A DNA stretch of 64,000 bases from the IMG/VR virus record IMGVR_UViG_2974545452_000001, positions 4,622 to 68,621 of that record. One strand, given 5' to 3'. The notes below the pieces were generated by a model, which was not told the DNA's origin, did not search any database, and saw only the letters and a list, made by a program, of their open reading frames with translations. Numbering within the stretch: the stretch's first letter is position 1; each line of letters begins with the position of its first letter. The translations under genes were made by a program, and so were the position numbers. The stretch comes from a virus. Lineage: Duplodnaviria; Caudoviricetes. Shown piece by piece: positions 1 through 64,000 of this stretch.

Positions 1-263
1 ACGCCGCCGATGCGATGCGGCTTCAGATAGCCGTTATCGGTGAATGCGCCGTAATCAGAACAAGTCTCCATGAAGTGCATGAACTGACTTTCTTCTCCAC
101 AAAGCTGGTGGGTGTGGATGACGTAGCAGATTCTCTCAATCGGCGCGCCCAGTGTAGATGCCAGCCAGTCTTTGAACGGGCGGCGGTCGTCGCCGATAAA
201 TTGATTATCGTCAATCGACAGAGTGTGACCCTTTAGACCGGCAGGAACTTTGAAAGTTGACAT
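1..263 (-). CDS. hypothetical protein, truncated by window edge
   Basis: Manually translated open frame MSTFKVPAGLKGHTL... from ATG at 263, which overlaps the upstream stop (TAATG); runs off position 1. Confidence 0.6.
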   Translation of the reverse strand, partial: MSTFKVPAGLKGHTLSIDDNQFIGDDRRPFKDWLASTLGAPIERICYVIHTHQLCGEESQFMHFMETCSDYGAFTDNGYLKPHRIGG

Positions 264-526
264 TATTGAATCTCCATAGCGCGGATGATTTGCTTGGACA
301 GCGCCTTGGCCGTCTTGAACGGGTTGATTACGATGCGTCCGTTGACTTTCAAATCCTTCATGAGGCGGTTAGACAGTATGTGAGACACCAGAGTTTCGAC
401 CTTATCGGCCTCGAAAATATCGTGGATGATCGACCAGCCATCTTGCTGATCAGGAACGTAAACTACTGCTCGGAAAGCTTCGCCGCCGTAGCGTTTCTCT
501 ATCTTGATAAATTCGACGTTGTGCAT
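263..526 (-). CDS. hypothetical protein (87 aa)
   Basis: ORF with GGAGA RBS in the minus-strand gene run. Confidence 0.7.
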   Translation of the reverse strand: MHNVEFIKIEKRYGGEAFRAVVYVPDQQDGWSIIHDIFEADKVETLVSHILSNRLMKDLKVNGRIVINPFKTAKALSKQIIRAMEIQ

Positions 527-602
527 TTTTCTTCTCCAACTGAGTTAAGGTCTGATAAAGAGTATATCTCCACCAGACCTGCGCGCCAACTACTTTAGTG
601 TA

Positions 603-884
603 CTATTGGACGATTTTCATTCGCCAACTTACTTCAGCTTCAACCGGGATGACCTCTGTTTGCGCCAGAACACGTCCATGCTCACCGTCGGCAATGGCCA
701 CCACGTTTGGCACTTCATAGCCCTCCTGCCAATTGTCCGCTACCACATTTGGAAAGTCTTCAATCGCCATGTAAATGGCTGGGTTGTTTTCTTTCAGGTC
801 AGTAGGGAAGATGAACGAGTCGCCTGGTTTAAGAGACATGAACATTACCGTGGCCGGATCAACCATTAACTGTTTTTGTTTCAT
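603..884 (-). CDS. hypothetical protein, paralog of 881-1138
   Basis: Start moved to ATG 884 (ATGA coupling); shares F-x2-L-x2-G-x2-F and VIPVE-x4-W motifs with its neighbour. Confidence 0.7.
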   Translation of the reverse strand: MKQKQLMVDPATVMFMSLKPGDSFIFPTDLKENNPAIYMAIEDFPNVVADNWQEGYEVPNVVAIADGEHGRVLAQTEVIPVEAEVSWRMKIVQ

Positions 885-1138
885 CTTATGCTCCATTCCA
901 TTTTGCATTCAACAGGAATAACTGTGGCTTTAGTATCAATGCAGCAGATTTGCATATCATTTAGGCAGATTGCATTGCCGTCGCTGATAGGCTCGCCGAC
1001 CGAATCAATTGAGTTGAGAACGGCGTACACGAATGTTTGATCAGAAACATCGTCGCCATCATAGATGAAAGTCTCTCCTGCACTCAAATCTTTGAATTTG
1101 AAAGATGCAGGAGAAAGCTCGTTGAATTTAATTTTCAC
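881..1138 (-). CDS. hypothetical protein, paralog of 603-884
   Basis: 85 aa ORF, translationally coupled on both sides. Confidence 0.75.
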   Translation of the reverse strand: MKIKFNELSPASFKFKDLSAGETFIYDGDDVSDQTFVYAVLNSIDSVGEPISDGNAICLNDMQICCIDTKATVIPVECKMEWSIR

Positions 1139-1512
1139 AGATGAACCTCTTTTCTCAAGAATTTCTTCCCGGCCTCTGTCCAGTCGAACTCCTCAACCGT
1201 CAGAGAGTATTGATCAGTTGATTCGATGGTGCCGAACTCCTTGTTCAGCCGCCAACAGAACCACTTGCTGATGTTACCGCCGCCGTTCATCACCATGCCA
1301 TAGCGGTAGTCCACTGGACAATCCTTGTATGCGCCGGACAAGTACAGCGTGTTGCCATACGGCATGTGAATCTTGGCGTAAGTGCTGAAACCTTCGATGA
1401 CTGGATCAGCCGCGACCTTTGGAACGTCAGCGGCGAATGCCTTGTTGTACATCGCGTATTGAATGGCGGCGTAAATCCAAAGCACGATTACAACCATCAG
1501 CACGCGCTTCAT
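1135..1512 (-). CDS. exported/membrane-anchored hypothetical protein
   Basis: Hydrophobic N-terminus followed by AFA|AD signal-peptidase-like site. Confidence 0.7.
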   Translation of the reverse strand: MKRVLMVVIVLWIYAAIQYAMYNKAFAADVPKVAADPVIEGFSTYAKIHMPYGNTLYLSGAYKDCPVDYRYGMVMNGGGNISKWFCWRLNKEFGTIESTDQYSLTVEEFDWTEAGKKFLRKEVHL

Positions 1513-1808
1513 GAGTAAAATTCCTTTTCCGTCATATAGCCCAGGTATGACATGCCCAGAATTACGATTTTTGGGCTTAGCGCGTTTGTTTCCACAACGA
1601 CTTCGCGCTTGATGACGTTGATTATGTCGGTGACGTCGCTGGATTTCAGGTCGTCACCGTCGATGCCTGGATTTGTCTGCATGAAGATTTGCCCGCAGCC
1701 GTCTGAGCCGTCTGATGAATACCAACGATAGGAAGCCAAGCGGAAATTGCAAGGCAGCGGTGGTGGAAGCTTGGTGTCAGCTGCCGTTTTATTCTTAAAA
1801 GGCCACAT
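1509..1808 (-). CDS. hypothetical protein (MWPF N-terminus)
   Basis: 99 aa ORF with AAGGA RBS, coupled to the next gene. Confidence 0.7.
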   Translation of the reverse strand: MWPFKNKTAADTKLPPPLPCNFRLASYRWYSSDGSDGCGQIFMQTNPGIDGDDLKSSDVTDIINVIKREVVVETNALSPKIVILGMSYLGYMTEKEFYS

Positions 1809-1827
1809 ATTTCTGTTCCTTTAGTGG

Positions 1828-1855
1828 CCCGGTTGCCGTCTGTTTGGCAACCGGG
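1828..1855 (-). terminator. hairpin, putative terminator
   Basis: CCCGGTTGCC-8nt-GGCAACCGGG just after the stop of 1862-2896; weak U-tract. Confidence 0.5.
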
Positions 1856-1861
1856 TGGTGT

Positions 1862-2896
1862 TTACTGAAGGTTGAAGAGATATTGGATGCCATTGTGCTC
1901 GAAAATAGCCGTTTTCGCTTCTTTCAGCTTGAGGCGGAAGCGAATGTGCTTCGAGTCTGGCAGGGAATACTCAGCAAACGCCGCGCGGACTGATTTGTGC
2001 TCAGTCGTTTTGCCGTTTACGCTGACGGTAACGCCGTTGCGAGTCAGTCGCGCGGCCTTCACGCTGCTATCGCCCCAGCTCGCTGCGATGCTGGCGCTGT
2101 TCGATTTGAAGTTTGAGGCGCGCCCTGTCGGTTCTGAGTTGTCCGGTTCGGTGCCGGCCAGCTGAGCGCGCATCTTTTCTTCCCATTCTTCCTCTGAAAG
2201 GTCGTTTTCTTCTGGATCAGGCTCTTGAGCCTTTGCCTTTTCCACCTTAGTGGCGCGTGTCTTTCGCGTTTTGTGCACCGGCGCGCCCTTTTCCTTGGCT
2301 TTCACCACAGCGTCGTCCTTTTTGGCTGCTTCGCTATCGCCGCCGAGCGCCAATTGGGCGGCGAGCAACGCTAAAACCTTCTTCACCGCCGTTTTTTGGT
2401 CGGCAAACTTCTTGATCATCTTGTCTGCCGGTACGTTGGCGTTGTAATACGCCAAAAGGTCTTTCATATCGGCGGCTTCAACCAGGTCGCGGCTGGCGAA
2501 ACCGGCTTCGTCACAGAACGGCAGCCGTTTGCACTCGGCTTTTTGGTTATTCGTCGGCTTATCTTTGAAATATTCGGCGATTTCTTCCAAAGCGACAGTC
2601 AAACTGACGGCGTTTGGACAGAGCGTCTTGGAAAACAGCGCAAAGCCTTCGTCAGTCAGCTGCACGCCGCTGTCCATGCCGGTTTCCTCCACGACATCGA
2701 TGAGACCCTTCTTAGAAAGTGTCGAAATGACGCCTTTCACCTGCGCCCCGGTCTTATCAACGGCGTCGCCCAGCTCGTCAACCCACAGATAGGTCTGTGT
2801 CTCGCTGACGTCTTTTGGACGCTTGCCGTTTGCAGCTGTCATCTCGCTAAAGCAGATGGCCGCAAGGATTTGCGATTCAAACAAAGTAACATTCAT
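1862..2896 (-). CDS. early protein with N-terminal winged-helix-like domain and charged linker
   Basis: GAQVKGVISTLSKKGLIDV...VQLTDEG resembles a wHTH recognition helix and wing; Lys/Glu-rich middle. Confidence 0.6.
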   Translation of the reverse strand: MNVTLFESQILAAICFSEMTAANGKRPKDVSETQTYLWVDELGDAVDKTGAQVKGVISTLSKKGLIDVVEETGMDSGVQLTDEGFALFSKTLCPNAVSLTVALEEIAEYFKDKPTNNQKAECKRLPFCDEAGFASRDLVEAADMKDLLAYYNANVPADKMIKKFADQKTAVKKVLALLAAQLALGGDSEAAKKDDAVVKAKEKGAPVHKTRKTRATKVEKAKAQEPDPEENDLSEEEWEEKMRAQLAGTEPDNSEPTGRASNFKSNSASIAASWGDSSVKAARLTRNGVTVSVNGKTTEHKSVRAAFAEYSLPDSKHIRFRLKLKEAKTAIFEHNGIQYLFNLQ

Positions 2897-2944
2897 TTTG
2901 ACTCTCCAGATTTCGGCGACCCACTCGCCGTTTCGATAGTTTCA

Positions 2945-2972
2945 ATTATAGTGGACGTCCACTATAAGGCAA
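2945..2972 (-). promoter_or_regulatory. sigma70-like promoter containing a perfect 22-bp palindrome
   Basis: TTGCCT-16-TATAAT; TTATAGTGGACGTCCACTATAA at 2946-2967. Confidence 0.7.
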
Positions 2973-2976
2973 CCGT

Positions 2977-3258
2977 TTAGTGTACTTTATTGTGTACTTG
3001 TTCGTCCATCTTCTTATAGCAATCCTCCCAGTACGCTCTGAAGTGCTTTTGGAGGTCGATGGCACACGCAGGGGTTATTTCGACCTGCACGGCGAATTTG
3101 ACTGCGGTGATGACGCTGGACGGCATGCCGTTGCGGTTCCTGTGGGTGTAATTGTCCCTTGGGTCAAAGAGCCTGGCGACGTCATACCGCTGGGCCTTTG
3201 TCAGGGACTTGAGCAGGCCGCGTGCTGTGCGACGTATCACCTTTTTAGATTCTGCCAT
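2977..3258 (-). CDS. hypothetical protein
   Basis: ORF 2977-3306; ATG at 3258 preferred as start. Confidence 0.65.
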   Translation of the reverse strand: MAESKKVIRRTARGLLKSLTKAQRYDVARLFDPRDNYTHRNRNGMPSSVITAVKFAVQVEITPACAIDLQKHFRAYWEDCYKKMDEQVHNKVH

Positions 3259-3526
3259 TTTGTTTGTCCGCCTGTTTTGTGAATTCGCGGATTTGTTCTG
3301 GATCAATCGCGCTCAAATCACAGTTTATTTCGGTTTTGAAGTTCGGTGACGGGCCGCAGTCGTCGAATGTCTCGAAACCCTCTTCAACGCGTTCACGAAG
3401 TCGAACCGCCTCAGCGCGAAGCTTTCGCATGTCGGCCTTGATGGAGGTGATAACCATGATGATTAACATGATCATCAGAAGTGCAGCGGCGACACATACA
3501 ATCAGAAAGTTTAATAAGATTTCCAT
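3245..3526 (-). CDS. membrane-anchored hypothetical protein
   Basis: ATG 3526 with AGAGGA RBS; long hydrophobic N-terminal helix then a coiled coil. Confidence 0.7.
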   Translation of the reverse strand: MEILLNFLIVCVAAALLMIMLIIMVITSIKADMRKLRAEAVRLRERVEEGFETFDDCGPSPNFKTEINCDLSAIDPEQIREFTKQADKQNGRI

Positions 3527-3557
3527 TGGTAAATCCTCTATTTGAATAGGCTTATAT

Positions 3558-3586
3558 ATTATCGTCCACCCATCCATTTTAGGCAA
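3558..3586 (-). promoter_or_regulatory. sigma70-like promoter
   Basis: TTGCCT-17-GATAAT upstream of ATG 3526. Confidence 0.6.
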
Positions 3587-3611
3587 TCGCTTAGTGGATA
3601 TAATACACGAC

Positions 3612-3641
3612 TTTACCACTGGAGCGCATAACGGCTATAAT
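3612..3641 (+). promoter_or_regulatory. putative promoter for terminase
   Basis: TTTACC-18-TATAAT. Confidence 0.5.
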
Positions 3642-3673
3642 CGTGTTAATTGAAACACTTCATGGGCCGTGCT

Positions 3674-5056
3674 ATGTACAAATTAAATCCTGCACTCAGG
3701 GACTTCTGGATGACGCCAGCGCGTAATAAGGTGTTGCCAGGAGGCCGAGCCAGTTCCAAATCGCACGATGCCGCCGGGATGGCGGTTTTTCTTGCTGCAA
3801 ACTACACATTGAAGTTTTTATGCGCTCGTCAGTTCCAAAACCGAATCAGTGAGTCGGTTTATACTCTGATCAAAGACAAGATTGAAAACTCAGAATATAA
3901 AAACGATTTTCATATGACGAACAAGTCCATCTACCATAAGAGAACAGGCTCTGAGTTCTTGTTCTATGGTATCGCGCGAAACCTGTCAGAAATCAAATCG
4001 ACTGAAGGTGTTGATGTTCTGTGGCTTGAAGAGGCCCACTATCTGACTGAAGAGCAATGGGACACGATTGAGCCGACAATTCGTAAAGAGCACTCTCAAA
4101 TCTGGGTGATCTTCAACCCGGATGAGGAAATGGACTTTGCATATCGACACTTCGTGCGCAACCCTCCACCGGATACGATAGTGCGCCATATCAACTGGAA
4201 TGAAAACCCATTCCTTTCTGAAACGATGTTGAAGATCATCAAGGCCATGTATGAGACTGACCCGCAAAAGGCAGAGCACATATATGGCGGCGTGCCTAAG
4301 ACGGGTAACGATAAATCGGTCATTTCCATGCTGTATGTTAAGGCCGCGCTCAACGCCCACAAACACCCAACGCGCGGCTGGGAGCCGACCGGTACAAAAC
4401 GCATCGGCTTTGACGTAGCGGATGATGGTGACGACGTAAACGCCATGTGTAAGATGCACGGCAACGTCGTACTGGGCATCACCGAGTGGGAAGGGCTGGA
4501 AGATGAATTGCTCAAGTCGTCCACCAAGGTTTATAACGAAGCGTTGACGTTTGGGGCGACGATCACCTATGACTCCATAGGTGTTGGTGCACACGTGGGC
4601 TCGAAACTGAAAGAGTTGAACGAGGCGCGCAACTACAACCTGAAATATGATCCATTCAACGCCGGCGGCAAGGTGGACAACCCGGACAAGGTTTACATGG
4701 AGTTGCCGCATACCAAAATCCTGAACAAAGATCACTTCAGTAACATCAAGGCGCAGAAGTGGGATGAAGTTGCCACGCGGTTCCGTAAAACTTATGAGTA
4801 CGTCACCCAGGGTATCGATCACCCGATTGATGAGTTGATCTCAATAGACACCAGCAGCTTCACGGAAAAGGAATTGGACAAGTTCATGATGGAACTATCC
4901 GCGCCAAGGAAAGATGTGGATATGACCGGCAAGTTCAAAGTTGAAGCCAAGAAGGACATGCTGAAGCGTGGGATTAAATCTCCAAACGGCGCTGACGCAT
5001 TGATCATGGCGGCAATCCAGCCTAAACGCCGCGCTGCTGGCTTCTTTGACCTATAA
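3674..5056 (+). CDS. terL: terminase large subunit (PBSX-type ATPase/nuclease)
   Basis: GGRASSKS Walker A, CARQFQN, WLEEA Walker B, IFNP, GFDVADDG nuclease motif, SPNGADAL; start set downstream of the promoter. Confidence 0.95.
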   Translation: MYKLNPALRDFWMTPARNKVLPGGRASSKSHDAAGMAVFLAANYTLKFLCARQFQNRISESVYTLIKDKIENSEYKNDFHMTNKSIYHKRTGSEFLFYGIARNLSEIKSTEGVDVLWLEEAHYLTEEQWDTIEPTIRKEHSQIWVIFNPDEEMDFAYRHFVRNPPPDTIVRHINWNENPFLSETMLKIIKAMYETDPQKAEHIYGGVPKTGNDKSVISMLYVKAALNAHKHPTRGWEPTGTKRIGFDVADDGDDVNAMCKMHGNVVLGITEWEGLEDELLKSSTKVYNEALTFGATITYDSIGVGAHVGSKLKELNEARNYNLKYDPFNAGGKVDNPDKVYMELPHTKILNKDHFSNIKAQKWDEVATRFRKTYEYVTQGIDHPIDELISIDTSSFTEKELDKFMMELSAPRKDVDMTGKFKVEAKKDMLKRGIKSPNGADALIMAAIQPKRRAAGFFDL

Positions 5057-5061
5057 ACGAG

Positions 5062-5088
5062 AAAGCCCGGTGAAAACCGGGCCTTTTT
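5062..5088. terminator. bidirectional rho-independent terminator
   Basis: GCCCGGT-GAAA-ACCGGGC flanked by A and T runs between convergent genes. Confidence 0.85.
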
Positions 5089-5105
5089 GAGTACCGCATT
5101 AAACG

Positions 5106-5291
5106 TTACATTTTGAACTCCATAAGCATACGCTTGCCGTTTGCTCCAATCGTCCATTCGCCCAAAATCTCAACTTTGATACCGGCTTTCTGGAAGCGCT
5201 TAACGACTTCCAAATCGACAGTCCAATGGCCGTCTAGAAGAACAGCTGAAGTTGGGCGGACAGATGACTTAAAAGCAACCAGACGTTTCAT
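5106..5291 (-). CDS. hypothetical protein (61 aa)
   Basis: ORF with AGGA RBS. Confidence 0.6.
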   Translation of the reverse strand: MKRLVAFKSSVRPTSAVLLDGHWTVDLEVVKRFQKAGIKVEILGEWTIGANGKRMLMEFKM

Positions 5292-5348
5292 GAAAAATCC
5301 TATTAAAGGTTAGGTGGAATTAAATAATAACTCCACCAGACCTGGAAG

Positions 5349-5714
5349 TCAACCGGAAATTCGATTTCTGATCAATTCAAGGATGATTTTTACATCACCC
5401 AATGCGTGGCAGGTTTCGCGCGTGACTTCGTCCAGGTCATAAATGATGCCGGACTTGTCCTGTTCACAGGTGTCGCTGCCATAATATGGCACGCGTTGCG
5501 AATCAAGAGACTGCAAGATGTCGTTTGCCATGTTTCGAACTTGATCCAACATTTCCTTGTTGGCCAGTTGATTGCAGTGGATTGTCGTGAGGTCGATTCG
5601 ACGCTCAATAACATCGGATGGTTCATCCGAGTACGCAATTGGAGCGCGTTGAATTGCAGTAGTGCAAACATCAGCAGCGCGACCGGTTGGAGCGGTTTTC
5701 TTTGGAGTTGCCAT
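5349..5714 (-). CDS. hypothetical coiled-coil protein
   Basis: 121 aa ORF with GAGG RBS. Confidence 0.7.
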   Translation of the reverse strand: MATPKKTAPTGRAADVCTTAIQRAPIAYSDEPSDVIERRIDLTTIHCNQLANKEMLDQVRNMANDILQSLDSQRVPYYGSDTCEQDKSGIIYDLDEVTRETCHALGDVKIILELIRNRISG

Positions 5715-5726
5715 TTCAAATTCCTC

Positions 5727-6473
5727 TTATTGATTGATGTGACGTTGAATTTCTACTTTGTTACCGTCGCGACGCCCTTGGTGGTAGGCGTTGGACGATT
5801 CGCCGTCCATGCGCTTGGTTGCTGACGGCGCTTTCTCTTTATAGGACACTTCACCGAAGTATTCCGCCACAGCCGCGCCCTTAACGACTACCAACCCGGT
5901 GCCGTTCGATGTTTTTAAGGCGTCGCGCTCACGCTGCAACTCGTTGAAGCGGTCGCAAAGAGTCATAACAGCGCCTAATTTGAAGCGCGTGCCGATTTTT
6001 ACCGGGTATTTGCCATCGTATCCTTCGCGCGCTAAGAACATGGTGCAGAGGTTGTTGATGGCACCCAGAAGTCTGGCATACATATCAACGGCGATGTTGA
6101 CGTCATCTGCCATGCCACGGAATTCGATTGCTTTGCCAAACTTCTTGGCATCGCCTTCTTTCTTCTTAAAGTTGACAAAGCCGTAATCGTACTGGGCTTG
6201 GACATCGTTGAACTTGGCAACTGCGGTTGCGAGGAATGCCATGTACTCTGGCATGGCCGCGAAGTGGCGCGTGGCGACAACTTTGGTGAATTGGATTGTG
6301 TTGCCGCCGACGTCAAGCGCGTCCAGCTGGGTGAGTTGGAACTTGTCCATCATGGCGCGGGCTTTGGCCATTGCGTTTGCAGCTTCGTGCTCGTTTGAAG
6401 CGCGCTCTGCAAGATTCAGCAGCTTAGCGATTTTGGCTTTGATGCGTTCCAGGTCGGCGTTTTCACGTTCCAT
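5727..6473 (-). CDS. DUF2786-domain protein
   Basis: IKAKIAKLLNLAERASNEHEAANAMAKARAMMDKF is the typical DUF2786 pattern. Confidence 0.8.
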   Translation of the reverse strand: MERENADLERIKAKIAKLLNLAERASNEHEAANAMAKARAMMDKFQLTQLDALDVGGNTIQFTKVVATRHFAAMPEYMAFLATAVAKFNDVQAQYDYGFVNFKKKEGDAKKFGKAIEFRGMADDVNIAVDMYARLLGAINNLCTMFLAREGYDGKYPVKIGTRFKLGAVMTLCDRFNELQRERDALKTSNGTGLVVVKGAAVAEYFGEVSYKEKAPSATKRMDGESSNAYHQGRRDGNKVEIQRHINQ

Positions 6474-6509
6474 TTTAATTCCTCAAATAGGTTGGGTTAA
6501 CTGATAGAA

Positions 6510-6538
6510 ATTATAAGCCGCCCATGCAGGCGCGGCAA
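6510..6538 (-). promoter_or_regulatory. sigma70-like promoter with hairpin in spacer
   Basis: TTGCCG-17-TATAAT; GCCGCC...GGCG(C)GGC inverted repeat. Confidence 0.7.
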
Positions 6539-6552
6539 TATATTTGGAATAA

Positions 6553-7344
6553 TTAGTACACTGCAGGGCGATTGACGATAGTTTGCTTCACGCCGTCGCG
6601 CTCGTTGTGTTCTTTCACGGTGGCTTTCATTTTGATAGCGTCGCCTTTCTCGCCAAGGAACTTACCGAAATAGATCACGACATTGTCGCCTACCAAAATT
6701 TTGGTGATATAATTCTCAACGTAGGTATTCCAGGCGACTTGTTTGGCACCGAGGTCGATTGACGCTTCAATAACGCCTTCAAAGTCCATGCGCTTCTTAA
6801 CTTCGCCCATGTATTGGGATGCAGCTTTGGCGGCTTCAATCGCTGCGTCACGCTCTGCACGATCAATCTTGCGTTGTTCGATGTAGCCTTTCTCCAGAGC
6901 GACGCCAAGGCAGCGACCGCAGACGGCTTGGAATACGGCATTACTCATCGCGCCATCATCGTTGGCCTGATCGGCCCACCAAAGGATGGTATACATAGGA
7001 AGGTCGGCGATTACTTTGCCTTTGTGCTTTCCGAATGGCATGATGCCATTATCAACTTGTTCCATGTACTCGGTATCGCGAACGGACAAGCCGCCACGAC
7101 GCTCATACAGTTGGAAATCGGCATAGCCTTGATAGATAAATTTAATGGATGAACTTTGACCGACACGTGCAACGAAAGCTTCAAAATACGCTTCTGCTTT
7201 CTCTTCTGCGCGTTCTGGATCGTTAGCCAGATTACAGATGTAATTGTCCACTTCAAACGAGTTTCCGCCACGAACGACAGTGCGAAGGGTATACATTGCG
7301 TTTTTCGCGCCAGAAGAGATGTAGAAAATTTTTGACTGTTGCAT
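6553..7344 (-). CDS. DUF3820-like (MPFGKHKG) plus C-terminal OB-fold-like protein
   Basis: MPFGKHKGKVIADLP motif; beta-rich C-terminus ending KATVKEHNERDGVKQTIVNRP. Confidence 0.65.
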   Translation of the reverse strand: MQQSKIFYISSGAKNAMYTLRTVVRGGNSFEVDNYICNLANDPERAEEKAEAYFEAFVARVGQSSSIKFIYQGYADFQLYERRGGLSVRDTEYMEQVDNGIMPFGKHKGKVIADLPMYTILWWADQANDDGAMSNAVFQAVCGRCLGVALEKGYIEQRKIDRAERDAAIEAAKAASQYMGEVKKRMDFEGVIEASIDLGAKQVAWNTYVENYITKILVGDNVVIYFGKFLGEKGDAIKMKATVKEHNERDGVKQTIVNRPAVY

Positions 7345-7376
7345 CTTTAAATCCTCGATCAGGTTGGTATGAGTAA

Positions 7377-7405
7377 ATATTAACTCATCTTTGATGATGC
7401 GTCAA
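7377..7405 (-). promoter_or_regulatory. sigma70-like promoter with short palindrome
   Basis: TTGACG-17-TAATAT; TCATC-TTT-GATGA in spacer. Confidence 0.7.
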
Positions 7406-7428
7406 GCGGTATATCCAAAAAACTTTCA

Positions 7429-7800
7429 TTATTTTTGCAATATCTGGCAAGCGTATTGGTCGCGGCGATACAACCCGTTGACAACGGTGTTTATGCCGAC
7501 CTCTTTCCAGCCGTAAGATTTGATGATTGGGAAAAGGTCAACGATGACATCACCGTTGTCGTCAAGGACGAGGAAGCGCCCCTTGCGGGATTTGTTGAGC
7601 CAATTCCAGCCGCTCGAACCTGCCGCCAATGGAGCGTTTCGAGTCGGGCGCGCCAGGCCAAGCCGCATGAGACGGCCGAGAACTTCATGTTCAGACGCGC
7701 CGGTGACGCTAATGAGCTTTTCCAGAGTCACGCCTGGGAAGAGGTTGGAAACCAGCGCGATGTATTGATCGGCAGTCCAGTGATCGTTTTTGATATGCAT
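7429..7800 (-). CDS. hypothetical protein, HTH/Myb-like N-terminus
   Basis: WT..Q...L...ASEHEVLGRLMRLGL; same pattern as 55719-56165. Confidence 0.6.
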   Translation of the reverse strand: MHIKNDHWTADQYIALVSNLFPGVTLEKLISVTGASEHEVLGRLMRLGLARPTRNAPLAAGSSGWNWLNKSRKGRFLVLDDNGDVIVDLFPIIKSYGWKEVGINTVVNGLYRRDQYACQILQK

Positions 7801-8096
7801 TAGAAACCATCCTTAATTAACATTGTAAGTTTGAAGTTGATGAATTCAACCAGGTCGGCGCTGCTTGGGAACTCACGCGTTGCTCGCTCTTCACGGTCAA
7901 TCTCTCCAGACTCAAAATTGGTTAGATATTCCAGCTCAAAAGCCTTTCGCGCGGCTATCTTACGAGTGATGAACATCGCGAAATCCATAGGCTTGCTATT
8001 GTAGAAGTACAAGCGTGTGAATCCCTCGCCTGAGTATTGCACGACCTGCAGGTGATCTGGCTGTTCTTTGAATGGGATGAGTTCGTTAGCGTTCAT
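7800..8096 (-). CDS. hypothetical protein (98 aa)
   Basis: ORF coupled to the next gene by a TAATG overlap. Confidence 0.7.
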   Translation of the reverse strand: MNANELIPFKEQPDHLQVVQYSGEGFTRLYFYNSKPMDFAMFITRKIAARKAFELEYLTNFESGEIDREERATREFPSSADLVEFINFKLTMLIKDGF

Positions 8097-8119
8097 AATC
8101 CACCTAGTGGTTAGTTTGT

Positions 8120-8308
8120 TTAGTTCCGTACTTCGCCGCAGCCCAGGTCGCCTACTGGATGGAAGTATTCGTTATAGTAACGAACTTGCTGCAGGCACTC
8201 AGTCTCAGAGGCATAGATGGTGTTGTCATCTTGCTTGTAGACTTCTGCATGGCAGAGTTGACCGTTTGAAGTGCAAAGCACCAACATAATCACGTATCCT
8301 ACTATCAT
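8120..8308 (-). CDS. small exported Cys-containing protein
   Basis: GGAGG RBS before ATG 8308; hydrophobic N-terminus and four Cys. Confidence 0.65.
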   Translation of the reverse strand: MIVGYVIMLVLCTSNGQLCHAEVYKQDDNTIYASETECLQQVRYYNEYFHPVGDLGCGEVRN

Positions 8309-8405
8309 AAAACCTCCAATCAATTTATATATCAATTATAACTCAGAAAACCAAGCCGTAAAGCGTTATACACCAAAAGTCTGAACTGCTACACTGAACG
8401 CTGTG

Positions 8406-8434
8406 TTGTTCAAATGCCATCGCGCGGGTATAAT
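8406..8434 (+). promoter_or_regulatory. promoter for head operon
   Basis: TTGTTC-17-TATAAT; implies the portal start is ATG 8475. Confidence 0.65.
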
Positions 8435-8474
8435 AGGCAATTATGTCCACAGAAACCCAACGGCGACGCACTTT

Positions 8475-10847
8475 ATGAAACTATTTAATCGCTTTTTACG
8501 GCGTAAAGCAACGGAAAAACCAAAAGAAGATGTTGAAAAGTTGATGCAAGAGTCGCGTTCAAAGGCAGACCCGTTGGACGTGATGGCACGAACTTACAGC
8601 GCAAAGGGATTCGCTGAAGCTGCGGCATCCGAGATACAGCTGCGCGACGTAAGCTCATTCCCTATGTATATTCCGGGTGAATCAAGCCAGTACGCGATGG
8701 ACGGGAAAGTTTTGGACATCAAAAAGGCCGCTGATGACGGCATGTGCCCGACTCCAATGTCACCGGCCAAGCTTCGTCCGTCAGAATACTCGGTGCCGGA
8801 TTCAATCCAAGGTTGGTACATGAGTCAGGGCTTCATCGGCTATCAAGCATGCGCCCTTATCGCGCAGCACTGGCTTGTGGACAAAGCCTGTACTCTGGCT
8901 GGTGAAGACGCCGTGCGAAACGGATGGACGCTCAAGGCTGACGGCGGCGATGAACTGACGCTCGAATTAAAGTCAAAGATTGACGACCTGGACATCGAGT
9001 TCGGCGTGCACAAGCACATGACTGAGATGTTTCGATTCACCAACATCTTTGGTATCCGCGTTCTCATCTACGTCGTTGACTCCGACGACCCGATGTATTA
9101 TGAGAAGCCGTTCAACATCGATGGCGTAACAAGAGATTCATATCGAGGGATTTCCCAGATTGACCCGTACTGGATGACGCCCATGCTGACCTCTGAGTGC
9201 ATGGCCAACCCTGCGTCAATCCACTTCTATGATCCAGAGTTCTGGATGATCAACGGCTTGAAATATCACCGCAGTCACCTGATCATAAGCCGCACGGCTC
9301 AGCCTGCTGACATCCTCAAGCCGACTTATTATTTCGGCGGCATACCTCTTGTCCAGCGAATCTATGAGCGCGTTTATGCCGCAGAGCGCACCGCCAATGA
9401 GGCTCCACTGCTGGCGATGAACAAACGCACAACGGCGATTCACGTTGACCTTGAAAAGGCGGTCTTGAATGAGGATAAATTCTTAGACCGTATCCGCCTG
9501 TGGGTTAAGTTCCGTGATAACCACGCGGTGAAAGTTCTTGGCATGGAAGAGACGCTTGATCAGTTCGATACCAGCCTTGCAGATTTCGACTCCGTGATCA
9601 TGAACCAGTACCAGTTGGTGGCATCAATCGCCAAAACTCCGGCGACCAAGCTGCTTGGGACTTCTCCAAAAGGCTTCAACGCTACCGGTGAATTTGAGAC
9701 GATTTCCTACCATGAGGAACTTGAATCTATTCAGGCCAACATGATGACTCCGTTCCTCAACCGTCACTATTTGCTGCTGATGCGCTCTGAAGGGATTGAC
9801 ATTGGCATCAATATCGTCTGGGAGCCTGTTGACTCAATTACGACTCAGGCGCGTGCTGAGATGAACGATAAGAAAGCCCAGACCGGCGTACAGCTGATCA
9901 CCGCAGGTGTTATCTCACCGGATGAAGAGCGCAACCGCTTGAAATCTGACAAATACAGCGGCTACAACCTCACGGACGGTGAAGCTGATAAGACTCCTGG
10001 ATTCAGCCCTGAAAACATCGCTCAATTCCAAGAGGCTGGTGCAGAAATGGCGAAAGGCGTTGCCGCGATTGGTAAGACTGAGGTCGCAGAAGCCAAGGCC
10101 GAACAGCCAGACGTCAACACCGGCGCGTCGCAGGCCCTACCGGACACTGATCCAACAATGCCGCGTGAAAGCGACGCACGAGACGCCCCGCTTGATTTGA
10201 AGCAAGTGTCCTCTTTACTGCGTGAGTTGCACGCCAAGCTAGATCAGGCGGTTGACGTCGTTCGTCCAGAGGGCGGCGATGTACAGTTTGACCGACATGA
10301 GCCGATGCGCAGCGTAGGGCCAAGCGTAAGGCCGTCAGTTGGCGCGTCTGTCGCAGGCATGAAAGATATTATGCCATCCATGAGCGCTGACGCCCTGCCT
10401 AAGATGAAAATCAGCGGCATGAATATCGTTATTGAAAATCCAAAGGGTAGCATCAGGAAAGGCCAATCCGTTGATGGCGAATGGTCTGTTAAGATGCCTA
10501 TGCACTATGGCTATATCAAAGGGACTGTCGGCGCAGACGGCGACGAGGTTGATTGCTTCGTTGGCCCAGACCCGTCATCGCAGAAGGTTTATGTCGTCAA
10601 CCAGAAAGATGTTAACTCAAATGACTTTGATGAGCACAAAGTTATGTTTGGCTACACCAACGCGATGGAAGCCAAAGAGGCGTACAAGTCTGCATTCAAC
10701 GATGGTTGGACTGGCTATGACGGCATAACCGGTATGCCGATGGATCAGTTCAAACGCTGGCTTAAAGAATGGGATATGAACTTGCCAGCGCAAGGAACTC
10801 ACTCTGCAAATCCGATTTCGCCAAAGGATGAAGATAATGCCATTTAA
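8475..10847 (+). CDS. portal protein (DUF1073/Acb1-like family) with C-terminal InPase-like domain
   Basis: QHWLVDKAC...EDAVRNGW, FGIRVL, IPATKLLG-like TPATKLLGTSPKGFNATGE; C-terminal IENPKGSIRKG...HYGYIKGTVGADGDEVDCFVG...DEHKVMFG. Confidence 0.9.
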   Translation: MKLFNRFLRRKATEKPKEDVEKLMQESRSKADPLDVMARTYSAKGFAEAAASEIQLRDVSSFPMYIPGESSQYAMDGKVLDIKKAADDGMCPTPMSPAKLRPSEYSVPDSIQGWYMSQGFIGYQACALIAQHWLVDKACTLAGEDAVRNGWTLKADGGDELTLELKSKIDDLDIEFGVHKHMTEMFRFTNIFGIRVLIYVVDSDDPMYYEKPFNIDGVTRDSYRGISQIDPYWMTPMLTSECMANPASIHFYDPEFWMINGLKYHRSHLIISRTAQPADILKPTYYFGGIPLVQRIYERVYAAERTANEAPLLAMNKRTTAIHVDLEKAVLNEDKFLDRIRLWVKFRDNHAVKVLGMEETLDQFDTSLADFDSVIMNQYQLVASIAKTPATKLLGTSPKGFNATGEFETISYHEELESIQANMMTPFLNRHYLLLMRSEGIDIGINIVWEPVDSITTQARAEMNDKKAQTGVQLITAGVISPDEERNRLKSDKYSGYNLTDGEADKTPGFSPENIAQFQEAGAEMAKGVAAIGKTEVAEAKAEQPDVNTGASQALPDTDPTMPRESDARDAPLDLKQVSSLLRELHAKLDQAVDVVRPEGGDVQFDRHEPMRSVGPSVRPSVGASVAGMKDIMPSMSADALPKMKISGMNIVIENPKGSIRKGQSVDGEWSVKMPMHYGYIKGTVGADGDEVDCFVGPDPSSQKVYVVNQKDVNSNDFDEHKVMFGYTNAMEAKEAYKSAFNDGWTGYDGITGMPMDQFKRWLKEWDMNLPAQGTHSANPISPKDEDNAI

Positions 10848-11676
10848 AGCATCCAAGAAGCGAGAACGTAAACCTGATGCGCCAATAGGGGTTGGCGCAG
10901 CAATCGTTCCATCTGCGTCAATTGAAAGTTGGTACAGACAGCAGATGGAATCGATATTTGACGCCATGATTTCTGAATACAAATCAGAAATAGAAAAGGC
11001 ATTCAAAAATAAAGACGTCAAAGAGTTCTATGCAGAAGATGCATCCGTGAATAGCATATTCAATAAGCTGTTCAAACGACTTCAAAGTAAATGGACTAAT
11101 GTGTTTAAAGGATTCGCGAAGGAAACATCGAAAAAATTCGTGAACAAAACAGAAGTCCAGGCCACAGCCGCGACCCTCTACAGCCTCAAGGTGGCTGGAC
11201 TTAAATCACCGGTTGCGGCCTACAATAAAAACGTCTATAACACGATAGAGGCCAGTAAGGACTTCAACTACACTCTGATCACAGGGCTAAGTGATGAGGC
11301 GCATGAAAAGATGCACGAGGCGGTCATGTTGTCTTTGACGTCTCCAGACCCGGCTCAGCAGGGGCAAGAATCGATAGTCAAGGCGCTTTCTGAAGTCGGC
11401 ATAAAAACCAAGGAACGGGTTAAATTAATTGCAAGGGATCAGACAAGCAAGCTTTACTGTTCTTTGAGCGATCAGAGGATGGAAGAGAACGGTGTCGAGG
11501 AATTTGAGTGGATGCACTCATCGGCGGGAAAGGTTCCACGACAAACACACCTAGACAGAAACGGCCAAATATATAAGCTCAATGATCCAAGGCTATGGGA
11601 AGGCCCGAAAGCGGATCAGGGGCCACCGGGCTGGGCTATTAACTGCAGGTGTAGACGCAGACCAATTATAAGGTGA
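10837..11676 (+). CDS. head morphogenesis protein (SPP1 gp7/Mu F family)
   Basis: LIARDQTSK, FEWMHS, PGWAINCRCRRRP. Confidence 0.9.
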   Translation: MPFKASKKRERKPDAPIGVGAAIVPSASIESWYRQQMESIFDAMISEYKSEIEKAFKNKDVKEFYAEDASVNSIFNKLFKRLQSKWTNVFKGFAKETSKKFVNKTEVQATAATLYSLKVAGLKSPVAAYNKNVYNTIEASKDFNYTLITGLSDEAHEKMHEAVMLSLTSPDPAQQGQESIVKALSEVGIKTKERVKLIARDQTSKLYCSLSDQRMEENGVEEFEWMHSSAGKVPRQTHLDRNGQIYKLNDPRLWEGPKADQGPPGWAINCRCRRRPIIR

Positions 11677-11680
11677 TGAA

Positions 11681-11890
11681 ATGCCTTTATCTACCGGCAA
11701 ATCAAATAAAGCTCGCGAAGAAAACGTTGAGCGTGAAATCGCAGCTGGCAAGAAGCCAAAACAAGCAGTCGCGATTGCGTATGCTCAGCAGCGCAAGAAC
11801 GAAGGCAAAGCGGAGGATAGCGATGAAGTTGTTGTATTGCTGTCCAAACTTCTCAAACTATTGCAGAAAGTAAAGGATACCAGACTATGA
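11681..11890 (+). CDS. small head-region protein (MPL..GKS...AVAIAY family)
   Basis: MPLSTGKSNKAREENVEREIAAGKKPKQAVAIAY, a pattern recurrent in phage head modules. Confidence 0.7.
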   Translation: MPLSTGKSNKAREENVEREIAAGKKPKQAVAIAYAQQRKNEGKAEDSDEVVVLLSKLLKLLQKVKDTRL

Positions 11891-12036
11891 GCCGAGCAGC
11901 AGCAGTAAAACATCACGGTATTGCCGCCGACCTGATCGATGGTATTAAGTGTTATAAATGCAGCAAATACTTCTCATGGAAGCTGATGGTCGTGGACTTA
12001 TTTATTATTGCCGCGACTATTGTGATACTGCATTAA
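11887..12036 (+). CDS. 49-aa putative membrane peptide (not in ORF track)
   Basis: MSRAAAVKHHGIAADLIDGIKCYKCSKYFSWKLMVVDLFIIAATIVILH; ATGA-coupled to the upstream gene. Confidence 0.5.
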   Translation: MSRAAAVKHHGIAADLIDGIKCYKCSKYFSWKLMVVDLFIIAATIVILH

Positions 12037-12045
12037 CACAATTAC

Positions 12046-12090
12046 GCCCTTTTAATATCAGATATGGTGGTTAAAAGGGCATTTACTTTT
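12046..12090 (+). terminator. putative terminator
   Basis: GCCCTTTTAA-15nt-TTAAAAGGGC followed by ATTTACTTTT. Confidence 0.55.
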
Positions 12091-12207
12091 CGAAAAATGC
12101 AAACGTAAAATAAAAACGAAAAGTAAAAACTTCAATATTTTCAGCCGCATAACACTCACTTTTCCACTTTTGCACTTTTTATTTCAAATCTCGGTAGCTA
12201 TAAGGAA
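12085..12207. repeat. 123-bp tripartite non-coding element, copy 1
   Basis: 37/39 identity (12085-12123 vs 63861-63899), shared CACTTT(T/G)CCACTTTT, and 26/26 identity (12182-12207 vs 63958-63983), all at the same offset. Confidence 0.9.
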
Positions 12208-12509
12208 TATATAACTAAGGATAGTACACTACTATCATAAATCTCTTATATATTAAATATACAATATAATTATGATTAGTAATAAAGTAACCCAGTATAG
12301 ATAACCGGAGCCCATACAGCAGCGGCATTCAACACAAGCCAGAACTTTATGTTTTTACTTTTCGTTTTTATAATCCCAAGGAAATTGTAAAAGTGACATG
12401 TGCCTCGAATATTTGGCGCGGCCATAGTGAAAAACACACCAACAATTGCTTGCCCTTCGATACACGCATAGATATAATACAATGTGTTGAACTGTACGAG
12501 ATAATAATG

Positions 12510-13928
12510 ATGCCTAATACAGCACGCGAACTTGATGATAACGGCTATTTAGTGGTCAGAGGATGCCCGCTGTCGTCATTCGGCATCTTTGATTATTCTG
12601 CACGTCAGGTCGGCCTGCCGGGCGACCCTAACCGCATCGTGAAGGTCTATCGTCCTGAATCTGCGGTATCAGAGCCAGAGGCAATCGATTCGTTCAAGAA
12701 CGTGCCTTTCATCAATGAGCATGAAATGCTTCACGGCACCGATGAAACAGAAGGGGCCGCGCCAGAGGAAAAAGGCGTTGATGGCATTCTGACCTCGAAC
12801 GTGTACTATGACAAGCCATGGATGCGTGGAGACATCAAAGTGTTCTCCCGTAGCGTAAAAAGGGAACTTCAAAAAGGCAAAAGTGACTTGAGCCTTGGCT
12901 ACGGCTGCCAGTTTGAACATAAGCCTGGAATTTGGAACGGCCAGCCTTACGAGGTTATCCAAACCAGATTGCGCGGCAACCACATCGCATTAGTCGGTGA
13001 GGGCCGGGTGCCGGGTGCTAGAGTGCTGGACGGTCTTGTATTTGACCATCTCAGTTTTGAGTCTGTTAAACCCTATGAGGACGAATCAATGCCGATTCCA
13101 GTCAAGAAAAAAGTTGGGGATAACGCCGTTGAACAGCTGAAAGCGCTCATCCCTGCGCTGCAGCAATTCCTGAATGAAGAGGCTCAAGAGCCAGAGCATC
13201 AGGAAGCGGCCAACCCCGGTGAAGCAACCGAAGCACAAACCCCTGATGTTGCAGAAGAGCCAGATGGCGGTGAAATGCCAGATCAGAAGCCCGAATCAGC
13301 AGAAACTGTTGAAGCCGGTGAGCAACCTCAGCCGGGCGACGCACCTACCACCGTTGAAGAAGCGCCAGGCGGTGAAGGTGATGCTCTTTCTCAGTTGATC
13401 CCTCAGATCAAAGCTCTTTTGGCCGAACTGGAATCTGCAGTGCCTGGCGGCGACACTGTTGATGAAGGAATGACCAATGAGCCAAGTGCAGAAGACGCCG
13501 TTGAAGGCATTAAAGGCCTGCAAGAATCAAGCAATCCTGGCGCTCAAGTCTGCGCTGACGACGAAACCACAACTGAAACGCCTAAAGCCTCCCCAGGCCC
13601 GTCGGCGGGCACGCACGCGCATGCTGGCGATTCTTCGCTACAGCATTTCTATGCTGATGTGGCTATTAAGAATCGCCTCTACGACCGGCTGTCTAAAGTT
13701 GTTGGAGCCTTCGATCATGCAGCTATGGATTCAGCTAAAGTCGTGGATTACGGCGTTGCTAAGCTGAAATTGAAGGTTGGCGATAGCAAAGCGTTTGACG
13801 TTTTGAACGCTCATCTGGACGGCATCGAACTGGCTCAGCGTAAGGCCGCCGATTCGATTCTGAAGCGCAACTCGATGGATTCTGCGGCTGCGGCTCCAGA
13901 AATCGAATCGTACATCAAAGGGGAATGA
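12510..13928 (+). CDS. prohead protease/scaffold (DUF2213)
   Basis: VYRPESAV, FINEH, LSLGYGC, NHIALVGEGR; acidic C-terminal scaffold half. Confidence 0.9.
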   Translation: MPNTARELDDNGYLVVRGCPLSSFGIFDYSARQVGLPGDPNRIVKVYRPESAVSEPEAIDSFKNVPFINEHEMLHGTDETEGAAPEEKGVDGILTSNVYYDKPWMRGDIKVFSRSVKRELQKGKSDLSLGYGCQFEHKPGIWNGQPYEVIQTRLRGNHIALVGEGRVPGARVLDGLVFDHLSFESVKPYEDESMPIPVKKKVGDNAVEQLKALIPALQQFLNEEAQEPEHQEAANPGEATEAQTPDVAEEPDGGEMPDQKPESAETVEAGEQPQPGDAPTTVEEAPGGEGDALSQLIPQIKALLAELESAVPGGDTVDEGMTNEPSAEDAVEGIKGLQESSNPGAQVCADDETTTETPKASPGPSAGTHAHAGDSSLQHFYADVAIKNRLYDRLSKVVGAFDHAAMDSAKVVDYGVAKLKLKVGDSKAFDVLNAHLDGIELAQRKAADSILKRNSMDSAAAAPEIESYIKGE

Positions 13929-13929
13929 T

Positions 13930-14592
13930 ATGTTCCAGCAAACTGTAAAACGTAATTTCACCACCGGCTTCCCCGGCGACATCGTCCGTGATGGGCCGCG
14001 CCGTGCCAAGCCAGGCCGTATCATCGCCCCTGCATCCGGCGCAACTGCCGTTGTTGAGGACGGTGGCGTTATCACCCGCGCATTTGGCTATGCCGATGAC
14101 TTGGGCACGCTGGGCGGCACCGACGCCTCCATGCAGACCCGCGCAATCGATGGCTATGAAGTGTTTGTTGGTGGCAAGAACTTCTTTGGGGTTCTGGGCC
14201 ATACCAAGCACTACTCTTTGCGTGGCACACAAGCAGGTGGCACCTTGGCACCAAGCATGGCTCTGCCTCTGGGCGCTGAAGGCGAATTCTTCGATATGGT
14301 AACCGGCCTGATCGTCCAGCTGTTTAACCCAGACACCACCGCTGCCCAAACGGTCAACTTTGGTGATGGCGTGGCATACGTCCGCGTTGACGCCGACGCG
14401 ACCAAGCTGGCAACGCTGAATGCCGCTGGCGTTCCTGCCGGTGGCTTGGTGGCCGTTCCGCAGGGCACAACTCTGGACGGTGATGTGTTCGTCACCATTC
14501 CAAACGCCCGAATCCAAGAAGCGCATGCATTGCCGCAGTCAGAAGCTGCCAATCCTGCAAGCGTCTTTGCAATCGTCCAGCTGACTCAATAA
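13930..14592 (+). CDS. capsid cement/decoration protein
   Basis: Position between protease and MCP; FQQTV...[14 protein letters not shown]. Confidence 0.7.
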
Positions 14593-14602
14593 GGAAAGCG
14601 AA

Positions 14603-15751
14603 ATGTCATACAACAAGCTCAGCCAAACGCACTCCACGCTGTCTGCACGGCAGATGGCGAAAGCGCTGGACATGAAAGACGTGTCCAATGCCGCAGTCGC
14701 GCAGTTGGCCCGCCTCGGTATTGTATTTGATCACTCCATCGTTCAAGATCAGATCAAATACTTGGTAGGCAAAGGCGCAATCCGCACCGGCATGGCGATG
14801 GATGCCAACTTTACTGCTCCGGTCACCACGCCGTCGATGGCGACGCCGATTCAGTTCCTGCAGACCTGGCTGCCTGGCTTCGTCAAGGTTCTGACCTCTG
14901 CGCGTAAAATCGATGATCTGATCGGCATCAAAACTGTCGGCTCCTGGGAAGATGAAGAAATCGTCCAAGGCATCGTTGAACCTTCTGGCGTTGCGACAGA
15001 ATATGGTGACTACACCAATATTCCGTTCACCAGCTGGAACACCAATTTTGAGCGTCGCACCATCGTCCGTGGCGAACAGGGCATGCAGGTTGCACTGCTG
15101 GAAGAAGCACGCGCAGCAGCGATGCGTTTGAACTCCGCAGAGACCAAGCGCCAGCAGGCCAGCGTCTCGCTCGAAATCTTCCGCAACGCGGTGGGCTTCT
15201 ACGGCTGGAACGTCAACGGCACCAACCGCACGTTCGGTTTCCTGAACGACCCTAACCTGCTGCCTGCCATCACCACTTCGGTCGCTGGCGGCTGGGCAAC
15301 CGGTAGTTTCCAGCAGATCATCGGCGACATCCGTATGGCGATCATGACACTGCGTACTCAATCGCAAGATCAGATTGACCCGGAAGCCATTGATCTGACT
15401 CTGGCGCTGCCGATGAACCGCGTTGACTACCTGTCGGTCACTACTGACTTTGGTATCAGCGTTCGTGACTGGTTGAAGCAGACCTATCCGAAAATGCGCA
15501 TCGTGTCGGCCCCTGAACTGCAGGGCAAAGACACTAGCACCAACATCCTGTACCTGTACGCTGAAGACATCCCGTCTTCACTGGACGGCTCCAGCGACGG
15601 CGGTGAAGTGTTTGCTCAGCTGGTGCAGACCAAGTTCATCACCCTGGGTGTTGAGAAACGTGCCAAGTCGTACATCGAAGACTATTCCAACGCAATCGCT
15701 GGCGTGCTGTGTAAGCGTCCGTGGGCTGTGGTTCGCGTAGTCGGTATCTAA
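14603..15751 (+). CDS. major capsid protein (DUF2184 family)
   Basis: 382 aa, [19 protein letters not shown], highly biased codons, followed by a strong terminator. Confidence 0.92.
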
Positions 15752-15773
15752 TCCCGCTGGGATATAGTAAAAT

Positions 15774-15800
15774 AAAAGCCGGGTGTATGCCCGGCTTTTT
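15774..15800 (+). terminator. rho-independent terminator after MCP
   Basis: AAAAGCCGGG-TGTATG-CCCGGCTTTTT. Confidence 0.9.
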
Positions 15801-15857
15801 CATAGATGGGGCAGGCTGTAGGGGCTTAGTCTCCACTTATATTACGAGGACTACGAA

Positions 15858-16292
15858 ATGATTTATGTACTGTCGAAAATGACCCACTCTGTTTCATATC
15901 GCGTCTACCAAGACGTTGCTGGACTTCCAACTGCTGTGAAGAGCGTCACCATTCACGGCGGCGCAAGTCTGCCAAGCGAAAAATCCGGCTTTGGTGATAT
16001 GCACCAAACTGAAGATGGCCGCCCGATTTGGACTGCAGAAGGCACCGTCACCAAAGTCTCTGATGCTGACTATGAAGTTCTGAAAGGCCACGCTTTGTTC
16101 TGCAAGCACCTGGACAACAACCACCTCAAAGTCGTTACCTATGACATTTCTGGTAACAACAAAGAGATCACGCGCCTGGCCGGTGACATGGAAGATGACG
16201 GACGCCGCCAGCTCAATAAGAGCACCATGAACACCAAGGTGAAAGCGACAACCGTCAGCGGCAACGCCGACGACGATTCAAACCGTATTTAA
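15858..16292 (+). CDS. virion morphogenesis protein
   Basis: Position after MCP; GAGGA RBS. Confidence 0.65.
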   Translation: MIYVLSKMTHSVSYRVYQDVAGLPTAVKSVTIHGGASLPSEKSGFGDMHQTEDGRPIWTAEGTVTKVSDADYEVLKGHALFCKHLDNNHLKVVTYDISGNNKEITRLAGDMEDDGRRQLNKSTMNTKVKATTVSGNADDDSNRI

Positions 16293-16303
16293 GGTGACCG
16301 CCC

Positions 16304-16780
16304 ATGGCCCAATATGATGACGCGCTGTTTAGACAGCAGTTTCCTGAGTTTTCTGATGCCACTTTGTATCCAGAGCCTAAAATCAGAGTCTTTTGGAACG
16401 TGGGCGCATCCTTCATCGATCGTCGTGACTACCCATGTCGCTCGTTAACAGGCGACGCATTGGCATACGCCATGAACTTAATGGCGGCGCACCTGATGAC
16501 CATTTCAATCCAAAACCAGCAAGCGATGACTGGCGGCGGAACGGCTGGCGGCCAAGGCGTACCAGATCAGGGCGGATTCATCACCAGCGCCCATATCGAT
16601 GAAATTACAGTGAGCAAGCTGGCTCCACCCGTTACCAACGGCTGGCAATTCTGGCTCGCTTCGACACCATACGGCCAGCAGATTTGGGCGCTTATCGGCA
16701 TCGTTGCGGTCGGCGGGTTCACGGTCGGTGGCCTGCCAGAGCGCGAAGGATTCCGCAAAGTTGGAGGGGTGTTCTGGTGA
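16304..16780 (+). CDS. head-tail adaptor (DUF4054)
   Basis: FRQQFPEFSD, LMAAHL, WLASTPYGQQ. Confidence 0.85.
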   Translation: MAQYDDALFRQQFPEFSDATLYPEPKIRVFWNVGASFIDRRDYPCRSLTGDALAYAMNLMAAHLMTISIQNQQAMTGGGTAGGQGVPDQGGFITSAHIDEITVSKLAPPVTNGWQFWLASTPYGQQIWALIGIVAVGGFTVGGLPEREGFRKVGGVFW

Positions 16781-17229
16781 TACCTGGGTTCAATTTACTT
16801 CGCGTTGCGAATAGAGCCATAAGATTCCAGCCAATCGCCTATATGCGCGATGGCGGCAGGACAACGGACGCGGCCGGGCGATTTGTCACAACCAGGTCAC
16901 CCGCCATAACTCTAATGGCATCTGTGCAAGCGGTTAAGCGCGACAAGTATCATGATATGGGGCTTGACTTTCAAAAGGAATATGTAAAAGTTTTTGCCTC
17001 ACTTGACGTCATAGATATTGGCCGCGATGAATCAGGCGACCAGTTTGTTTTTGGATACAAACTATTCCAAATTGAAAGTGAAACAAACTGGTATGTCCAA
17101 GATGGCTGGGCATCTTGCCTGTGCGTGTTAATCAAAAAACTTACTCCGCAGGAAGTTGCTGAATATGAAAGACAACGACTTGATAGTGATCTTCAGATCA
17201 AAAATCTCAGAAGCACTAGCCAAAGCTAA
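16777..17229 (+). CDS. head closure/stopper protein
   Basis: GTG start overlapping the upstream stop; MIPGFNLL...; WYVQDGW. Confidence 0.7.
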   Translation: MIPGFNLLRVANRAIRFQPIAYMRDGGRTTDAAGRFVTTRSPAITLMASVQAVKRDKYHDMGLDFQKEYVKVFASLDVIDIGRDESGDQFVFGYKLFQIESETNWYVQDGWASCLCVLIKKLTPQEVAEYERQRLDSDLQIKNLRSTSQS

Positions 17230-17701
17230 CTGGAATTTTCCAGTCATCCAGCTTGAGCAGCCAACCCTTCAAGGTGCCAATACGGAATCAACCGTATATT
17301 TCCAAAAGTTATTTGACGTACCGTATGGCACTGCGCAGCGGACAAAGCAATGGGATGCTGCGAACAACGTATTTAACGACACTGAAGAGCAGGCTTACGA
17401 GACAACTTTTAAAGTATCCGCCTTGATTCCTCAAGTGCCCGGTGATCTTAGTATCCCAACGCCGTCTGACGTCGTTAATTACATACAAAAATATCTCTCC
17501 CATCGCGCTATAATTGCGCAGATGAATAAGATTGGATTCAGAATCTTGAGAGTCACAAGGGTGACGAATCCATATTTTACAGATGACAAATCGCTCATGG
17601 AAGCGATGCCGTCATTTGATATTGTAATAACCCACTCCCAATCCCTCACTCTTACGATTCCAAAAATCGATAGGATAGAGGGCAAAGCATATCCAGTTTA
17701 A
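17165..17701 (+). CDS. tail terminator/neck protein
   Basis: Synteny; PSFDIVITH. Confidence 0.6.
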   Translation: MKDNDLIVIFRSKISEALAKANWNFPVIQLEQPTLQGANTESTVYFQKLFDVPYGTAQRTKQWDAANNVFNDTEEQAYETTFKVSALIPQVPGDLSIPTPSDVVNYIQKYLSHRAIIAQMNKIGFRILRVTRVTNPYFTDDKSLMEAMPSFDIVITHSQSLTLTIPKIDRIEGKAYPV

Positions 17702-17710
17702 GGAACGATA

Positions 17711-19852
17711 ATGGAACTGAAAACATTTTTCGCTCAAGATAAATTCGGTAACTTGGTGCCAGGCGCGACCGTTACCGTGTATTTGTCTGGCACAACGACA
17801 TTGGCCACTGGATTGAAAGATCAAGCTGGCGCGGCGTTGTCCAACCCATTCAACGCCGACAGCACTGGTAAAGCAGCTTATCAAGCGCCGAACGGAACCT
17901 ATGACATGGTCATCGGAACCGCTGATGGCACAACCAGCCGAATCGCCTTGCAGTTTTTCGACTATAACACAGTAATCGATGCGCAAAACCAGACGGCGGC
18001 GAATCTGGCTGCTCAGCAAGCGTTGTTGACGCAGACTCAAGACATCATCAATAACGCTGGCGACCAATCCACCCTCGTTCGATTGAACCAGCCGGATGCT
18101 GTGACGATTGTTGGAGCAGGGCCGCAGGGTTATGGCACCCCTCCTTCAACAACGCCTCATTTGAGCGATGTAATCAAGCGTGTAACACCGTTCCAATTCG
18201 GCGCTAAAGCAAACGGAACGGATGATGATGCGCCAGCTATTCAAGCCGCTCACGATTGGTGCATGGCGCAGTCAGCGCGTGACCCAAGCGACACGACAAG
18301 ACGCACTGGCGGCTATATCCTGGACTTGAACGGGCCGCGCTACTGGACAATCAAGTCATCCATGACTTGGAATATGGGCGACATAATCATCGAAGGCGGA
18401 ATGTCAACGCTTGATTGCCGTCAATTCCCGGTAGGCACCGACATCAACAACCAGACTGTCGTAATAAACGCAACGTATGGCGGCGCATATCACCAAACGC
18501 GCTCTTGGTGGCGTGATATTAACATGTTGGGGCCGGGCCAATCTTCTTTCTGTACGGCAATACGTTCCAACCGAACCGCTGCCGCTCCTGGTGGCTACGA
18601 GCGCCTCAGCAACGTGTTCTACAACGGCAGCATCGAGGCATTTGGCCGAGGTCTTTCCGTTGGCTCAAACAGTTATTTCCAAACGTACTACAATTTCTCA
18701 TTCGGCCACTGTAATGAGGCTTATTACTTCGAGCCGGGCGGAAAGAACTATGGTGAGCAGATCACCTTTTACTCCTGTGTATTCAACGCCGGTAACTATC
18801 AGGTGACCACCTATGGTGGTATGTCCAACTTCTATGGTTGCTCTTTCGACTACTGCTATCACCAGCAGATGGTGCTCAACGGCGGCATGATTAACTGCGT
18901 GAACTGTTGGTGGGAGGGATACGGCCCTGTTGATTATATCATCAACATCCCTGAGTCAACGACGTCTGTTAGATTGAATATCATCGGCGGCCTGTTCTCA
19001 TTCAAGGCTGGTGCCACCGGTGCTGAGTCAAGAGCGACCTCAAACCCGTTCTATTTCGGCACGCGTGCAGCGGTTAAGTTCGAGAACGTTCAATTCCAAA
19101 AGCTGGGCAACGCCTATTATGGCGACTCAACAACGGCATGGATTGATGGCGCATCCCAAGGCGTTTCATTCAGCGGCTGTTATTTCCCTAATAGCGCAAA
19201 CTCATTCACGACTGTGGTGATGAACTCAGACCCAACAGTGATAAACAACCAGTTTGCAACTGACAGCTACACGCTTGGAATAGGCGCTGAAAACTGGCTA
19301 GGTGACGCATGGATTCTGGCGAACTCCGACAATGGACTTGTAAGGAAAAGCCGCTGGGGGTATGGCCTGTCCAATGGCGGCACTACGTTTTCGTTCACAA
19401 GAACAAACAATGGATTCGTCAACCTTGACGTCACTCAGCCAGCAAACTCAGGGACTTTTGAGGCAGTGGTTGGGATGATTCCTGTGAGAAGCACAGGTCA
19501 AGTCGTGCACTATGTATCTGGAAGCTTGTACCTGGGCACAGGTGATGGCTCTGTAAACATCAAAACTTATTGGGTCAAGCTGATCGTCAAGGGAACTCCA
19601 AGCAACCCCGATGAGCCTCAGATTCTTGAGATGGTTAAAGCGACTGATGTCAACTATCCAATCGGTGGCACTTCAGGACAATTGCACAACTTCCGTTGGC
19701 CTCCGTCTATGCCTACTGGCACTCAGTCTCCGGCTTCGACTATTATGGCTCCTGATTGGGCTACCCATTGCATACTCACTCTGGACATATCAAAGATCAA
19801 GCGAAATATGGGCGGTATCAGAATCAATGAAGTGTTCATGCGCCAGATATAA
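17711..19852 (+). CDS. beta-helix tailspike/depolymerase
   Basis: N-terminal beta-sandwich attachment domain, coiled coil, VTPFQFGAKANGTDDDAPAIQAA (pectate-lyase-3-like start), F-x-x-C-x-F beta-helix rungs. Confidence 0.8.
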   Translation: MELKTFFAQDKFGNLVPGATVTVYLSGTTTLATGLKDQAGAALSNPFNADSTGKAAYQAPNGTYDMVIGTADGTTSRIALQFFDYNTVIDAQNQTAANLAAQQALLTQTQDIINNAGDQSTLVRLNQPDAVTIVGAGPQGYGTPPSTTPHLSDVIKRVTPFQFGAKANGTDDDAPAIQAAHDWCMAQSARDPSDTTRRTGGYILDLNGPRYWTIKSSMTWNMGDIIIEGGMSTLDCRQFPVGTDINNQTVVINATYGGAYHQTRSWWRDINMLGPGQSSFCTAIRSNRTAAAPGGYERLSNVFYNGSIEAFGRGLSVGSNSYFQTYYNFSFGHCNEAYYFEPGGKNYGEQITFYSCVFNAGNYQVTTYGGMSNFYGCSFDYCYHQQMVLNGGMINCVNCWWEGYGPVDYIINIPESTTSVRLNIIGGLFSFKAGATGAESRATSNPFYFGTRAAVKFENVQFQKLGNAYYGDSTTAWIDGASQGVSFSGCYFPNSANSFTTVVMNSDPTVINNQFATDSYTLGIGAENWLGDAWILANSDNGLVRKSRWGYGLSNGGTTFSFTRTNNGFVNLDVTQPANSGTFEAVVGMIPVRSTGQVVHYVSGSLYLGTGDGSVNIKTYWVKLIVKGTPSNPDEPQILEMVKATDVNYPIGGTSGQLHNFRWPPSMPTGTQSPASTIMAPDWATHCILTLDISKIKRNMGGIRINEVFMRQI

Positions 19853-19871
19853 TTTGGTCTAGTGTCCAACC

Positions 19872-19917
19872 AAGCCCGGATGTAACTGTTGAGTTGCACC
19901 GGGCTTTACTATATAAT
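19872..19917 (+). promoter_or_regulatory. terminator hairpin overlapping an internal promoter
   Basis: AAGCCCGG-A-TGTAAC...GTTGCA-CCGGGCTT hairpin; TTGAGT-17-TATAAT at 19889-19917. Confidence 0.6.
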
Positions 19918-19935
19918 TCTATGTTGGAGGCCGCC

Positions 19936-20397
19936 ATGAAAGAAGAATCTGAGTTGCTTAAAAAGCACATGAAGGCTTTAAAGGAAGCCAAAGGTGTCAA
20001 AATCGATGCGGGCTGGTTCGCATCTGATAGATACCCGAATGGAAGATCAATCGCGGCCAACGCAAGGATTCAAAATGATGGCGGTACATGGCAAGGAAAT
20101 TGGGGTATAATCGTGATTCCGGCCAGGCCATTCATGACGCTTGCCTACAAAAATTTCGTTCAAGATAGAAGAAAGATTGAAAAGTCTTTGGTGACCAAGT
20201 TACTTGCTGGCAAAATAACTGTTGACCAAATGCTCAACCAAATAGGAATGGCAATGGAAAACTCCATAGTTGATAGCATCAAAAATGGAGGCTGGACACC
20301 TAACGCTCCAAGCACTATCGCCAAAAAAGGATTTGACATGCCGCTGATTGACGATGGTCATATGTGGCAAAACGTGAATAGTAAAGTGACTAAATAG
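19936..20397 (+). CDS. neck/tail completion protein
   Basis: GGAGG RBS; IPARPFM, PNAPSTIAKKGFDMPLIDDG. Confidence 0.75.
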   Translation: MKEESELLKKHMKALKEAKGVKIDAGWFASDRYPNGRSIAANARIQNDGGTWQGNWGIIVIPARPFMTLAYKNFVQDRRKIEKSLVTKLLAGKITVDQMLNQIGMAMENSIVDSIKNGGWTPNAPSTIAKKGFDMPLIDDGHMWQNVNSKVTK

Positions 20398-20407
20398 GAG
20401 TGCCACC

Positions 20408-21922
20408 GTGATTAGCCAATCCCGCTATATCAAGATTATCTCAGGTGTCGGTGCAGGTGCTACAGTTGCACAACGACAACTCATCCTGCGACTCATCACC
20501 CAAAACAGTTCCCTTCCTCCAGGCATCGTAATGGAGTTTGAAAACGAAGGCGCTGTTGGCGCATTCTTCGGCACTTCGTCCGAGGAATACAAGCGCGCGC
20601 GCGCTTACTTCTCGTTCATCAGCAAATCGATTGAATCCCCCGGTAAGATCAGCTTTGCACGATGGGTGAATGCCGCGATTGCGCCAATGATTGTCGGCGA
20701 CGCCACTGAAAAGGTACTCGGAGACTTCACCGCCATCACCTCTGGCAACATCGTGTTGTCGTCCAGCGGCACCCCGGTAACAATCAGTGGCATCGATCTG
20801 TCAACTGCTTCCGACCTGGCGCAGGTTGCTTCACTGGTACAAACCGCCATCACCACCGGCGCGTCAACCGACAACCAGCTCAAGTCGTGCACCGTGTCGT
20901 TTAATGCTGTTACACAACAGTTAACAATCACCGGCGCGGTGACTGGCTCTGGCACTATCACCTGCCAACAAGCCAATAGTCCTGATCTGGGCGTTCTGCT
21001 CGGCTGGCGCACCACTGGCTCTGTGAATGTTGCCGGTCAAGGTGCTGACGGCGCTGATGTTGCTGTTAGCAAGTCTGCGAATATCAGCAACAACTTCGGT
21101 TCGTTCGCATTCACGACGCCATCAACGCCACTCTCCAACTCTGACATCGCGACTATCGCGGCATGGAACCACGCGCAGAACAACATGTACATGTACACGT
21201 TCGCAACTCCGCTTGGCAACGTTGCCGCGATTTACCAGCTCGTTAAAGGCTTCTCTGGTTGTGCCATTAACATCCTGGGCGCCACCAACGACTTCATCGA
21301 GCAATCACCTGCGGAAATTCTCGCGGCCACCAATTATAACCGTGTGAACTCCACCCAGAACTACATGTTCTACCAATTCGCCAATCGCAACATCACCGTT
21401 AGCGATGACGCCACAGCAGATATTGCAGATGCAAACCGCGCCAACTATATCGGCGTGACTCAATCTGCAGGCCAACAGTTGGCATTCTACCAACGTGGTG
21501 TTTTGTGCGGCGGCTCCGCTGATGCATTGGACATGAACACTTATGCGAATGAGATGTGGATGAAAGCCACTATTTCTAATCGCATTATGTCGGCATTCCT
21601 GAACCAGCCGATTATTTCTGCAGACATTGAAGGTGAAGCGATTGTCCTGGGCAACATTCAGGACGTCATCAATGCCGCGCAGGATAACGGCGTTATCTCC
21701 CAAGGCAAGCCGATCAACATCACCAAGCAGCAATATATCACCCAAATCACCGGTGATAAGATGGCTTGGCGCCAAGTTAGCTCTATTGGTTACTGGGTCA
21801 CCGTTTCGTTGAGCAACACAACTGACAGTGCTGGCCTTGAGCAATGGGTGGCAGAGTACACGCTGATCTACGGTAAGAAAGATGCAATCCGCCGCGTCAC
21901 CGGTCGTGATGTGCTGATCTAA
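20408..21922 (+). CDS. tail sheath protein (DUF3383)
   Basis: MISQSRYIKIISGV, FGTSSEEYKRA, YANEMWMK, YGKKDAIR; 504 aa. Confidence 0.9.
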   Translation: MISQSRYIKIISGVGAGATVAQRQLILRLITQNSSLPPGIVMEFENEGAVGAFFGTSSEEYKRARAYFSFISKSIESPGKISFARWVNAAIAPMIVGDATEKVLGDFTAITSGNIVLSSSGTPVTISGIDLSTASDLAQVASLVQTAITTGASTDNQLKSCTVSFNAVTQQLTITGAVTGSGTITCQQANSPDLGVLLGWRTTGSVNVAGQGADGADVAVSKSANISNNFGSFAFTTPSTPLSNSDIATIAAWNHAQNNMYMYTFATPLGNVAAIYQLVKGFSGCAINILGATNDFIEQSPAEILAATNYNRVNSTQNYMFYQFANRNITVSDDATADIADANRANYIGVTQSAGQQLAFYQRGVLCGGSADALDMNTYANEMWMKATISNRIMSAFLNQPIISADIEGEAIVLGNIQDVINAAQDNGVISQGKPINITKQQYITQITGDKMAWRQVSSIGYWVTVSLSNTTDSAGLEQWVAEYTLIYGKKDAIRRVTGRDVLI

Positions 21923-21930
21923 TAGCCGCG

Positions 21931-21969
21931 CGCCCCGGCTTTCCATAGGTCGGGGCGTTACGCTATAAT
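21931..21969 (+). promoter_or_regulatory. hairpin overlapping an internal promoter for the tail tube
   Basis: CGCCCCGGC...GTCGGGGCG with TTCCAT in the loop, 17 nt from TATAAT (21964). Confidence 0.55.
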
Positions 21970-21992
21970 CTAAAGAACACAGGAGATTCACA

Positions 21993-22457
21993 ATGATCAA
22001 CATTTCCGGTTATGGCTTGCAGGCGCGTCTTACTGCATCCAATACCTTCCCGAACGGCATCACCATCACGGCTTTTGCCGATGACGCGGACTCGATGGAT
22101 GCGCCAGACTTCACTTTGGCGGATACCGGCAACGCGCTCAACGGCGAATTGCTTGTTTGGTCTAAGCCAGGCCCGATTGAGATTGGCCTTAACATCGTCC
22201 CTACCAGCGACGATGACGTCAACCTTGACGCATTGGCTGAAGCCAACCGTGTCGGCAAAGGCAAGCGCGGCGCGCGTGACGTAATCAATCTGGTCATCAC
22301 CTACCCTAACGGCTCAGTGATCAACCTCAACTCAGGCGTGATGGTGTTAGGTTCAATCGTTCCTAGCGTGACGCAGGCCGGGCGCTTCCGCACCAGGACT
22401 TATCGTTTCCGCTTCGAGAACGATGGCAAGAAGTACCAGCCTGCAGTGGTGGCATAA
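21993..22457 (+). CDS. tail tube protein (DUF3277-like)
   Basis: Follows sheath; NISGYG...TFPNGITITAFADD. Confidence 0.85.
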   Translation: MINISGYGLQARLTASNTFPNGITITAFADDADSMDAPDFTLADTGNALNGELLVWSKPGPIEIGLNIVPTSDDDVNLDALAEANRVGKGKRGARDVINLVITYPNGSVINLNSGVMVLGSIVPSVTQAGRFRTRTYRFRFENDGKKYQPAVVA

Positions 22458-22774
22458 TGCAAAAGATCCCCCTTATCAGCGTGCCTAACCAGCGATTGGA
22501 ATTCAATGCTGACGGCGCATATTGGCAAATCCACATCTATACCGCACTAACGGTTATGGTTGCGGACGTTTCAAGGAACGGCGTCAATATAATCAATGGA
22601 CAGCGCTGCTTTGCGGGGATCAAACTTTTACCCTATGCGTATATGACAGCGCCTAATTTCGGTAACTTCATCTTCAATGGTGAACCAGATTGGGAGCAAT
22701 TCGGCGTGAATGTTGACCTTTATCATCTTAGTGCTGCTGAGATGCAAGAATATGAATCTATGCTGAGAGGATGA
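22457..22774 (+). CDS. baseplate component
   Basis: MQKIPLISVPNQRL pattern; synteny. Confidence 0.65.
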   Translation: MQKIPLISVPNQRLEFNADGAYWQIHIYTALTVMVADVSRNGVNIINGQRCFAGIKLLPYAYMTAPNFGNFIFNGEPDWEQFGVNVDLYHLSAAEMQEYESMLRG

Positions 22775-22775
22775 A

Positions 22776-23126
22776 ATGTCAACGTCTACTATCCAAACGA
22801 ATGAGTTGAACGATATATTCCTGCCGGACGGTAAGAATATATCCATTCTGAGAAACGATAAGGCACTCACCCAAACTATCAGGCATGCTGGCTTGATGAG
22901 AAAGGGAGAGGATATTTATGACGTCGATAATGGCGTTGATTACTTTGGAACCATATTCACCCCTGTTGTTGATTATGACGCAGCGCGACAATCAATAGCT
23001 GCGGCGATATTGAAAAAGCCAGACGTAATAAACATTGAATCATTGGACGTCACCATTGACGGTGATGAATTTCAATATGAGGCCAAAGTCTTGACGACTT
23101 ATGGCGTTGTAAAAGTGAGTAGTTAA
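22776..23126 (+). CDS. baseplate wedge/sheath initiator (gp25-like)
   Basis: KGEDIYDVDNGVDYF; YEAKVLTTYG. Confidence 0.7.
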   Translation: MSTSTIQTNELNDIFLPDGKNISILRNDKALTQTIRHAGLMRKGEDIYDVDNGVDYFGTIFTPVVDYDAARQSIAAAILKKPDVINIESLDVTIDGDEFQYEAKVLTTYGVVKVSS

Positions 23127-23127
23127 T

Positions 23128-23382
23128 ATGAAAGTTATCTCATTTGAAAACGGCGTTATGGTTGTTGGTGAAGCTAATCAGGCCGCTGAAGAGCCTGTGC
23201 CGTCTTTTAATGCGACGCCAGAACAAAGCGCCGCAGACTTCAGAGCGTCTGTTGACGCCGCGCTCAAGCAAGAGCAGGCCATTGTCCCTAACGAGCCTTC
23301 AGAGCAAGAATCAGAACCAACGTTCGAACCTTCACCTGAAGCGCTGGCGCAATCAGAGCCTGAAGAGAAAGAGGAAAACTGA
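23128..23382 (+). CDS. acidic Pro/Glu-rich hypothetical protein
   Basis: 84 aa ORF in the tail operon. Confidence 0.6.
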   Translation: MKVISFENGVMVVGEANQAAEEPVPSFNATPEQSAADFRASVDAALKQEQAIVPNEPSEQESEPTFEPSPEALAQSEPEEKEEN

Positions 23383-23879
23383 TGCTAAACATATCCGGCT
23401 TTGGAACGGTCGCAACAATCATCGCTCTTCAGACTTTTCCGATGGGCTTCAACGTCACAGCATTTGCTGATGAAGAAGACCCCATCACAATTGACGCGAT
23501 TGAGCCGGTCGGATATGAAATGCTATACGACGGCGGCATAGCATCATATGATAAGGCCGCGCCAGTAATAGTGACGATTGCAGTCACGCCGAATACAGCA
23601 GACGACATCAATCTGAAAATTCTGCTTCAATCAAGAAAAGGCGGATTGCAATTACTTCCAATCCAGGACACAACAACCATGATCATATCTTATCCTGGAA
23701 ATGACAAGGTTGTATTAACCAATGGAACAATATTCAGCGGCCCTGTTGCAGACTCAATAGCATCATCTGGAAGAAAGAAATCTAACGTATACAAGTTTGT
23801 ATTTGCAACGTTTGGTGGTGCACAGAGCGGAACTGAAATTGCAGCAGGGGTGGTTCAAAACGTCCTGAGTATATTATAA
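23382..23879 (+). CDS. second tail-tube paralog (tube initiator-like)
   Basis: MLNISGFG...TFPMGFNVTAFADE aligns with 21993-22457. Confidence 0.8.
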   Translation: MLNISGFGTVATIIALQTFPMGFNVTAFADEEDPITIDAIEPVGYEMLYDGGIASYDKAAPVIVTIAVTPNTADDINLKILLQSRKGGLQLLPIQDTTTMIISYPGNDKVVLTNGTIFSGPVADSIASSGRKKSNVYKFVFATFGGAQSGTEIAAGVVQNVLSIL

Positions 23880-24409
23880 TGGCAAATACAATTTTTGGAG
23901 CGCTTTTAAGCCCTTCATCTTTTCAGTTATCATCCAACAACGGGCCAGTCAATTTGACTGGCGTTGCCGTCTCTAACGTGTCAATAAAATTCAACTCAAG
24001 AACGCTGAAGAACAGAAGAGAAGATGGCACTACGATTGCGCATGCAAGAATTAAAACGCCACTTCAAGTGCAAGTAAGATTCATAGCGCAAACACTGGAC
24101 GCGCTTCAAACTCTGTCAAAGATCATGAATGACGTTGATGGACTGTATGTGATGCAGAGTCGCGGCGTAAAGATAATCAACCTCAAAGCCCAACGCATGG
24201 AGCAGTCACAAACGCCAGATGCTATATCCGCAACACCGATAATGATGACGTTTGCCGGAATTCAGATGCAGGGCGTATACCGTCCGGTGTGTGTTCAACA
24301 GGGCGACTCATCGGTGATTGACTCTGGTATCGCCACGCTTAAAAACGTCGGCCAGAACATATCGGATTTCGCGAATGACATATCAGACAGACTTGGTGGG
24401 GTGCTCTGA
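23879..24409 (+). CDS. baseplate/tail structural protein
   Basis: Coupled ORF; similar architecture to 24409-24972. Confidence 0.6.
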   Translation: MANTIFGALLSPSSFQLSSNNGPVNLTGVAVSNVSIKFNSRTLKNRREDGTTIAHARIKTPLQVQVRFIAQTLDALQTLSKIMNDVDGLYVMQSRGVKIINLKAQRMEQSQTPDAISATPIMMTFAGIQMQGVYRPVCVQQGDSSVIDSGIATLKNVGQNISDFANDISDRLGGVL

Positions 24410-24972
24410 TGGCACAAACAATCCTGGCGTCAATATTCAGCCCAAAAGGCTTGAAGGTGATTGATGAAAAGACGGGTGCGCACATCTGGGCGTCCATGCA
24501 GGTCACGAAGGTTCAACCGGTTGATGACTCTGAGACTGCAGAGATACCTTTCGCGGTTGGACGGCTTTCTGACCCAGGCACTACTCAGAAAACATCCGAC
24601 TCTGATATATTGCCTGCTAAGGTGATAAAGCCTGCCATGATAGAAATAACAGCCATTGTTGATGATATACTGTTCAACTCAATCATCAATGTATTCAATG
24701 ACGTCACGCACACCTTGACTGTAACATCAAAATCAATTATAACTAATAGCATGTGCCTGGTTGGTATTGAGGCTGACCAGACACCTGATAAGCTCAATAA
24801 GACATCGCTGGTACTTACTTTGGAACAAGTCCAGCCGCCTACTAAAGCAAGCTTCAACCCATCGCAGAGCGCTGATCAGTCAATCCTTGGTACGAGGGTT
24901 CAAGCGCCAGAGTCCGTATCAGACACTGTAAGTGGGATGGTTGACGGCATAAAAAACAGACTGGGTATATAA
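24409..24972 (+). CDS. baseplate/tail structural protein
   Basis: Coupled ORF; ASIFSP start resembles GALLSP of the previous gene. Confidence 0.6.
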   Translation: MAQTILASIFSPKGLKVIDEKTGAHIWASMQVTKVQPVDDSETAEIPFAVGRLSDPGTTQKTSDSDILPAKVIKPAMIEITAIVDDILFNSIINVFNDVTHTLTVTSKSIITNSMCLVGIEADQTPDKLNKTSLVLTLEQVQPPTKASFNPSQSADQSILGTRVQAPESVSDTVSGMVDGIKNRLGI

Positions 24973-25385
24973 TGCAAATTACATCCAATGGCGTTAATAA
25001 AGAAATCATCATCAACAAATTCCCTGCTCTTGAAGGTTGGGATTTGCAGCGGCAATATACTGAATTTTTGGCCACTCGTGATCCGCATGAGCGCCTTAAT
25101 TACACAATGCTCATCCTTTCGCATGCATCTGTGGTGATTGGCGACGAGCCTGTCAAGCTGAAAACAAGCGCGCTGGTTGATAACCACCTTGTAACTTGGC
25201 AGAACGTGGAAAAGGTCTTCAAGGCCGTTCTCATCGAAAATGGAATTGATCCAGAGCGTCACGCAGAGCGTCCAGATTATTGGTCGAACGTCGGCGGCGA
25301 AATTGCCGCGTCTTTCATCGCAGAGACCATTCGACTGTTTGGGCCGCTGCTGGAAAAGCAAGAGCAAGAAAAAGATAAGGAATAA
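24972..25385 (+). CDS. tail assembly chaperone-like protein
   Basis: Immediately precedes tape measure; KFPALEGW. Confidence 0.6.
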   Translation: MQITSNGVNKEIIINKFPALEGWDLQRQYTEFLATRDPHERLNYTMLILSHASVVIGDEPVKLKTSALVDNHLVTWQNVEKVFKAVLIENGIDPERHAERPDYWSNVGGEIAASFIAETIRLFGPLLEKQEQEKDKE

Positions 25386-25388
25386 GTG

Positions 25389-27578
25389 ATGTCAGATTCA
25401 GCCGAACAATTCACAATGCAATATCAGATCGATCTGAAAGATTCAATTGATCGGTTGGAACGACTGCACGATAAAATCAGGAATGTAAATAAAGAGGCCA
25501 ACAAATCCTCAAAGAATTTAAAGGGCGCAGGCGATGGTATCAAAAACGCCTTTAAAGCGCTCTCACCACTGGCACCAGAACTTGCCGGGGCAACGGCTGG
25601 AGCGGTCGCGCTCACTGGCGGATTGATGGGAGTGGCGAGCGCCTTGGCAATTGTCGCCGTCGGCGTTAAGGCCATTATAAGCCTTCGAAAGGAATATGAT
25701 GTTCAGCGCCAACTTTCTTTCGACAGCGGCCTAAACGTAAGACAAATTGAACAATTCCAACGTCAAGCCGTTGGAGGTTCAAGGCTGAACTCTGAACAGG
25801 CTCGCGGCATCATATCAAAAACTTCAAATCTGGCATACAGCGCTTACACGAACCCTGATCCAATGAGTCGTGAAACGTTGATGCTGCGCCAGATGGGCGC
25901 TATGCCATTTACGTCGTCTGGCCGACTCAAAGACACGATGACTATTCTGGATGAAATATCCAAAAAGTTTCAGACTATGACCAAAGAGCAGTCGTATGCA
26001 CTTGGCCAGTCAGCCGGTTTCACACATGATGAAGTTGACGCGCTTCGTAACAGAACAGATGCGATGAAGCGCTCAACTCAGATGACCAAAGAAGATCAGG
26101 CGTTGCAAGACCGCGCAGCGCGTTCAATGGATGATTTGAATGAGCACTATAACAAGATGGTTGATCGCCTGCGCATCGCCAGTAACGTTATCGGTGCTAA
26201 CTTCGTCCCTATGCTTACCAGATTCATCGACTGGATTGTTGACGTATCTGAGAAAGTGCCAAAGCTTTTTACAGATGTATTCGATGAGTTGCGCGCTCAA
26301 TTCCAGGCAAGCATGAATACATTCTGGGACGTCGGCAGTGGCAGCCAAGACCGATATGCAAAAGAGTTGGAGAAGCAGCGTGCCGCCATCAAGGAGGATA
26401 ATGAGAAGCGCGCACGCAACACTGACAACGCAGCGGCACAGGCCAGAGAGCTACAGGCCAAGTTCGCGCGCGACGTTAATTTGTTCTCAAGCTCTGTGTC
26501 TGCTTTCGCCGGGGTAATCGACGAACGCCAAGCGATTGCGGCCTGGGCTGGCGAGGTTGGGCGCGCTGGCGGCATCGGCTCGCAGGTAGGCACCGCATCG
26601 CTGGGATCAGGCGCGACCATGGGAACACCAGTGCGTGGCACCAGCGTGGCACCGGCCCAGTACGCCTCTATCATCAAAGAGGCTGCAGCCAAATACAACC
26701 TTCCAGAGGATATTCTGGCCAAACAAATCCAGGTCGAATCCGGCTACAATCCAAATGCCGTAAGTGAAGCAGGCGCGGTTGGATTGGGCCAGATAATGCC
26801 TAGTAACTTTAAAAGTTTGGGCATATCAAACCCATATGACCCTCGCCAAAGCATCAATGGTATGGCTCAGCTGATGCGTGAATATATGAACTATACAGGC
26901 GGCGACATTCGTGAATCGCTGACTATGTATCACGGCGGCTACAAGAAATCTGGTTGGGGGCCGCGCACGTTGGCGTATGCTGACAAGGTATTAAACGCCA
27001 ACGTCAATTATGGCGGTGCCAACGCTGAAAGACCGGTTGGCGCTCCGCAGCTTCCAGTCGCATCACTTGGCGATGCCGACTACTCAAGAACGGCAGCACT
27101 CGGCGGCCACTATGCCCCTGTGGCGGGTGAGTCAAGGGCGAAAACTCAGGAATTCCAGGTGCGCGACGCAATCGCAAAAGCGCTTGGGGTTCCTACGGCA
27201 CAGTTGAACACTGGTGGAGTATCCCAGGGCGATATTCACTTCACGCGCGCCAAGCTTGAGACCAATCTCATGCGTGACATCCAGAGGAACCAACTGGCCG
27301 TTAATGCGCCAGGCATCCTTCCGCGCCAACAGGCAGAAGCGCAACAGCGCCTCCGCGCATCACTGATGCAGTTTGACGCGATGAAGCGCTATGGCCGTCA
27401 GATAGAAGACACAGGCCGAATGGGCGGCAGGGACATCACCTTGCAAGAAAAGGCCATATTCATCGAAATCAATGGCGCACAAAGTCCAGAAGATACAGGG
27501 CGCGAAGTGCAAAGGCAGTTGTATAGCTCTGACTTGTCAGATATAATTAACGGCTCTGCCTCAGCGGTGAAATACTAA
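25389..27578 (+). CDS. tape measure protein with lytic transglycosylase (SLT) domain
   Basis: Helical Ala-rich body; QIQVESGYNPNAVSEAGAVGLGQIMP; YHGG. Confidence 0.9.
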   Translation: MSDSAEQFTMQYQIDLKDSIDRLERLHDKIRNVNKEANKSSKNLKGAGDGIKNAFKALSPLAPELAGATAGAVALTGGLMGVASALAIVAVGVKAIISLRKEYDVQRQLSFDSGLNVRQIEQFQRQAVGGSRLNSEQARGIISKTSNLAYSAYTNPDPMSRETLMLRQMGAMPFTSSGRLKDTMTILDEISKKFQTMTKEQSYALGQSAGFTHDEVDALRNRTDAMKRSTQMTKEDQALQDRAARSMDDLNEHYNKMVDRLRIASNVIGANFVPMLTRFIDWIVDVSEKVPKLFTDVFDELRAQFQASMNTFWDVGSGSQDRYAKELEKQRAAIKEDNEKRARNTDNAAAQARELQAKFARDVNLFSSSVSAFAGVIDERQAIAAWAGEVGRAGGIGSQVGTASLGSGATMGTPVRGTSVAPAQYASIIKEAAAKYNLPEDILAKQIQVESGYNPNAVSEAGAVGLGQIMPSNFKSLGISNPYDPRQSINGMAQLMREYMNYTGGDIRESLTMYHGGYKKSGWGPRTLAYADKVLNANVNYGGANAERPVGAPQLPVASLGDADYSRTAALGGHYAPVAGESRAKTQEFQVRDAIAKALGVPTAQLNTGGVSQGDIHFTRAKLETNLMRDIQRNQLAVNAPGILPRQQAEAQQRLRASLMQFDAMKRYGRQIEDTGRMGGRDITLQEKAIFIEINGAQSPEDTGREVQRQLYSSDLSDIINGSASAVKY

Positions 27579-28465
27579 TGACATTAAGACGATCACTTGT
27601 TAGGGTAACGTTTGATATGCCAAACGGCCCTTTGGTTCTCAATGAAGAACTTATGTTGAACATAAACGTCAAGAAGGTCGCTCTGAATATCCAAAACAGG
27701 GCGACCATCGACGTCGGTGGCCTCACTCAAAAAGATCGTGAATATCTTTTGAGCAACTTCACGGCATTCAATAAAAGGCTTGTTGATACAGGGCAAATTG
27801 ACGCCGCATATATTAACATGAAAATAGAGGTTGGATATGAGGAAAATGGCAAGGAGTCGCTTTCCGTAATATTCAAGGGGCAGGTCGTGACAACAGAGCC
27901 GGTATCCGGCCCTCCAAACATGATCACGCGCATCAACTGCTACACAAGGCAAATTGATAAAACGAGATTTGTGACTACGCCTGCGCCAGCAAGAATATCC
28001 TTCAAGGGATACGTGACTTGGGCTGCTCAGCAGATGGGATTCGGCGACAACTTCATCTGCGATACCAGCATCAACGACACTATAATCGTCAACGCTGGAC
28101 GGACAGCATTCACCAACGCCGCTCTGCTTTGGGATATTCAAAACCTGTACAGGGATTCGGTCGCGGCATATATCGATGATGACTTTCTGATTGTTAAGGA
28201 TAAGAATAAAATCCTCAATCAGGGGCAGATAACCAATTTGACTGAGTTCATCAATGGCCCTCCTGAATGGACTGAGTGGGGCGTTGAATTCACCGTTCTG
28301 TTTGATCCAAACGTGAAGCTTGCGACTGGCGTCAGCTTGAAATCGATAATCAACCCAAGCTTGAATGACACCAACTTCGTCATCATGGCGCTTACATATG
28401 AGATTGAAAGTCGCGGCGACAAGTTCTATGTAAAAGCAGAAGCCTCACCAGCGGCGCAGGGGTAG
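27578..28465 (+). CDS. baseplate hub protein
   Basis: Synteny; VLFDPNVKLATGVSLKS; YEIESRGDKFY. Confidence 0.75.
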   Translation: MTLRRSLVRVTFDMPNGPLVLNEELMLNINVKKVALNIQNRATIDVGGLTQKDREYLLSNFTAFNKRLVDTGQIDAAYINMKIEVGYEENGKESLSVIFKGQVVTTEPVSGPPNMITRINCYTRQIDKTRFVTTPAPARISFKGYVTWAAQQMGFGDNFICDTSINDTIIVNAGRTAFTNAALLWDIQNLYRDSVAAYIDDDFLIVKDKNKILNQGQITNLTEFINGPPEWTEWGVEFTVLFDPNVKLATGVSLKSIINPSLNDTNFVIMALTYEIESRGDKFYVKAEASPAAQG

Positions 28466-28467
28466 AA

Positions 28468-28986
28468 ATGAGCAGAAAAACAAAAGAGTTCGAGGCGTTC
28501 GGCGAAAAGTACCGCGTAAAACAATATTCTGCCGTTGATGGCATCGATATATTCGACAACTCAGCAATCAAGACGCCGATGGAGATATTGGCACATACGG
28601 AAATCCTTGTTGGTAAAAGTTGGCGGCCGCTGAACGACGCCTACAACATCGATAAGTACATCAAGGATAAAATTGCAGGCATTGCGCCGCGCCTAGTCCT
28701 AAACGGGATTCAGTCTGTAGTGTGCTCTTTCAACTTCGACTTCATGGAATCTTGGCGGGCCGTTAAAGTTCCAAGACGATTCATGTCATCGTCGGAAATT
28801 ATAAAGAGTGAGAATGTCAATGGCCTGATAGCCCAGCTGGTGACTGCAGAAGTTGCCACGATGAGGGAACTGGAGGAATACTACTCATTGCAGGATGCAT
28901 TTGGCCTTCTTGATATATTAATGGCCAAGGGCGTTAACCAGGCACAAGCGCATGAAGATGCGGTGGCTGAAGCAAAACACAAATAA
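28468..28986 (+). CDS. tail assembly chaperone-like protein
   Basis: YRVKQYSAVDG; ATMRELEEYYSLQDAF. Confidence 0.6.
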   Translation: MSRKTKEFEAFGEKYRVKQYSAVDGIDIFDNSAIKTPMEILAHTEILVGKSWRPLNDAYNIDKYIKDKIAGIAPRLVLNGIQSVVCSFNFDFMESWRAVKVPRRFMSSSEIIKSENVNGLIAQLVTAEVATMRELEEYYSLQDAFGLLDILMAKGVNQAQAHEDAVAEAKHK

Positions 28987-28992
28987 CACGCG

Positions 28993-29021
28993 TTTACTTA
29001 TCACACAATCGCTATTATAAT
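28993..29021 (+). promoter_or_regulatory. internal sigma70-like promoter
   Basis: TTTACT-17-TATAAT before the spike gene. Confidence 0.6.
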
Positions 29022-29053
29022 ATCTGATGATATTAATCACTAAGGATATTATA

Positions 29054-29803
29054 ATGGCGAACACCCAGCCTAATCAATTGACGTCCGCCAACCAAGGTGA
29101 TAAAACCACTCTTTGGTCTGCTCTGCAATTCATGAACAGACAGCAGTCGATGAGCACGGATGGCATGATTCCGGCCTCTATCTCAAGTTACGACGCGAAA
29201 GAGAATCTGGCGACTGTCACGCCACTCATTCAGTTTGTTGCCGTTGATGGAACGTCAATCTCAAGACAGCCACTGGTAGAAATCCCGGTGCTGGCATTAG
29301 GTGGCGGCGGCTTCATGCTCCACTTCCCAATCCAGCCAGGTGATCTTGGCTGGATATTTGCCGCAGACCGTGACTTGTCGCTATTCAAGCAGAGTCTTCA
29401 GGAGACAAAACCTAACACTGGAAGGATAAAGCAATTCAGCGATGGGCTTTGGATTCCTGACGTATTCAGAAAATACTCTTTGAATGGAGAAGACGACGGT
29501 TGTGTAGTACTGCAGTCAACTGACGGCGCAAGCAGAATATCTCTGAACGCATCCAGAGTGAAGATAACAACTGGCGCTGTCATCGTTGACACGCCAATCG
29601 CAACGTTCACCAAAGATGTAATGGTTGAAGGTAAAATGACTGTTCAGCAACAAACCACGGTCAATGGCGGATTCACCGCTGCCGATGGAACATCTTGCAC
29701 GCTTCCTGCAAACGCAACTGTGGGCGGCATCAACGTAACAACTCACGGTCATGAGCAACAGAATAATGGTTCTGGCCGGACAGCAGGGGGCATGACCGAA
29801 TGA
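29054..29803 (+). CDS. baseplate central spike (Gp138/gp45-like)
   Basis: FPIQPGDLGWIFAADRD; FSDGLWIPD; C-terminal THGH (HxH metal tip). Confidence 0.88.
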   Translation: MANTQPNQLTSANQGDKTTLWSALQFMNRQQSMSTDGMIPASISSYDAKENLATVTPLIQFVAVDGTSISRQPLVEIPVLALGGGGFMLHFPIQPGDLGWIFAADRDLSLFKQSLQETKPNTGRIKQFSDGLWIPDVFRKYSLNGEDDGCVVLQSTDGASRISLNASRVKITTGAVIVDTPIATFTKDVMVEGKMTVQQQTTVNGGFTAADGTSCTLPANATVGGINVTTHGHEQQNNGSGRTAGGMTE

Positions 29804-31056
29804 CCGCAAATTACAACTATATCATCGATACAGGAATTGTAAGCGCAGACACCCAAGATATTTTGACTGATGTTCAGAATGAATGGAAGGACGCTCTTGG
29901 ACAAGACCTTGATGTTGACGCCAGCACGCCGCAGGGCACGCTTATCCAAAGCGAGGCTGTTGCACGCGCATCGGTGATGAAGAACGATGCAGAGCTTGCC
30001 AACCAGATCAACCCGAACTACTCCATGGGCACTTTCCTGGACGGCATCTGCGCATTGATGGATATTTCGCGCGGCGAAAACAAGTCAACTGTTGGACTTG
30101 GCGTTATTGCAAAAGGCGACCCAAAACGTGTTATTCCATTCGGCACGAGGGTTTCAACCCCTGACGGCTCTATATTCATCGTAAACGCAAACTTCACAAT
30201 ACAAGACAACAGACAGGCGTCAATCAGCCTTATATCTGTTGGATTCGGCCCTGTGGCGCTTCCGGTTGGTCAACTTACCATTCTTGATCAGGTAATTGGG
30301 CTGGCGAGCATCGAGGTCACTTCAACCACGACTGTCACGCTTGGCAGGATTCAACTTAACGACCCACAACTGAAAGCCAAGCGTGAGCTGCAACTTTTCA
30401 ATCAGGGCGTTGGTTGCACTGGCGCAATCAGAGCAAAGGCGCTGTCTGTCAACAACGTACAGTCGGTTATGGTTGTTGAGAACAACACCGGCGCTCCTGG
30501 TGTCGTAAACGGCGTTGATTTCACCCTTCCTAGCGCTATGTATGTATGCGTAGCGGGCAACCCAGACATACAGGAAATGGCTGACGCGCTGTATGCCGCG
30601 CATGGCGGCGGTTGCCCATGGGACTACGGCGCAGCAGGAAACGGAAACCCGGTGAACGCGCCCGATGGCGTGACGGTTATTGATCCATACTCAAAACTGC
30701 CATACAAAGTCAAGTTTACTACTTCCATCAAATTTGACATCTATATAAAAATAACTGTGCAGCGCGGTAGTTCTGCCGCAAGCGATGTTGGAGTTCAAAA
30801 CGCCATCATCGCATATGCAACTGGGAACCAAGCGGGTGAGCAGGGCTTCGTTACTGGCGCATCAATATCAGCATTCGAAATAGCTGGCGCTGTCTGTAGA
30901 GTATTCCCTGGCGCATACGTCAAATCGTGCCAAGTCGCGGCGGTCGCTGAAGGCGGTTCAATTCCTCCAGATTCCCAATTCTCGCTTGAAGTTCCAATGC
31001 TGCCTTATCAACAGGGCACAACGCAGCTTGGATTCATCATTGTGACGATGGAGTGA
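29800..31056 (+). CDS. baseplate J-like wedge protein
   Basis: TPQGTLI, NQINPNYSMGTFLD, VMVVENNTG. Confidence 0.88.
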   Translation: MTANYNYIIDTGIVSADTQDILTDVQNEWKDALGQDLDVDASTPQGTLIQSEAVARASVMKNDAELANQINPNYSMGTFLDGICALMDISRGENKSTVGLGVIAKGDPKRVIPFGTRVSTPDGSIFIVNANFTIQDNRQASISLISVGFGPVALPVGQLTILDQVIGLASIEVTSTTTVTLGRIQLNDPQLKAKRELQLFNQGVGCTGAIRAKALSVNNVQSVMVVENNTGAPGVVNGVDFTLPSAMYVCVAGNPDIQEMADALYAAHGGGCPWDYGAAGNGNPVNAPDGVTVIDPYSKLPYKVKFTTSIKFDIYIKITVQRGSSAASDVGVQNAIIAYATGNQAGEQGFVTGASISAFEIAGAVCRVFPGAYVKSCQVAAVAEGGSIPPDSQFSLEVPMLPYQQGTTQLGFIIVTME

Positions 31057-31059
31057 TTT

Positions 31060-31815
31060 ATGCAAAAATATAACACCGACATAAATCAAGTTCTGAAGTG
31101 GATGCAGAACAAGGCTCCAAACATCACAAGCTTGATAAACCAAAAGGCGGATTGGTACAGGATAAACCACGAGCAGTTTTGGGAGGATTGGAAAAGCGAC
31201 GTTTTCGACTTGAGGACGGCCAAGCCATTCGGGCTTGTTGTTTGGTGCATCATCCTCGGCGTTCCATCTTCTCTTTTCGGCTTCTATACAAACGTAAATG
31301 CCTGGGCATACGGCAGCAAGCGCGAAAACTTCGTATACAGCGGAGACTCGCAATATGAAGGGTATGAGGTTCCAGCACAGACTGATCCATACAACATCGT
31401 ACTGCCAATTAATGGAACGACTACCGTAAGCAATCCAAACTTAATTGGCGGCAACTTCGTTGGCGGTGGCTCAACCACCCTTTTGACCATCGAGGAAACT
31501 CGTTGGGTTTTGATGCTGCGATATGCCGCGTTAATATCGAATGGGCAAGTATCATGGATAAACCGTATGTTGAGATATATATTCAACGACGGGCAGGATT
31601 GGGACTATAGCACTAAGAAATATTTCTACCTGGCTGATTCAACCATCGTGCCATCGGCGACGGTCAATGCGATAACGACTCCATATTATATGGAATACAG
31701 AATTGGCGCGGCGATGAAGATTAGTGGTCAGTTTATTGAATTGTTAAACAGCGCCCAATACGGTATAATGCCGACTTGTAGCGGGATCAAATACAAAGTG
31801 GTACAGGAGTCATAA
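31060..31815 (+). CDS. baseplate protein (DUF2612)
   Basis: FDLRTAKPFGLVVWCIILG; synteny. Confidence 0.75.
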   Translation: MQKYNTDINQVLKWMQNKAPNITSLINQKADWYRINHEQFWEDWKSDVFDLRTAKPFGLVVWCIILGVPSSLFGFYTNVNAWAYGSKRENFVYSGDSQYEGYEVPAQTDPYNIVLPINGTTTVSNPNLIGGNFVGGGSTTLLTIEETRWVLMLRYAALISNGQVSWINRMLRYIFNDGQDWDYSTKKYFYLADSTIVPSATVNAITTPYYMEYRIGAAMKISGQFIELLNSAQYGIMPTCSGIKYKVVQES

Positions 31816-31816
31816 C

Positions 31817-34015
31817 ATGCCATCAATTTTAATCAATCAGCCATTTGCCGCTGCCGGTGACAAAAGTGCCGTTCCAACGACAGATCCAAATGGCAAGGTC
31901 AACTTGACTCAGGGCTACACTCCTGACTATGAGATTGATCTCAACTCCGGTGACCCAAAAGCAAAACCTGTTGAACGAAGCGTTCAAAACTGGCTGTTTT
32001 ACGCTTTGACGCTGAACCAACAGACTTGGCAGCGCCAGGGATTTTGTGAATGGTTCTCAACAATGCCTAATGGCTATCCAAAGAATGCCATTGTAATCCG
32101 CCAACGCAGTGATGGGTTCTTTTACCCTTACCGCTCCCTGATCGACGGAAACGTGTCTGACCCACTGACGACGCCTTCCCAATGGGACTATATTCAGAGC
32201 ACCAAAGAATTGGTGGCGAACATCCCTATGCCGTCGGGCGGGCCAGACGGCTCAGGCGCTGAACTGATAACCTCAAGCGTTGATTTCAACTCCAAGTTGA
32301 ACGGCACCTGGGAAGTGATCAATGACGCCGTTGCATCCGGTTGTCAAAACCTTCCTGCCGATGGCAACGGGGTTCGCCGTGCTGGTATGTTGGAATCGAA
32401 ACGTTGGGACAGCGCAAGCTCCGCCAACCAAATCGTTATTCAGCGATACACAACCAACACCGGTATTGTTTTCGTCAGAACGTCGGTTAATTCCGTTCCA
32501 GGCCCTTGGGGCAGACTCACTGGCGAAAAAGACTTCATGCGCTTCGCCAGAGGGCTGACTTTAACAACCAACACCACGCTTTCATCCGACAACATTGGCA
32601 ACTATATTCGTTGGCAGCCAAGCCCAGCGGCGAATGGCCAGCTAGTGTTGCCGAGCCGTTCAACGTTTTATCCAGGCCAAACGATGTGGTTCATCAACCA
32701 GTCGGCAACGACAACGTTGACGCTCATCAGCGCGCCTGGCGAAAGCATCATGCGACCGGATTTCCAAACCGCTTCCAGCATCGTCCTTCAGCCTGGCGAC
32801 ACAGCATATATTGTTGCGTCTGAGACTCCAAGCCGCTGGGACTTGTTCGGCGGCTCGTTAACGATGTCATACGCGCAAACGTGGGTACCAACACAGCAGA
32901 CTTCTGAATTCTCTCAGAAAATTGCCAGCTGCGCATTCACTTGGAACGTGGCAAGGACGCGCGCCGACCCAACCAGCAACTTCGCCGCGCGCATGTCACC
33001 GGCACGTGTTCTTGTTGGCGCCGACGTACCAACGACTCCGGGTGTATGGCAGGCAGAGGCCTCCACCTTCACGCCGCATGGCTATGGCACGCTCTTGGTT
33101 ACCACCAACAGGAATGATTTGGGTGTTCCGTTGACAGGCTCTGCTGCTCCTGGCTCATACGTGCAGATGATCTTTGTTGGTCACGGCGCATCTAAGATGT
33201 ATCACCGAGTCGTCGTTGACGGAAACCCAAGCAAAGACAGCGGGTGGATTCAGGAGTTGACCACCGCTGGCGGCGACGTGTCATCCTTGAACGTCCTGAA
33301 CAGTTTTGCGGCCCAGAGCGGCGTTGACGTTGGTAATACAATTGGATCAGCTGGCGGCGCAGCGATTCGATTCCACACTGGCGGATCAACTTCGGTCAAC
33401 ACTTACGACTGCCAATTGTACTCTACAGCCGGATCAAATAACATCATAGCCAGACCATACAACAACGCCACCACGAAATTTGGCCGCTTCATGGTCGAGG
33501 GCGCTGGCAACCACTTCATGCAGTTTGCAGTCGGATACGTTACCGGCTCCGTTGATATGGGGATTTTGCTTAACTGCTTTGGCAATGCAACTAGGAAAAA
33601 CGTTCTTGATTTTTCGGTGCTTGGCTCTGATGGCACCATCAAGAATGCACTTATGACCATTGAGGGCGATGGTAATGCAACCAACAGTGCAAAATTGACT
33701 GTTTGGGGCGGCATCCAAACCATGGCCAACGTAACAGTCGGCAGCGCCGTATACCAGCCTGACGGCAACATAAAGGGCTCACTTTGGGGCGGCAACACCA
33801 TTCTCCAGTGGTTAAATGCGAATGTGATAACCAACATTCGACTTGGCGATATGTCCCGTATGCCAAACTATAATGGCGGCGAAGCCATGTCCGCATCAGG
33901 ACAGCTCACTGTTGGTGTTGGCGACTTCGGTGCCGACGATGGTTATGGCTATCAAAGGCCGCTGCAATTCCGGCGCCCGAATGATTCTGCTTGGTACAAC
34001 ATATATTCTACTTGA
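31817..34015 (+). CDS. tail fibre protein
   Basis: PFAAAGDK...VNLTQGYTPDYE anchor; C-terminal YQPDGNIKGSLWGG...NIRLG typical of enterobacterial phage fibres. Confidence 0.9.
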   Translation: MPSILINQPFAAAGDKSAVPTTDPNGKVNLTQGYTPDYEIDLNSGDPKAKPVERSVQNWLFYALTLNQQTWQRQGFCEWFSTMPNGYPKNAIVIRQRSDGFFYPYRSLIDGNVSDPLTTPSQWDYIQSTKELVANIPMPSGGPDGSGAELITSSVDFNSKLNGTWEVINDAVASGCQNLPADGNGVRRAGMLESKRWDSASSANQIVIQRYTTNTGIVFVRTSVNSVPGPWGRLTGEKDFMRFARGLTLTTNTTLSSDNIGNYIRWQPSPAANGQLVLPSRSTFYPGQTMWFINQSATTTLTLISAPGESIMRPDFQTASSIVLQPGDTAYIVASETPSRWDLFGGSLTMSYAQTWVPTQQTSEFSQKIASCAFTWNVARTRADPTSNFAARMSPARVLVGADVPTTPGVWQAEASTFTPHGYGTLLVTTNRNDLGVPLTGSAAPGSYVQMIFVGHGASKMYHRVVVDGNPSKDSGWIQELTTAGGDVSSLNVLNSFAAQSGVDVGNTIGSAGGAAIRFHTGGSTSVNTYDCQLYSTAGSNNIIARPYNNATTKFGRFMVEGAGNHFMQFAVGYVTGSVDMGILLNCFGNATRKNVLDFSVLGSDGTIKNALMTIEGDGNATNSAKLTVWGGIQTMANVTVGSAVYQPDGNIKGSLWGGNTILQWLNANVITNIRLGDMSRMPNYNGGEAMSASGQLTVGVGDFGADDGYGYQRPLQFRRPNDSAWYNIYST

Positions 34016-34026
34016 GGAATTTCTAG

Positions 34027-34527
34027 ATGGAAATGCGATATTTAAAGCGTTACGAGAATGACAGTGAAGATGCTGTGCCAAAGGCCATTTACCACAGGGA
34101 TGACAAGGGGCGTGACTGGTACAAGCACCTTCACATGTTTGACAAGAAGTATGTCGTGGCAACAGACTTCGAAGGCAATGTGCTTTGCGTGACAACTAAC
34201 GGCGCATCTGGAATTTGCCCGGATAATATGCACGTTTTCGATTGTGATTCTGTTCCAGAAAACATCGGCCTTGGGGCTGGCTGGACTTACTTGAATGGCG
34301 TGTTCGAAATGAACAAAGAACAGCTGTTGAAGATCAACAAAAACAAAAGGGCCAAGCTTCTTCGTGAAGCATCTGATGAAGTCGCGGCTCTTGAAGATGC
34401 GGAAACCCTGGGTGAAACCACTGATGAAGAGGCTGCGCTGTTAAAGTCTTGGCGCGCTTATCGTTTGGCGATTTCCAGAGTTGATGTTAATATCGACAAT
34501 GTCGAATGGCCAAAGAAACCAAATTAA
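34027..34527 (+). CDS. tail fibre assembly chaperone (Caudo_TAP)
   Basis: GRDWY; EEAALLKSWRAYRLAISRVD...VEWPKKP. Confidence 0.9.
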   Translation: MEMRYLKRYENDSEDAVPKAIYHRDDKGRDWYKHLHMFDKKYVVATDFEGNVLCVTTNGASGICPDNMHVFDCDSVPENIGLGAGWTYLNGVFEMNKEQLLKINKNKRAKLLREASDEVAALEDAETLGETTDEEAALLKSWRAYRLAISRVDVNIDNVEWPKKPN

Positions 34528-34569
34528 CAAACAAGCGCCTGTAATGGGCGCTTAATTATAGAGGTCGAT

Positions 34570-35232
34570 ATGAAGTTGACAATTGATATTATTGTGGCAA
34601 GTACTGGCGCGACGCGTGACGTCGCTTCTAAATGGCTCGATGCCCTGCAGGCGGCTTGTGATAAGTACGAAATCAACAACCGTCGGCGCGTGGCGATGTT
34701 CATGGCTAATCTGGGCGTGGAATCTGGCGGTCTGACGCAAGTGGCGGAGAACATGAACTATTCAGCCAAGCGCATGGCCGCTGTCTGGCCGGGGCGTTAC
34801 GCGGTCGATGCTAAAGCGACCATTAAACAGCCGAACGCGCTGGCCTTATCGCTCGCGAACAACCCACAGAAGCTGGCCAACAATGTCTATGCAAACCGGC
34901 TGGGGAATGGCGACGAAGCCAGCGGCGACGGCTGGAACTTCCGTGGTCAGGGGCCGATTCAGATGACCGGGCGCGACAACATCACCCGCGCAGGGAAGGC
35001 GATTGGTGTTGATTTGGCGTCGAATCCAGCACTGTTGCAGACCCCAGAGGTGGGCGCCATGGCATCTGCGTGGTTCTGGTCTACTAACGACTTGAACCGC
35101 GCGGCTGACCTGGATATGTTCAGTCAGTCGGTCAAGAAGATCAATGGACAACTACCGTGCGACGCTAACAATGGCGAGGTTCGCCGCGCGTTGTACCGGG
35201 CTGGCCTATTAGCGATTGATACAGCAGAATAA
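34570..35232 (+). CDS. endolysin, GH19 chitinase-like
   Basis: AMFMANLGVESGGL, ENMNYS, GDGWNFRGQGPIQMTGRDN, SAWFW, KKING. Confidence 0.92.
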   Translation: MKLTIDIIVASTGATRDVASKWLDALQAACDKYEINNRRRVAMFMANLGVESGGLTQVAENMNYSAKRMAAVWPGRYAVDAKATIKQPNALALSLANNPQKLANNVYANRLGNGDEASGDGWNFRGQGPIQMTGRDNITRAGKAIGVDLASNPALLQTPEVGAMASAWFWSTNDLNRAADLDMFSQSVKKINGQLPCDANNGEVRRALYRAGLLAIDTAE

Positions 35233-35235
35233 AGA

Positions 35236-35259
35236 AAAGCCCCTCAATCGAGGGGCTTT
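35236..35259. terminator. bidirectional terminator
   Basis: AAAGCCCCTC-AATC-GAGGGGCTTT between convergent operons. Confidence 0.85.
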
Positions 35260-35261
35260 GT

Positions 35262-35480
35262 TCACTTCTGAGATAGGACAGGGAGTGGGTCAGACGGCGT
35301 ATCAATTGAAACATATGAGCTAACTGCGCTCAATGCGCCAATCAATATAGCGCGTATGATTCTATCCTTGACAGACTCACCGATGATTCTGATGAGAACA
35401 CCCATCAAGAGATCAACCAGCTCAGGGCTGATACCCTTGAATTTCCTGCCGCCTTTCTTCTCTTCGTCCATAGACGCCAC
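35262..35480 (-). CDS. small hydrophobic hypothetical protein
   Basis: 72 aa with amphipathic/hydrophobic helices. Confidence 0.55.
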   Translation of the reverse strand: MASMDEEKKGGRKFKGISPELVDLLMGVLIRIIGESVKDRIIRAILIGALSAVSSYVSIDTPSDPLPVLSQK

Positions 35481-35526
35481 CAGTCAAAAAATGAAGTCCA
35501 TTTCGGCCAATCATGAAAACGGCCAA

Positions 35527-36036
35527 TCACATAGGAAAGAATGCGCTTTCTGACTCGGTCGGCGATGTATTGTAAGTCACCTTCACGATTGCGGATTCTC
35601 TGGAGAGTCGCATGAATTCGGCAACATCCTCATCATGGATGAGGAATAGAACATCGCCAGACGCTTTGTCAGGAAACAACAAATATTCCCGGTACAGTGT
35701 TTGGCCGTCTCTAAGATTATACTGAAAACGCGCTTTTATTTCTTTACCTTTATTTACCTTTTTATCGATAAAGAAATAAGCCTCCATCTTGTCGTTTTTA
35801 TTGCGGACGCAAAGAGAATTGGAGACGTACCAGAGAAAGTTCGAATCGTTCCTGATCTCAGCCTTGCAAAACACAGATACGGTCGGCTGTTGCGATTCGG
35901 TGTAGTACGCGGATGACGAACGGACAGCGACATCAACTGAAGAATATTTGGGCGATATGACATTTGAAGCGTCAGCGGCAGTGCACAAAAACAACGCCGC
36001 AATGACTACTATGATAAAGGGAACTAATGATTTCAT
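35527..36036 (-). CDS. exported hypothetical protein
   Basis: GGAG RBS, ATG 36036; signal peptide MKSLVPFIIVVIAALFLCTAADA. Confidence 0.7.
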   Translation of the reverse strand: MKSLVPFIIVVIAALFLCTAADASNVISPKYSSVDVAVRSSSAYYTESQQPTVSVFCKAEIRNDSNFLWYVSNSLCVRNKNDKMEAYFFIDKKVNKGKEIKARFQYNLRDGQTLYREYLLFPDKASGDVLFLIHDEDVAEFMRLSRESAIVKVTYNTSPTESESAFFPM

Positions 36037-36079
36037 GGTGTACTCCGAATAATGATGCCCGGAATACACCGGGCGAAGT

Positions 36080-36310
36080 TTATGCTACGACGTTAAAGCC
36101 TATGTGTGGGATGCCTGCCTGTACTGCGTCCATGCCGATGAAGATGACGATGTAGCGTCCGAAGTGCTTCTTTGCGTAATCAGTGGTGCTAGTTGACATC
36201 ATCACCATATAGCGAAGGTTGGAAGGGATATTCAACTTGGCAACTGCCTTATGGGCATTTTCAGGTGTTGCGTAGCTCTTGGTTGGTTCGATGTCATAGA
36301 AAGTTGCCAT
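36080..36310 (-). CDS. hypothetical protein (76 aa)
   Basis: GAGGA RBS; KSYATPENA. Confidence 0.75.
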   Translation of the reverse strand: MATFYDIEPTKSYATPENAHKAVAKLNIPSNLRYMVMMSTSTTDYAKKHFGRYIVIFIGMDAVQAGIPHIGFNVVA

Positions 36311-36357
36311 GTCTCAATCCTCTTTAAGGTTAAGGCGTTATTGCCTTCTTGATATAA

Positions 36358-36386
36358 ATAATAACGCCTCCAATCGGAGGCGTCAA
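36358..36386 (-). promoter_or_regulatory. sigma70-like promoter with 8-bp-stem palindrome
   Basis: TTGACG-17-TATTAT; ACGCCTCC-AATC-GGAGGCGT. Confidence 0.75.
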
Positions 36387-36413
36387 GTGGTTTATGTGCA
36401 AAGTTGCAATAAA

Positions 36414-37358
36414 TTATGGAAGATCAAATTTTGGCCTGTGGCACTTGTAAAGCGCAGAGCGCGGCACGTCAACGATGCCAAAGTCAAAGAATTTGTAGGT
36501 GATTGATTCGCCGCGCTCTGCTTCGCGATGAGTCCAGCGACCAGCGCGCTCTGCCATCGTCATGGTGCCGCAGCTTACGTTGAACGGAATCGGCTCACCG
36601 TCTTTGTCCTTGTACTTAGGGTTGATTACGACATAGGAGCCGAGAATTCCCTTTCCGACCATACCGGCTTTATGGGTGGAGCGCTTTGTTCTGCCAAGCT
36701 CATCCAGGAAAGCTTCGTTGGTGTTCTCTTCCATTTCCACGAAGTCAACAATCACCCCTTCTTCGTCCGTCCAAGGCTTGTCTTTCCAGCAGATTGGTTT
36801 GGACTTGCCGCTGCGGCCGTGCTTGTATTCGCCATCCCAAGCTTTGCCATAAAGCCCTTCATATCGCAGGTCAGCGGCCTCTTGCTGCATCGCTTCGTAT
36901 TCTTCCATGGTTTCTATGTGGCGATATTCCACGATGCGAAGGAACGGCCTCTCACCGATGGACTGCAAGTGCTCGTTGATTGCACGGACGCGATGACAAT
37001 AGCTGACATAGCGCTGCTTGAACGGCAACGTGATATCACTAAAGTCATCGAACACCCAGTAATGGAATTCAGGCTCGCCGTCAACAGAGGTAACAGCTGA
37101 TGACGTCTGTTGCATGACGTTTGGATCATTTGGGTTTCCGCGCACCAGCTCGCCGTCCAGGCCTTTGATTAGGTCGCCCAACAACTCAAACTTACTTTGG
37201 ATGTAAAGATTGGGAAGAACCTTGCCGGTGGAAGACATAGCGGCGTTGTTGTATGACATACCACGGAAACCGTCAATTTTGAACGAAAGTCCACACGGCA
37301 ATGGCACTTCTTTAAGCTCTGAACGCTGGATGCCTTTTAGTGGTTTTAGTGCTAACAT
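36414..37358 (-). CDS. lig: ATP-dependent DNA ligase
   Basis: SFKIDGFRG (KxDG), LDGEL, YWVFD, YEGLYGK, WKDK, OB domain. Confidence 0.92.
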   Translation of the reverse strand: MLALKPLKGIQRSELKEVPLPCGLSFKIDGFRGMSYNNAAMSSTGKVLPNLYIQSKFELLGDLIKGLDGELVRGNPNDPNVMQQTSSAVTSVDGEPEFHYWVFDDFSDITLPFKQRYVSYCHRVRAINEHLQSIGERPFLRIVEYRHIETMEEYEAMQQEAADLRYEGLYGKAWDGEYKHGRSGKSKPICWKDKPWTDEEGVIVDFVEMEENTNEAFLDELGRTKRSTHKAGMVGKGILGSYVVINPKYKDKDGEPIPFNVSCGTMTMAERAGRWTHREAERGESITYKFFDFGIVDVPRSALYKCHRPKFDLP

Positions 37359-37429
37359 TGTAAACACTCCGATGCAGTTTTCTAAGAAAAGGCCCGGAAT
37401 AACCGGGCGTTAAATCGTTGGCTTTAGTG

Positions 37430-37639
37430 TTAATAAGCGCGACGTGCTGAGACGTGTTCGGCAGCGGCCATGCTTCGGAACGTATCAATCCAGCGGAGGG
37501 TTCGAACGGTTCCATTATCGAACTTGATATTGACTTCTCCACGAATTGTTGAGTTGCCGTCGCATACGCCGCGCCTGATCGTTCCCTTTTCGCTCACGTG
37601 ATAAACAACTTCGCCATCAGCAAAACGATCGATTTCCAT
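37430..37639 (-). CDS. hypothetical protein (69 aa)
   Basis: Coupled ORF, small beta-barrel-like. Confidence 0.6.
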   Translation of the reverse strand: MEIDRFADGEVVYHVSEKGTIRRGVCDGNSTIRGEVNIKFDNGTVRTLRWIDTFRSMAAAEHVSARRAY

Positions 37640-38220
37640 TACTCGGCCAGCCCCAGCTCGCGGCAGATGTCAGAGTAGCGAGCGTCAGTGGACTTGACGA
37701 ACACGCCGTTGAACATCACGCCTTTGCGGTCTTTGATTTCGTCATAGGCCACTTCAACGCAGTCGGCGATGTCATATTGGAAGTAGTTGGCCAGGTCGGC
37801 CAGGTGGTGGAAGGAATACGCCAGCAGTGGCCCGACCGCTTTGTTATCGCGCTTCAGAACGGCATCGGCCATCTTGCCGATAGTTGATGATGCTTGATAG
37901 AACTCATAGCCACAGATTCGCGGCAGCTGCTCATATTCCTGAATCAAGTCGGCAAGCAAATATCCTTCTTGCTCTGCAATGATGGTGAGAACGACGACGG
38001 TGTCACCAATGCCGTCGATAAGGTCGCTGTGCGCCTTCTCCAACGCTGCGTCATCACCTTCCGTCATGGAAATGTGCGCGCCTTGAGCGATTGCCAGGCC
38101 GGTTTCGCCAAACTCGCTGAACAACTTCAGAGACTGCGCGCCGGAATTGGAGCCATCGATCAGATTACGAGCCTTTGCCCAATCCAGGATGTTCGATAAA
38201 GTATTAGTTAATTTTGACAT
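37639..38220 (-). CDS. mazG: MazG-like nucleotide pyrophosphatase
   Basis: WAKARNL, KLFSEFGE, DGIGDTVVVL, AYDEIKDRKG. Confidence 0.85.
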   Translation of the reverse strand: MSKLTNTLSNILDWAKARNLIDGSNSGAQSLKLFSEFGETGLAIAQGAHISMTEGDDAALEKAHSDLIDGIGDTVVVLTIIAEQEGYLLADLIQEYEQLPRICGYEFYQASSTIGKMADAVLKRDNKAVGPLLAYSFHHLADLANYFQYDIADCVEVAYDEIKDRKGVMFNGVFVKSTDARYSDICRELGLAE

Positions 38221-38809
38221 CTTTGCCTTGTCCTTTGTTTTGGTTGTTTGCCATAGTGATTTTGGCGATTGTTGCGCTTTGGGCCGACGACTCTTTGGTT
38301 TGGCCGAACCAGAATGCAGTGGCTTGTTTCAGTTCACCAAAGAGATAACCAACCAGAATCCCTATTAAACCGAAAGAGTTGGAATCTTTCAAGACGCTTT
38401 CACTTCTTCCTGAAAGAATATACAGCATAACACAGATTGCACCAGCCAGGAGGATGAACGTGATGGTTGGGCGCACAAAGTCGTGCTGTTGTTTCGCGGC
38501 CAGTTGGCGAGCGCTGTCCCGGTCGTTGGCTTCGGCTTGGTAGACCAACAGATCATTGGCCAGCCGGTTTTGCTCGGCAGTAACGGCCAGCTGCTGCAGC
38601 TGCACCTTGGAGTTTTCCTGTAGCTCTGCAAGCTTCAGCGCGGCATCGGGGTTGGTAAGAATCGCCTTGTTTACAGCGTCCGGCGTGTTCTCCGTGCCGA
38701 GCGCCGCAGAGACTAACGAACCTACGGCAGCGCCAGCCGGGCCACCCAGGAGGCCGCCTAGGATAGGCGCGGCGGAGCCTACAGCGTTGGATACATCTTT
38801 CCAGTTCAT
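38204..38809 (-). CDS. holin-like membrane protein (3TM GTA-holin-like)
   Basis: APILGGLLGGPAG, coiled coil, DRDSAR, two C-terminal TM helices, FWFG. Confidence 0.6.
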   Translation of the reverse strand: MNWKDVSNAVGSAAPILGGLLGGPAGAAVGSLVSAALGTENTPDAVNKAILTNPDAALKLAELQENSKVQLQQLAVTAEQNRLANDLLVYQAEANDRDSARQLAAKQQHDFVRPTITFILLAGAICVMLYILSGRSESVLKDSNSFGLIGILVGYLFGELKQATAFWFGQTKESSAQSATIAKITMANNQNKGQGKDVKIN

Positions 38810-38875
38810 GTTGATTACCTCTCGTGAAAAAGGCCGCCGAATGGCAGCCTTTGATTATTTCCCTGGAGTTGGCAG

Positions 38876-39748
38876 TTAGAACTGCTCGGCGTCTTGTGGA
38901 GTGGACGATGCTTGTTCGGTGTGAGCCGCGTCTGCCTGTTTGTTGTAATCCACGTTGACCGCGCCGGCAGCAATGTCTTTGTAGAATGCCACCGCTTCGT
39001 TGAAGATTTCTTTGTCAGAAACCAGACCTTCCAGATCAAAGCGAGCGCCAGACCAGCTGCCTTTGTCGTTGGACTGACCGATGGTGGTCAGACGAACGGT
39101 GTTGGCGAAGGTCGGCGGAGTACGCAGGTTGCCAGCGGCGTCTTTGATCTTTTTCTGCTGCAGCGCAGTGTTCAGCATCTTGGATGCTTTGATTTGGCTG
39201 GAAGACAGAGAGATCAGGGCGCGGCCGTATTCGCCGGTGTCCGGGTCGATTACCAGGACGTAGTGGGCGCGGGTATCGGCGAAATAGTCGTTTTTCTTCT
39301 CGTTCACAGTTCCGTCCGGGTTAGGAACGTACATGCGACCGTCAACGACTTTGATCTTGGTTTCGTCGGCCAACATATCGTTAATCGCTTCAACCGCGTG
39401 CTCGCCTTTGAAACCGCCTTCAGCAGATTCGCGACCGCCCCACTGGATGTAGGAGCGTTTGTAGTAGCACGGAACGATCAAAACGCCGGATTTGCCGTCG
39501 TACAGCTTCTGGGTAACGGTATTGAACAGCATACCGGCCTTGGCGCCTTCGATGTACTTCGGATCATCTGGATCAACCAGCGGCGACATCTTCTGCAGGA
39601 TTTGGATGAACGGAATAGCAAACGATTCGCTATCCATCCCCTCAAAGCCCGCGCCGAACAGAGAGTTGTCCATAAACGCCGGTGCGACTTGGCCGCCAGC
39701 GACCACAGCGACTTCTTTGTTTTCGGATGCAGAATCTTTCTTAGACAT
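38876..39748 (-). CDS. putative ssDNA-binding/recombination protein
   Basis: IPFIQILQKMSP, aromatic-rich beta strands, acidic tail ending in F; replication context. Confidence 0.5.
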   Translation of the reverse strand: MSKKDSASENKEVAVVAGGQVAPAFMDNSLFGAGFEGMDSESFAIPFIQILQKMSPLVDPDDPKYIEGAKAGMLFNTVTQKLYDGKSGVLIVPCYYKRSYIQWGGRESAEGGFKGEHAVEAINDMLADETKIKVVDGRMYVPNPDGTVNEKKNDYFADTRAHYVLVIDPDTGEYGRALISLSSSQIKASKMLNTALQQKKIKDAAGNLRTPPTFANTVRLTTIGQSNDKGSWSGARFDLEGLVSDKEIFNEAVAFYKDIAAGAVNVDYNKQADAAHTEQASSTPQDAEQF

Positions 39749-39804
39749 ATGTAGCTTTCCTTTATTAAGGTTGTTTATGAACGTTGTATTGTACTGCGAA
39801 AAGG

Positions 39805-40383
39805 TTACTTAACTTTAGCCGATTTCTTGGCTTTTGGCACGGTAATTTTCGCTTCTTTAAATTCGTGGATTGCGAAACACGCTGGCAGAGAATCACCGGC
39901 CTCAACGCGCTCTTTAGCCCATGACTTCAATGTCGCTGGGTGAATTGCGTCTTCAACACCTGCGATGATGTCGATTTCCGCCAGCGCTTCAACAGCGGCC
40001 TTGGCGCTCTCATCCTCGCCTTTGCCGAATTCGACAGAGATTTTGGATTTGATCAGGCCGTCATAATCGTGCTCACGCAGCCACGCGAAAGCTTCAGGCT
40101 TGTCGGCGGCTTTGATTGCACAGTTCACCTTGCCTTCGACCGAAACCAACATGCCATCTTCGGTGCGAACTTCAGACATGCCGATTTCAGCCATCAGCTC
40201 TGGGATTTCTTCACGCAGAACTTTCTTCATGGCCTCTTCAGCCTTGGCCGATTCGGTCGCGTGATAATCAAAGTCGTCTTTCAAATCAGCGGCTTTCTGT
40301 ACCAAATTTGAAAGACGTACAAGGTTGTCTTCTGCAGGCGCTTGATCAGCCAACGCCCCAAAAAAATCGATAGTCTCTTTCAC
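39805..40383 (-). CDS. conserved replication-module coiled-coil protein
   Basis: IPELMAEIG, AFAWLREH, IHPATLKSW. Confidence 0.6.
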   Translation of the reverse strand: MKETIDFFGALADQAPAEDNLVRLSNLVQKAADLKDDFDYHATESAKAEEAMKKVLREEIPELMAEIGMSEVRTEDGMLVSVEGKVNCAIKAADKPEAFAWLREHDYDGLIKSKISVEFGKGEDESAKAAVEALAEIDIIAGVEDAIHPATLKSWAKERVEAGDSLPACFAIHEFKEAKITVPKAKKSAKVK

Positions 40384-40448
40384 TTATACGCCCTCTTGCT
40401 AAACTTGAGTTAATTATGCCGTCATATCCAAGCGACGGCAACGTTTAT

Positions 40449-41954
40449 TTAGTTCTTGCCGTCAATTACTACAGCCGCAATTGTTGACTTCATCGTGTTA
40501 CGCTTGTGGATATTCTCATCAAGCGTGTCTTCAGCGATAAGGTCAATGTACAGCACACTCTCCTTGGTGCCGATACGGTGACAGCGGTCTTCAGATTGCA
40601 TCCTTAGCTCGTTGTCGTCGCTGCAACTATAGTAAATTGCACAGGTCGCAGCTGTCAACGTCAATCCGATACCTGCCGCGCGCGCATCGCCGATGAATCC
40701 TTGAATCTTCCCGGCCTGGAATTCGTCAATTATGCGCTCGCGTTCGTCCTTGCTTGTATCACCGTTATAGATTTCACAAGTGATTCCCATTTCGTCCAGA
40801 GTAGCCTTGATCCCTTTAAGTTCCTCCTTGAACATGGCCCAGACGATGAACTGGCGATTTGGGGTAGTATCCATGATGGATTCCAGAACCTCTTTGAACG
40901 CCGACATGCGCGGGTTTTCCCGGTCGGGCATTAGTACCGGCTCGCCATAGATGTTGACGAATCCAGATGTGGCCTGCTTCATCTTGGTACGTGCGGCGAT
41001 TGCCTGGAAAGAAACGTCTTCAAGGATGTCGCTGTCTGAATTCTCGAACAGGAATGCATATTCATTCTTGAGCCGGTCATATACGAGGCGTTGAGACGGG
41101 AGCAGCTCAAAGTTCACCACCTTGTAAATCTTCTCAGGCAAGTCCAAGAATTCCTCTTTGGTGGCCCGGAAAGAGTGTGGAAGCATCAATTCGCGCAGGC
41201 GATCAAGGTTTTTGTAAATTGGATCACCGTTCTCATCGGTTGCGACGACTTGTGGGACTCCCCAAGTTCTGCCGCCGAGTTTACGCATGATGGCGATCAT
41301 CTTAGGATCACTAGCCTCAAGAAGAACAGAATACTCGGCCTTGAAAGCTCGGAATGATTTTGTGCCTAACAGCCCAGACTTGAGGAATTCGAACTGCATG
41401 AACAAATCCTCTGGACTTCTCGGCATCGGTGATCCGGACATAATACGGCGGCAAAGGGCCAGCTTTCCGATTTCAACGATCAGCTTGGCGCGCTTCCCAT
41501 CCGGGTTTTTGATTCGAGTGGACTCATCGATTGCGAACATGCAGCGGTAGCTTTCCAAGAAGAATTTCAACTCTGCTAGTCCGGCCTTTCCAGAGAGCGC
41601 TTCAAAGTTCATAGTGAAGATTCGCAGCGGCACCTCACCTTCAACATAGTGATCTGCATAAATCTTCTTCAGCTCGTCCTTTTTCTTTTTGGACTCAGGT
41701 CTGCCGCGCCATGCGTAGCCAATCCATTTGCAGCCCAGGTGCGCTGGAGCCTCACGGCGAATCCAGTTGGTGTGGACGCCATTAGGCGCAAGGACAACAA
41801 GCGCATCGATTTTGCCAGCTTCAAAATATCGCTCTGCATCGGCCAAAATAGTCCAAGTCTTTCCCAGTCCCATTTCCATCAACAACGCAAAGTTTCGTTT
41901 CCCGTTAAGCGCCTCAAGGGCCAAAATTTGCGGCGTCATCGGTTTCGTTTTCAT
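40449..41954 (-). CDS. SNF2-family helicase
   Basis: EMGLGKT, IDES, SGSP, GIGLTL, QSEDRCHRIG. Confidence 0.92.
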   Translation of the reverse strand: MKTKPMTPQILALEALNGKRNFALLMEMGLGKTWTILADAERYFEAGKIDALVVLAPNGVHTNWIRREAPAHLGCKWIGYAWRGRPESKKKKDELKKIYADHYVEGEVPLRIFTMNFEALSGKAGLAELKFFLESYRCMFAIDESTRIKNPDGKRAKLIVEIGKLALCRRIMSGSPMPRSPEDLFMQFEFLKSGLLGTKSFRAFKAEYSVLLEASDPKMIAIMRKLGGRTWGVPQVVATDENGDPIYKNLDRLRELMLPHSFRATKEEFLDLPEKIYKVVNFELLPSQRLVYDRLKNEYAFLFENSDSDILEDVSFQAIAARTKMKQATSGFVNIYGEPVLMPDRENPRMSAFKEVLESIMDTTPNRQFIVWAMFKEELKGIKATLDEMGITCEIYNGDTSKDERERIIDEFQAGKIQGFIGDARAAGIGLTLTAATCAIYYSCSDDNELRMQSEDRCHRIGTKESVLYIDLIAEDTLDENIHKRNTMKSTIAAVVIDGKN

Positions 41955-42352
41955 ATACTCTCCAAATATGAGATGACATTCTCTTTGCCAATGGCAAGTG
42001 AGGCGTCTATTATACCCTGTTTATTGCAAGCCTCCAAATCGGCTTTCGGGTCTAGTAGATACCACTCACGACTTGCTACCCTTAGCAACACAAAGCCTTT
42101 TCCCTTCCAGCTAATATGGGAGCGCAAGAAGGATAATTGGCCCTTTTCAAAATGCCCCTTTAGTGGCGCGGTCGTCTCCCGCTTAGGCCATGCCTTCAGC
42201 GCTTTAAGCTCAGTCCAAAATGTCGTGCCGCGCCTGTTGGTTGCGTTGATATCAGGGGTCGCCTCTCCAAGCATATTCTCAATGCGAGTGGCTTTGATGC
42301 GCCCCTCCAGGGCGCTTTTGAGTGAGTTCCATGCAAGCTGCTCTTCAGTCAT
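41951..42352 (-). CDS. PD-(D/E)xK nuclease/resolvase-like protein
   Basis: RIEN...TPDI...WTELK; start moved to ATG 42352 (ATGACTGA coupling). Confidence 0.7.
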   Translation of the reverse strand: MTEEQLAWNSLKSALEGRIKATRIENMLGEATPDINATNRRGTTFWTELKALKAWPKRETTAPLKGHFEKGQLSFLRSHISWKGKGFVLLRVASREWYLLDPKADLEACNKQGIIDASLAIGKENVISYLESI

Positions 42353-45224
42353 TTGCCGCTGCCTCCGATTCGGCTTCGATTTCAGCCAGCGTCTTTTCAG
42401 CTTGCGGCTTAATATCGATGCGCTTGATTCGGTCAATATTGAACATCCCTAGTCCAGGGATTTTATACCCACGAACTAAGAACCAAGCGCCCTTTGGAGA
42501 GCCTTCAAATATGCGCTTCCCAACTTGGTCATAAAGCTTAGTTGGAATCCTGAATCGCATCGGGCTATCGGTTGAATCGTCCACAAGGAACAAATCAACA
42601 AACTGATGTTGCCCTTTCCATCCAGCCGGTTTCCCTTTGGCAACGCGCTTTTTAACCCTGATTGCTTCCAGCTCTGACGCCAGCACCTTTTTAACCAGCT
42701 TACCGATAATAAGTCCATTGTGTCTGTCTGGAACGTCAGCCATGTTGATTATCGGATGCCCGGTCGTTACGCCAATCAATGTTGGGTCATTGTAGTAGTG
42801 CCCCCACTTGGTGTGCGCCTCTCTCAGGTCGGCGAATTGAACTTCTGCCTTGGCCAGCTTCTCACGCATCTTATCGGTCAGCGTTCCGTTCTCACGCGCG
42901 GCGATATACTTGTTGGCGGTTATCAATCCAAATCCTTTGGCATTCATAATGCCGCCGATTAGTTTACCGTCAGCAACAGTCCAGTTGGCTTGACTAAGCT
43001 CTGTATCAATTGGAACATAGTCGATGCCTTCCGATACCAACTCACGCAATATGGCGATTGTCTGTTCATCGTCCTTGGCGGCGCGGAGACAGGCCGCAGC
43101 GAATTGCAGCGGGTAATAGTATTTGAGCCAGATGGTGTAATAGGTGATGATTGCATAGGCCACTGAGTGAGACTTGTTGAAGCCCCACGAACCAAATGTC
43201 ACCATTTCCTGCCAAATCTTCTTGGCTTGTTCCTCTGGCACGCCTTGAGAGGTCGCCCCGGCTACAAAGTCCTCACCCATCTGGTTGAAGTATTCTTCAC
43301 CCTTACGGCCTGACATCGCCTTACGAACGGCAGAAGTTTTGACCCAGTCAAACAGACCGATTTCCTTTACCACGGACATGATCTGCTCTTGATAAAGGAA
43401 CACGCCATAAGTATCTTTGAGATATTTCTCCAGCTGCGGCACGTCATAGGTGACAGGCTCTTCACCCTTTGCACGCGCTATGTATTTTTGAGCCATACCA
43501 GACGCAAGTGGGCCGGGTCGGGCAAGTGCCGTAAGGTTGTCAATCTTGCTAAAGCGGTCAATGTGAACGGAACGGGTAACTGACCGAACGGCATCACCCT
43601 CGAACTGGAATATGCCGCTGACTTTGTCGTCATTAAGTATCGAGAATACAGCTTCATCGTCAAATTTGAGGCTGTATAACTCTTCTGCCGTGATAACTCC
43701 AGTATCACCGATAATGCCCAGCGTTCTGAGTCCAAGAGCGTCAATTTTGAGCAGGTTAAGGTATTCTGAATCAGGCTTGTCAATATGCGGGACGCCATCG
43801 GCCCCGACAGTGCAATAGTCCGTAATTGGTTCGTTACATACCAAGATGCCCGCTGCATGTACTCCGGTGTGAGAGGGATGCAGCTCAAGGTCGCCCATGC
43901 ATGCTGCAGCAGCAGGATACTTGGCGACAAATTCTTGCCCTGGCCCCGTGGTTGAAAATGTATCCTGCAGCCCCTTTCCATAACGCGCATCCCCTGATGA
44001 GTATTCGATTAGTGAGTTTTTAACAGCATCCGTTTGCCAAGCGTCGATGCTGAATTTCTTACCCACCTCAGCCATAACAGACGCGGCCTTCAGCGTGTTG
44101 ATATTACCAAGCTTAGACACGTTGTCAACGCCGTATTTTTCTTGGAGGTATTCGAACACCAGGTGGCGCTTCGTATCCTCAAAGTCAATATCGATGTCGG
44201 GCAAGTCGGCGCGACTGATGTCGATAAAACGCTGGAACAGGAGGTGGAACGGCAGCGGATCAACCTCAGTTATTCCGAGGCAATAACAAACCAACGAACC
44301 TGCTGACGAGCCGCGCGCCGGGCCGACCAGCATTTTTGTTTTGGCGAATCGAACCAAGTCGGCAACCACAAGGAAATATGAGTCAAAGTCTTTCAGCTGA
44401 ATCTGGTGAATCTCTTCAACGAATCGGTCTTCATATTCCTGAGTCCATTCCTTGATGTGCCCCATCTTGACGCGATACTCTTGCCCCTGCCGCGCCAACG
44501 CAACCATGTCGCCAGCCAGGTGGATGATTGGTGCCTTTTGTAGCGTAACACCCTTCAGGCACTCCGCGACGGCATACGTGTTGTCAATCGCCTTTTTCCA
44601 CTCATGCTTTTCGAATAAACCGCCCAACTCGGATTCCAAATCCTCCAACGTGCAGATTCGACGAATGCCTGCGCGGTCACGGATTCGATATGCATAAGCG
44701 AAGTTCTTGTGCTCGTCTCCGGGCATATCGTTGTAGGACGTTATCACGACGGGCTTACCGGTACGGCGCGCGGCGTCTATCTGGTGTGCAGCCAACAAGC
44801 GTGACGACGGGTTAACGTCGATATAGTCGTACTGCTCCGGGGCCAGGATGCCAACGGCAGCGCCAGCAAATCTAACGACGCCTTCAAGCGCGCCGAACTC
44901 TTCAGGCGTTAAGAAACCTTGCTTTGCAGCCTTGGAAGTTGCATTGAAGAATTTCTTACTGTCCTTGGCAAGAATCCACGCGACGCGATAGAAGTCACTC
45001 ATCAAATCGCCGCTCTTAATTTTAACCTCCATACCGAATATGGCGGACAGACCTGCCTTCTCCATATCCTTGGCCCAGCGGACAGCGCCCCAGGTATTGT
45101 CATCGACGATTGCCGCTGATTGACAGCCCAGCTCTTTAAGCTTGGCGACAACTTCCGGGGTGCGGCCATAAACGCGCTTAAACGTGTATCCTGTTCTTAC
45201 TCGCAGCTGCGGAAACCCTTCCAT
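42345..45224 (-). CDS. dnaE: DNA polymerase III alpha-like (family C) polymerase
   Basis: PHP-like N-terminus, GPARGSSAGSLVCY, PDIDIDF, HAAG, KIDALGL, GFNKSHSVAY. Confidence 0.95.
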   Translation of the reverse strand: MEGFPQLRVRTGYTFKRVYGRTPEVVAKLKELGCQSAAIVDDNTWGAVRWAKDMEKAGLSAIFGMEVKIKSGDLMSDFYRVAWILAKDSKKFFNATSKAAKQGFLTPEEFGALEGVVRFAGAAVGILAPEQYDYIDVNPSSRLLAAHQIDAARRTGKPVVITSYNDMPGDEHKNFAYAYRIRDRAGIRRICTLEDLESELGGLFEKHEWKKAIDNTYAVAECLKGVTLQKAPIIHLAGDMVALARQGQEYRVKMGHIKEWTQEYEDRFVEEIHQIQLKDFDSYFLVVADLVRFAKTKMLVGPARGSSAGSLVCYCLGITEVDPLPFHLLFQRFIDISRADLPDIDIDFEDTKRHLVFEYLQEKYGVDNVSKLGNINTLKAASVMAEVGKKFSIDAWQTDAVKNSLIEYSSGDARYGKGLQDTFSTTGPGQEFVAKYPAAAACMGDLELHPSHTGVHAAGILVCNEPITDYCTVGADGVPHIDKPDSEYLNLLKIDALGLRTLGIIGDTGVITAEELYSLKFDDEAVFSILNDDKVSGIFQFEGDAVRSVTRSVHIDRFSKIDNLTALARPGPLASGMAQKYIARAKGEEPVTYDVPQLEKYLKDTYGVFLYQEQIMSVVKEIGLFDWVKTSAVRKAMSGRKGEEYFNQMGEDFVAGATSQGVPEEQAKKIWQEMVTFGSWGFNKSHSVAYAIITYYTIWLKYYYPLQFAAACLRAAKDDEQTIAILRELVSEGIDYVPIDTELSQANWTVADGKLIGGIMNAKGFGLITANKYIAARENGTLTDKMREKLAKAEVQFADLREAHTKWGHYYNDPTLIGVTTGHPIINMADVPDRHNGLIIGKLVKKVLASELEAIRVKKRVAKGKPAGWKGQHQFVDLFLVDDSTDSPMRFRIPTKLYDQVGKRIFEGSPKGAWFLVRGYKIPGLGMFNIDRIKRIDIKPQAEKTLAEIEAESEAAAND

Positions 45225-45787
45225 TATCGACCTCCAAATGCTTTATAGATGCCCATGTCAATGCAGACTTCATGCAACATCATGATGTCGTCCATCGCCC
45301 GGTGTTTCTGTTGATATTCTCCGATGCGCTCACTGTACAAGTCCTGAAGCTTACGGTCATAGCCGTACAGCGGAGAAGTCTGCTCAACGGTACAGCAACG
45401 AACGATTGGATAATTGATGTCGCCCAAAGTCATTCCGAGCCGCGCCATGGCGTATTGCATGATTTGCGTATCGAACGAAAGGTTGTGTGCGACGACCACC
45501 TGCGCTTGACCGAAGAATTTTGACAGCTGCGGAACAAACGCCGAGAATGGCGGCTTGCTGTCCAGGTCAGCGTTTGTCAGGCCGGTTATCTTCGTGATTA
45601 TTTCGTCAATGGCTTGACCGGGGTTGCAAATGAATTCCAGCTGATCGATGATCTCAATACCATCGGTGATAATTCCAGCGAATTCTATTGGCTTTGCCTG
45701 AATGGATAAATCGGCCTGTGGGTGTTTATTCAGCCCTGTTGTTTCCGTATCGATTACCGAAAACAAACGCGGCATAATAACGCTCAT
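45224..45787 (-). CDS. DEDDh 3'-5' exonuclease (epsilon-like)
   Basis: IDTETTG, AHNLSFD, HRAMDD; GGAGA RBS before ATG 45787. Confidence 0.9.
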   Translation of the reverse strand: MSVIMPRLFSVIDTETTGLNKHPQADLSIQAKPIEFAGIITDGIEIIDQLEFICNPGQAIDEIITKITGLTNADLDSKPPFSAFVPQLSKFFGQAQVVVAHNLSFDTQIMQYAMARLGMTLGDINYPIVRCCTVEQTSPLYGYDRKLQDLYSERIGEYQQKHRAMDDIMMLHEVCIDMGIYKAFGGR

Positions 45788-45809
45788 ACTTGTTCTCCAC
45801 GTTATAGTA

Positions 45810-45837
45810 AAAAGGGCGACCAAATGGACGCCCTTTT
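45810..45837. terminator. bidirectional-type hairpin terminator
   Basis: AAAAGGGCG-10nt-CGCCCTTTT. Confidence 0.6.
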
Positions 45838-45860
45838 ATTATATACGATATTGGATCAGA

Positions 45861-46391
45861 TTAGATGTCTTTGCGAACGATAAATTTCAAATCGACACCG
45901 ATGATGCCGCGCGTATCAAAGATCACGTAATTGTAACGTCTGCTATCCTTGATTGCCGGGTTAGTATGGCTTTCGGTGTTTACTTCCTGCGCCACCTGGA
46001 TGTCTTCGGCGGCAAAGAAGGCGCGCCACTGCACCAGCTCTTCAGCGCTAACGTGCATGCCAAGGTGAGACACTTGGTTGTTGTGAGCGTCGTCTTGACC
46101 AACGTTCTCGCTGATCCAGTTATCGCCACGCCGGTAGTCCAGAATTTCCAGCTCCAGCGGCTTCGATGCACCTTCATCCGCGCCAGTACCGGCCTGATAG
46201 TTGAAGCGCAAATCTGCTTCATTCACTTCTTCGTGGTGCGATCCCTTGTATGGATCATCTTTGAAGACGAAGCCACGAGCCACCACGTGATCGTGGAACC
46301 ACTCGGTCAGGCCGATTTTCGCCAGGAAATCTTGAGCGCGCTGCGCGTCAGGAATGGACAGTGCAATTTGTTGGATTTGAAACTTGAGCAT
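45861..46391 (-). CDS. VOC/glyoxalase superfamily (epimerase-like) protein
   Basis: IQQIAL, LELEIL, SHLGMHV, YVIFDTRGIIGVDLKFI follow the paired beta-alpha-beta-beta-beta pattern. Confidence 0.75.
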   Translation of the reverse strand: MLKFQIQQIALSIPDAQRAQDFLAKIGLTEWFHDHVVARGFVFKDDPYKGSHHEEVNEADLRFNYQAGTGADEGASKPLELEILDYRRGDNWISENVGQDDAHNNQVSHLGMHVSAEELVQWRAFFAAEDIQVAQEVNTESHTNPAIKDSRRYNYVIFDTRGIIGVDLKFIVRKDI

Positions 46392-46585
46392 TATTTACCC
46401 TTAGCAGTTGCTTTTTGGATCATTGTACGTTCCACACCTTCGATGACAACTTCTTGAATGTCACCTTGGGTGGAGTTATTAACAACGTGGCAATTGAACA
46501 TGGTCATATCAACCATGTTGCCGTGATCGTCTTCAATTTGGACTTGAAGAACTTCGCCGACCTTACGATATACCAGTCTTGCCAT
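46391..46585 (-). CDS. hypothetical protein (64 aa)
   Basis: ATG 46585 directly after the SDR stop; TAATG-coupled to the VOC gene. Confidence 0.6.
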   Translation of the reverse strand: MARLVYRKVGEVLQVQIEDDHGNMVDMTMFNCHVVNNSTQGDIQEVVIEGVERTMIQKATAKGK

Positions 46586-46586
46586 A

Positions 46587-47261
46587 TTATTTACCGAATG
46601 GGATGTCAGTACCAGACATGAACTTCCAGTTGCCGGTATCCAACAGGTGGACGATGTAATCCGCGATGGCTTGCGGCTCGGTTTCCAGGCCGTGCATGAG
46701 CGCCTTTTTCTGGTACTCCGCTGCAAATTCAGGCGTCCAGCCGCGCGTCTTACAGACGTTATCTTCAATCTGCTTCGACATACCGGTGCCACGCAGCTTG
46801 TTCGGGCTGATGGAGAACACGGTGATGCCATAACGCGGCGTCAGTTCGTGAGCCATTTGCTTGGTGATCATGAGCGCAGCAGCTTTGGAGGCGTTGTAAG
46901 CCAGGCTGGACGTCATAGGGATATGCGCGGCGTTGGACACGATGTTCAAAACGAAGCCTTTCGACGCGATCAGGTTTGGTAGATATGCCTGAGTCATATA
47001 CACCATGCTGAATGCGTTTACATCCATAACATGTCGCAGATCAAGCCGGTTTATTTTTTCAAACCACTCGTTGTTGTTGATGCCAGCACAGTTGATGATG
47101 CCGTCGATGCGCTGATTAAAGCCTAGCAGCGTTGCATTCGGATTGGTCACATCCTGTCCTGATTGCAGATCAAAACCGATGACGTCATAGCCCTTTTCGC
47201 ACAGCGTATCGGCGATTGCCTTACCAAGGCCAGATGCAGAACCAGTAACAATAACACGCAT
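46587..47261 (-). CDS. classical short-chain dehydrogenase/reductase
   Basis: TGSASGLG, NCAG, catalytic Ser (NIVS) and YNASK. Confidence 0.92.
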   Translation of the reverse strand: MRVIVTGSASGLGKAIADTLCEKGYDVIGFDLQSGQDVTNPNATLLGFNQRIDGIINCAGINNNEWFEKINRLDLRHVMDVNAFSMVYMTQAYLPNLIASKGFVLNIVSNAAHIPMTSSLAYNASKAAALMITKQMAHELTPRYGITVFSISPNKLRGTGMSKQIEDNVCKTRGWTPEFAAEYQKKALMHGLETEPQAIADYIVHLLDTGNWKFMSGTDIPFGK

Positions 47262-47331
47262 TTCACTTTCCTTTTCTGTACTTCGTTGAAATTAGATATA
47301 TTATCGGCCATCCTTGGCCTGCAGTCAACCG

Positions 47332-48756
47332 TTACCTGGTTTTATCTTCACTTTCGCCGGTCTGGATGTTGTGGTTGAGAACCCCAATTGCTTCCAACAT
47401 CGCGCCGTACACCGTCAGATCATGAAGGGAGTCTTCATGCTTCAGGCCGCTGTTGGTGAAGCGGGTAAGTTTAACAATCAACAGCTCAAACAGGTGGTAG
47501 AACTTGTGATCAGCGACCGTCCGCAGTGTTACGCCGTCAGGGAATAGAACGGCCATGACTTCGCCGACCTTCGCTGCGTTGTCCTTATAGACGGCATTAC
47601 GCTCACGGAATGTATCTGCCATTTCGGCCAGTACGTCCGCCGCCGTCTTGGGCTTCGGCTCGGCCTTGAGCGGAGCCGTGACGCTGCGGCAATTGAACCC
47701 TGCTGTGCGCGGATCAACGAGTTGGCCGTGAACTGGACATCCACGACTATACTTCAGGCCGTGAGAAGCGCCGCCGGACGTGATATTGAAATACGTTGTT
47801 GGACAGGTGCATTTTACATTACGAACAGGCTCGCCACACAGCACGCTTTCTGGGATGTTCCAAAGTCCAGAAAGGAATGTTGAATTGTCACGGATGATCT
47901 TAGTTAAGTCATCACCTTTCGCCGCGTCGAATCCGATGAACGGCTCTTGCTTGCCGATGTTGATTTTCAAACACTGCTTTTCGTCTTCTTTGACGCGCTC
48001 AATCGCGCGTTTCAGGTTATAGACTTCAGCGCCTGGGAAGTCTGACATCTGCCAAGGGCGTCTATGCACCTTTCCTTCGATTGGATGACTGGAAAACGAC
48101 CAAAGCCAAGCCATTGCCGATTCAGAGGCTCTCACCTCCAAATCCTCTTTGTATTTCTCCCACCAATTGACGAGGCACGCCAATGCCAGATTACCAAATG
48201 GCAATCCCTTGAATGCGCGCACAGAATCCAACATGGATTGCGTGTCCTCAGAATCGATGATTGAATTCCCTGTGAGAACCATGTGGCGACAACGCGCGCT
48301 GCTGCCAAAGAATTTGGCATATGCATTAACAACATCAGGCCGATCATCAAATGTTAATAAATCACAACCTTCGATACCGTGCTCAACGAGAAAATTGTGC
48401 AACTTCTTGGTCTTGAGTTCATCCGACGTCACGCCGAAATCCTCTTTATCACGCATCAACGCGCCGATAATAGAGTTTGATGGCAATTCCAAAGAATCGA
48501 ATTGGAGCAACGTTTGGTTTTCATAAGCGTGCGGCCTTGCGGTATTGATAAGGATTTTCCAACCTTTCCTTACCAAGAACCTGACAAGCGACGCGCCGAA
48601 TGCAAATGGACGGTCATCCACCATCGCTTCGTGATAGCGCTTGTAGCGCTTTTTCAGCGGCAAAGACATATCGATCAGATGTTGGCGATGACGGTCATCG
48701 ATGATGCAGTTGTCCATGTCGAACACAGCGATTTTACAGCCTTTAAGATTTTGCAT
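47332..48756 (-). CDS. HAD phosphatase fused via an insert to an all-alpha NTP-pyrophosphatase-like (DUF6378-like) domain
   Basis: FDMDNC, NTARP, K, FDDR; C-terminal RERNAVY...KLTRF...DSLHDLTVY. Confidence 0.7.
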   Translation of the reverse strand: MQNLKGCKIAVFDMDNCIIDDRHRQHLIDMSLPLKKRYKRYHEAMVDDRPFAFGASLVRFLVRKGWKILINTARPHAYENQTLLQFDSLELPSNSIIGALMRDKEDFGVTSDELKTKKLHNFLVEHGIEGCDLLTFDDRPDVVNAYAKFFGSSARCRHMVLTGNSIIDSEDTQSMLDSVRAFKGLPFGNLALACLVNWWEKYKEDLEVRASESAMAWLWSFSSHPIEGKVHRRPWQMSDFPGAEVYNLKRAIERVKEDEKQCLKINIGKQEPFIGFDAAKGDDLTKIIRDNSTFLSGLWNIPESVLCGEPVRNVKCTCPTTYFNITSGGASHGLKYSRGCPVHGQLVDPRTAGFNCRSVTAPLKAEPKPKTAADVLAEMADTFRERNAVYKDNAAKVGEVMAVLFPDGVTLRTVADHKFYHLFELLIVKLTRFTNSGLKHEDSLHDLTVYGAMLEAIGVLNHNIQTGESEDKTR

Positions 48757-48760
48757 TTAC

Positions 48761-49534
48761 TTATCCTTTTGAGGTGCCGTCTTTGGCTACAGGGTTGTTG
48801 GTGATAGGATTAGCGCTCCAGAATTGAATGCGCAATTCCTCTTGTTCTTTAGTGGTATCCATCCAAGGGCGATACCAAGGGCAATGGGCCTTACCGTGGC
48901 GAGGAAACGCACACTTACCTACGCCGATGCAAGACGGCTGTAAGAGAGGATTTGCCCAGGGATGTACTTCGAGCACCGCCGCGACCATGGCACGGAACAC
49001 GTGTTGGTATTCGCCCTGAGTCCGGGTGCAAAGGCGATTCTTTGCCATCTCAGAAAGCGTCCGCAAGTTGAACTTAGCGGTGATGTGTGTCTGCATATTG
49101 GAAGGCAGAATGGAGCGTGCATCTTGTATTTCCGCCCCAGCCGCGCGGAGTTCCTGATACAAGGCGTCGATGGTCGCCACAGAATCATACCAAAGGTGAT
49201 CAAGTTCAATTTTCCCACCTTTGGAGGCGTCGAACGCCATAGGGATTATAGCGTCGAACGCCGAGGATTCTTGGGCGCGGCTGGTGCGCTCCTGATAAGC
49301 CCCGGTGCGCGTCCGAACCATCTGATGCGTCATATTCTTTGACACTTCGGTGATATCAAAGATATAGTCAACGAAATCAAACGGCGATTTGATCGTGTCA
49401 AGCATGTACAGCCAGTGCTCTTGCTTTTCAGCATCGGTCATTTCTTCAACCGGCTTGCCTTTCATACGGGTGTTTTTCGTCTCCAGAAGTAAGTCCAGAG
49501 CGTCTTGGGTGTAGCGTATTAATTTGACTTGCAT
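48761..49534 (-). CDS. thyX: ThyX-fold flavoprotein with non-canonical active site
   Basis: SPFD, HQMVRTRTGAYQERTSR, ARSILPSNMQT, NLRT, NRLCTRTQGEY. Confidence 0.8.
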   Translation of the reverse strand: MQVKLIRYTQDALDLLLETKNTRMKGKPVEEMTDAEKQEHWLYMLDTIKSPFDFVDYIFDITEVSKNMTHQMVRTRTGAYQERTSRAQESSAFDAIIPMAFDASKGGKIELDHLWYDSVATIDALYQELRAAGAEIQDARSILPSNMQTHITAKFNLRTLSEMAKNRLCTRTQGEYQHVFRAMVAAVLEVHPWANPLLQPSCIGVGKCAFPRHGKAHCPWYRPWMDTTKEQEELRIQFWSANPITNNPVAKDGTSKG

Positions 49535-49539
49535 TTCAC

Positions 49540-49893
49540 CTACTCCAATTCAATGGTGATGCGCATGACACCGGAGCCGTTGATGCTTCGGTCTTGTTTG
49601 CCGCCGACTAATGCCAGAAGCTCCTGAAGCTTTGCCAGGTTCATATAACCAAGGTTGTTGATCTTCGCCGTGTCTTTGCGGCCGACCTCTTCCATGACGA
49701 TGAACTGTGATGCATTCACCGAACTAGGAATGGCAATGATGACGTAGCCTTCAAGGTGCTCTTTATTGATAGGCAACAAAAGCTTACTGAGTAATTCCAT
49801 TCCAACTCTCCTATGGTTGATAAGGTGATTATGGCGCTTAATAGCGCCATCGTCAATAGTTGAGTGGATTATATTATAATTAGATACACGCAT
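49540..49893 (-). CDS. hypothetical protein (117 aa)
   Basis: TGATG-coupled to the flavoprotein gene. Confidence 0.6.
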   Translation of the reverse strand: MRVSNYNIIHSTIDDGAIKRHNHLINHRRVGMELLSKLLLPINKEHLEGYVIIAIPSSVNASQFIVMEEVGRKDTAKINNLGYMNLAKLQELLALVGGKQDRSINGSGVMRITIELE

Positions 49894-50849
49894 CAGAGTT
49901 TGAGTATTTTCTCACGCCCGTAGTTCGATGCATTGATCAGCCGCTCAATCTTCGGAAGGTCATCGGCAACGTCGTCCAACAGGATATTGCGCCAAGTCGC
50001 GAACCGGCCCAGAGAGAATATGTTGTACTTGTTGGTCAGTTGATAGAGGATAGACTCTCTGGACGCGGCATTCAAGTCCATAATCTTGCCATAGGCTTGG
50101 TCAACAATCTCACCGGCTTCAAAGTCAATGTCCTTACCGGACAACCCAAATGCCGCCGCCGCAGATACTGCGTTGTTGTGAGTTTGGAAGGAGTTCATCG
50201 ACTCAACGATCAGGATGTCGCCGGTGATGGATGCTCGGAAAAGGCTGCTGTGTTCATCCGGGAAGTAAATGGTTTGGTACACATCACAAGGCGTCTTAAC
50301 CTTATAACGCGCAACGATGATTGGAGAGCGCTTGAAGCCGGTCATCAGATCACAGTCTTCAATCCCCAACAGCTTCAAGATGACAGGGAGCGGAGCGGTG
50401 TTGATCCAAGATACGTCGCTGCGCTTTACTTCGCTTACGCTCTTGAAATTTCGGCCCTCAATGGCTTGATTGAACCACAACCGGCCTTCACTCTCCAGGC
50501 GGTCACAAAGCACTTCATATAGGTTGTCCGGCGCGATATATCGGTCACACTCTTCCAACTTCATGATGCTGCGGCCAGAGATAGCGCCGGTGACTTTTGC
50601 CGCGTACATGTTAGCCAGAGCGATTGGGCACTTTCCTTGGAAAGTCTTTCCTTGATAGTGGACTTCTTTGTACACGCGAACCTTACGGAATGGAACGCCA
50701 GTGATGTTGGAAACGTCGTCGGAGCGGAAACGAAGAAGGGCCTTGTGCATTTGCTTGCGTGGGCCAGCTTCGAATACATGCGCGCCTTTGAAGTAATGCG
50801 CGGCAATGAGTCCGGCCAATCCGCCGCCGATAATTTTAATGCTGTTCAT
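49893..50849 (-). CDS. FAD-dependent oxidoreductase, UDP-galactopyranose-mutase/HemY-like
   Basis: IIGGGLAGL...VFEA Rossmann fold; INTAPL; IYFPD...LFRAS; C-terminal FSLGRFATWRNILLDDV. Confidence 0.75.
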   Translation of the reverse strand: MNSIKIIGGGLAGLIAAHYFKGAHVFEAGPRKQMHKALLRFRSDDVSNITGVPFRKVRVYKEVHYQGKTFQGKCPIALANMYAAKVTGAISGRSIMKLEECDRYIAPDNLYEVLCDRLESEGRLWFNQAIEGRNFKSVSEVKRSDVSWINTAPLPVILKLLGIEDCDLMTGFKRSPIIVARYKVKTPCDVYQTIYFPDEHSSLFRASITGDILIVESMNSFQTHNNAVSAAAAFGLSGKDIDFEAGEIVDQAYGKIMDLNAASRESILYQLTNKYNIFSLGRFATWRNILLDDVADDLPKIERLINASNYGREKILKL

Positions 50850-50907
50850 TCGAGATCACCGAAATGGTATGGATAATAGGCAAGTCAATTATAGCTGAAT
50901 TTCAGGC

Positions 50908-50938
50908 AAAAAGAAAGGCCCGGTGGGAGACGGGCCTT
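50908..50938 (-). terminator. rho-independent terminator
   Basis: AAGGCCCG-8nt-CGGGCCTT with a minus-strand U-tract. Confidence 0.75.
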
Positions 50939-51035
50939 AAATGCTACACTAAACAACATCCGAATCGTTCACTACGTCACCAGCTGCATCTGGAGAGTCA
51001 GACAATAATAATCGATTCGGGTTGCCCGGTCAACC

Positions 51036-51878
51036 TTATTCGGTTACACCGGCAGCGGCTTTGTCCGCTTCTTCCAGCTCTTTGTCCTGCGCCGGGGCTT
51101 CGACCACGATGAACTCCAGGTGGCCCATTTCTTCCAGCTTGGACAGGAACTGACGCACTGGGTTGCTGTACAGCAGCTCTTTCACCTGCTCGCCGAAAGC
51201 GTTGATCTCAATCGGCTGGCCGACCGGGCAGCTTGCTTTGATCGCTTCGAACACTTTGCCGCGAATCGAGTACGCCTGCGGGGTTGACAGGCCGTTGCCG
51301 GTGTAGATGAAGTGGGTGGCGCGTGGACGACGACCGCCTTCAACTTTGTTCGCTGCTTTACGCTCAGCCAGTGCTTGACGACGCGCTTCAGCTTCGTCTT
51401 TACGAGCTTGTTTGGCGGCTTCAGCGTCGGCCTTTTTCTGGGCGGCTTTGGCGGCGCGGGCCTCGTCTTTTTCTTTCTTGGCCTGCTCTTTCTGAGCGGC
51501 TTTTTCAGCGTCTTTTTTGGCTTTCTCTTCAGCAGCCTTGGCCTGGGCTTCTTCCTTGGCCTTGGCGCGGGCAGCGGCCTTTTCTTCACGCTCTTTCAGG
51601 CGCTTTTCCTGACGCTCTTTGGCGGCAGCTTCAGCTTTTTCAGCGCGCTCTTTGGCTTTGGCTTCGCGCTCCTGCTGGCGCTTTTCGTTTTCAGCGTTGC
51701 GCTTTTCTTCACGCAGGCGGTTGGCTTCAGCGCGCTCCGCTTCTTTCTTTTTGCGGGCTTCTTCGCGCTCAGCTTCTTTCTGCTTACGAGCAGCGGCCAG
51801 ACGGGCTTCTTTCTGCTCTTTGGTTTCCACTTCTTTGGTGGCACCTTTATTCACTTCTTTCTTTGCTTTCTGTTCCAT
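51036..51878 (-). CDS. Lys/Glu/Ala-rich coiled-coil protein with C-terminal winged-helix-like domain
   Basis: About 190 aa of E/K/A/R helix, then a globular RRPRATHF...RQFLSKLEEMGHLEFI domain. Confidence 0.75.
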   Translation of the reverse strand: MEQKAKKEVNKGATKEVETKEQKEARLAAARKQKEAEREEARKKKEAERAEANRLREEKRNAENEKRQQEREAKAKERAEKAEAAAKERQEKRLKEREEKAAARAKAKEEAQAKAAEEKAKKDAEKAAQKEQAKKEKDEARAAKAAQKKADAEAAKQARKDEAEARRQALAERKAANKVEGGRRPRATHFIYTGNGLSTPQAYSIRGKVFEAIKASCPVGQPIEINAFGEQVKELLYSNPVRQFLSKLEEMGHLEFIVVEAPAQDKELEEADKAAAGVTE

Positions 51879-51935
51879 GAGACTCTCCAGTTACGTTCAT
51901 ATTTAAGTTTGGGGCTGTTCCCCTTGGTGAAAATA

Positions 51936-51964
51936 ATTATCTCGTCAGCCACGAAATAAGGCAA
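51936..51964 (-). promoter_or_regulatory. sigma70-like promoter with palindrome
   Basis: TTGCCT-17-GATAAT; TTATcTCGT-5nt-ACGAaATAA. Confidence 0.65.
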
Positions 51965-52041
51965 GTATTTTATTTGGGGAATTCGAAATTATTTCTCCAT
52001 TTGGAGTTCCCCAAACCGTAAATATAAGTAAATGTGTTACG

Positions 52042-53193
52042 TTAGTCCTTCCTGAAGAACATAAGATTCTTGGCCGCGCGGGTGATACCGGTATACATCA
52101 GCTTGTTGTAAGGCGTTCCCGGCAGCGTTTCCTCCATCAGCAATACGTTGTCCCACTCGCTTCCTTGCGACTTATGGATTGTCAGCGCATACCCAAAATC
52201 GAAACCGCCTTTGTACTTCTGGAACATTGGTCGCATTTCAGGCTCAGGGTGATTAAAGCAAAGAGGATTAAAGAAAGCCTTGAGTTCACGCCCGTCAGTT
52301 AATGAACGCAAAACAATGAATTGTAAATCTTCATTCTCCTGCTTGGCGGCCTCTTCCAAGCTTAAATCTTCATAGCCAAGGACAATCCCTTGCTCGCCAT
52401 TAAAGAAGCCCGGCCCATGCTGATTGAATGTACAAATGACTTTCTCGCCGATATTCGGCATCAAGCCTGAATGACCGGTTGCGACGCGCGCACGTGTGTT
52501 CAGATAATTGCGGGTGCTGTTATAGGCGCATAGCATCACCGAATCCTCGCCGCAATGATTCAACACATCGCGCTGAGTCGGGCGGCCAATGCGCACCTTA
52601 ACATCGTCGTATTCGCGAACCGGCAAGCGCCCACCCTTGCGAACAAAGAACGAAGCCCGAATGATGTTGGATTGTTCGCCCTGGCGCATGATCTGTTCCA
52701 GCAAGGAATCCTGCGTTCCTTCCGAGAAGTAGGCGCGGCCTTTAACCGGATCAACCTGGCCGACGTCACCAAGCGCCAACAATGGAATGTTCAACGCAAG
52801 AAGGTTGTTGACGTCCCATTCACTAACCATGCAGGCCTCGTCAAGGACGATAAGCAGTGGACGTACATCAAGCGTGCCTTTCGGCGTGAAGATTGGCTCT
52901 TCATCAGCATTCTCGCCAACGACGCGATAAAGAAACGAATGGAGGGTTGTTGCGTTAGGCGCTCCCTTGAGGCGCAGGCGGCTCGCAGCCTTACCCGTTG
53001 GGGCGATGAATACAACGCGGTCGCCTGCACACAGCGTAGCCACGAGCTTTGCCACCGTCGTCTTACCCGTACCGGCGAACCCGGAAAGGAAGTGCTTTTT
53101 AGTCCGGTGGCGGCCATCACGAAACCCCTTGTACCACGCCACGGCCTTTTTGACTGCCGCGTCTTGTTCTCCATTGAGAATTAATTCACTCAC
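52042..53193 (-). CDS. RecD/Dda-like SF1 helicase
   Basis: GFAGTGKTT, APTGKAA, LDEA, LGDVGQ, YALTIHKSQGSEW, YTGITRA. Confidence 0.92.
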   Translation of the reverse strand: MSELILNGEQDAAVKKAVAWYKGFRDGRHRTKKHFLSGFAGTGKTTVAKLVATLCAGDRVVFIAPTGKAASRLRLKGAPNATTLHSFLYRVVGENADEEPIFTPKGTLDVRPLLIVLDEACMVSEWDVNNLLALNIPLLALGDVGQVDPVKGRAYFSEGTQDSLLEQIMRQGEQSNIIRASFFVRKGGRLPVREYDDVKVRIGRPTQRDVLNHCGEDSVMLCAYNSTRNYLNTRARVATGHSGLMPNIGEKVICTFNQHGPGFFNGEQGIVLGYEDLSLEEAAKQENEDLQFIVLRSLTDGRELKAFFNPLCFNHPEPEMRPMFQKYKGGFDFGYALTIHKSQGSEWDNVLLMEETLPGTPYNKLMYTGITRAAKNLMFFRKD

Positions 53194-53414
53194 TTGCCCT
53201 CCTTAATGGGGATCAAGTTATCCAGATCAAGATAAATCGGCTTGAAGCAATCGAATGGATCAACGATTTCGCCGTCCACCGTATTGAATTCAAGGTTGTG
53301 CTCGCCAATCCAACAATTGGTTTCGCGATCATACCGAACTTTAATGTCATAGCAAAACGGCAGGTTGATAATCCTACAGTCTCTGACCACGCCAAGGTGA
53401 GTGTAGCTACTCAT
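53190..53414 (-). CDS. hypothetical protein (one repeat module)
   Basis: ATG 53414; W..E..LEFNTVDGE...IYLDL. Confidence 0.6.
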   Translation of the reverse strand: MSSYTHLGVVRDCRIINLPFCYDIKVRYDRETNCWIGEHNLEFNTVDGEIVDPFDCFKPIYLDLDNLIPIKEGK

Positions 53415-53871
53415 AGATGAGGCGCCAAGGTGTTGCGGTTTTGACGTCAATCCATATCGTTGCATCATCAAAGCACTCTCCAGTTTTCTTATTGAATCGG
53501 CGGCCATACATGTCAACGGCCCATCGACTATTTACGCGCACGTGAATCTCTCTGGATACAATGCGGTGATTGGCGGCCTTATAGCATAGCATTACATTAT
53601 GCGTGAACTTGTGAAGCTTGTACGCGCCCGGCAACCCAGGATCAGGGAAAAGCGTCAACGTTCTAAGGTCAATCTTTGGTCGCTGATCTTCATCATCGTG
53701 CGCGGTGATGCCGACCTGAATGCCAGTATTGATATCATACACAACGCGCTGACTATCGATGAAGTGCAGTCGCGTCTTTCTTAGCAGTACCGTCCACTTA
53801 AAGTCAAATGGATATATGTTCTTTTTGAACTGCTTCACCTTCGCAGTGAATAGTTCATCATATTTCTTCAT
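53407..53871 (-). CDS. hypothetical protein (two repeat modules)
   Basis: GAGGA RBS; internal duplication. Confidence 0.7.
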   Translation of the reverse strand: MKKYDELFTAKVKQFKKNIYPFDFKWTVLLRKTRLHFIDSQRVVYDINTGIQVGITAHDDEDQRPKIDLRTLTLFPDPGLPGAYKLHKFTHNVMLCYKAANHRIVSREIHVRVNSRWAVDMYGRRFNKKTGECFDDATIWIDVKTATPWRLIYE

Positions 53872-53963
53872 CGTCCATCCTCAATAGGGTTTCGCTAATC
53901 CACCAGATGAGATTATAATAGCTGCCGTCAACTAACGAAAGCAACTAACGCCGTGGAGAATAT

Positions 53964-54161
53964 ATGAAAGACCAACTGAACACTAACGTCAAGCCAATGG
54001 CCTATTGGATTCGCTGGGCGCTTGGGAGCGGTGCATATCTGGACGAAATCTTTTGGCGCAACATGAAGGTCGTCCGTGCGGCGATCAGCGAAGTAACGAA
54101 AGCTACCGCTGCGGTGGATGAGGCAATCAAACCTAAGAAGGCGCGCAAGAATGCCAACTAA
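53964..54161 (+). CDS. hypothetical protein (65 aa)
   Basis: GGAGA RBS; first gene of the rightward block. Confidence 0.65.
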   Translation: MKDQLNTNVKPMAYWIRWALGSGAYLDEIFWRNMKVVRAAISEVTKATAAVDEAIKPKKARKNAN

Positions 54162-54375
54162 CATAAAGGCAACCGGGAAGTTCACAATACCGATTGTCAT
54201 TCACAAGCTGCGCCCAGGCGGAAAGAGCTATAATACAACGGCAAGAGAAACCGCCAAATATCTAGTGTCTGCGGATGGAATTCGCTTCCACAAGAAAAAC
54301 GGCTTGCAGGTCGGTGATTGGCCTGCAGCGCAATTCGAATACAGGAACAGTGATGAACAACAGAGAGTGGACTGA
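54151..54375 (+). CDS. hypothetical protein (74 aa)
   Basis: ATG 54151 overlapping the previous stop. Confidence 0.55.
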   Translation: MPTNIKATGKFTIPIVIHKLRPGGKSYNTTARETAKYLVSADGIRFHKKNGLQVGDWPAAQFEYRNSDEQQRVD

Positions 54376-55423
54376 ACAAGCCGCGCAATTCCTTGATGAA
54401 CTCGCAAGAGGGCTTCCAGAGGATGAGCGCTTGATGGTCGGCTACGCTGAAGAGGCAACCGTGCAGCTGGACGCCAATGGCAAGAAGGTGAACGGCGGTT
54501 GGTGGCCAAAACCTCATCGCAGCGGCAAGCCGATTGACATCTACAAGAACTGCTACATTTGCATTTCTTCCTCTATTAAGACGCCTAACCCGAAAACGGG
54601 TGAGATGCGTTACTGGCGCGGTGAAACGTCGTTCGGTCACGGCGTCGCGTTGATGGTGGATGACATCGGCAGCGGTAAAGGCTCCAAAGGCGACTTCACG
54701 CTTGAGCAATTCCTTTCCATCGCCGAGCCTACTGCAGTTGTTGAAACGTCTCCGGGTAACTTCCAGCTGTTCTACTTCATGGAAGAGCCTGTGGCCGATA
54801 TGCTTTACTTCAAAGCATTTCTCAACTGCTTCGTGGCTAACGTGCTCAAGAAGGGCGGCGACAACACCATCAAGGACATCGCCCGGTTCGGTCGCATGCC
54901 GTGCGGCATCAACAACAAGCGCGGGAAGGACAACGAATTTAAGTACATCGTTGACGGCAAGCCCTGGAAGGTAAGGCTGGAGCGCTCAAACTATAGTGTT
55001 CGCTATACGCCAGAAGAGTTGGCGGCCAGGTTCGGATTCTCCATCGTGTTGCCGCAGCGTCGTGAAATCCCTCTTGTGGCTGAAGAGTACAAATATGACG
55101 CCATTTGGATTAAGATGGCAGAGCGTATCTTGGCAAAGGCGCGCGCAGGTGAAGGGGCTGGCGGTGAGGTTGTCATGAACATGTCCGGTAAGTTCCGTAT
55201 CCGTTGTCCTTGGGGCGATGAGCACGCCAACGGCGACCCATACGGCGCTTACTTCCGTGGCCCTATCCCAGGCGCTGAACACAGCTTCGTATTCGGCTGC
55301 GGCCACGACTCCTGCCGCAAGGCGGGGCGAACTTGGTCGCCATTCATCGACGAAATCGTGATGCCTTATATTGAGGCAGAGCTGGAAGCGGCAAACCGTT
55401 GGGGGTTAACTTGGAAGATGTAA
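54353..55423 (+). CDS. RepB-like DNA primase with C-terminal Cys/His motif
   Basis: LMVDDI, VETSPGNFQLFY, RFGRMPCGINNK; CPW..EH...CGHDSC. Confidence 0.85.
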   Translation: MNNREWTEQAAQFLDELARGLPEDERLMVGYAEEATVQLDANGKKVNGGWWPKPHRSGKPIDIYKNCYICISSSIKTPNPKTGEMRYWRGETSFGHGVALMVDDIGSGKGSKGDFTLEQFLSIAEPTAVVETSPGNFQLFYFMEEPVADMLYFKAFLNCFVANVLKKGGDNTIKDIARFGRMPCGINNKRGKDNEFKYIVDGKPWKVRLERSNYSVRYTPEELAARFGFSIVLPQRREIPLVAEEYKYDAIWIKMAERILAKARAGEGAGGEVVMNMSGKFRIRCPWGDEHANGDPYGAYFRGPIPGAEHSFVFGCGHDSCRKAGRTWSPFIDEIVMPYIEAELEAANRWGLTWKM

Positions 55424-55644
55424 ATCTTAATGTAAGAGCGTTGATGGAAGAGTTGTCATCTGCGCGACGAGTGATCACGACGATGCGAATGTTGGATAAA
55501 GCGCTAGCGTTGAAAAGCAAGGGTGTTCTTCCATACCCAATCGACTTCTATTCTGCAGAAGAGCCTATGACTGCAAAAGAATCGATGTTGCGTGGACGCC
55601 CAGACTTGCTGAAGGAGACTTGGAGACGAAAGAACAAAAGATAG
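55399..55644 (+). CDS. hypothetical protein
   Basis: 81 aa ORF; start uncertain. Confidence 0.45.
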   Translation: MGVNLEDVNLNVRALMEELSSARRVITTMRMLDKALALKSKGVLPYPIDFYSAEEPMTAKESMLRGRPDLLKETWRRKNKR

Positions 55645-55718
55645 TTCACTAACTAGTTGCCTATAAACTGATAAGGGATTATGATACTTTCATAGTCCCT
55701 TATTTATTTGAGGATACA

Positions 55719-56165
55719 ATGAGCGAAGAATCGAATTGGAACAGATTCCAGCAGGAATCAGCCAAGCGTCGCATGAAGTACGACAAGAACCTACCGGCGA
55801 ATTGTGAAGGTTGCATGTCCGGTGAGCGCTGGCTTGAGTCTGAGATGCTGACGTTGGTAAGCCTATTAAAAGATGGCAACAACATCTTAGCCACCTTTTG
55901 CTTCACGCTTAATCGACCCAAGTTCGGTATAATATCAAAGTTGCAAAAGATGGGATTGGCCATCATCGATCATCAAAGAGGCCGTGGCCATATGTATTAT
56001 AAGGCCCACGCAACGGATTATATGTCGCGAAAAAGATTCAATGATCTGCCAGAGAAAGTCCAAGCGTTGTTGATTGATCGCGGCTGGCAGGTTGGAAGAT
56101 ATGTCGTTGCGCCTAGATGGTGGCGTGACGCAATTATTAACGATGATGTTAGGAGACACCAATGA
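55719..56165 (+). CDS. hypothetical protein with HTH/Myb-like segment
   Basis: GAGGA RBS; RWLESEMLTL...NRPKFGIISKLQKMGL. Confidence 0.65.
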   Translation: MSEESNWNRFQQESAKRRMKYDKNLPANCEGCMSGERWLESEMLTLVSLLKDGNNILATFCFTLNRPKFGIISKLQKMGLAIIDHQRGRGHMYYKAHATDYMSRKRFNDLPEKVQALLIDRGWQVGRYVVAPRWWRDAIINDDVRRHQ

Positions 56166-56662
56166 ACAACGGTTGGGCCACTCAACGGGACACGTATATG
56201 TCAGGAGTTATAAAGGCAACAGAAGCAATCGACTTATTGCTTGAAAGAATCCGCATTCTTAACGTTTTGTCAGAAAGAAACGGAAAGGATATTTATCGCG
56301 TCAGAATCCGAAACGCAAACAAAGCGCTCAATGATGCAAAAGAAGAAAGAGAGCGCCTGCAAAAATTAATCACCGAGGGCGACGCAGTGGCCAGGGCGAA
56401 TGAAGTCATTGCCGATGGCGAGCGTGAGCTTGACCTTTGCCGCCGAATCTCTGAAGCCAAACAGATCACGGTCGCGCCTGGGCTGCTGCCTGAATTCAAT
56501 GCCAGCGAGCTTATGACGCTTGCGGCTGCATTAACGACATTCATGAAGGACATTGAGGTGTTGAACCACGATGACTCTCGTGACATGTATAACGCTCATC
56601 GCCGCAATATTGAGGCGCTCATTAACAAGTTTGAAGACTACGCCAATTCAAGGGGTATGTGA
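56162..56662 (+). CDS. coiled-coil hypothetical protein
   Basis: 166 aa, coupled ORF. Confidence 0.7.
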   Translation: MNNGWATQRDTYMSGVIKATEAIDLLLERIRILNVLSERNGKDIYRVRIRNANKALNDAKEERERLQKLITEGDAVARANEVIADGERELDLCRRISEAKQITVAPGLLPEFNASELMTLAAALTTFMKDIEVLNHDDSRDMYNAHRRNIEALINKFEDYANSRGM

Positions 56663-57219
56663 TGATAACCAGCAACTTCATCAACACCATTCGCTCGATG
56701 AAGCATTCGCCAATCGATAATTATGCAGGAATACCAGGCCTGACCAGTTGGCTTATCGGCGCAGGCATCAAGGCCAACCACGGCGGCACGCGCTTATTCG
56801 CCTGCGACCGAACGCACCAAGAGCCTATCGTGCCCCACAGCCACCGCTATGACCTGCATTGCATCGTCCTGTATGGTAGCGTGGCAAACATCACGTGGAA
56901 GCCTTGCGTGGCTACCCAAGGCGACCGCTTCATGAAGTCCGTGTTGGCCTGCAGCGGCATGGGACATTATAAAACCGCCGATGAAGGAACAGGGTTTTAT
57001 CGTCCAGAGAGGAAGGAATATAAAGAGGGTGATGAATATCTCATCGATCACAAAGAAATCCACTCTATATTCTTCAGTCGCGGTACTGAGGTGCTAGTCT
57101 TCGAAAGTGCACCGCGCTCCAATCAATCATTCATCCTTGAGCCACACGTCAACGATGAAACCATCCGCACGTTCCAAGTTCAACCGTGGGCTTTCCAGCC
57201 GCGCAAAGAGGATAAATAA
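56659..57219 (+). CDS. cupin-fold protein
   Basis: IVPHSHRYDLHCIVLYG and YLIDHKEIHSI (HxH...H). Confidence 0.6.
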   Translation: MMITSNFINTIRSMKHSPIDNYAGIPGLTSWLIGAGIKANHGGTRLFACDRTHQEPIVPHSHRYDLHCIVLYGSVANITWKPCVATQGDRFMKSVLACSGMGHYKTADEGTGFYRPERKEYKEGDEYLIDHKEIHSIFFSRGTEVLVFESAPRSNQSFILEPHVNDETIRTFQVQPWAFQPRKEDK

Positions 57220-57220
57220 A

Positions 57221-57835
57221 ATGATGGTGCTGCTTTGTAAATTGAACACTGGCGGTTATGCGCGTGGTTACGCTAAATACATTTCCCAGCGCAAGGCGTT
57301 TGAAGCTGCTTTCGAAAAGCTTGAAATCGCGGTGGACTTTGGAAAGTTGGAAGAAAACAAAGATAACGTGCCTGAAGATGCAGAGCTGGCCGCCAAGTAT
57401 CAAGGCGAATACTACAGCCACCATGATGTTGAATTCCTCTGCAATGACCGTCAGTTCATCGAGCTTCAGCTGGCCGGTTATGACGTGAAGGTTAAGTCCA
57501 AGTATGAAGCCGATACGGTAAACAAAGATTTTGGCTACATGCAGGATTTGGCGCAGAAGATCATCGATAAGCTGGAGGTGCTTGACGCGGGAATCCCTGC
57601 TATGGATTGGAACCATAAGTGCGACATTCATATGCCTGGCATGGCGCTTATGACGATTAACCAGACAATGCTTATGGAAGATAGTTGCACCGACGCGCTA
57701 CAAGACGCCATAGATCAAGGTTGGCGCATCATCGCGGCCTGTCCTCAACCGGATAAACGCAGGCCGGATTACATATTAGGGCGATACAATCCAGAGCACT
57801 CGCCAACGTCCGGCGGAGCGGCAAGAAAGCCATAA
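57221..57835 (+). CDS. hypothetical protein
   Basis: GAGGA RBS; C-terminal CTDALQDAIDQGWRIIAACPQPDKRRPDYILGR. Confidence 0.7.
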   Translation: MMVLLCKLNTGGYARGYAKYISQRKAFEAAFEKLEIAVDFGKLEENKDNVPEDAELAAKYQGEYYSHHDVEFLCNDRQFIELQLAGYDVKVKSKYEADTVNKDFGYMQDLAQKIIDKLEVLDAGIPAMDWNHKCDIHMPGMALMTINQTMLMEDSCTDALQDAIDQGWRIIAACPQPDKRRPDYILGRYNPEHSPTSGGAARKP

Positions 57836-57912
57836 TCGTACACTGTAGCGCTTTACTCAGAAATGGTAAGGCGCTATTATCTTTATATAGGTTCATAGTT
57901 GAGAGGTTGGGT

Positions 57913-58206
57913 ATGGGATTGTTAGACGATGCAAAGGCAATCGATGATCTGGAGCGCATCGCGGCCTACAATCTGAAAGTGCGGCATGAGATGTCGTTCT
58001 TGAATTTGTACCAAGTCGCCAAGAATGCAGTTAAAGGAGAGCAATTTTCTTTGAATGGCATTGTAACCGTCACATTTCAGTTTTACGGTGAGAAGCGTCA
58101 CGGCTTCAAGTCCAGCAACCACGCGCATGGCGTTTACTTTAAGGAAACTAAGCACCTTGAGTTGACAGCTGCGCTGCACAAACTAACGATTCATTGGGTG
58201 AGGTAG
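57913..58206 (+). CDS. hypothetical protein
   Basis: GAGG RBS. Confidence 0.6.
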   Translation: MGLLDDAKAIDDLERIAAYNLKVRHEMSFLNLYQVAKNAVKGEQFSLNGIVTVTFQFYGEKRHGFKSSNHAHGVYFKETKHLELTAALHKLTIHWVR

Positions 58207-58208
58207 TT

Positions 58209-58496
58209 ATGCCAAAGGCTGAAGACATCATCTATGATAAAATGATGGAGTTGGTGAACCGCCGCGAAAAGGCCTGCAAGATTCAACCGGCCTGCCCGCA
58301 ATGCAGCACCAAGCAAGTCCAAATAATTGACTGGTATACGTCTAAGGTGAAGTTTAAATGTCGCCATTGCAAATGCCGGTTTGAGCTGTTAATCACCAAA
58401 GAGGGCAATAAAGATGTTAAACGGAATCGTGTCATTTCTGGCCGGGGCGCTGACGGTCGTTTTACTGGTGAGCTTCCAGGTGATGAACGCAGCTGA
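58209..58496 (+). CDS. zinc-ribbon protein
   Basis: CPQC...CRHC. Confidence 0.65.
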   Translation: MPKAEDIIYDKMMELVNRREKACKIQPACPQCSTKQVQIIDWYTSKVKFKCRHCKCRFELLITKEGNKDVKRNRVISGRGADGRFTGELPGDERS

Positions 58497-58569
58497 AGGC
58501 GGTAACATGTTGGCGCGCGCCGTCGTTGTCGCGACTCGTCATGAATTGCAACGTATGGGAGTTATGTGA
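58414..58569 (+). CDS. 51-aa membrane peptide (not in ORF track)
   Basis: MLNGIVSFLAGALTVVLLVSFQVM...; its stop overlaps the next ATG (TGATG). Confidence 0.5.
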   Translation: MLNGIVSFLAGALTVVLLVSFQVMNAAEGGNMLARAVVVATRHELQRMGVM

Positions 58570-59033
58570 TGAACAACTATGAAGCGGTGTTGCGTGCGCA
58601 ATTACTTATGGCAAGAGCCACGCTCAAGACGCTGGAAGGGATGGATCACAGCGATACCGGAACGCGCAACCTTTGGAACATTGTGTCTGATCAAGCCGAG
58701 GCGCTTCGCGTTGAATTGGCTGCTGCGCTGGTTTACAATGATCGTGTCAAGGCTGGAACATGCCCGGTGCCGCCTTATTTAAGCCCGTTGACTAAGTTGG
58801 ACGGGCTTGAGGCGCTTGACTTTAAACTGTCAAGTTGTGATGGTAAGTATGAAACTTTCATGGACAAGACAGGTCTGTACAACGTGAACCGAAATGGCGA
58901 GCCTTGGATGAATCGATATGAAACAGCCGGCAACAAATATGTTACTAGTCTTATTCAACTAATCGAAACGCTGGATCACAAGTGCAAGTATTACAGTGAT
59001 CTGGCGCGTAAGGCGGCTGGCTATGAAGACTAA
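58569..59033 (+). CDS. hypothetical protein
   Basis: 154 aa ORF. Confidence 0.65.
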   Translation: MNNYEAVLRAQLLMARATLKTLEGMDHSDTGTRNLWNIVSDQAEALRVELAAALVYNDRVKAGTCPVPPYLSPLTKLDGLEALDFKLSSCDGKYETFMDKTGLYNVNRNGEPWMNRYETAGNKYVTSLIQLIETLDHKCKYYSDLARKAAGYED

Positions 59034-59277
59034 TCTGTTGGCGGTTGTCGCCGCGTGCTTGGCGTTGTCGGGCTGCTATAAGGCTGCTGAACAGGTTTCG
59101 CCAGCTGGTAATGGCATTGCCCTGGAAAAGCTTTTCGACCACGATGGCTGCACCATGTACCGCTTCAAAGACGGCATGCATATGGTGTATTGGTCTGACT
59201 GTCGCGGCGGAACGCAGTACATAACCAGCGATGGCAAAGGGAACACCAGAAGACATCAGGAGGTCACAGGTGGCTGA
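59023..59277 (+). CDS. lipoprotein (DUF4884-like)
   Basis: MKTNLLAVVAACLALSG|C lipobox; LFDHDGCTMYRFKD. Confidence 0.75.
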   Translation: MKTNLLAVVAACLALSGCYKAAEQVSPAGNGIALEKLFDHDGCTMYRFKDGMHMVYWSDCRGGTQYITSDGKGNTRRHQEVTGG

Positions 59278-59566
59278 CATGCACGATGTTGTCGCTGGCA
59301 TTCTTTCGCGACTCCCAAAGCACGAACCGGCCGACAACTATCCATTGTACGGCGATGAAGTATTATTCAGGGATAAGTATAATCAGATGGAGCGGCGCGC
59401 TATAATTATCTCTCACCATCCATATTCGCCGATTGGAAGTCTCACGCGCAACATCTGGACGGCCCATCCAATCGATGAAAGCGGCAACATCGAAGTTGGA
59501 AACAAAATCGGCGTTGAGCAATGCGAAATCATTTCTGTTAAGAGGAAAGGGAAATGTATGTCTTAA
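59270..59566 (+). CDS. hypothetical protein
   Basis: GGAGG RBS before GTG 59270. Confidence 0.55.
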   Translation: MADMHDVVAGILSRLPKHEPADNYPLYGDEVLFRDKYNQMERRAIIISHHPYSPIGSLTRNIWTAHPIDESGNIEVGNKIGVEQCEIISVKRKGKCMS

Positions 59567-59784
59567 TCTTAATCGTCAAGCTTACCAGCGCATTTGGCGA
59601 CGGCGGCCAGGCGTTGCAGACAGAGCGCGTCGGATTCTTCCAGACCAAGAAGTCATGCGACGATGCAGGCGTCGCGGTAAGTTCGGTGCAGAAGCGTGAG
59701 ATGTCTGGCGTAACAGACTCTTCATGGGCTCACGCGACGCTAGTTACTTCTCACAAATGCGTATTCGTGGAGGCGATTCAATGA
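59554..59784 (+). CDS. small exported Cys-pair protein
   Basis: MYVLILIV...SCDDAG...HKCV. Confidence 0.6.
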   Translation: MYVLILIVKLTSAFGDGGQALQTERVGFFQTKKSCDDAGVAVSSVQKREMSGVTDSSWAHATLVTSHKCVFVEAIQ

Positions 59785-60017
59785 CAGGCAAATTCAACAT
59801 TAACGGCCAAACTGTGAAGAATATGTTGTTCTCTCACACTGAGCACCTGAAACAGAACGCTCAGACGGCCCTGGCCAAAGGGAATTTCGCTGAAGCCGCG
59901 AACCTTGCGGGACGTGCAGCGGCAGCGGATGCATTCAGCAAAACGATCAACATCAATAAAACGTACAACTTTGAAGAGTACGTTTCCACAGCGCCATTCG
60001 TACCGGGAGATAATTGA
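59781..60017 (+). CDS. hypothetical protein
   Basis: GGAGG RBS, ATGA coupling. Confidence 0.6.
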   Translation: MTGKFNINGQTVKNMLFSHTEHLKQNAQTALAKGNFAEAANLAGRAAAADAFSKTININKTYNFEEYVSTAPFVPGDN

Positions 60018-60220
60018 TGGAAACTGTATTCCCAACCACGGCAGGCAACCATGTCCAGAGCCGCGCTGCACCAGCAACGACCGGACTGTCATTGCGAGAC
60101 TACATCGCCATTGAGTATATGAAGGCGATTGCGTCTAATTCCGGCATGACGCATTCTAGATTGAACCTGTCAGAAGGCGCTTATGAGATGGCTGACTTGA
60201 TGCTTAGGGCAAGAGGTTGA
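60014..60220 (+). CDS. conserved small phage protein (GLSLRDY...AYEMADLML family)
   Basis: Motif seen in many phage early regions. Confidence 0.7.
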   Translation: MMETVFPTTAGNHVQSRAAPATTGLSLRDYIAIEYMKAIASNSGMTHSRLNLSEGAYEMADLMLRARG

Positions 60221-60224
60221 ATAG

Positions 60225-60449
60225 ATGAGTAAACGTTATCAAGTTGTCGAAGAAAGCATAAGCGGTCATGGATGTTGTTTTGACGCCACCATCATCGACA
60301 CGAAGACCCAACACCCAATTTATAAAGACCGATTCGAGACTGTTTGTGAAGTGGTAGAAGTCGAGCACGCGAAACGTATCTGTGAGCTGTTGAATGCCGC
60401 AGACGTTGCGCCTGTCATTGACCCTCAAGACGTGAAGGCGGTGCACTAA
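60225..60449 (+). CDS. hypothetical protein
   Basis: SGHGCCFDATIIDT...ICELLN. Confidence 0.7.
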   Translation: MSKRYQVVEESISGHGCCFDATIIDTKTQHPIYKDRFETVCEVVEVEHAKRICELLNAADVAPVIDPQDVKAVH

Positions 60450-60958
60450 TGAGCAGCGTATACTGTCAATCAAGTTGCACGCCGCTGAGCAAGCCGGTGA
60501 TCTATTGCAACTCATTCCGGCGCGTGGCAGACGTCCATGTGGCCGTTGATTGCGTTCTGTTCGTTTATGACGCGGGCCATCACGGACGTCTCAGCGTGCT
60601 AGACCGCGAAACGGGTTTCAGCTGGGGCATCCGTGATACAGAGTCGGGCTTCACCGATACCTACTCACCATGGCGCCACACCATGCACAACTTCTGGTTG
60701 GCTTCCGGTCAATGCGACATCATCCATGAGCTGTCCCACGGTGAGCGTCGTCGCTGCGGCATGGCCTGGGATGAGGCAGTTGACTGGGTTATGCGTCGCT
60801 CAGGAATGGTTGTTGGCTATCCACCAGCCGACTTCTTCACCAACGAGCGTCGCGGCGTCCAGCCCTTAGATTATATGTCAAGCGTCTGGCGCAAGTGGGT
60901 GGCCGATTCGGTAACTTACAGTTTGTCTTTGCAACGTCCGTACAAACAAGGGGATTAA
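60449..60958 (+). CDS. hypothetical protein
   Basis: 169 aa, Trp/Cys-rich. Confidence 0.65.
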   Translation: MSSVYCQSSCTPLSKPVIYCNSFRRVADVHVAVDCVLFVYDAGHHGRLSVLDRETGFSWGIRDTESGFTDTYSPWRHTMHNFWLASGQCDIIHELSHGERRRCGMAWDEAVDWVMRRSGMVVGYPPADFFTNERRGVQPLDYMSSVWRKWVADSVTYSLSLQRPYKQGD

Positions 60959-60959
60959 C

Positions 60960-61172
60960 ATGGGTCACTATGACGAACAACGTGAAGAAGAGGCGGAGCG
61001 ATCACGACGGGATACGCTGGCGCGACAAGCAAGGTGCCTGCATCACTGGCGTATCGACCGCGTAGATGAGTATGGTGAGCCGATAATGCTTTGCTGCGCT
61101 AAATGCAACAAAGTTACTCGTGCCAAAATACGTACAACTTCAACCTTACCAAGCACAGGATCATTTAAATGA
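60960..61172 (+). CDS. small Cys/His protein
   Basis: CLHHW...CCAKC. Confidence 0.6.
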   Translation: MGHYDEQREEEAERSRRDTLARQARCLHHWRIDRVDEYGEPIMLCCAKCNKVTRAKIRTTSTLPSTGSFK

Positions 61173-61663
61173 AAAAGATATTCACCAAAATCTTCACCAC
61201 GTTGTTCTCTTACGCATTGATGGCCGCGCTGATTTACGCGCTCGTCATGAAAGATCAAGGCGTCGCCAACGTCGTCATCGCCGTCTACTGGGTGCTGATC
61301 GTCGTCGCGCCAATCGCCGTGGTCGGTGCATTCATCGCTGTTCTAAGCTATCCAAAGCTGCCAGTCGCAGATCGCTACGAAGCAATCGTTGACGGACTGC
61401 AGACATACCGCAAGCGCAATTTAGTCTATCGCATCTACAGTATTATCTGGAGCGCAACCGCCATCATTATCCTCGCCTACTTCGGCGCAATCTTCACCGC
61501 CATCTGCCTGTTCATCTCAACAGTCGTGTCACGGCTCATCGTTGCCATCACGCGCGATCAACTGCTGGCCTATGAGAAAGCGATCATCGGCTACAACGCA
61601 GTACGCAAAGGCGCTATGACTTCGACAAACTTTGACAAGAGCGGCCGTCCAACGGTGAAGTAA
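61169..61663 (+). CDS. inner-membrane protein (about 4 TM)
   Basis: Four long hydrophobic segments. Confidence 0.75.
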   Translation: MKKIFTKIFTTLFSYALMAALIYALVMKDQGVANVVIAVYWVLIVVAPIAVVGAFIAVLSYPKLPVADRYEAIVDGLQTYRKRNLVYRIYSIIWSATAIIILAYFGAIFTAICLFISTVVSRLIVAITRDQLLAYEKAIIGYNAVRKGAMTSTNFDKSGRPTVK

Positions 61664-61856
61664 TACAGCACCACCGGCCCACGCCGGTTGCCCTTACAGC
61701 GTAAAGTAACGTAAGCTATCCCTCCTGGCCGTTCTATAAATGAGCGGCCATATTCCAGACGTCAGGTGCACTATCCTTATAGCGTTCGTGGCGTGCGGAA
61801 TATGTAGATAATAGAGTCAACTGGATAAACAGTCATAATAGTGGGAGTGGGCATTA

Positions 61857-63632
61857 ATGTCTATTGACGATCAATCAAACAACGCCGAGCCTATCGACGG
61901 CGACGCAGAGAATCAAATGCCTTTTAACTTCGACGAGCTGCAAAACGTTGAAGTGCAAGACGCAGAAGAATCTGTTGAAGCAGAACAAGAAGTTGAACAG
62001 GCCATCATCAACGTGGCCCATCGCCGCAAGAAGTCAGATGAGCTGATCGACGAATGTTACAACGAATCAGACTTGGTTGAACGCGCCAAGAAGATTGCCT
62101 TGTTGGAAGGCTTCAACTTTCCTCATATCAAGCCCGGCAACCCGAAAGACCCGACCGACATCGGCGGTAAGGCCATTGCGTCATCAGACGTTAACCGGCT
62201 GCACGCCTTTGACATCCTGTTCGCCCAAGGCAGCGGGCGCGTTCCTTATCCTCACATCGATGAATTCAGCGGTCGCATGGTCGATCACCACGGTCGCCCG
62301 TTCGGTAAGAGCGATTTACGCGTGCGTGAGATTATCGAAGCGCTGGATGCCGCAGGACTTACCAACCCGACCGCCAAGGCCGTTACCGACTCTTACCGGG
62401 ATTGGGCCAGGGAACACTCAGGGAACAGCCTGCTGGATTATTTCGAGCGCTCTATTAAGGAGTGGGACGGCGAATCAAGGCTTGAGTGTTTAGTGGAGCT
62501 GTTCGGCTGCGAAGATAACCCGCTCAACCGTCAAGTCAGCAAATACTTCTGGCTGTCGCTCTACAACCGAATCGTCAACCCTGGCGCTAACGTGCCAATC
62601 AGCCTTGCGCTCATCGGCGGCCAGGATGCAGGTAAGTCATTCTTCTCCATTCAGCTTTGCTGGTACTTGATGGGCAACCGTCACGCTGCACCAGTACCAT
62701 TGGACTTTGCTGAAAGGAACTACGGGAACTTTCTGCGTAAGATCACGGGCAAGTCTATCATTGCCAACGTTGGTGAAATGGTCGGCTTTAAAAAGGCCGA
62801 CATCAACCGCATCAAAGACTTCGTTACTCAAGCAACAGACGAATTCGACTTCAAGTTTGAGGACTCCATAACCAAGCCGCGCCAGTGGATAACCATTATG
62901 GATGGTAACTCATACGACGGCCTCCAGCGTGACGATACCGGGAACCGGCGATTCTACCCCATGTTTGTCGGTCAGGTGCCTGACGAGAACGGGCAACCAA
63001 CTTGGCTTGGTAAGCCTGAGACGTCAGTCCATCACGAACAATTCAGCGTTGACTATACCGGCTTTGAAGAAAAGATTTGGTTGATCATGGGTGAATGCCG
63101 CGCGTGGATGAAGGAGCACGGTGCAAATGGCTACGCGACTATGCTCAAACAAACGTCTAACGCTGTGTCTAAATTCTCAATTGACGAAATGGAAAGGGCG
63201 CGTGGCGTTATTAAGGATGAAGGGCTTGAGGATTATCTGAAGGCCATTTTGGTATGTATGCCTGTTCAGCATCAGACGGCTTACAATGCGAAGATTAAAG
63301 GTGCTATATATCACCACTCGCTTATCAAGCACGTCATGAAGAAATTGTTCAATCATGACACTTGGGGTAAGACGATGGGGAACTATATGAAGGCAATTGG
63401 CTTCGTCTCATTAGGCACGCGCGGCTTTATTATGCCTTATCCTGACGAGTTTAAGACCCTCAAAATGCCAGAGATTGAGAATGAACTCAGATTCATCGCC
63501 ATGGTTGGTTATAGAACGTACACAAGCGGTCAGTACGATAGAGAGCAAACCGCTGCGGACATTCAGTTCATAACTACGGCGTACAGTACACAAATAAACA
63601 AATTACTGGCTCCGGGAGAGGGCGCATTCTAA
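61857..63632 (+). CDS. VapE/VirE-like ATPase (primase-associated helicase)
   Basis: GGQDAGKS Walker A, ANVGEM Walker B, TGNRRFYP. Confidence 0.85.
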   Translation: MSIDDQSNNAEPIDGDAENQMPFNFDELQNVEVQDAEESVEAEQEVEQAIINVAHRRKKSDELIDECYNESDLVERAKKIALLEGFNFPHIKPGNPKDPTDIGGKAIASSDVNRLHAFDILFAQGSGRVPYPHIDEFSGRMVDHHGRPFGKSDLRVREIIEALDAAGLTNPTAKAVTDSYRDWAREHSGNSLLDYFERSIKEWDGESRLECLVELFGCEDNPLNRQVSKYFWLSLYNRIVNPGANVPISLALIGGQDAGKSFFSIQLCWYLMGNRHAAPVPLDFAERNYGNFLRKITGKSIIANVGEMVGFKKADINRIKDFVTQATDEFDFKFEDSITKPRQWITIMDGNSYDGLQRDDTGNRRFYPMFVGQVPDENGQPTWLGKPETSVHHEQFSVDYTGFEEKIWLIMGECRAWMKEHGANGYATMLKQTSNAVSKFSIDEMERARGVIKDEGLEDYLKAILVCMPVQHQTAYNAKIKGAIYHHSLIKHVMKKLFNHDTWGKTMGNYMKAIGFVSLGTRGFIMPYPDEFKTLKMPEIENELRFIAMVGYRTYTSGQYDREQTAADIQFITTAYSTQINKLLAPGEGAF

Positions 63633-63662
63633 TTGTGAGTTGATAATTTGTAATTATTTTTT

Positions 63663-63694
63663 GGGCTGGCCACTGCGCTGGCCCTTTTTATTTT
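63663..63694 (+). terminator. putative terminator
   Basis: GGCCA-CTGCGC-TGGCC hairpin followed by CTTTTTATTTT. Confidence 0.55.
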
Positions 63695-63860
63695 GGTGGA
63701 GTGGTGGGTTGTTTGTGGTCGATTGTGGATTTATGGATTGGCTTTGTTGGTTGACGATGGTGGGAGAATCAGAAATCTTTGTCGGTTGTTGGTGGTGCGT
63801 TGGCCATTGTGGTTGGCCGCTGTGTGAAATCGGTCGTTTTTCGTGCTATTGGCCGCTGGC

Positions 63861-63983
63861 ACTTTTCGAAAAATGCAAACGTAAATAAAAAACGAAAAGC
63901 TCTGAAGCCACTCGCCGCGTGCTCTGCACACACACTTTGCCACTTTTCGTTTTTTGTTTTCAAATCTCGGTAGCTATAAGGAA
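63861..63983. repeat. 123-bp tripartite non-coding element, copy 2
   Basis: Direct-orientation match to 12085-12207; contains a 13-bp inverted repeat (63887-63899 / 63943-63955). Confidence 0.9.
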
Positions 63984-64000
63984 ATACGAAAACGAAACCA

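Follow-up and report, generated by a model that had tools for sequence, protein, structure and literature searches.

Results

We tentatively propose that seven neighbouring genes of a Serratia phage represent, in Myosmarvirus, a flavoenzyme cassette conserved among phages, and that it forms part of a pathway by which the phage equips its own DNA with a thymidine analogue bearing a sugar-derived side chain. The cassette also provides the best available candidates for the genes behind the sugar-like thymine groups in the DNA of related phages. The 64,000-nucleotide stretch of DNA analysed here (henceforth referred to as the window) comes from a Hera/MTx-like Serratia Myosmarvirus. All seven ORFs were found in the tight minus-strand run that the original prediction had described, with a spacing of -1 to 70 nt between neighbours, and the coordinates agree with its placement of this run directly upstream of the minus-strand genes for a DnaQ-like 3'-5' exonuclease (45224-45823; RNase_T Pfam E 1.5e-26) and PolIII-alpha (42345-45224), both annotated as such in Hera and WR01. 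The first gene of the transcription unit encodes the flavoprotein and is preceded by an intergenic region of 186 nt (50850-51035, minus strand), in which a consensus scan returned, as pattern matches only, a promoter-like site (51033-51005) and a strong terminator-like hairpin (50938-50915). The same module also holds a separate MazG-like gene.

The 257-aa protein encoded at 48761-49534 (minus strand) is a member of the Thy1 family, with the Pfam Thy1 domain matched over its full length (E 5.6e-28, 98 bits). It resembles canonical ThyX (T. maritima TM0449) in its Thy1 fold and dUMP-binding arginines, and R78, R80, R90, R147 and R174 of the T. maritima enzyme are retained in the alignment. However, it differs from TM0449 in that H53, H79, S88 and Y91 are replaced by I, T, T and A, respectively, with the RHR motif reading RTR, in having a Cys4 C-terminal extension, and in falling short of the NCBIfam thyX equivalog cut-off (68.5 bits against 87.9). 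These replacements are fixed throughout the clade: I48, R74-T75-R76 and R86-A87 of the phage protein were unchanged in 35 homologues, as were the four extra cysteines (C169, C202, C208 and C218). The homologue from an Aeromonas phage retains RHR. In ThyX, Tyr91 and Ser88 are described as strictly conserved and critical, and the Y91A substitution cuts the rate of carbon transfer more than 100-fold (PMC8316439). Judged from the alignment, the phage enzyme has kept the dUMP-binding arginines and lost residues required for normal methyl transfer, and its earlier description as an altered ThyX agrees with the family search and with changes that are fixed clade-wide.

The first gene (49893-50849, minus strand) encodes a 318-aa FAD flavoprotein assigned to PHROG 4828, which matched no Pfam family, that of UDP-galactopyranose mutase (UGM) included. 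Its 1698 relatives come nearly all from phage contigs of 60-72 kb, and its GxGxxG and GRFATWRN motifs were unchanged in 34 homologues. The AF2 model (pLDDT 86.8) found its top structural matches in UGMs (Foldseek E 5.6e-12; VIA Z 21.1 with 303 residues aligned), which bears out the suggestion of a UGM-like fold. However, sequence identity to UGMs is only 14-18%, the phage protein is ~150 residues shorter than the matched enzymes, protoporphyrinogen oxidase (PPO; Z 19.5) and amine oxidases (Z 16.7) score almost equally, and the GT1 and GT2 searches returned no glycosyltransferase that would use a furanose donor. UGM chemistry passes via an N5-flavin sugar adduct, and in Rhizobium phage RL38J1 a true UGM serves DNA glycosylation (PMC13326640).

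The 474-aa HAD fusion (47332-48756, minus strand) has a HAD phosphatase of PNKP type at its N-terminus and a conserved four-helix domain at its C-terminus, with a variable Cys-rich insert between the two. It had been described as a HAD domain joined to an all-alpha pyrophosphatase-like domain, and the HAD part of this description stands: the domain carries a DxD motif, homologues carry PF25109 (HAD_PNKP), and the family profile matched PNKP phosphatase domains (4xrp, 5uj0 and 1ltq; E 3e-4 to 4e-3). The pyrophosphatase-like label was dropped, since the C-terminal domain was modelled as a four-helix bundle (pLDDT 84) for which structure comparison gave no significant match, and its sole family signal was a weak, sub-threshold match to DUF6378. 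A stand-alone version of the C-terminal domain was found in Microbacterium phage Sparcetus, where it is gp59 (blastp 2e-19). The phage protein thus shares the HAD fold, DxD motif and profile match with the phosphatase domains of T4 polynucleotide kinase/phosphatase and Pnkp1, whereas it lacks their kinase domain and has the DUF6378-like four-helix domain as its partner.

The remaining four ORFs comprise two enzymes of recognisable type and two small proteins. A classical short-chain dehydrogenase/reductase (SDR; 224 aa; 46587-47261, minus strand) was called correctly, as indicated by its match to Pfam adh_short (E 9e-33, 114 bits) and its intact TGxxxGxG, NCAG and YxxxK motifs; the NCBIfam search returned no family above its cut-off, and the weak matches include pteridine reductase. 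The assignment of the 176-aa protein at 45861-46391 (minus strand) to the VOC family was borne out through its relatives: the protein had no direct match in Pfam or PDB, its Atlas feature neighbours are glyoxalase/VOC clusters (0.91-0.93), and its phmmer relatives scored 37-42 bits with Glyoxalase_4, for which the cut-off is 27. In some of these proteins, the VOC part is joined to DUF1599, 'Nucleotide modification associated domain 1' (Nmad1). The 117-aa ORF (49540-49893, minus strand) and the 64-aa ORF between SDR and VOC genes (46391-46585, minus strand) had no match in Pfam, PHROG or NCBIfam. The start of the former is uncertain, since in Hera it is annotated with 86 aa, beginning at an internal Met. 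XcP1, Gekk3-15 and ECML-117 have differing content or no ORF in its place, which puts it outside the conserved core. The annotations of Hera, WR01 and MyoSmar include the 64-aa ORF, and an unrelated metagenomic contig has a 73-aa ORF at the equivalent place between SDR and VOC.

As had been suspected, parts of the cassette are common to other PB1-like phages. The core trio (UGM-like flavoprotein, ThyX-like protein and HAD fusion) was present in every PB1-like genus sampled, including Wifcevirus and Carpasinavirus, and in one Aeromonas phage, where it likewise adjoins the polymerase; in Pbunavirus F8 and 14-1 it has the same place, beside the exonuclease and PolIII-alpha genes. The Rhizobium jumbo phage RHph_TM61, a member of another family, has the trio in a span of 6.4 kb, with identities of 36%, 38% and 34% (E 3e-59, 3e-41 and 2e-17, respectively) and with dUTPase and RNR genes adjoining it. 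The SDR was found in Wifcevirus, Carpasinavirus, Aeromonas, Pantoea and actinophage cassettes; Pbunavirus has neither SDR nor VOC. Microbacterium, Gordonia and Mycobacterium phages again carry sets of Thy1, SDR and VOC genes, and the likeness detected between the actinophage FAD oxidoreductase and the UGM-like flavoprotein is limited to the Rossmann motif. One metagenomic contig has the order ThyX-SDR-small ORF-VOC seen here, adjoining a family-A polymerase, and in another an SDR gene immediately precedes a DUF1599(Nmad1)-VOC fusion. HD-type 5'-deoxynucleotidases take the place of the HAD protein in one related contig and in Bacillus phage SP-15.

LC-MS revealed modified thymidines of 362 and 390 Da in virion DNA of Pbunavirus F8 and 14-1; they replace about a quarter of T and are described as tetrose-sugar-alcohol and cyclic aldopentose derivatives (Yee et al. 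2025 preprint, PMC12191111). The authors assign no biosynthetic genes and stress the absence of known modification genes, and the F8 mark is reported only in TG context, with three quarters of T canonical (PMC12191111). We computed that masses of 362.33 and 390.35 are compatible with C14H22N2O9 and C15H22N2O10. Wifcevirus phages show considerable restriction resistance (PMC11990801). Family searches of the whole 68.6-kb genome of the Serratia phage found no ThyA, Tet_JBP, GT1 or GT2; the predicted absence of glycosyltransferase and TET genes therefore holds for the families searched, and the ThyA and Tet_JBP searches detected no second enzyme for uracil C5 chemistry. The original statement that the cassette is undescribed and matches no pathway has to be narrowed, given that the mark has already been published for related phages, with no genes assigned to it.

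Discussion

We considered how the enzymes might act together to extend thymidine. The ThyX-like protein would act at uracil C5 of a deoxynucleotide, either releasing a reactive or hydroxymethyl form or joining dUMP to an aldose-type aldehyde via an N5-flavin adduct that would replace the folate methylene. ThyX can accept a free aldehyde on N5 of FADH- (PMC8316439), and water adds to ThyX intermediates upon acid quench to give hydroxymethyl-dUMP (PMC4913046). The UGM-like flavoprotein would handle the sugar, the HAD domain could dephosphorylate either the side chain or the nucleotide, and SDR and VOC may tailor the chain by reduction or isomerisation. Because Pbunavirus lacks both SDR and VOC, these two are not required for the measured marks, and the Serratia phage would be expected to carry a derivative unlike that of F8 or 14-1. 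Since a nucleotide-pool enzyme alone cannot be the source of a mark confined to TG, any sequence context would have to come from a DNA-level step or from selection by polymerase or exonuclease. The predicted attachment of a sugar-derived chain to a pyrimidine by an altered ThyX is partly supported: it gains from the relatives' marks, the fixed ThyX changes and the lack of a ThyA or Tet_JBP match in the genome, and loses from the TG context and from the absence of SDR and VOC in F8 and 14-1.

Plain dTMP synthesis is a serious rival to the modified-thymidine reading, even if we regard it as rather unlikely. The genes would then form an ordinary nucleotide-supply module in which a divergent, working ThyX boosts dTTP so that replication can run fast, the others being nucleotide, cofactor (folate, flavin) or redox helpers, and the relatives' mark would stem from other genes that have escaped recognition. 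The full-length Thy1 match and the retained arginines fit this view, as does RHR in the Aeromonas homologue, whereas the loss of Tyr91, Ser88 and the RHR histidine, fixed in 35 homologues, and the missed equivalog cut-off do not. In all PB1-like phages the genes sit within the replication module, with which the cassette may simply be inherited, and the trio adjoins dUTPase and RNR genes in the Rhizobium phage; the TG-only mark, which a pool enzyme cannot explain, also weighs on this side. A pteridine reductase among the weak SDR matches would suit a folate role; however, ThyX yields THF rather than DHF, which makes a reductase partner superfluous. The fusion of VOC relatives to a nucleotide-modification-associated domain likewise argues against nucleotide supply, and to our knowledge a UGM/PPO-type flavoprotein has no role in dTMP synthesis.

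It is improbable that the cassette makes or destroys a soluble compound, derived from a nucleotide or a sugar, that stays out of virion DNA, for instance to clear a competing dNTP/dNMP pool, to counter nucleotide-based host immunity or to make a cofactor. The similarity of the HAD domain to nucleotide and nucleic-acid phosphatases, its substitution by HD-type 5'-deoxynucleotidases, the MazG-like gene in the module and the generic small-molecule character of SDR and VOC would accord with such a role, whereas the tight link to a uracil-C5 enzyme and polymerase genes, and a DNA mark in relatives that lacks assigned genes, would not; we know of no counter-defence or cofactor pathway with this enzyme set. 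We consider it very unlikely that the genes are functionally unrelated neighbours held by descent and operon compaction, with only some, perhaps none, in one pathway. Phage replication modules are frequently kept as blocks, the 117-aa ORF, the 64-aa ORF and the HAD-fusion insert differ among genera, and SDR and VOC are lineage-specific additions. However, these gene combinations turn up again in unrelated phage families and alongside different polymerase types, and the fusions (HAD with the DUF6378-like domain, DUF1599 with VOC) and repeated SDR-VOC adjacency point to a shared function.

Returning to the modified-thymidine reading, the nearest comparison is with F8 and 14-1, which belong to the same wider PB1-like group, share the trio and its place with the Serratia phage and whose sugar-like side chains are in line with the original prediction. 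The DNA chemistry was measured in F8 and 14-1, which have neither SDR nor VOC; for the Serratia phage, a modified thymidine is predicted from gene content. Hypermodification in M6, ViI, PaMx11, SP10 and phiW-14 proceeds through a ThyA-family dUMP hydroxymethylase, a P-loop 5-hmdU DNA kinase and aGPT-Pplase transferases, which attach amino acids or polyamines (PMC8989533). The likely outcome would be similar, namely a partly substituted, C5-extended thymidine and nuclease protection, and so would the order of events, a nucleotide-level C5 enzyme followed by tailoring, for which PaMx11 also uses a flavoenzyme. Unlike these phages, the Serratia phage has no ThyA-family match in its genome, no P-loop kinase or aGPT-Pplase was seen in its cassette, and its relatives bear sugar-like side chains rather than amino acids or polyamines. 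Bacillus phage SP-15, the DNA of which contains 5-(4,5-dihydroxypentyl)uracil (PMC5977210), has a side chain that, according to papers as cited therein, is labelled from ribose and made as nucleoside triphosphate. It differs in that its gp130 has no BLAST similarity to the Serratia phage ThyX, in carrying glycosyltransferases and UDP-sugar enzymes, and in that no UGM-like or VOC homologue was found in the region read. The likeness of SP-15 to the cassette is one of gene content, the roles of its genes being putative: a divergent gene of the Thy1 family is directly adjoined by an SDR gene, and a HAD phosphatase is encoded close by. The two also compare in chemistry, in that SP-15 bears a sugar-derived carbon chain on uracil C5, and its nucleoside plus two oxygens equals the F8 mass if the F8 mark is read as C-linked.

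Results

The seven genes had been predicted to form a single tightly packed run next to the exonuclease and PolIII-alpha genes, and the ORF coordinates, intergenic gaps and annotation of related phages all agree with this arrangement. The genes encoding the flavoprotein (49893-50849), a 117-aa ORF (49540-49893), the ThyX-like protein (48761-49534), the HAD fusion (47332-48756), the SDR (46587-47261), a 64-aa ORF (46391-46585) and the VOC-like protein (45861-46391) all lie on the minus strand and are separated, counting from the VOC end, by gaps of -1, 1, 70, 4, 5 and -1 nt. The DnaQ-like exonuclease gene is located 37 nt beyond the cassette and is followed by the PolIII-alpha gene. The same cassette genes are called in the GenBank annotation of Hera and WR01. 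Over the 5-kb stretch that contains the cassette, identity is 96% with Serratia phage vB_SmaM_Hera and 83-93% with other records of Myosmarvirus (MyoSmar, WR01, KKP 3709 and Erwinia phage TropicalSun); the source virus record is 68,621 bp long, is rated complete and contributes bases 4622-68621 to the window. A 186-nt gap upstream of the flavoprotein gene contains, on the minus strand, a promoter-like site (TTGACC, 17 nt, TATTAT; 51005-51033), which precedes a strong terminator-like hairpin of 8 pairs (6 GC) with a T tract (50915-50938). The predicted start of the 117-aa ORF overlaps the flavoprotein stop codon and has no Shine-Dalgarno-like sequence, and the Hera annotation has an 86-aa version of this ORF that begins at an internal Met. 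The module also has a separate minus-strand gene for a MazG-like pyrophosphatase (37639-38220; PHROG 1992, E 2.4e-48), located downstream of its helicases, whose product might target the dNTP pool in parallel with the cassette. Two further minus-strand genes separate this gene from those of the helicases and encode a Pam3 gp34-like protein (38876-39748; PF23977, E 4e-89) and a Pam3 gp33-like/DUF7307 protein (39805-40383; E 1.7e-37).

The cassette genes were expected to co-occur across phages, and a neighbourhood survey bore this out for PB1-like genera and a Rhizobium jumbo phage, with similar sets in several actinophages. By tBLASTn the flavoprotein was detected in 360 phage records (292 from Pseudomonas, with the others from Escherichia, Serratia, Xanthomonas, Pantoea, Erwinia, Aeromonas and Rhizobium phages), and the same branch of ThyX was found in the same groups. 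Wifcevirus ECML-117, Carpasinavirus XcP1 and Aeromonas phage Gekk3-15 share the gene order Dda helicase, 280-aa protein, flavoprotein, ThyX, HAD fusion, SDR, VOC, exonuclease and polymerase. Pbunavirus (JG024, F8 and 14-1) has only the trio of flavoprotein, ThyX-like protein and HAD fusion, and neither SDR nor VOC was found in any Pbunavirus record. In Rhizobium jumbo phage RHph_TM61 (Kleczkowskaviridae), a span of 6.4 kb also contains the trio (E 3e-59, 3e-41 and 2e-17). Actinophages of Microbacterium (Sparcetus, Poultress), Gordonia (ParvusTarda) and Mycobacterium (Hawkeye) have similar sets beside DnaE-type polymerases, made up of an FAD oxidoreductase, a HAD nucleotidase, an SDR, a VOC and a DUF6378-like protein, and ThyX-like genes are found nearby. 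On an 11,131-bp metagenomic contig (ENA sample ERZ27310456), genes for a YfbR-like HD nucleotidase, a 410-aa Thy1 protein, an SDR, a 73-aa ORF and a VOC fusion of 408 aa precede that of a family-A polymerase. This contig also bears a nucleoside deoxyribosyltransferase-like gene, and its gene kinds recall a region of Bacillus phage SP-15 (NDT gp127, SDR gp129 and Thy1 gp130). Since the trio and similar sets recur outside the PB1-like phages and with different polymerase types, the set is more than the passenger of one replication module. The Sparcetus locus (L012) also has a glycosyltransferase gene (gp65, 11020-12096), located just downstream of the DnaE genes that follow its cassette.

The ThyX-like protein matches Pfam PF02511 (Thy1) at 98.4 bits (cut-off 24.8) over profile positions 1-191 of 191, and scores 68.5 bits against the NCBIfam thyX equivalog TIGR02170, which is under the cut-off of 87.9. 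A PDB sequence search returned a single match, Thermotoga maritima ThyX (E 2.5e-4). When aligned with the latter, the residues involved in dUMP binding and activation (R78, R80, R90, R147 and R174) are all arginine in the ThyX-like protein (R74, R76, R86, R140 and R167) and are invariant in 35 homologues, while H53, H79, S88 and Y91 are replaced by I, T, T and A, respectively. His53, which lies on the folate side of the flavin, aligns with Ile48. The ThyX motif RHR(x7)S and the R-Y that follows it are absent, and the ThyX-like protein reads R-T-R ... T-S-R-A; I48 and the R-T-R and R-A replacements are invariant among the same 35 homologues, and the earlier claim of a remodelled ThyX active site was thus correct. 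Tyr91 and Ser88 of ThyX have been described as strictly conserved and critical; Tyr91 is the proposed general acid of the carbon transfer, and the Y91A substitution slows this step more than 100-fold (PMC8316439). The homologue from an Aeromonas phage has kept RHR, yet has Thr at position 88 and Ala at 91, and the Rhizobium and actinophage proteins have RNR or RQR and either Val or Phe at 91. The 35 homologues also share four invariant cysteines (C169, C202, C208 and C218), which possibly form a zinc or iron-sulfur site; three of the four lie in a C-terminal extension that canonical ThyX does not have. The actinophage ThyX-like proteins share an RLC ... C..GSC.F pattern, which the Rhizobium homologue does not have.

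The only family assignment of the flavoprotein is PHROG 4828 (function unknown), and no Pfam or NCBIfam family, models of UDP-galactopyranose mutase (UGM) included, was matched. A search of 5.8 billion proteins returned 1698 relatives, almost all of which are on contigs of 60-72 kb. The protein has an FAD Rossmann start and a C-terminal GR-type flavin motif; among 34 diverse members, the N-terminal GxGxxG (IIGGGLAG), the C-terminal GRFATWRN-LLDD and many arginines and lysines, including R40, R42, R103, R205, K255, R264, R282 and R287, are invariant. The best match of its AlphaFold model (pLDDT 86.8) is UGM (Foldseek E 5.6e-12; VIA-align Z 21.1, 303 residues aligned). However, because protoporphyrinogen oxidase (Z 19.5, less than 2 Z units from UGM) and amine oxidases (16.7) score near UGM and the flavoprotein is ~150 residues shorter than the matched UGMs, 'UGM-like' is a fair label for the predicted fold only. 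Homology between this family and the actinophage FAD oxidoreductases found no support in hhalign, where the alignment was confined to the start of the Rossmann fold (19 columns, probability 85%). Single-sequence hhalign of the two gave 53% over 172 columns, and both families end in a GR[FY]xxW motif.

The HAD fusion consists of a phosphatase, a variable linker (with a Cys-rich insert here) and a conserved domain of ~100 residues. The DxD, T/S and DD motifs at its N-terminus are conserved (FDMDNC, NTAR and FDDRPD), and the family profile matches 4xrp, 5uj0 and 1ltq (E 3.4e-4 to 4.3e-3), which are phosphatase domains of Pnkp1 and T4 polynucleotide kinase. Homologues exceed the cut-off of PF25109 (HAD_PNKP); the window protein itself has no Pfam match. 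The C-terminal domain, labelled all-alpha pyrophosphatase-like in the original prediction, is modelled as four helices (pLDDT 84), but the label found no support: no significant structural neighbour was detected (Foldseek best E 2.0; VIA best Z 6.2, to unrelated helical proteins), MazG-like chains appeared at noise level only (Foldseek E 2.7 and 6.9) and the family-profile search gave no PDB sequence match covering this domain. Its sole family signal is to DUF6378 (E 0.13, below threshold), which comes near threshold in relatives. The domain occurs alone as gp59 of Microbacterium phage Sparcetus (blastp 2e-19).

All motifs expected of an SDR are present in the SDR protein (VTGSASGLG, NCAG and YNASK, corresponding to TGxxxGxG, NNAG-type and the catalytic Ser with YxxxK), which scores 113.8 bits against adh_short (cut-off 26.6); no specific NCBIfam family reaches its cut-off. 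The VOC-like protein and its small profile found nothing in Pfam or PDB sequence searches. Exhaustive phmmer returned 269 cluster representatives; several of the relatives (E 1e-13 to 1e-23) reach Glyoxalase_4 at 37-42 bits (cut-off 27), and the Atlas neighbours of the VOC-like protein are VOC clusters (0.91-0.93). Some VOC relatives carry an N-terminal DUF1599, named 'Nucleotide modification associated domain 1' (Nmad1) in Pfam; in one of them, P0396, the domain scores 28.5 bits (cut-off 25) and the gene directly follows an SDR gene on its contig. A relationship between the DUF6378-like domain and the DUF1599 region of P0396, both helical, found no support (hhalign probability 0.4%).

Searches of the complete 68.6-kb genome found no ThyA-family protein (PF00303) at E <= 0.1, the dUMP hydroxymethylase family of the 5-hmdU route, and no Tet_JBP (PF12851), GT1 (PF00534) or GT2 (PF00535) domain, as a base-J-like or TET-type route would use. 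Among those proteins that were searched against Pfam and PHROGs, neither a 5-hmdU DNA kinase (P-loop) nor an aGPT-Pplase transferase turned up. As judged by these sequence searches, no enzyme of uracil C5 chemistry other than the ThyX-like protein is detectable in this genome. A 166-aa ORF (56162-56662, plus strand) is annotated as 'transferase' or 'family 3 glycosyl transferase domain' in GenBank relatives, a name for which Pfam, PHROG and Atlas gave no support.

Chemical data on DNA are available for phages that carry the trio. Yee et al. reported that F8 DNA is resistant to enzymes with TG in their recognition sites, and that in F8 and 14-1 about a quarter of T gives way to new nucleosides of 362 and 390 Da, which they read as tetrose sugar-alcohol and cyclic aldopentose derivatives of thymidine; according to these authors, Pbunavirus lacks the genes commonly used to predict hypermodification (PMC12191111). 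The BASEL study described considerable restriction resistance of Wifcevirus. No restriction-digest or base-composition data were found in the Myosmarvirus papers searched; in the present genome, 29% of all T positions are followed by G. C14H22N2O9 and C15H22N2O10 agree with the measured masses, and both formulae are equally compatible with O-linked 5-hmdU ethers or glycosides and with C-linked chains, for example 5-(2,3,4,5-tetrahydroxypentyl)-dU. When F8 and 14-1 were compared across 15 kb, the HAD fusion was 81% identical and no single cassette gene stood out to explain the differing marks. ORF70, beside the primase (12894-14090 of the F8 locus, L010, and 12997-14301 of the 14-1 locus, L011), is 57% identical between the two phages, and its neighbours are 91-99% identical; as F8 and 14-1 carry different thymidine marks, this gene may be of interest.

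Discussion

The original prediction, an operon in which an altered ThyX attaches a sugar-derived or reduced side chain to a pyrimidine nucleotide, is partly supported: we tentatively favour, at somewhat less than even confidence, a part for the cassette in making a modified thymidine, and set against it the rival reading that the cassette supplies plain dTMP with the aid of helper genes. The latter would sit well with the full-length Thy1 match and the five retained arginines, and less well with the loss of residues thought essential in ThyX; we regard it as unlikely, if a serious rival. A role in the metabolism of a soluble compound would be served by the same kinds of enzyme, and we consider it improbable beside the new nucleosides found in the DNA of F8 and 14-1. 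That the seven genes are functionally unrelated neighbours seems very improbable; the smaller set in Pbunavirus would allow for it, and the recurrence of the trio away from the PB1-like replication module speaks against it.

ThyX transfers carbon from N5 of its reduced flavin to C5 of dUMP, after which the exocyclic methylene is reduced. Its intermediates react with water on acid quench to give hydroxymethyl-dUMP (PMC4913046); free formaldehyde can serve as donor via an N5 carbinolamine, and UGM forms an N5-sugar adduct (PMC8316439). If the cassette makes a modified thymidine, the ThyX-like protein, with dUMP binding presumably kept and Tyr91, Ser88 and His53 lost, could release a hydroxymethyl or otherwise trapped product or, alternatively, accept a larger aldehyde. 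The C-linked 5-(2,3,4,5-tetrahydroxypentyl)-dU equals the dihydroxypentyluracil nucleoside of phage SP-15 (330.3 Da) with two oxygens added. In SP-15, an SDR gene abuts a divergent Thy1 gene and a HAD phosphatase is present; gp130 and gp131 of SP-15 have no BLAST similarity to the ThyX, flavoprotein or VOC of the window, and the analogy is thus one of gene kind and adjacency only. The HAD phosphatase of the cassette would remove phosphate, and the SDR and VOC proteins would trim the chain in those lineages that have them. This scheme leaves the TG context unexplained, and a DNA-level step is therefore needed. In phage phiW-14, T and putrescinyl-T both arise from hmU that is already in DNA.

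PB1-like phages (Pbunavirus) rank with those used most often for therapy of Pseudomonas infections, and the hypermodification of their DNA is a recent discovery to which no genes have been assigned; host END nucleases target this modified DNA. The cassette offers a conserved, concrete gene set as a testable candidate for the genes behind the mark. If it proves responsible, thymidine would be modified by a route built on ThyX and a UGM-like flavoenzyme instead of ThyA, a DNA kinase and aGPT-Pplase, and many sequenced phages (coliphages, phages of Serratia, Xanthomonas, Aeromonas and Rhizobium, and possibly of actinobacteria) would carry unrecognised modified DNA, which would have consequences for how phages evade restriction, for artefacts in sequencing and cloning and for which phages are chosen for therapy. 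Were dTMP supply its only role, the cassette would still define a virus-specific branch of ThyX that lacks residues thought essential. New here are the occurrences beyond PB1-like phages, the polymerase-independent context and the Nmad1-VOC fusion, as well as the literature showing the lost ThyX residues to be critical and the failure to find alternative C5 enzymes anywhere in the genome.

A bolder version of the modified-thymidine reading, which we think quite improbable, is that the ThyX-like protein is a novel type of flavin-dependent nucleotide alkylase and not a methyl transferase, and passes a whole aldose chain via N5 of FAD to C5 of dUMP. Reduced FAD would capture the aldehyde of an aldose or aldose-phosphate at N5, as ThyX can with formaldehyde and UGM does with galactose. 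Preparing the sugar chain and trimming it would fall to the HAD, SDR, VOC and UGM-like proteins. The product would be a C-linked polyhydroxyalkyl-deoxyuridine such as 5-(2,3,4,5-tetrahydroxypentyl)-dU, which at 362 Da has the mass of the F8 nucleoside and would be an oxygenated analogue of the dihydroxypentyluracil of phage SP-15.
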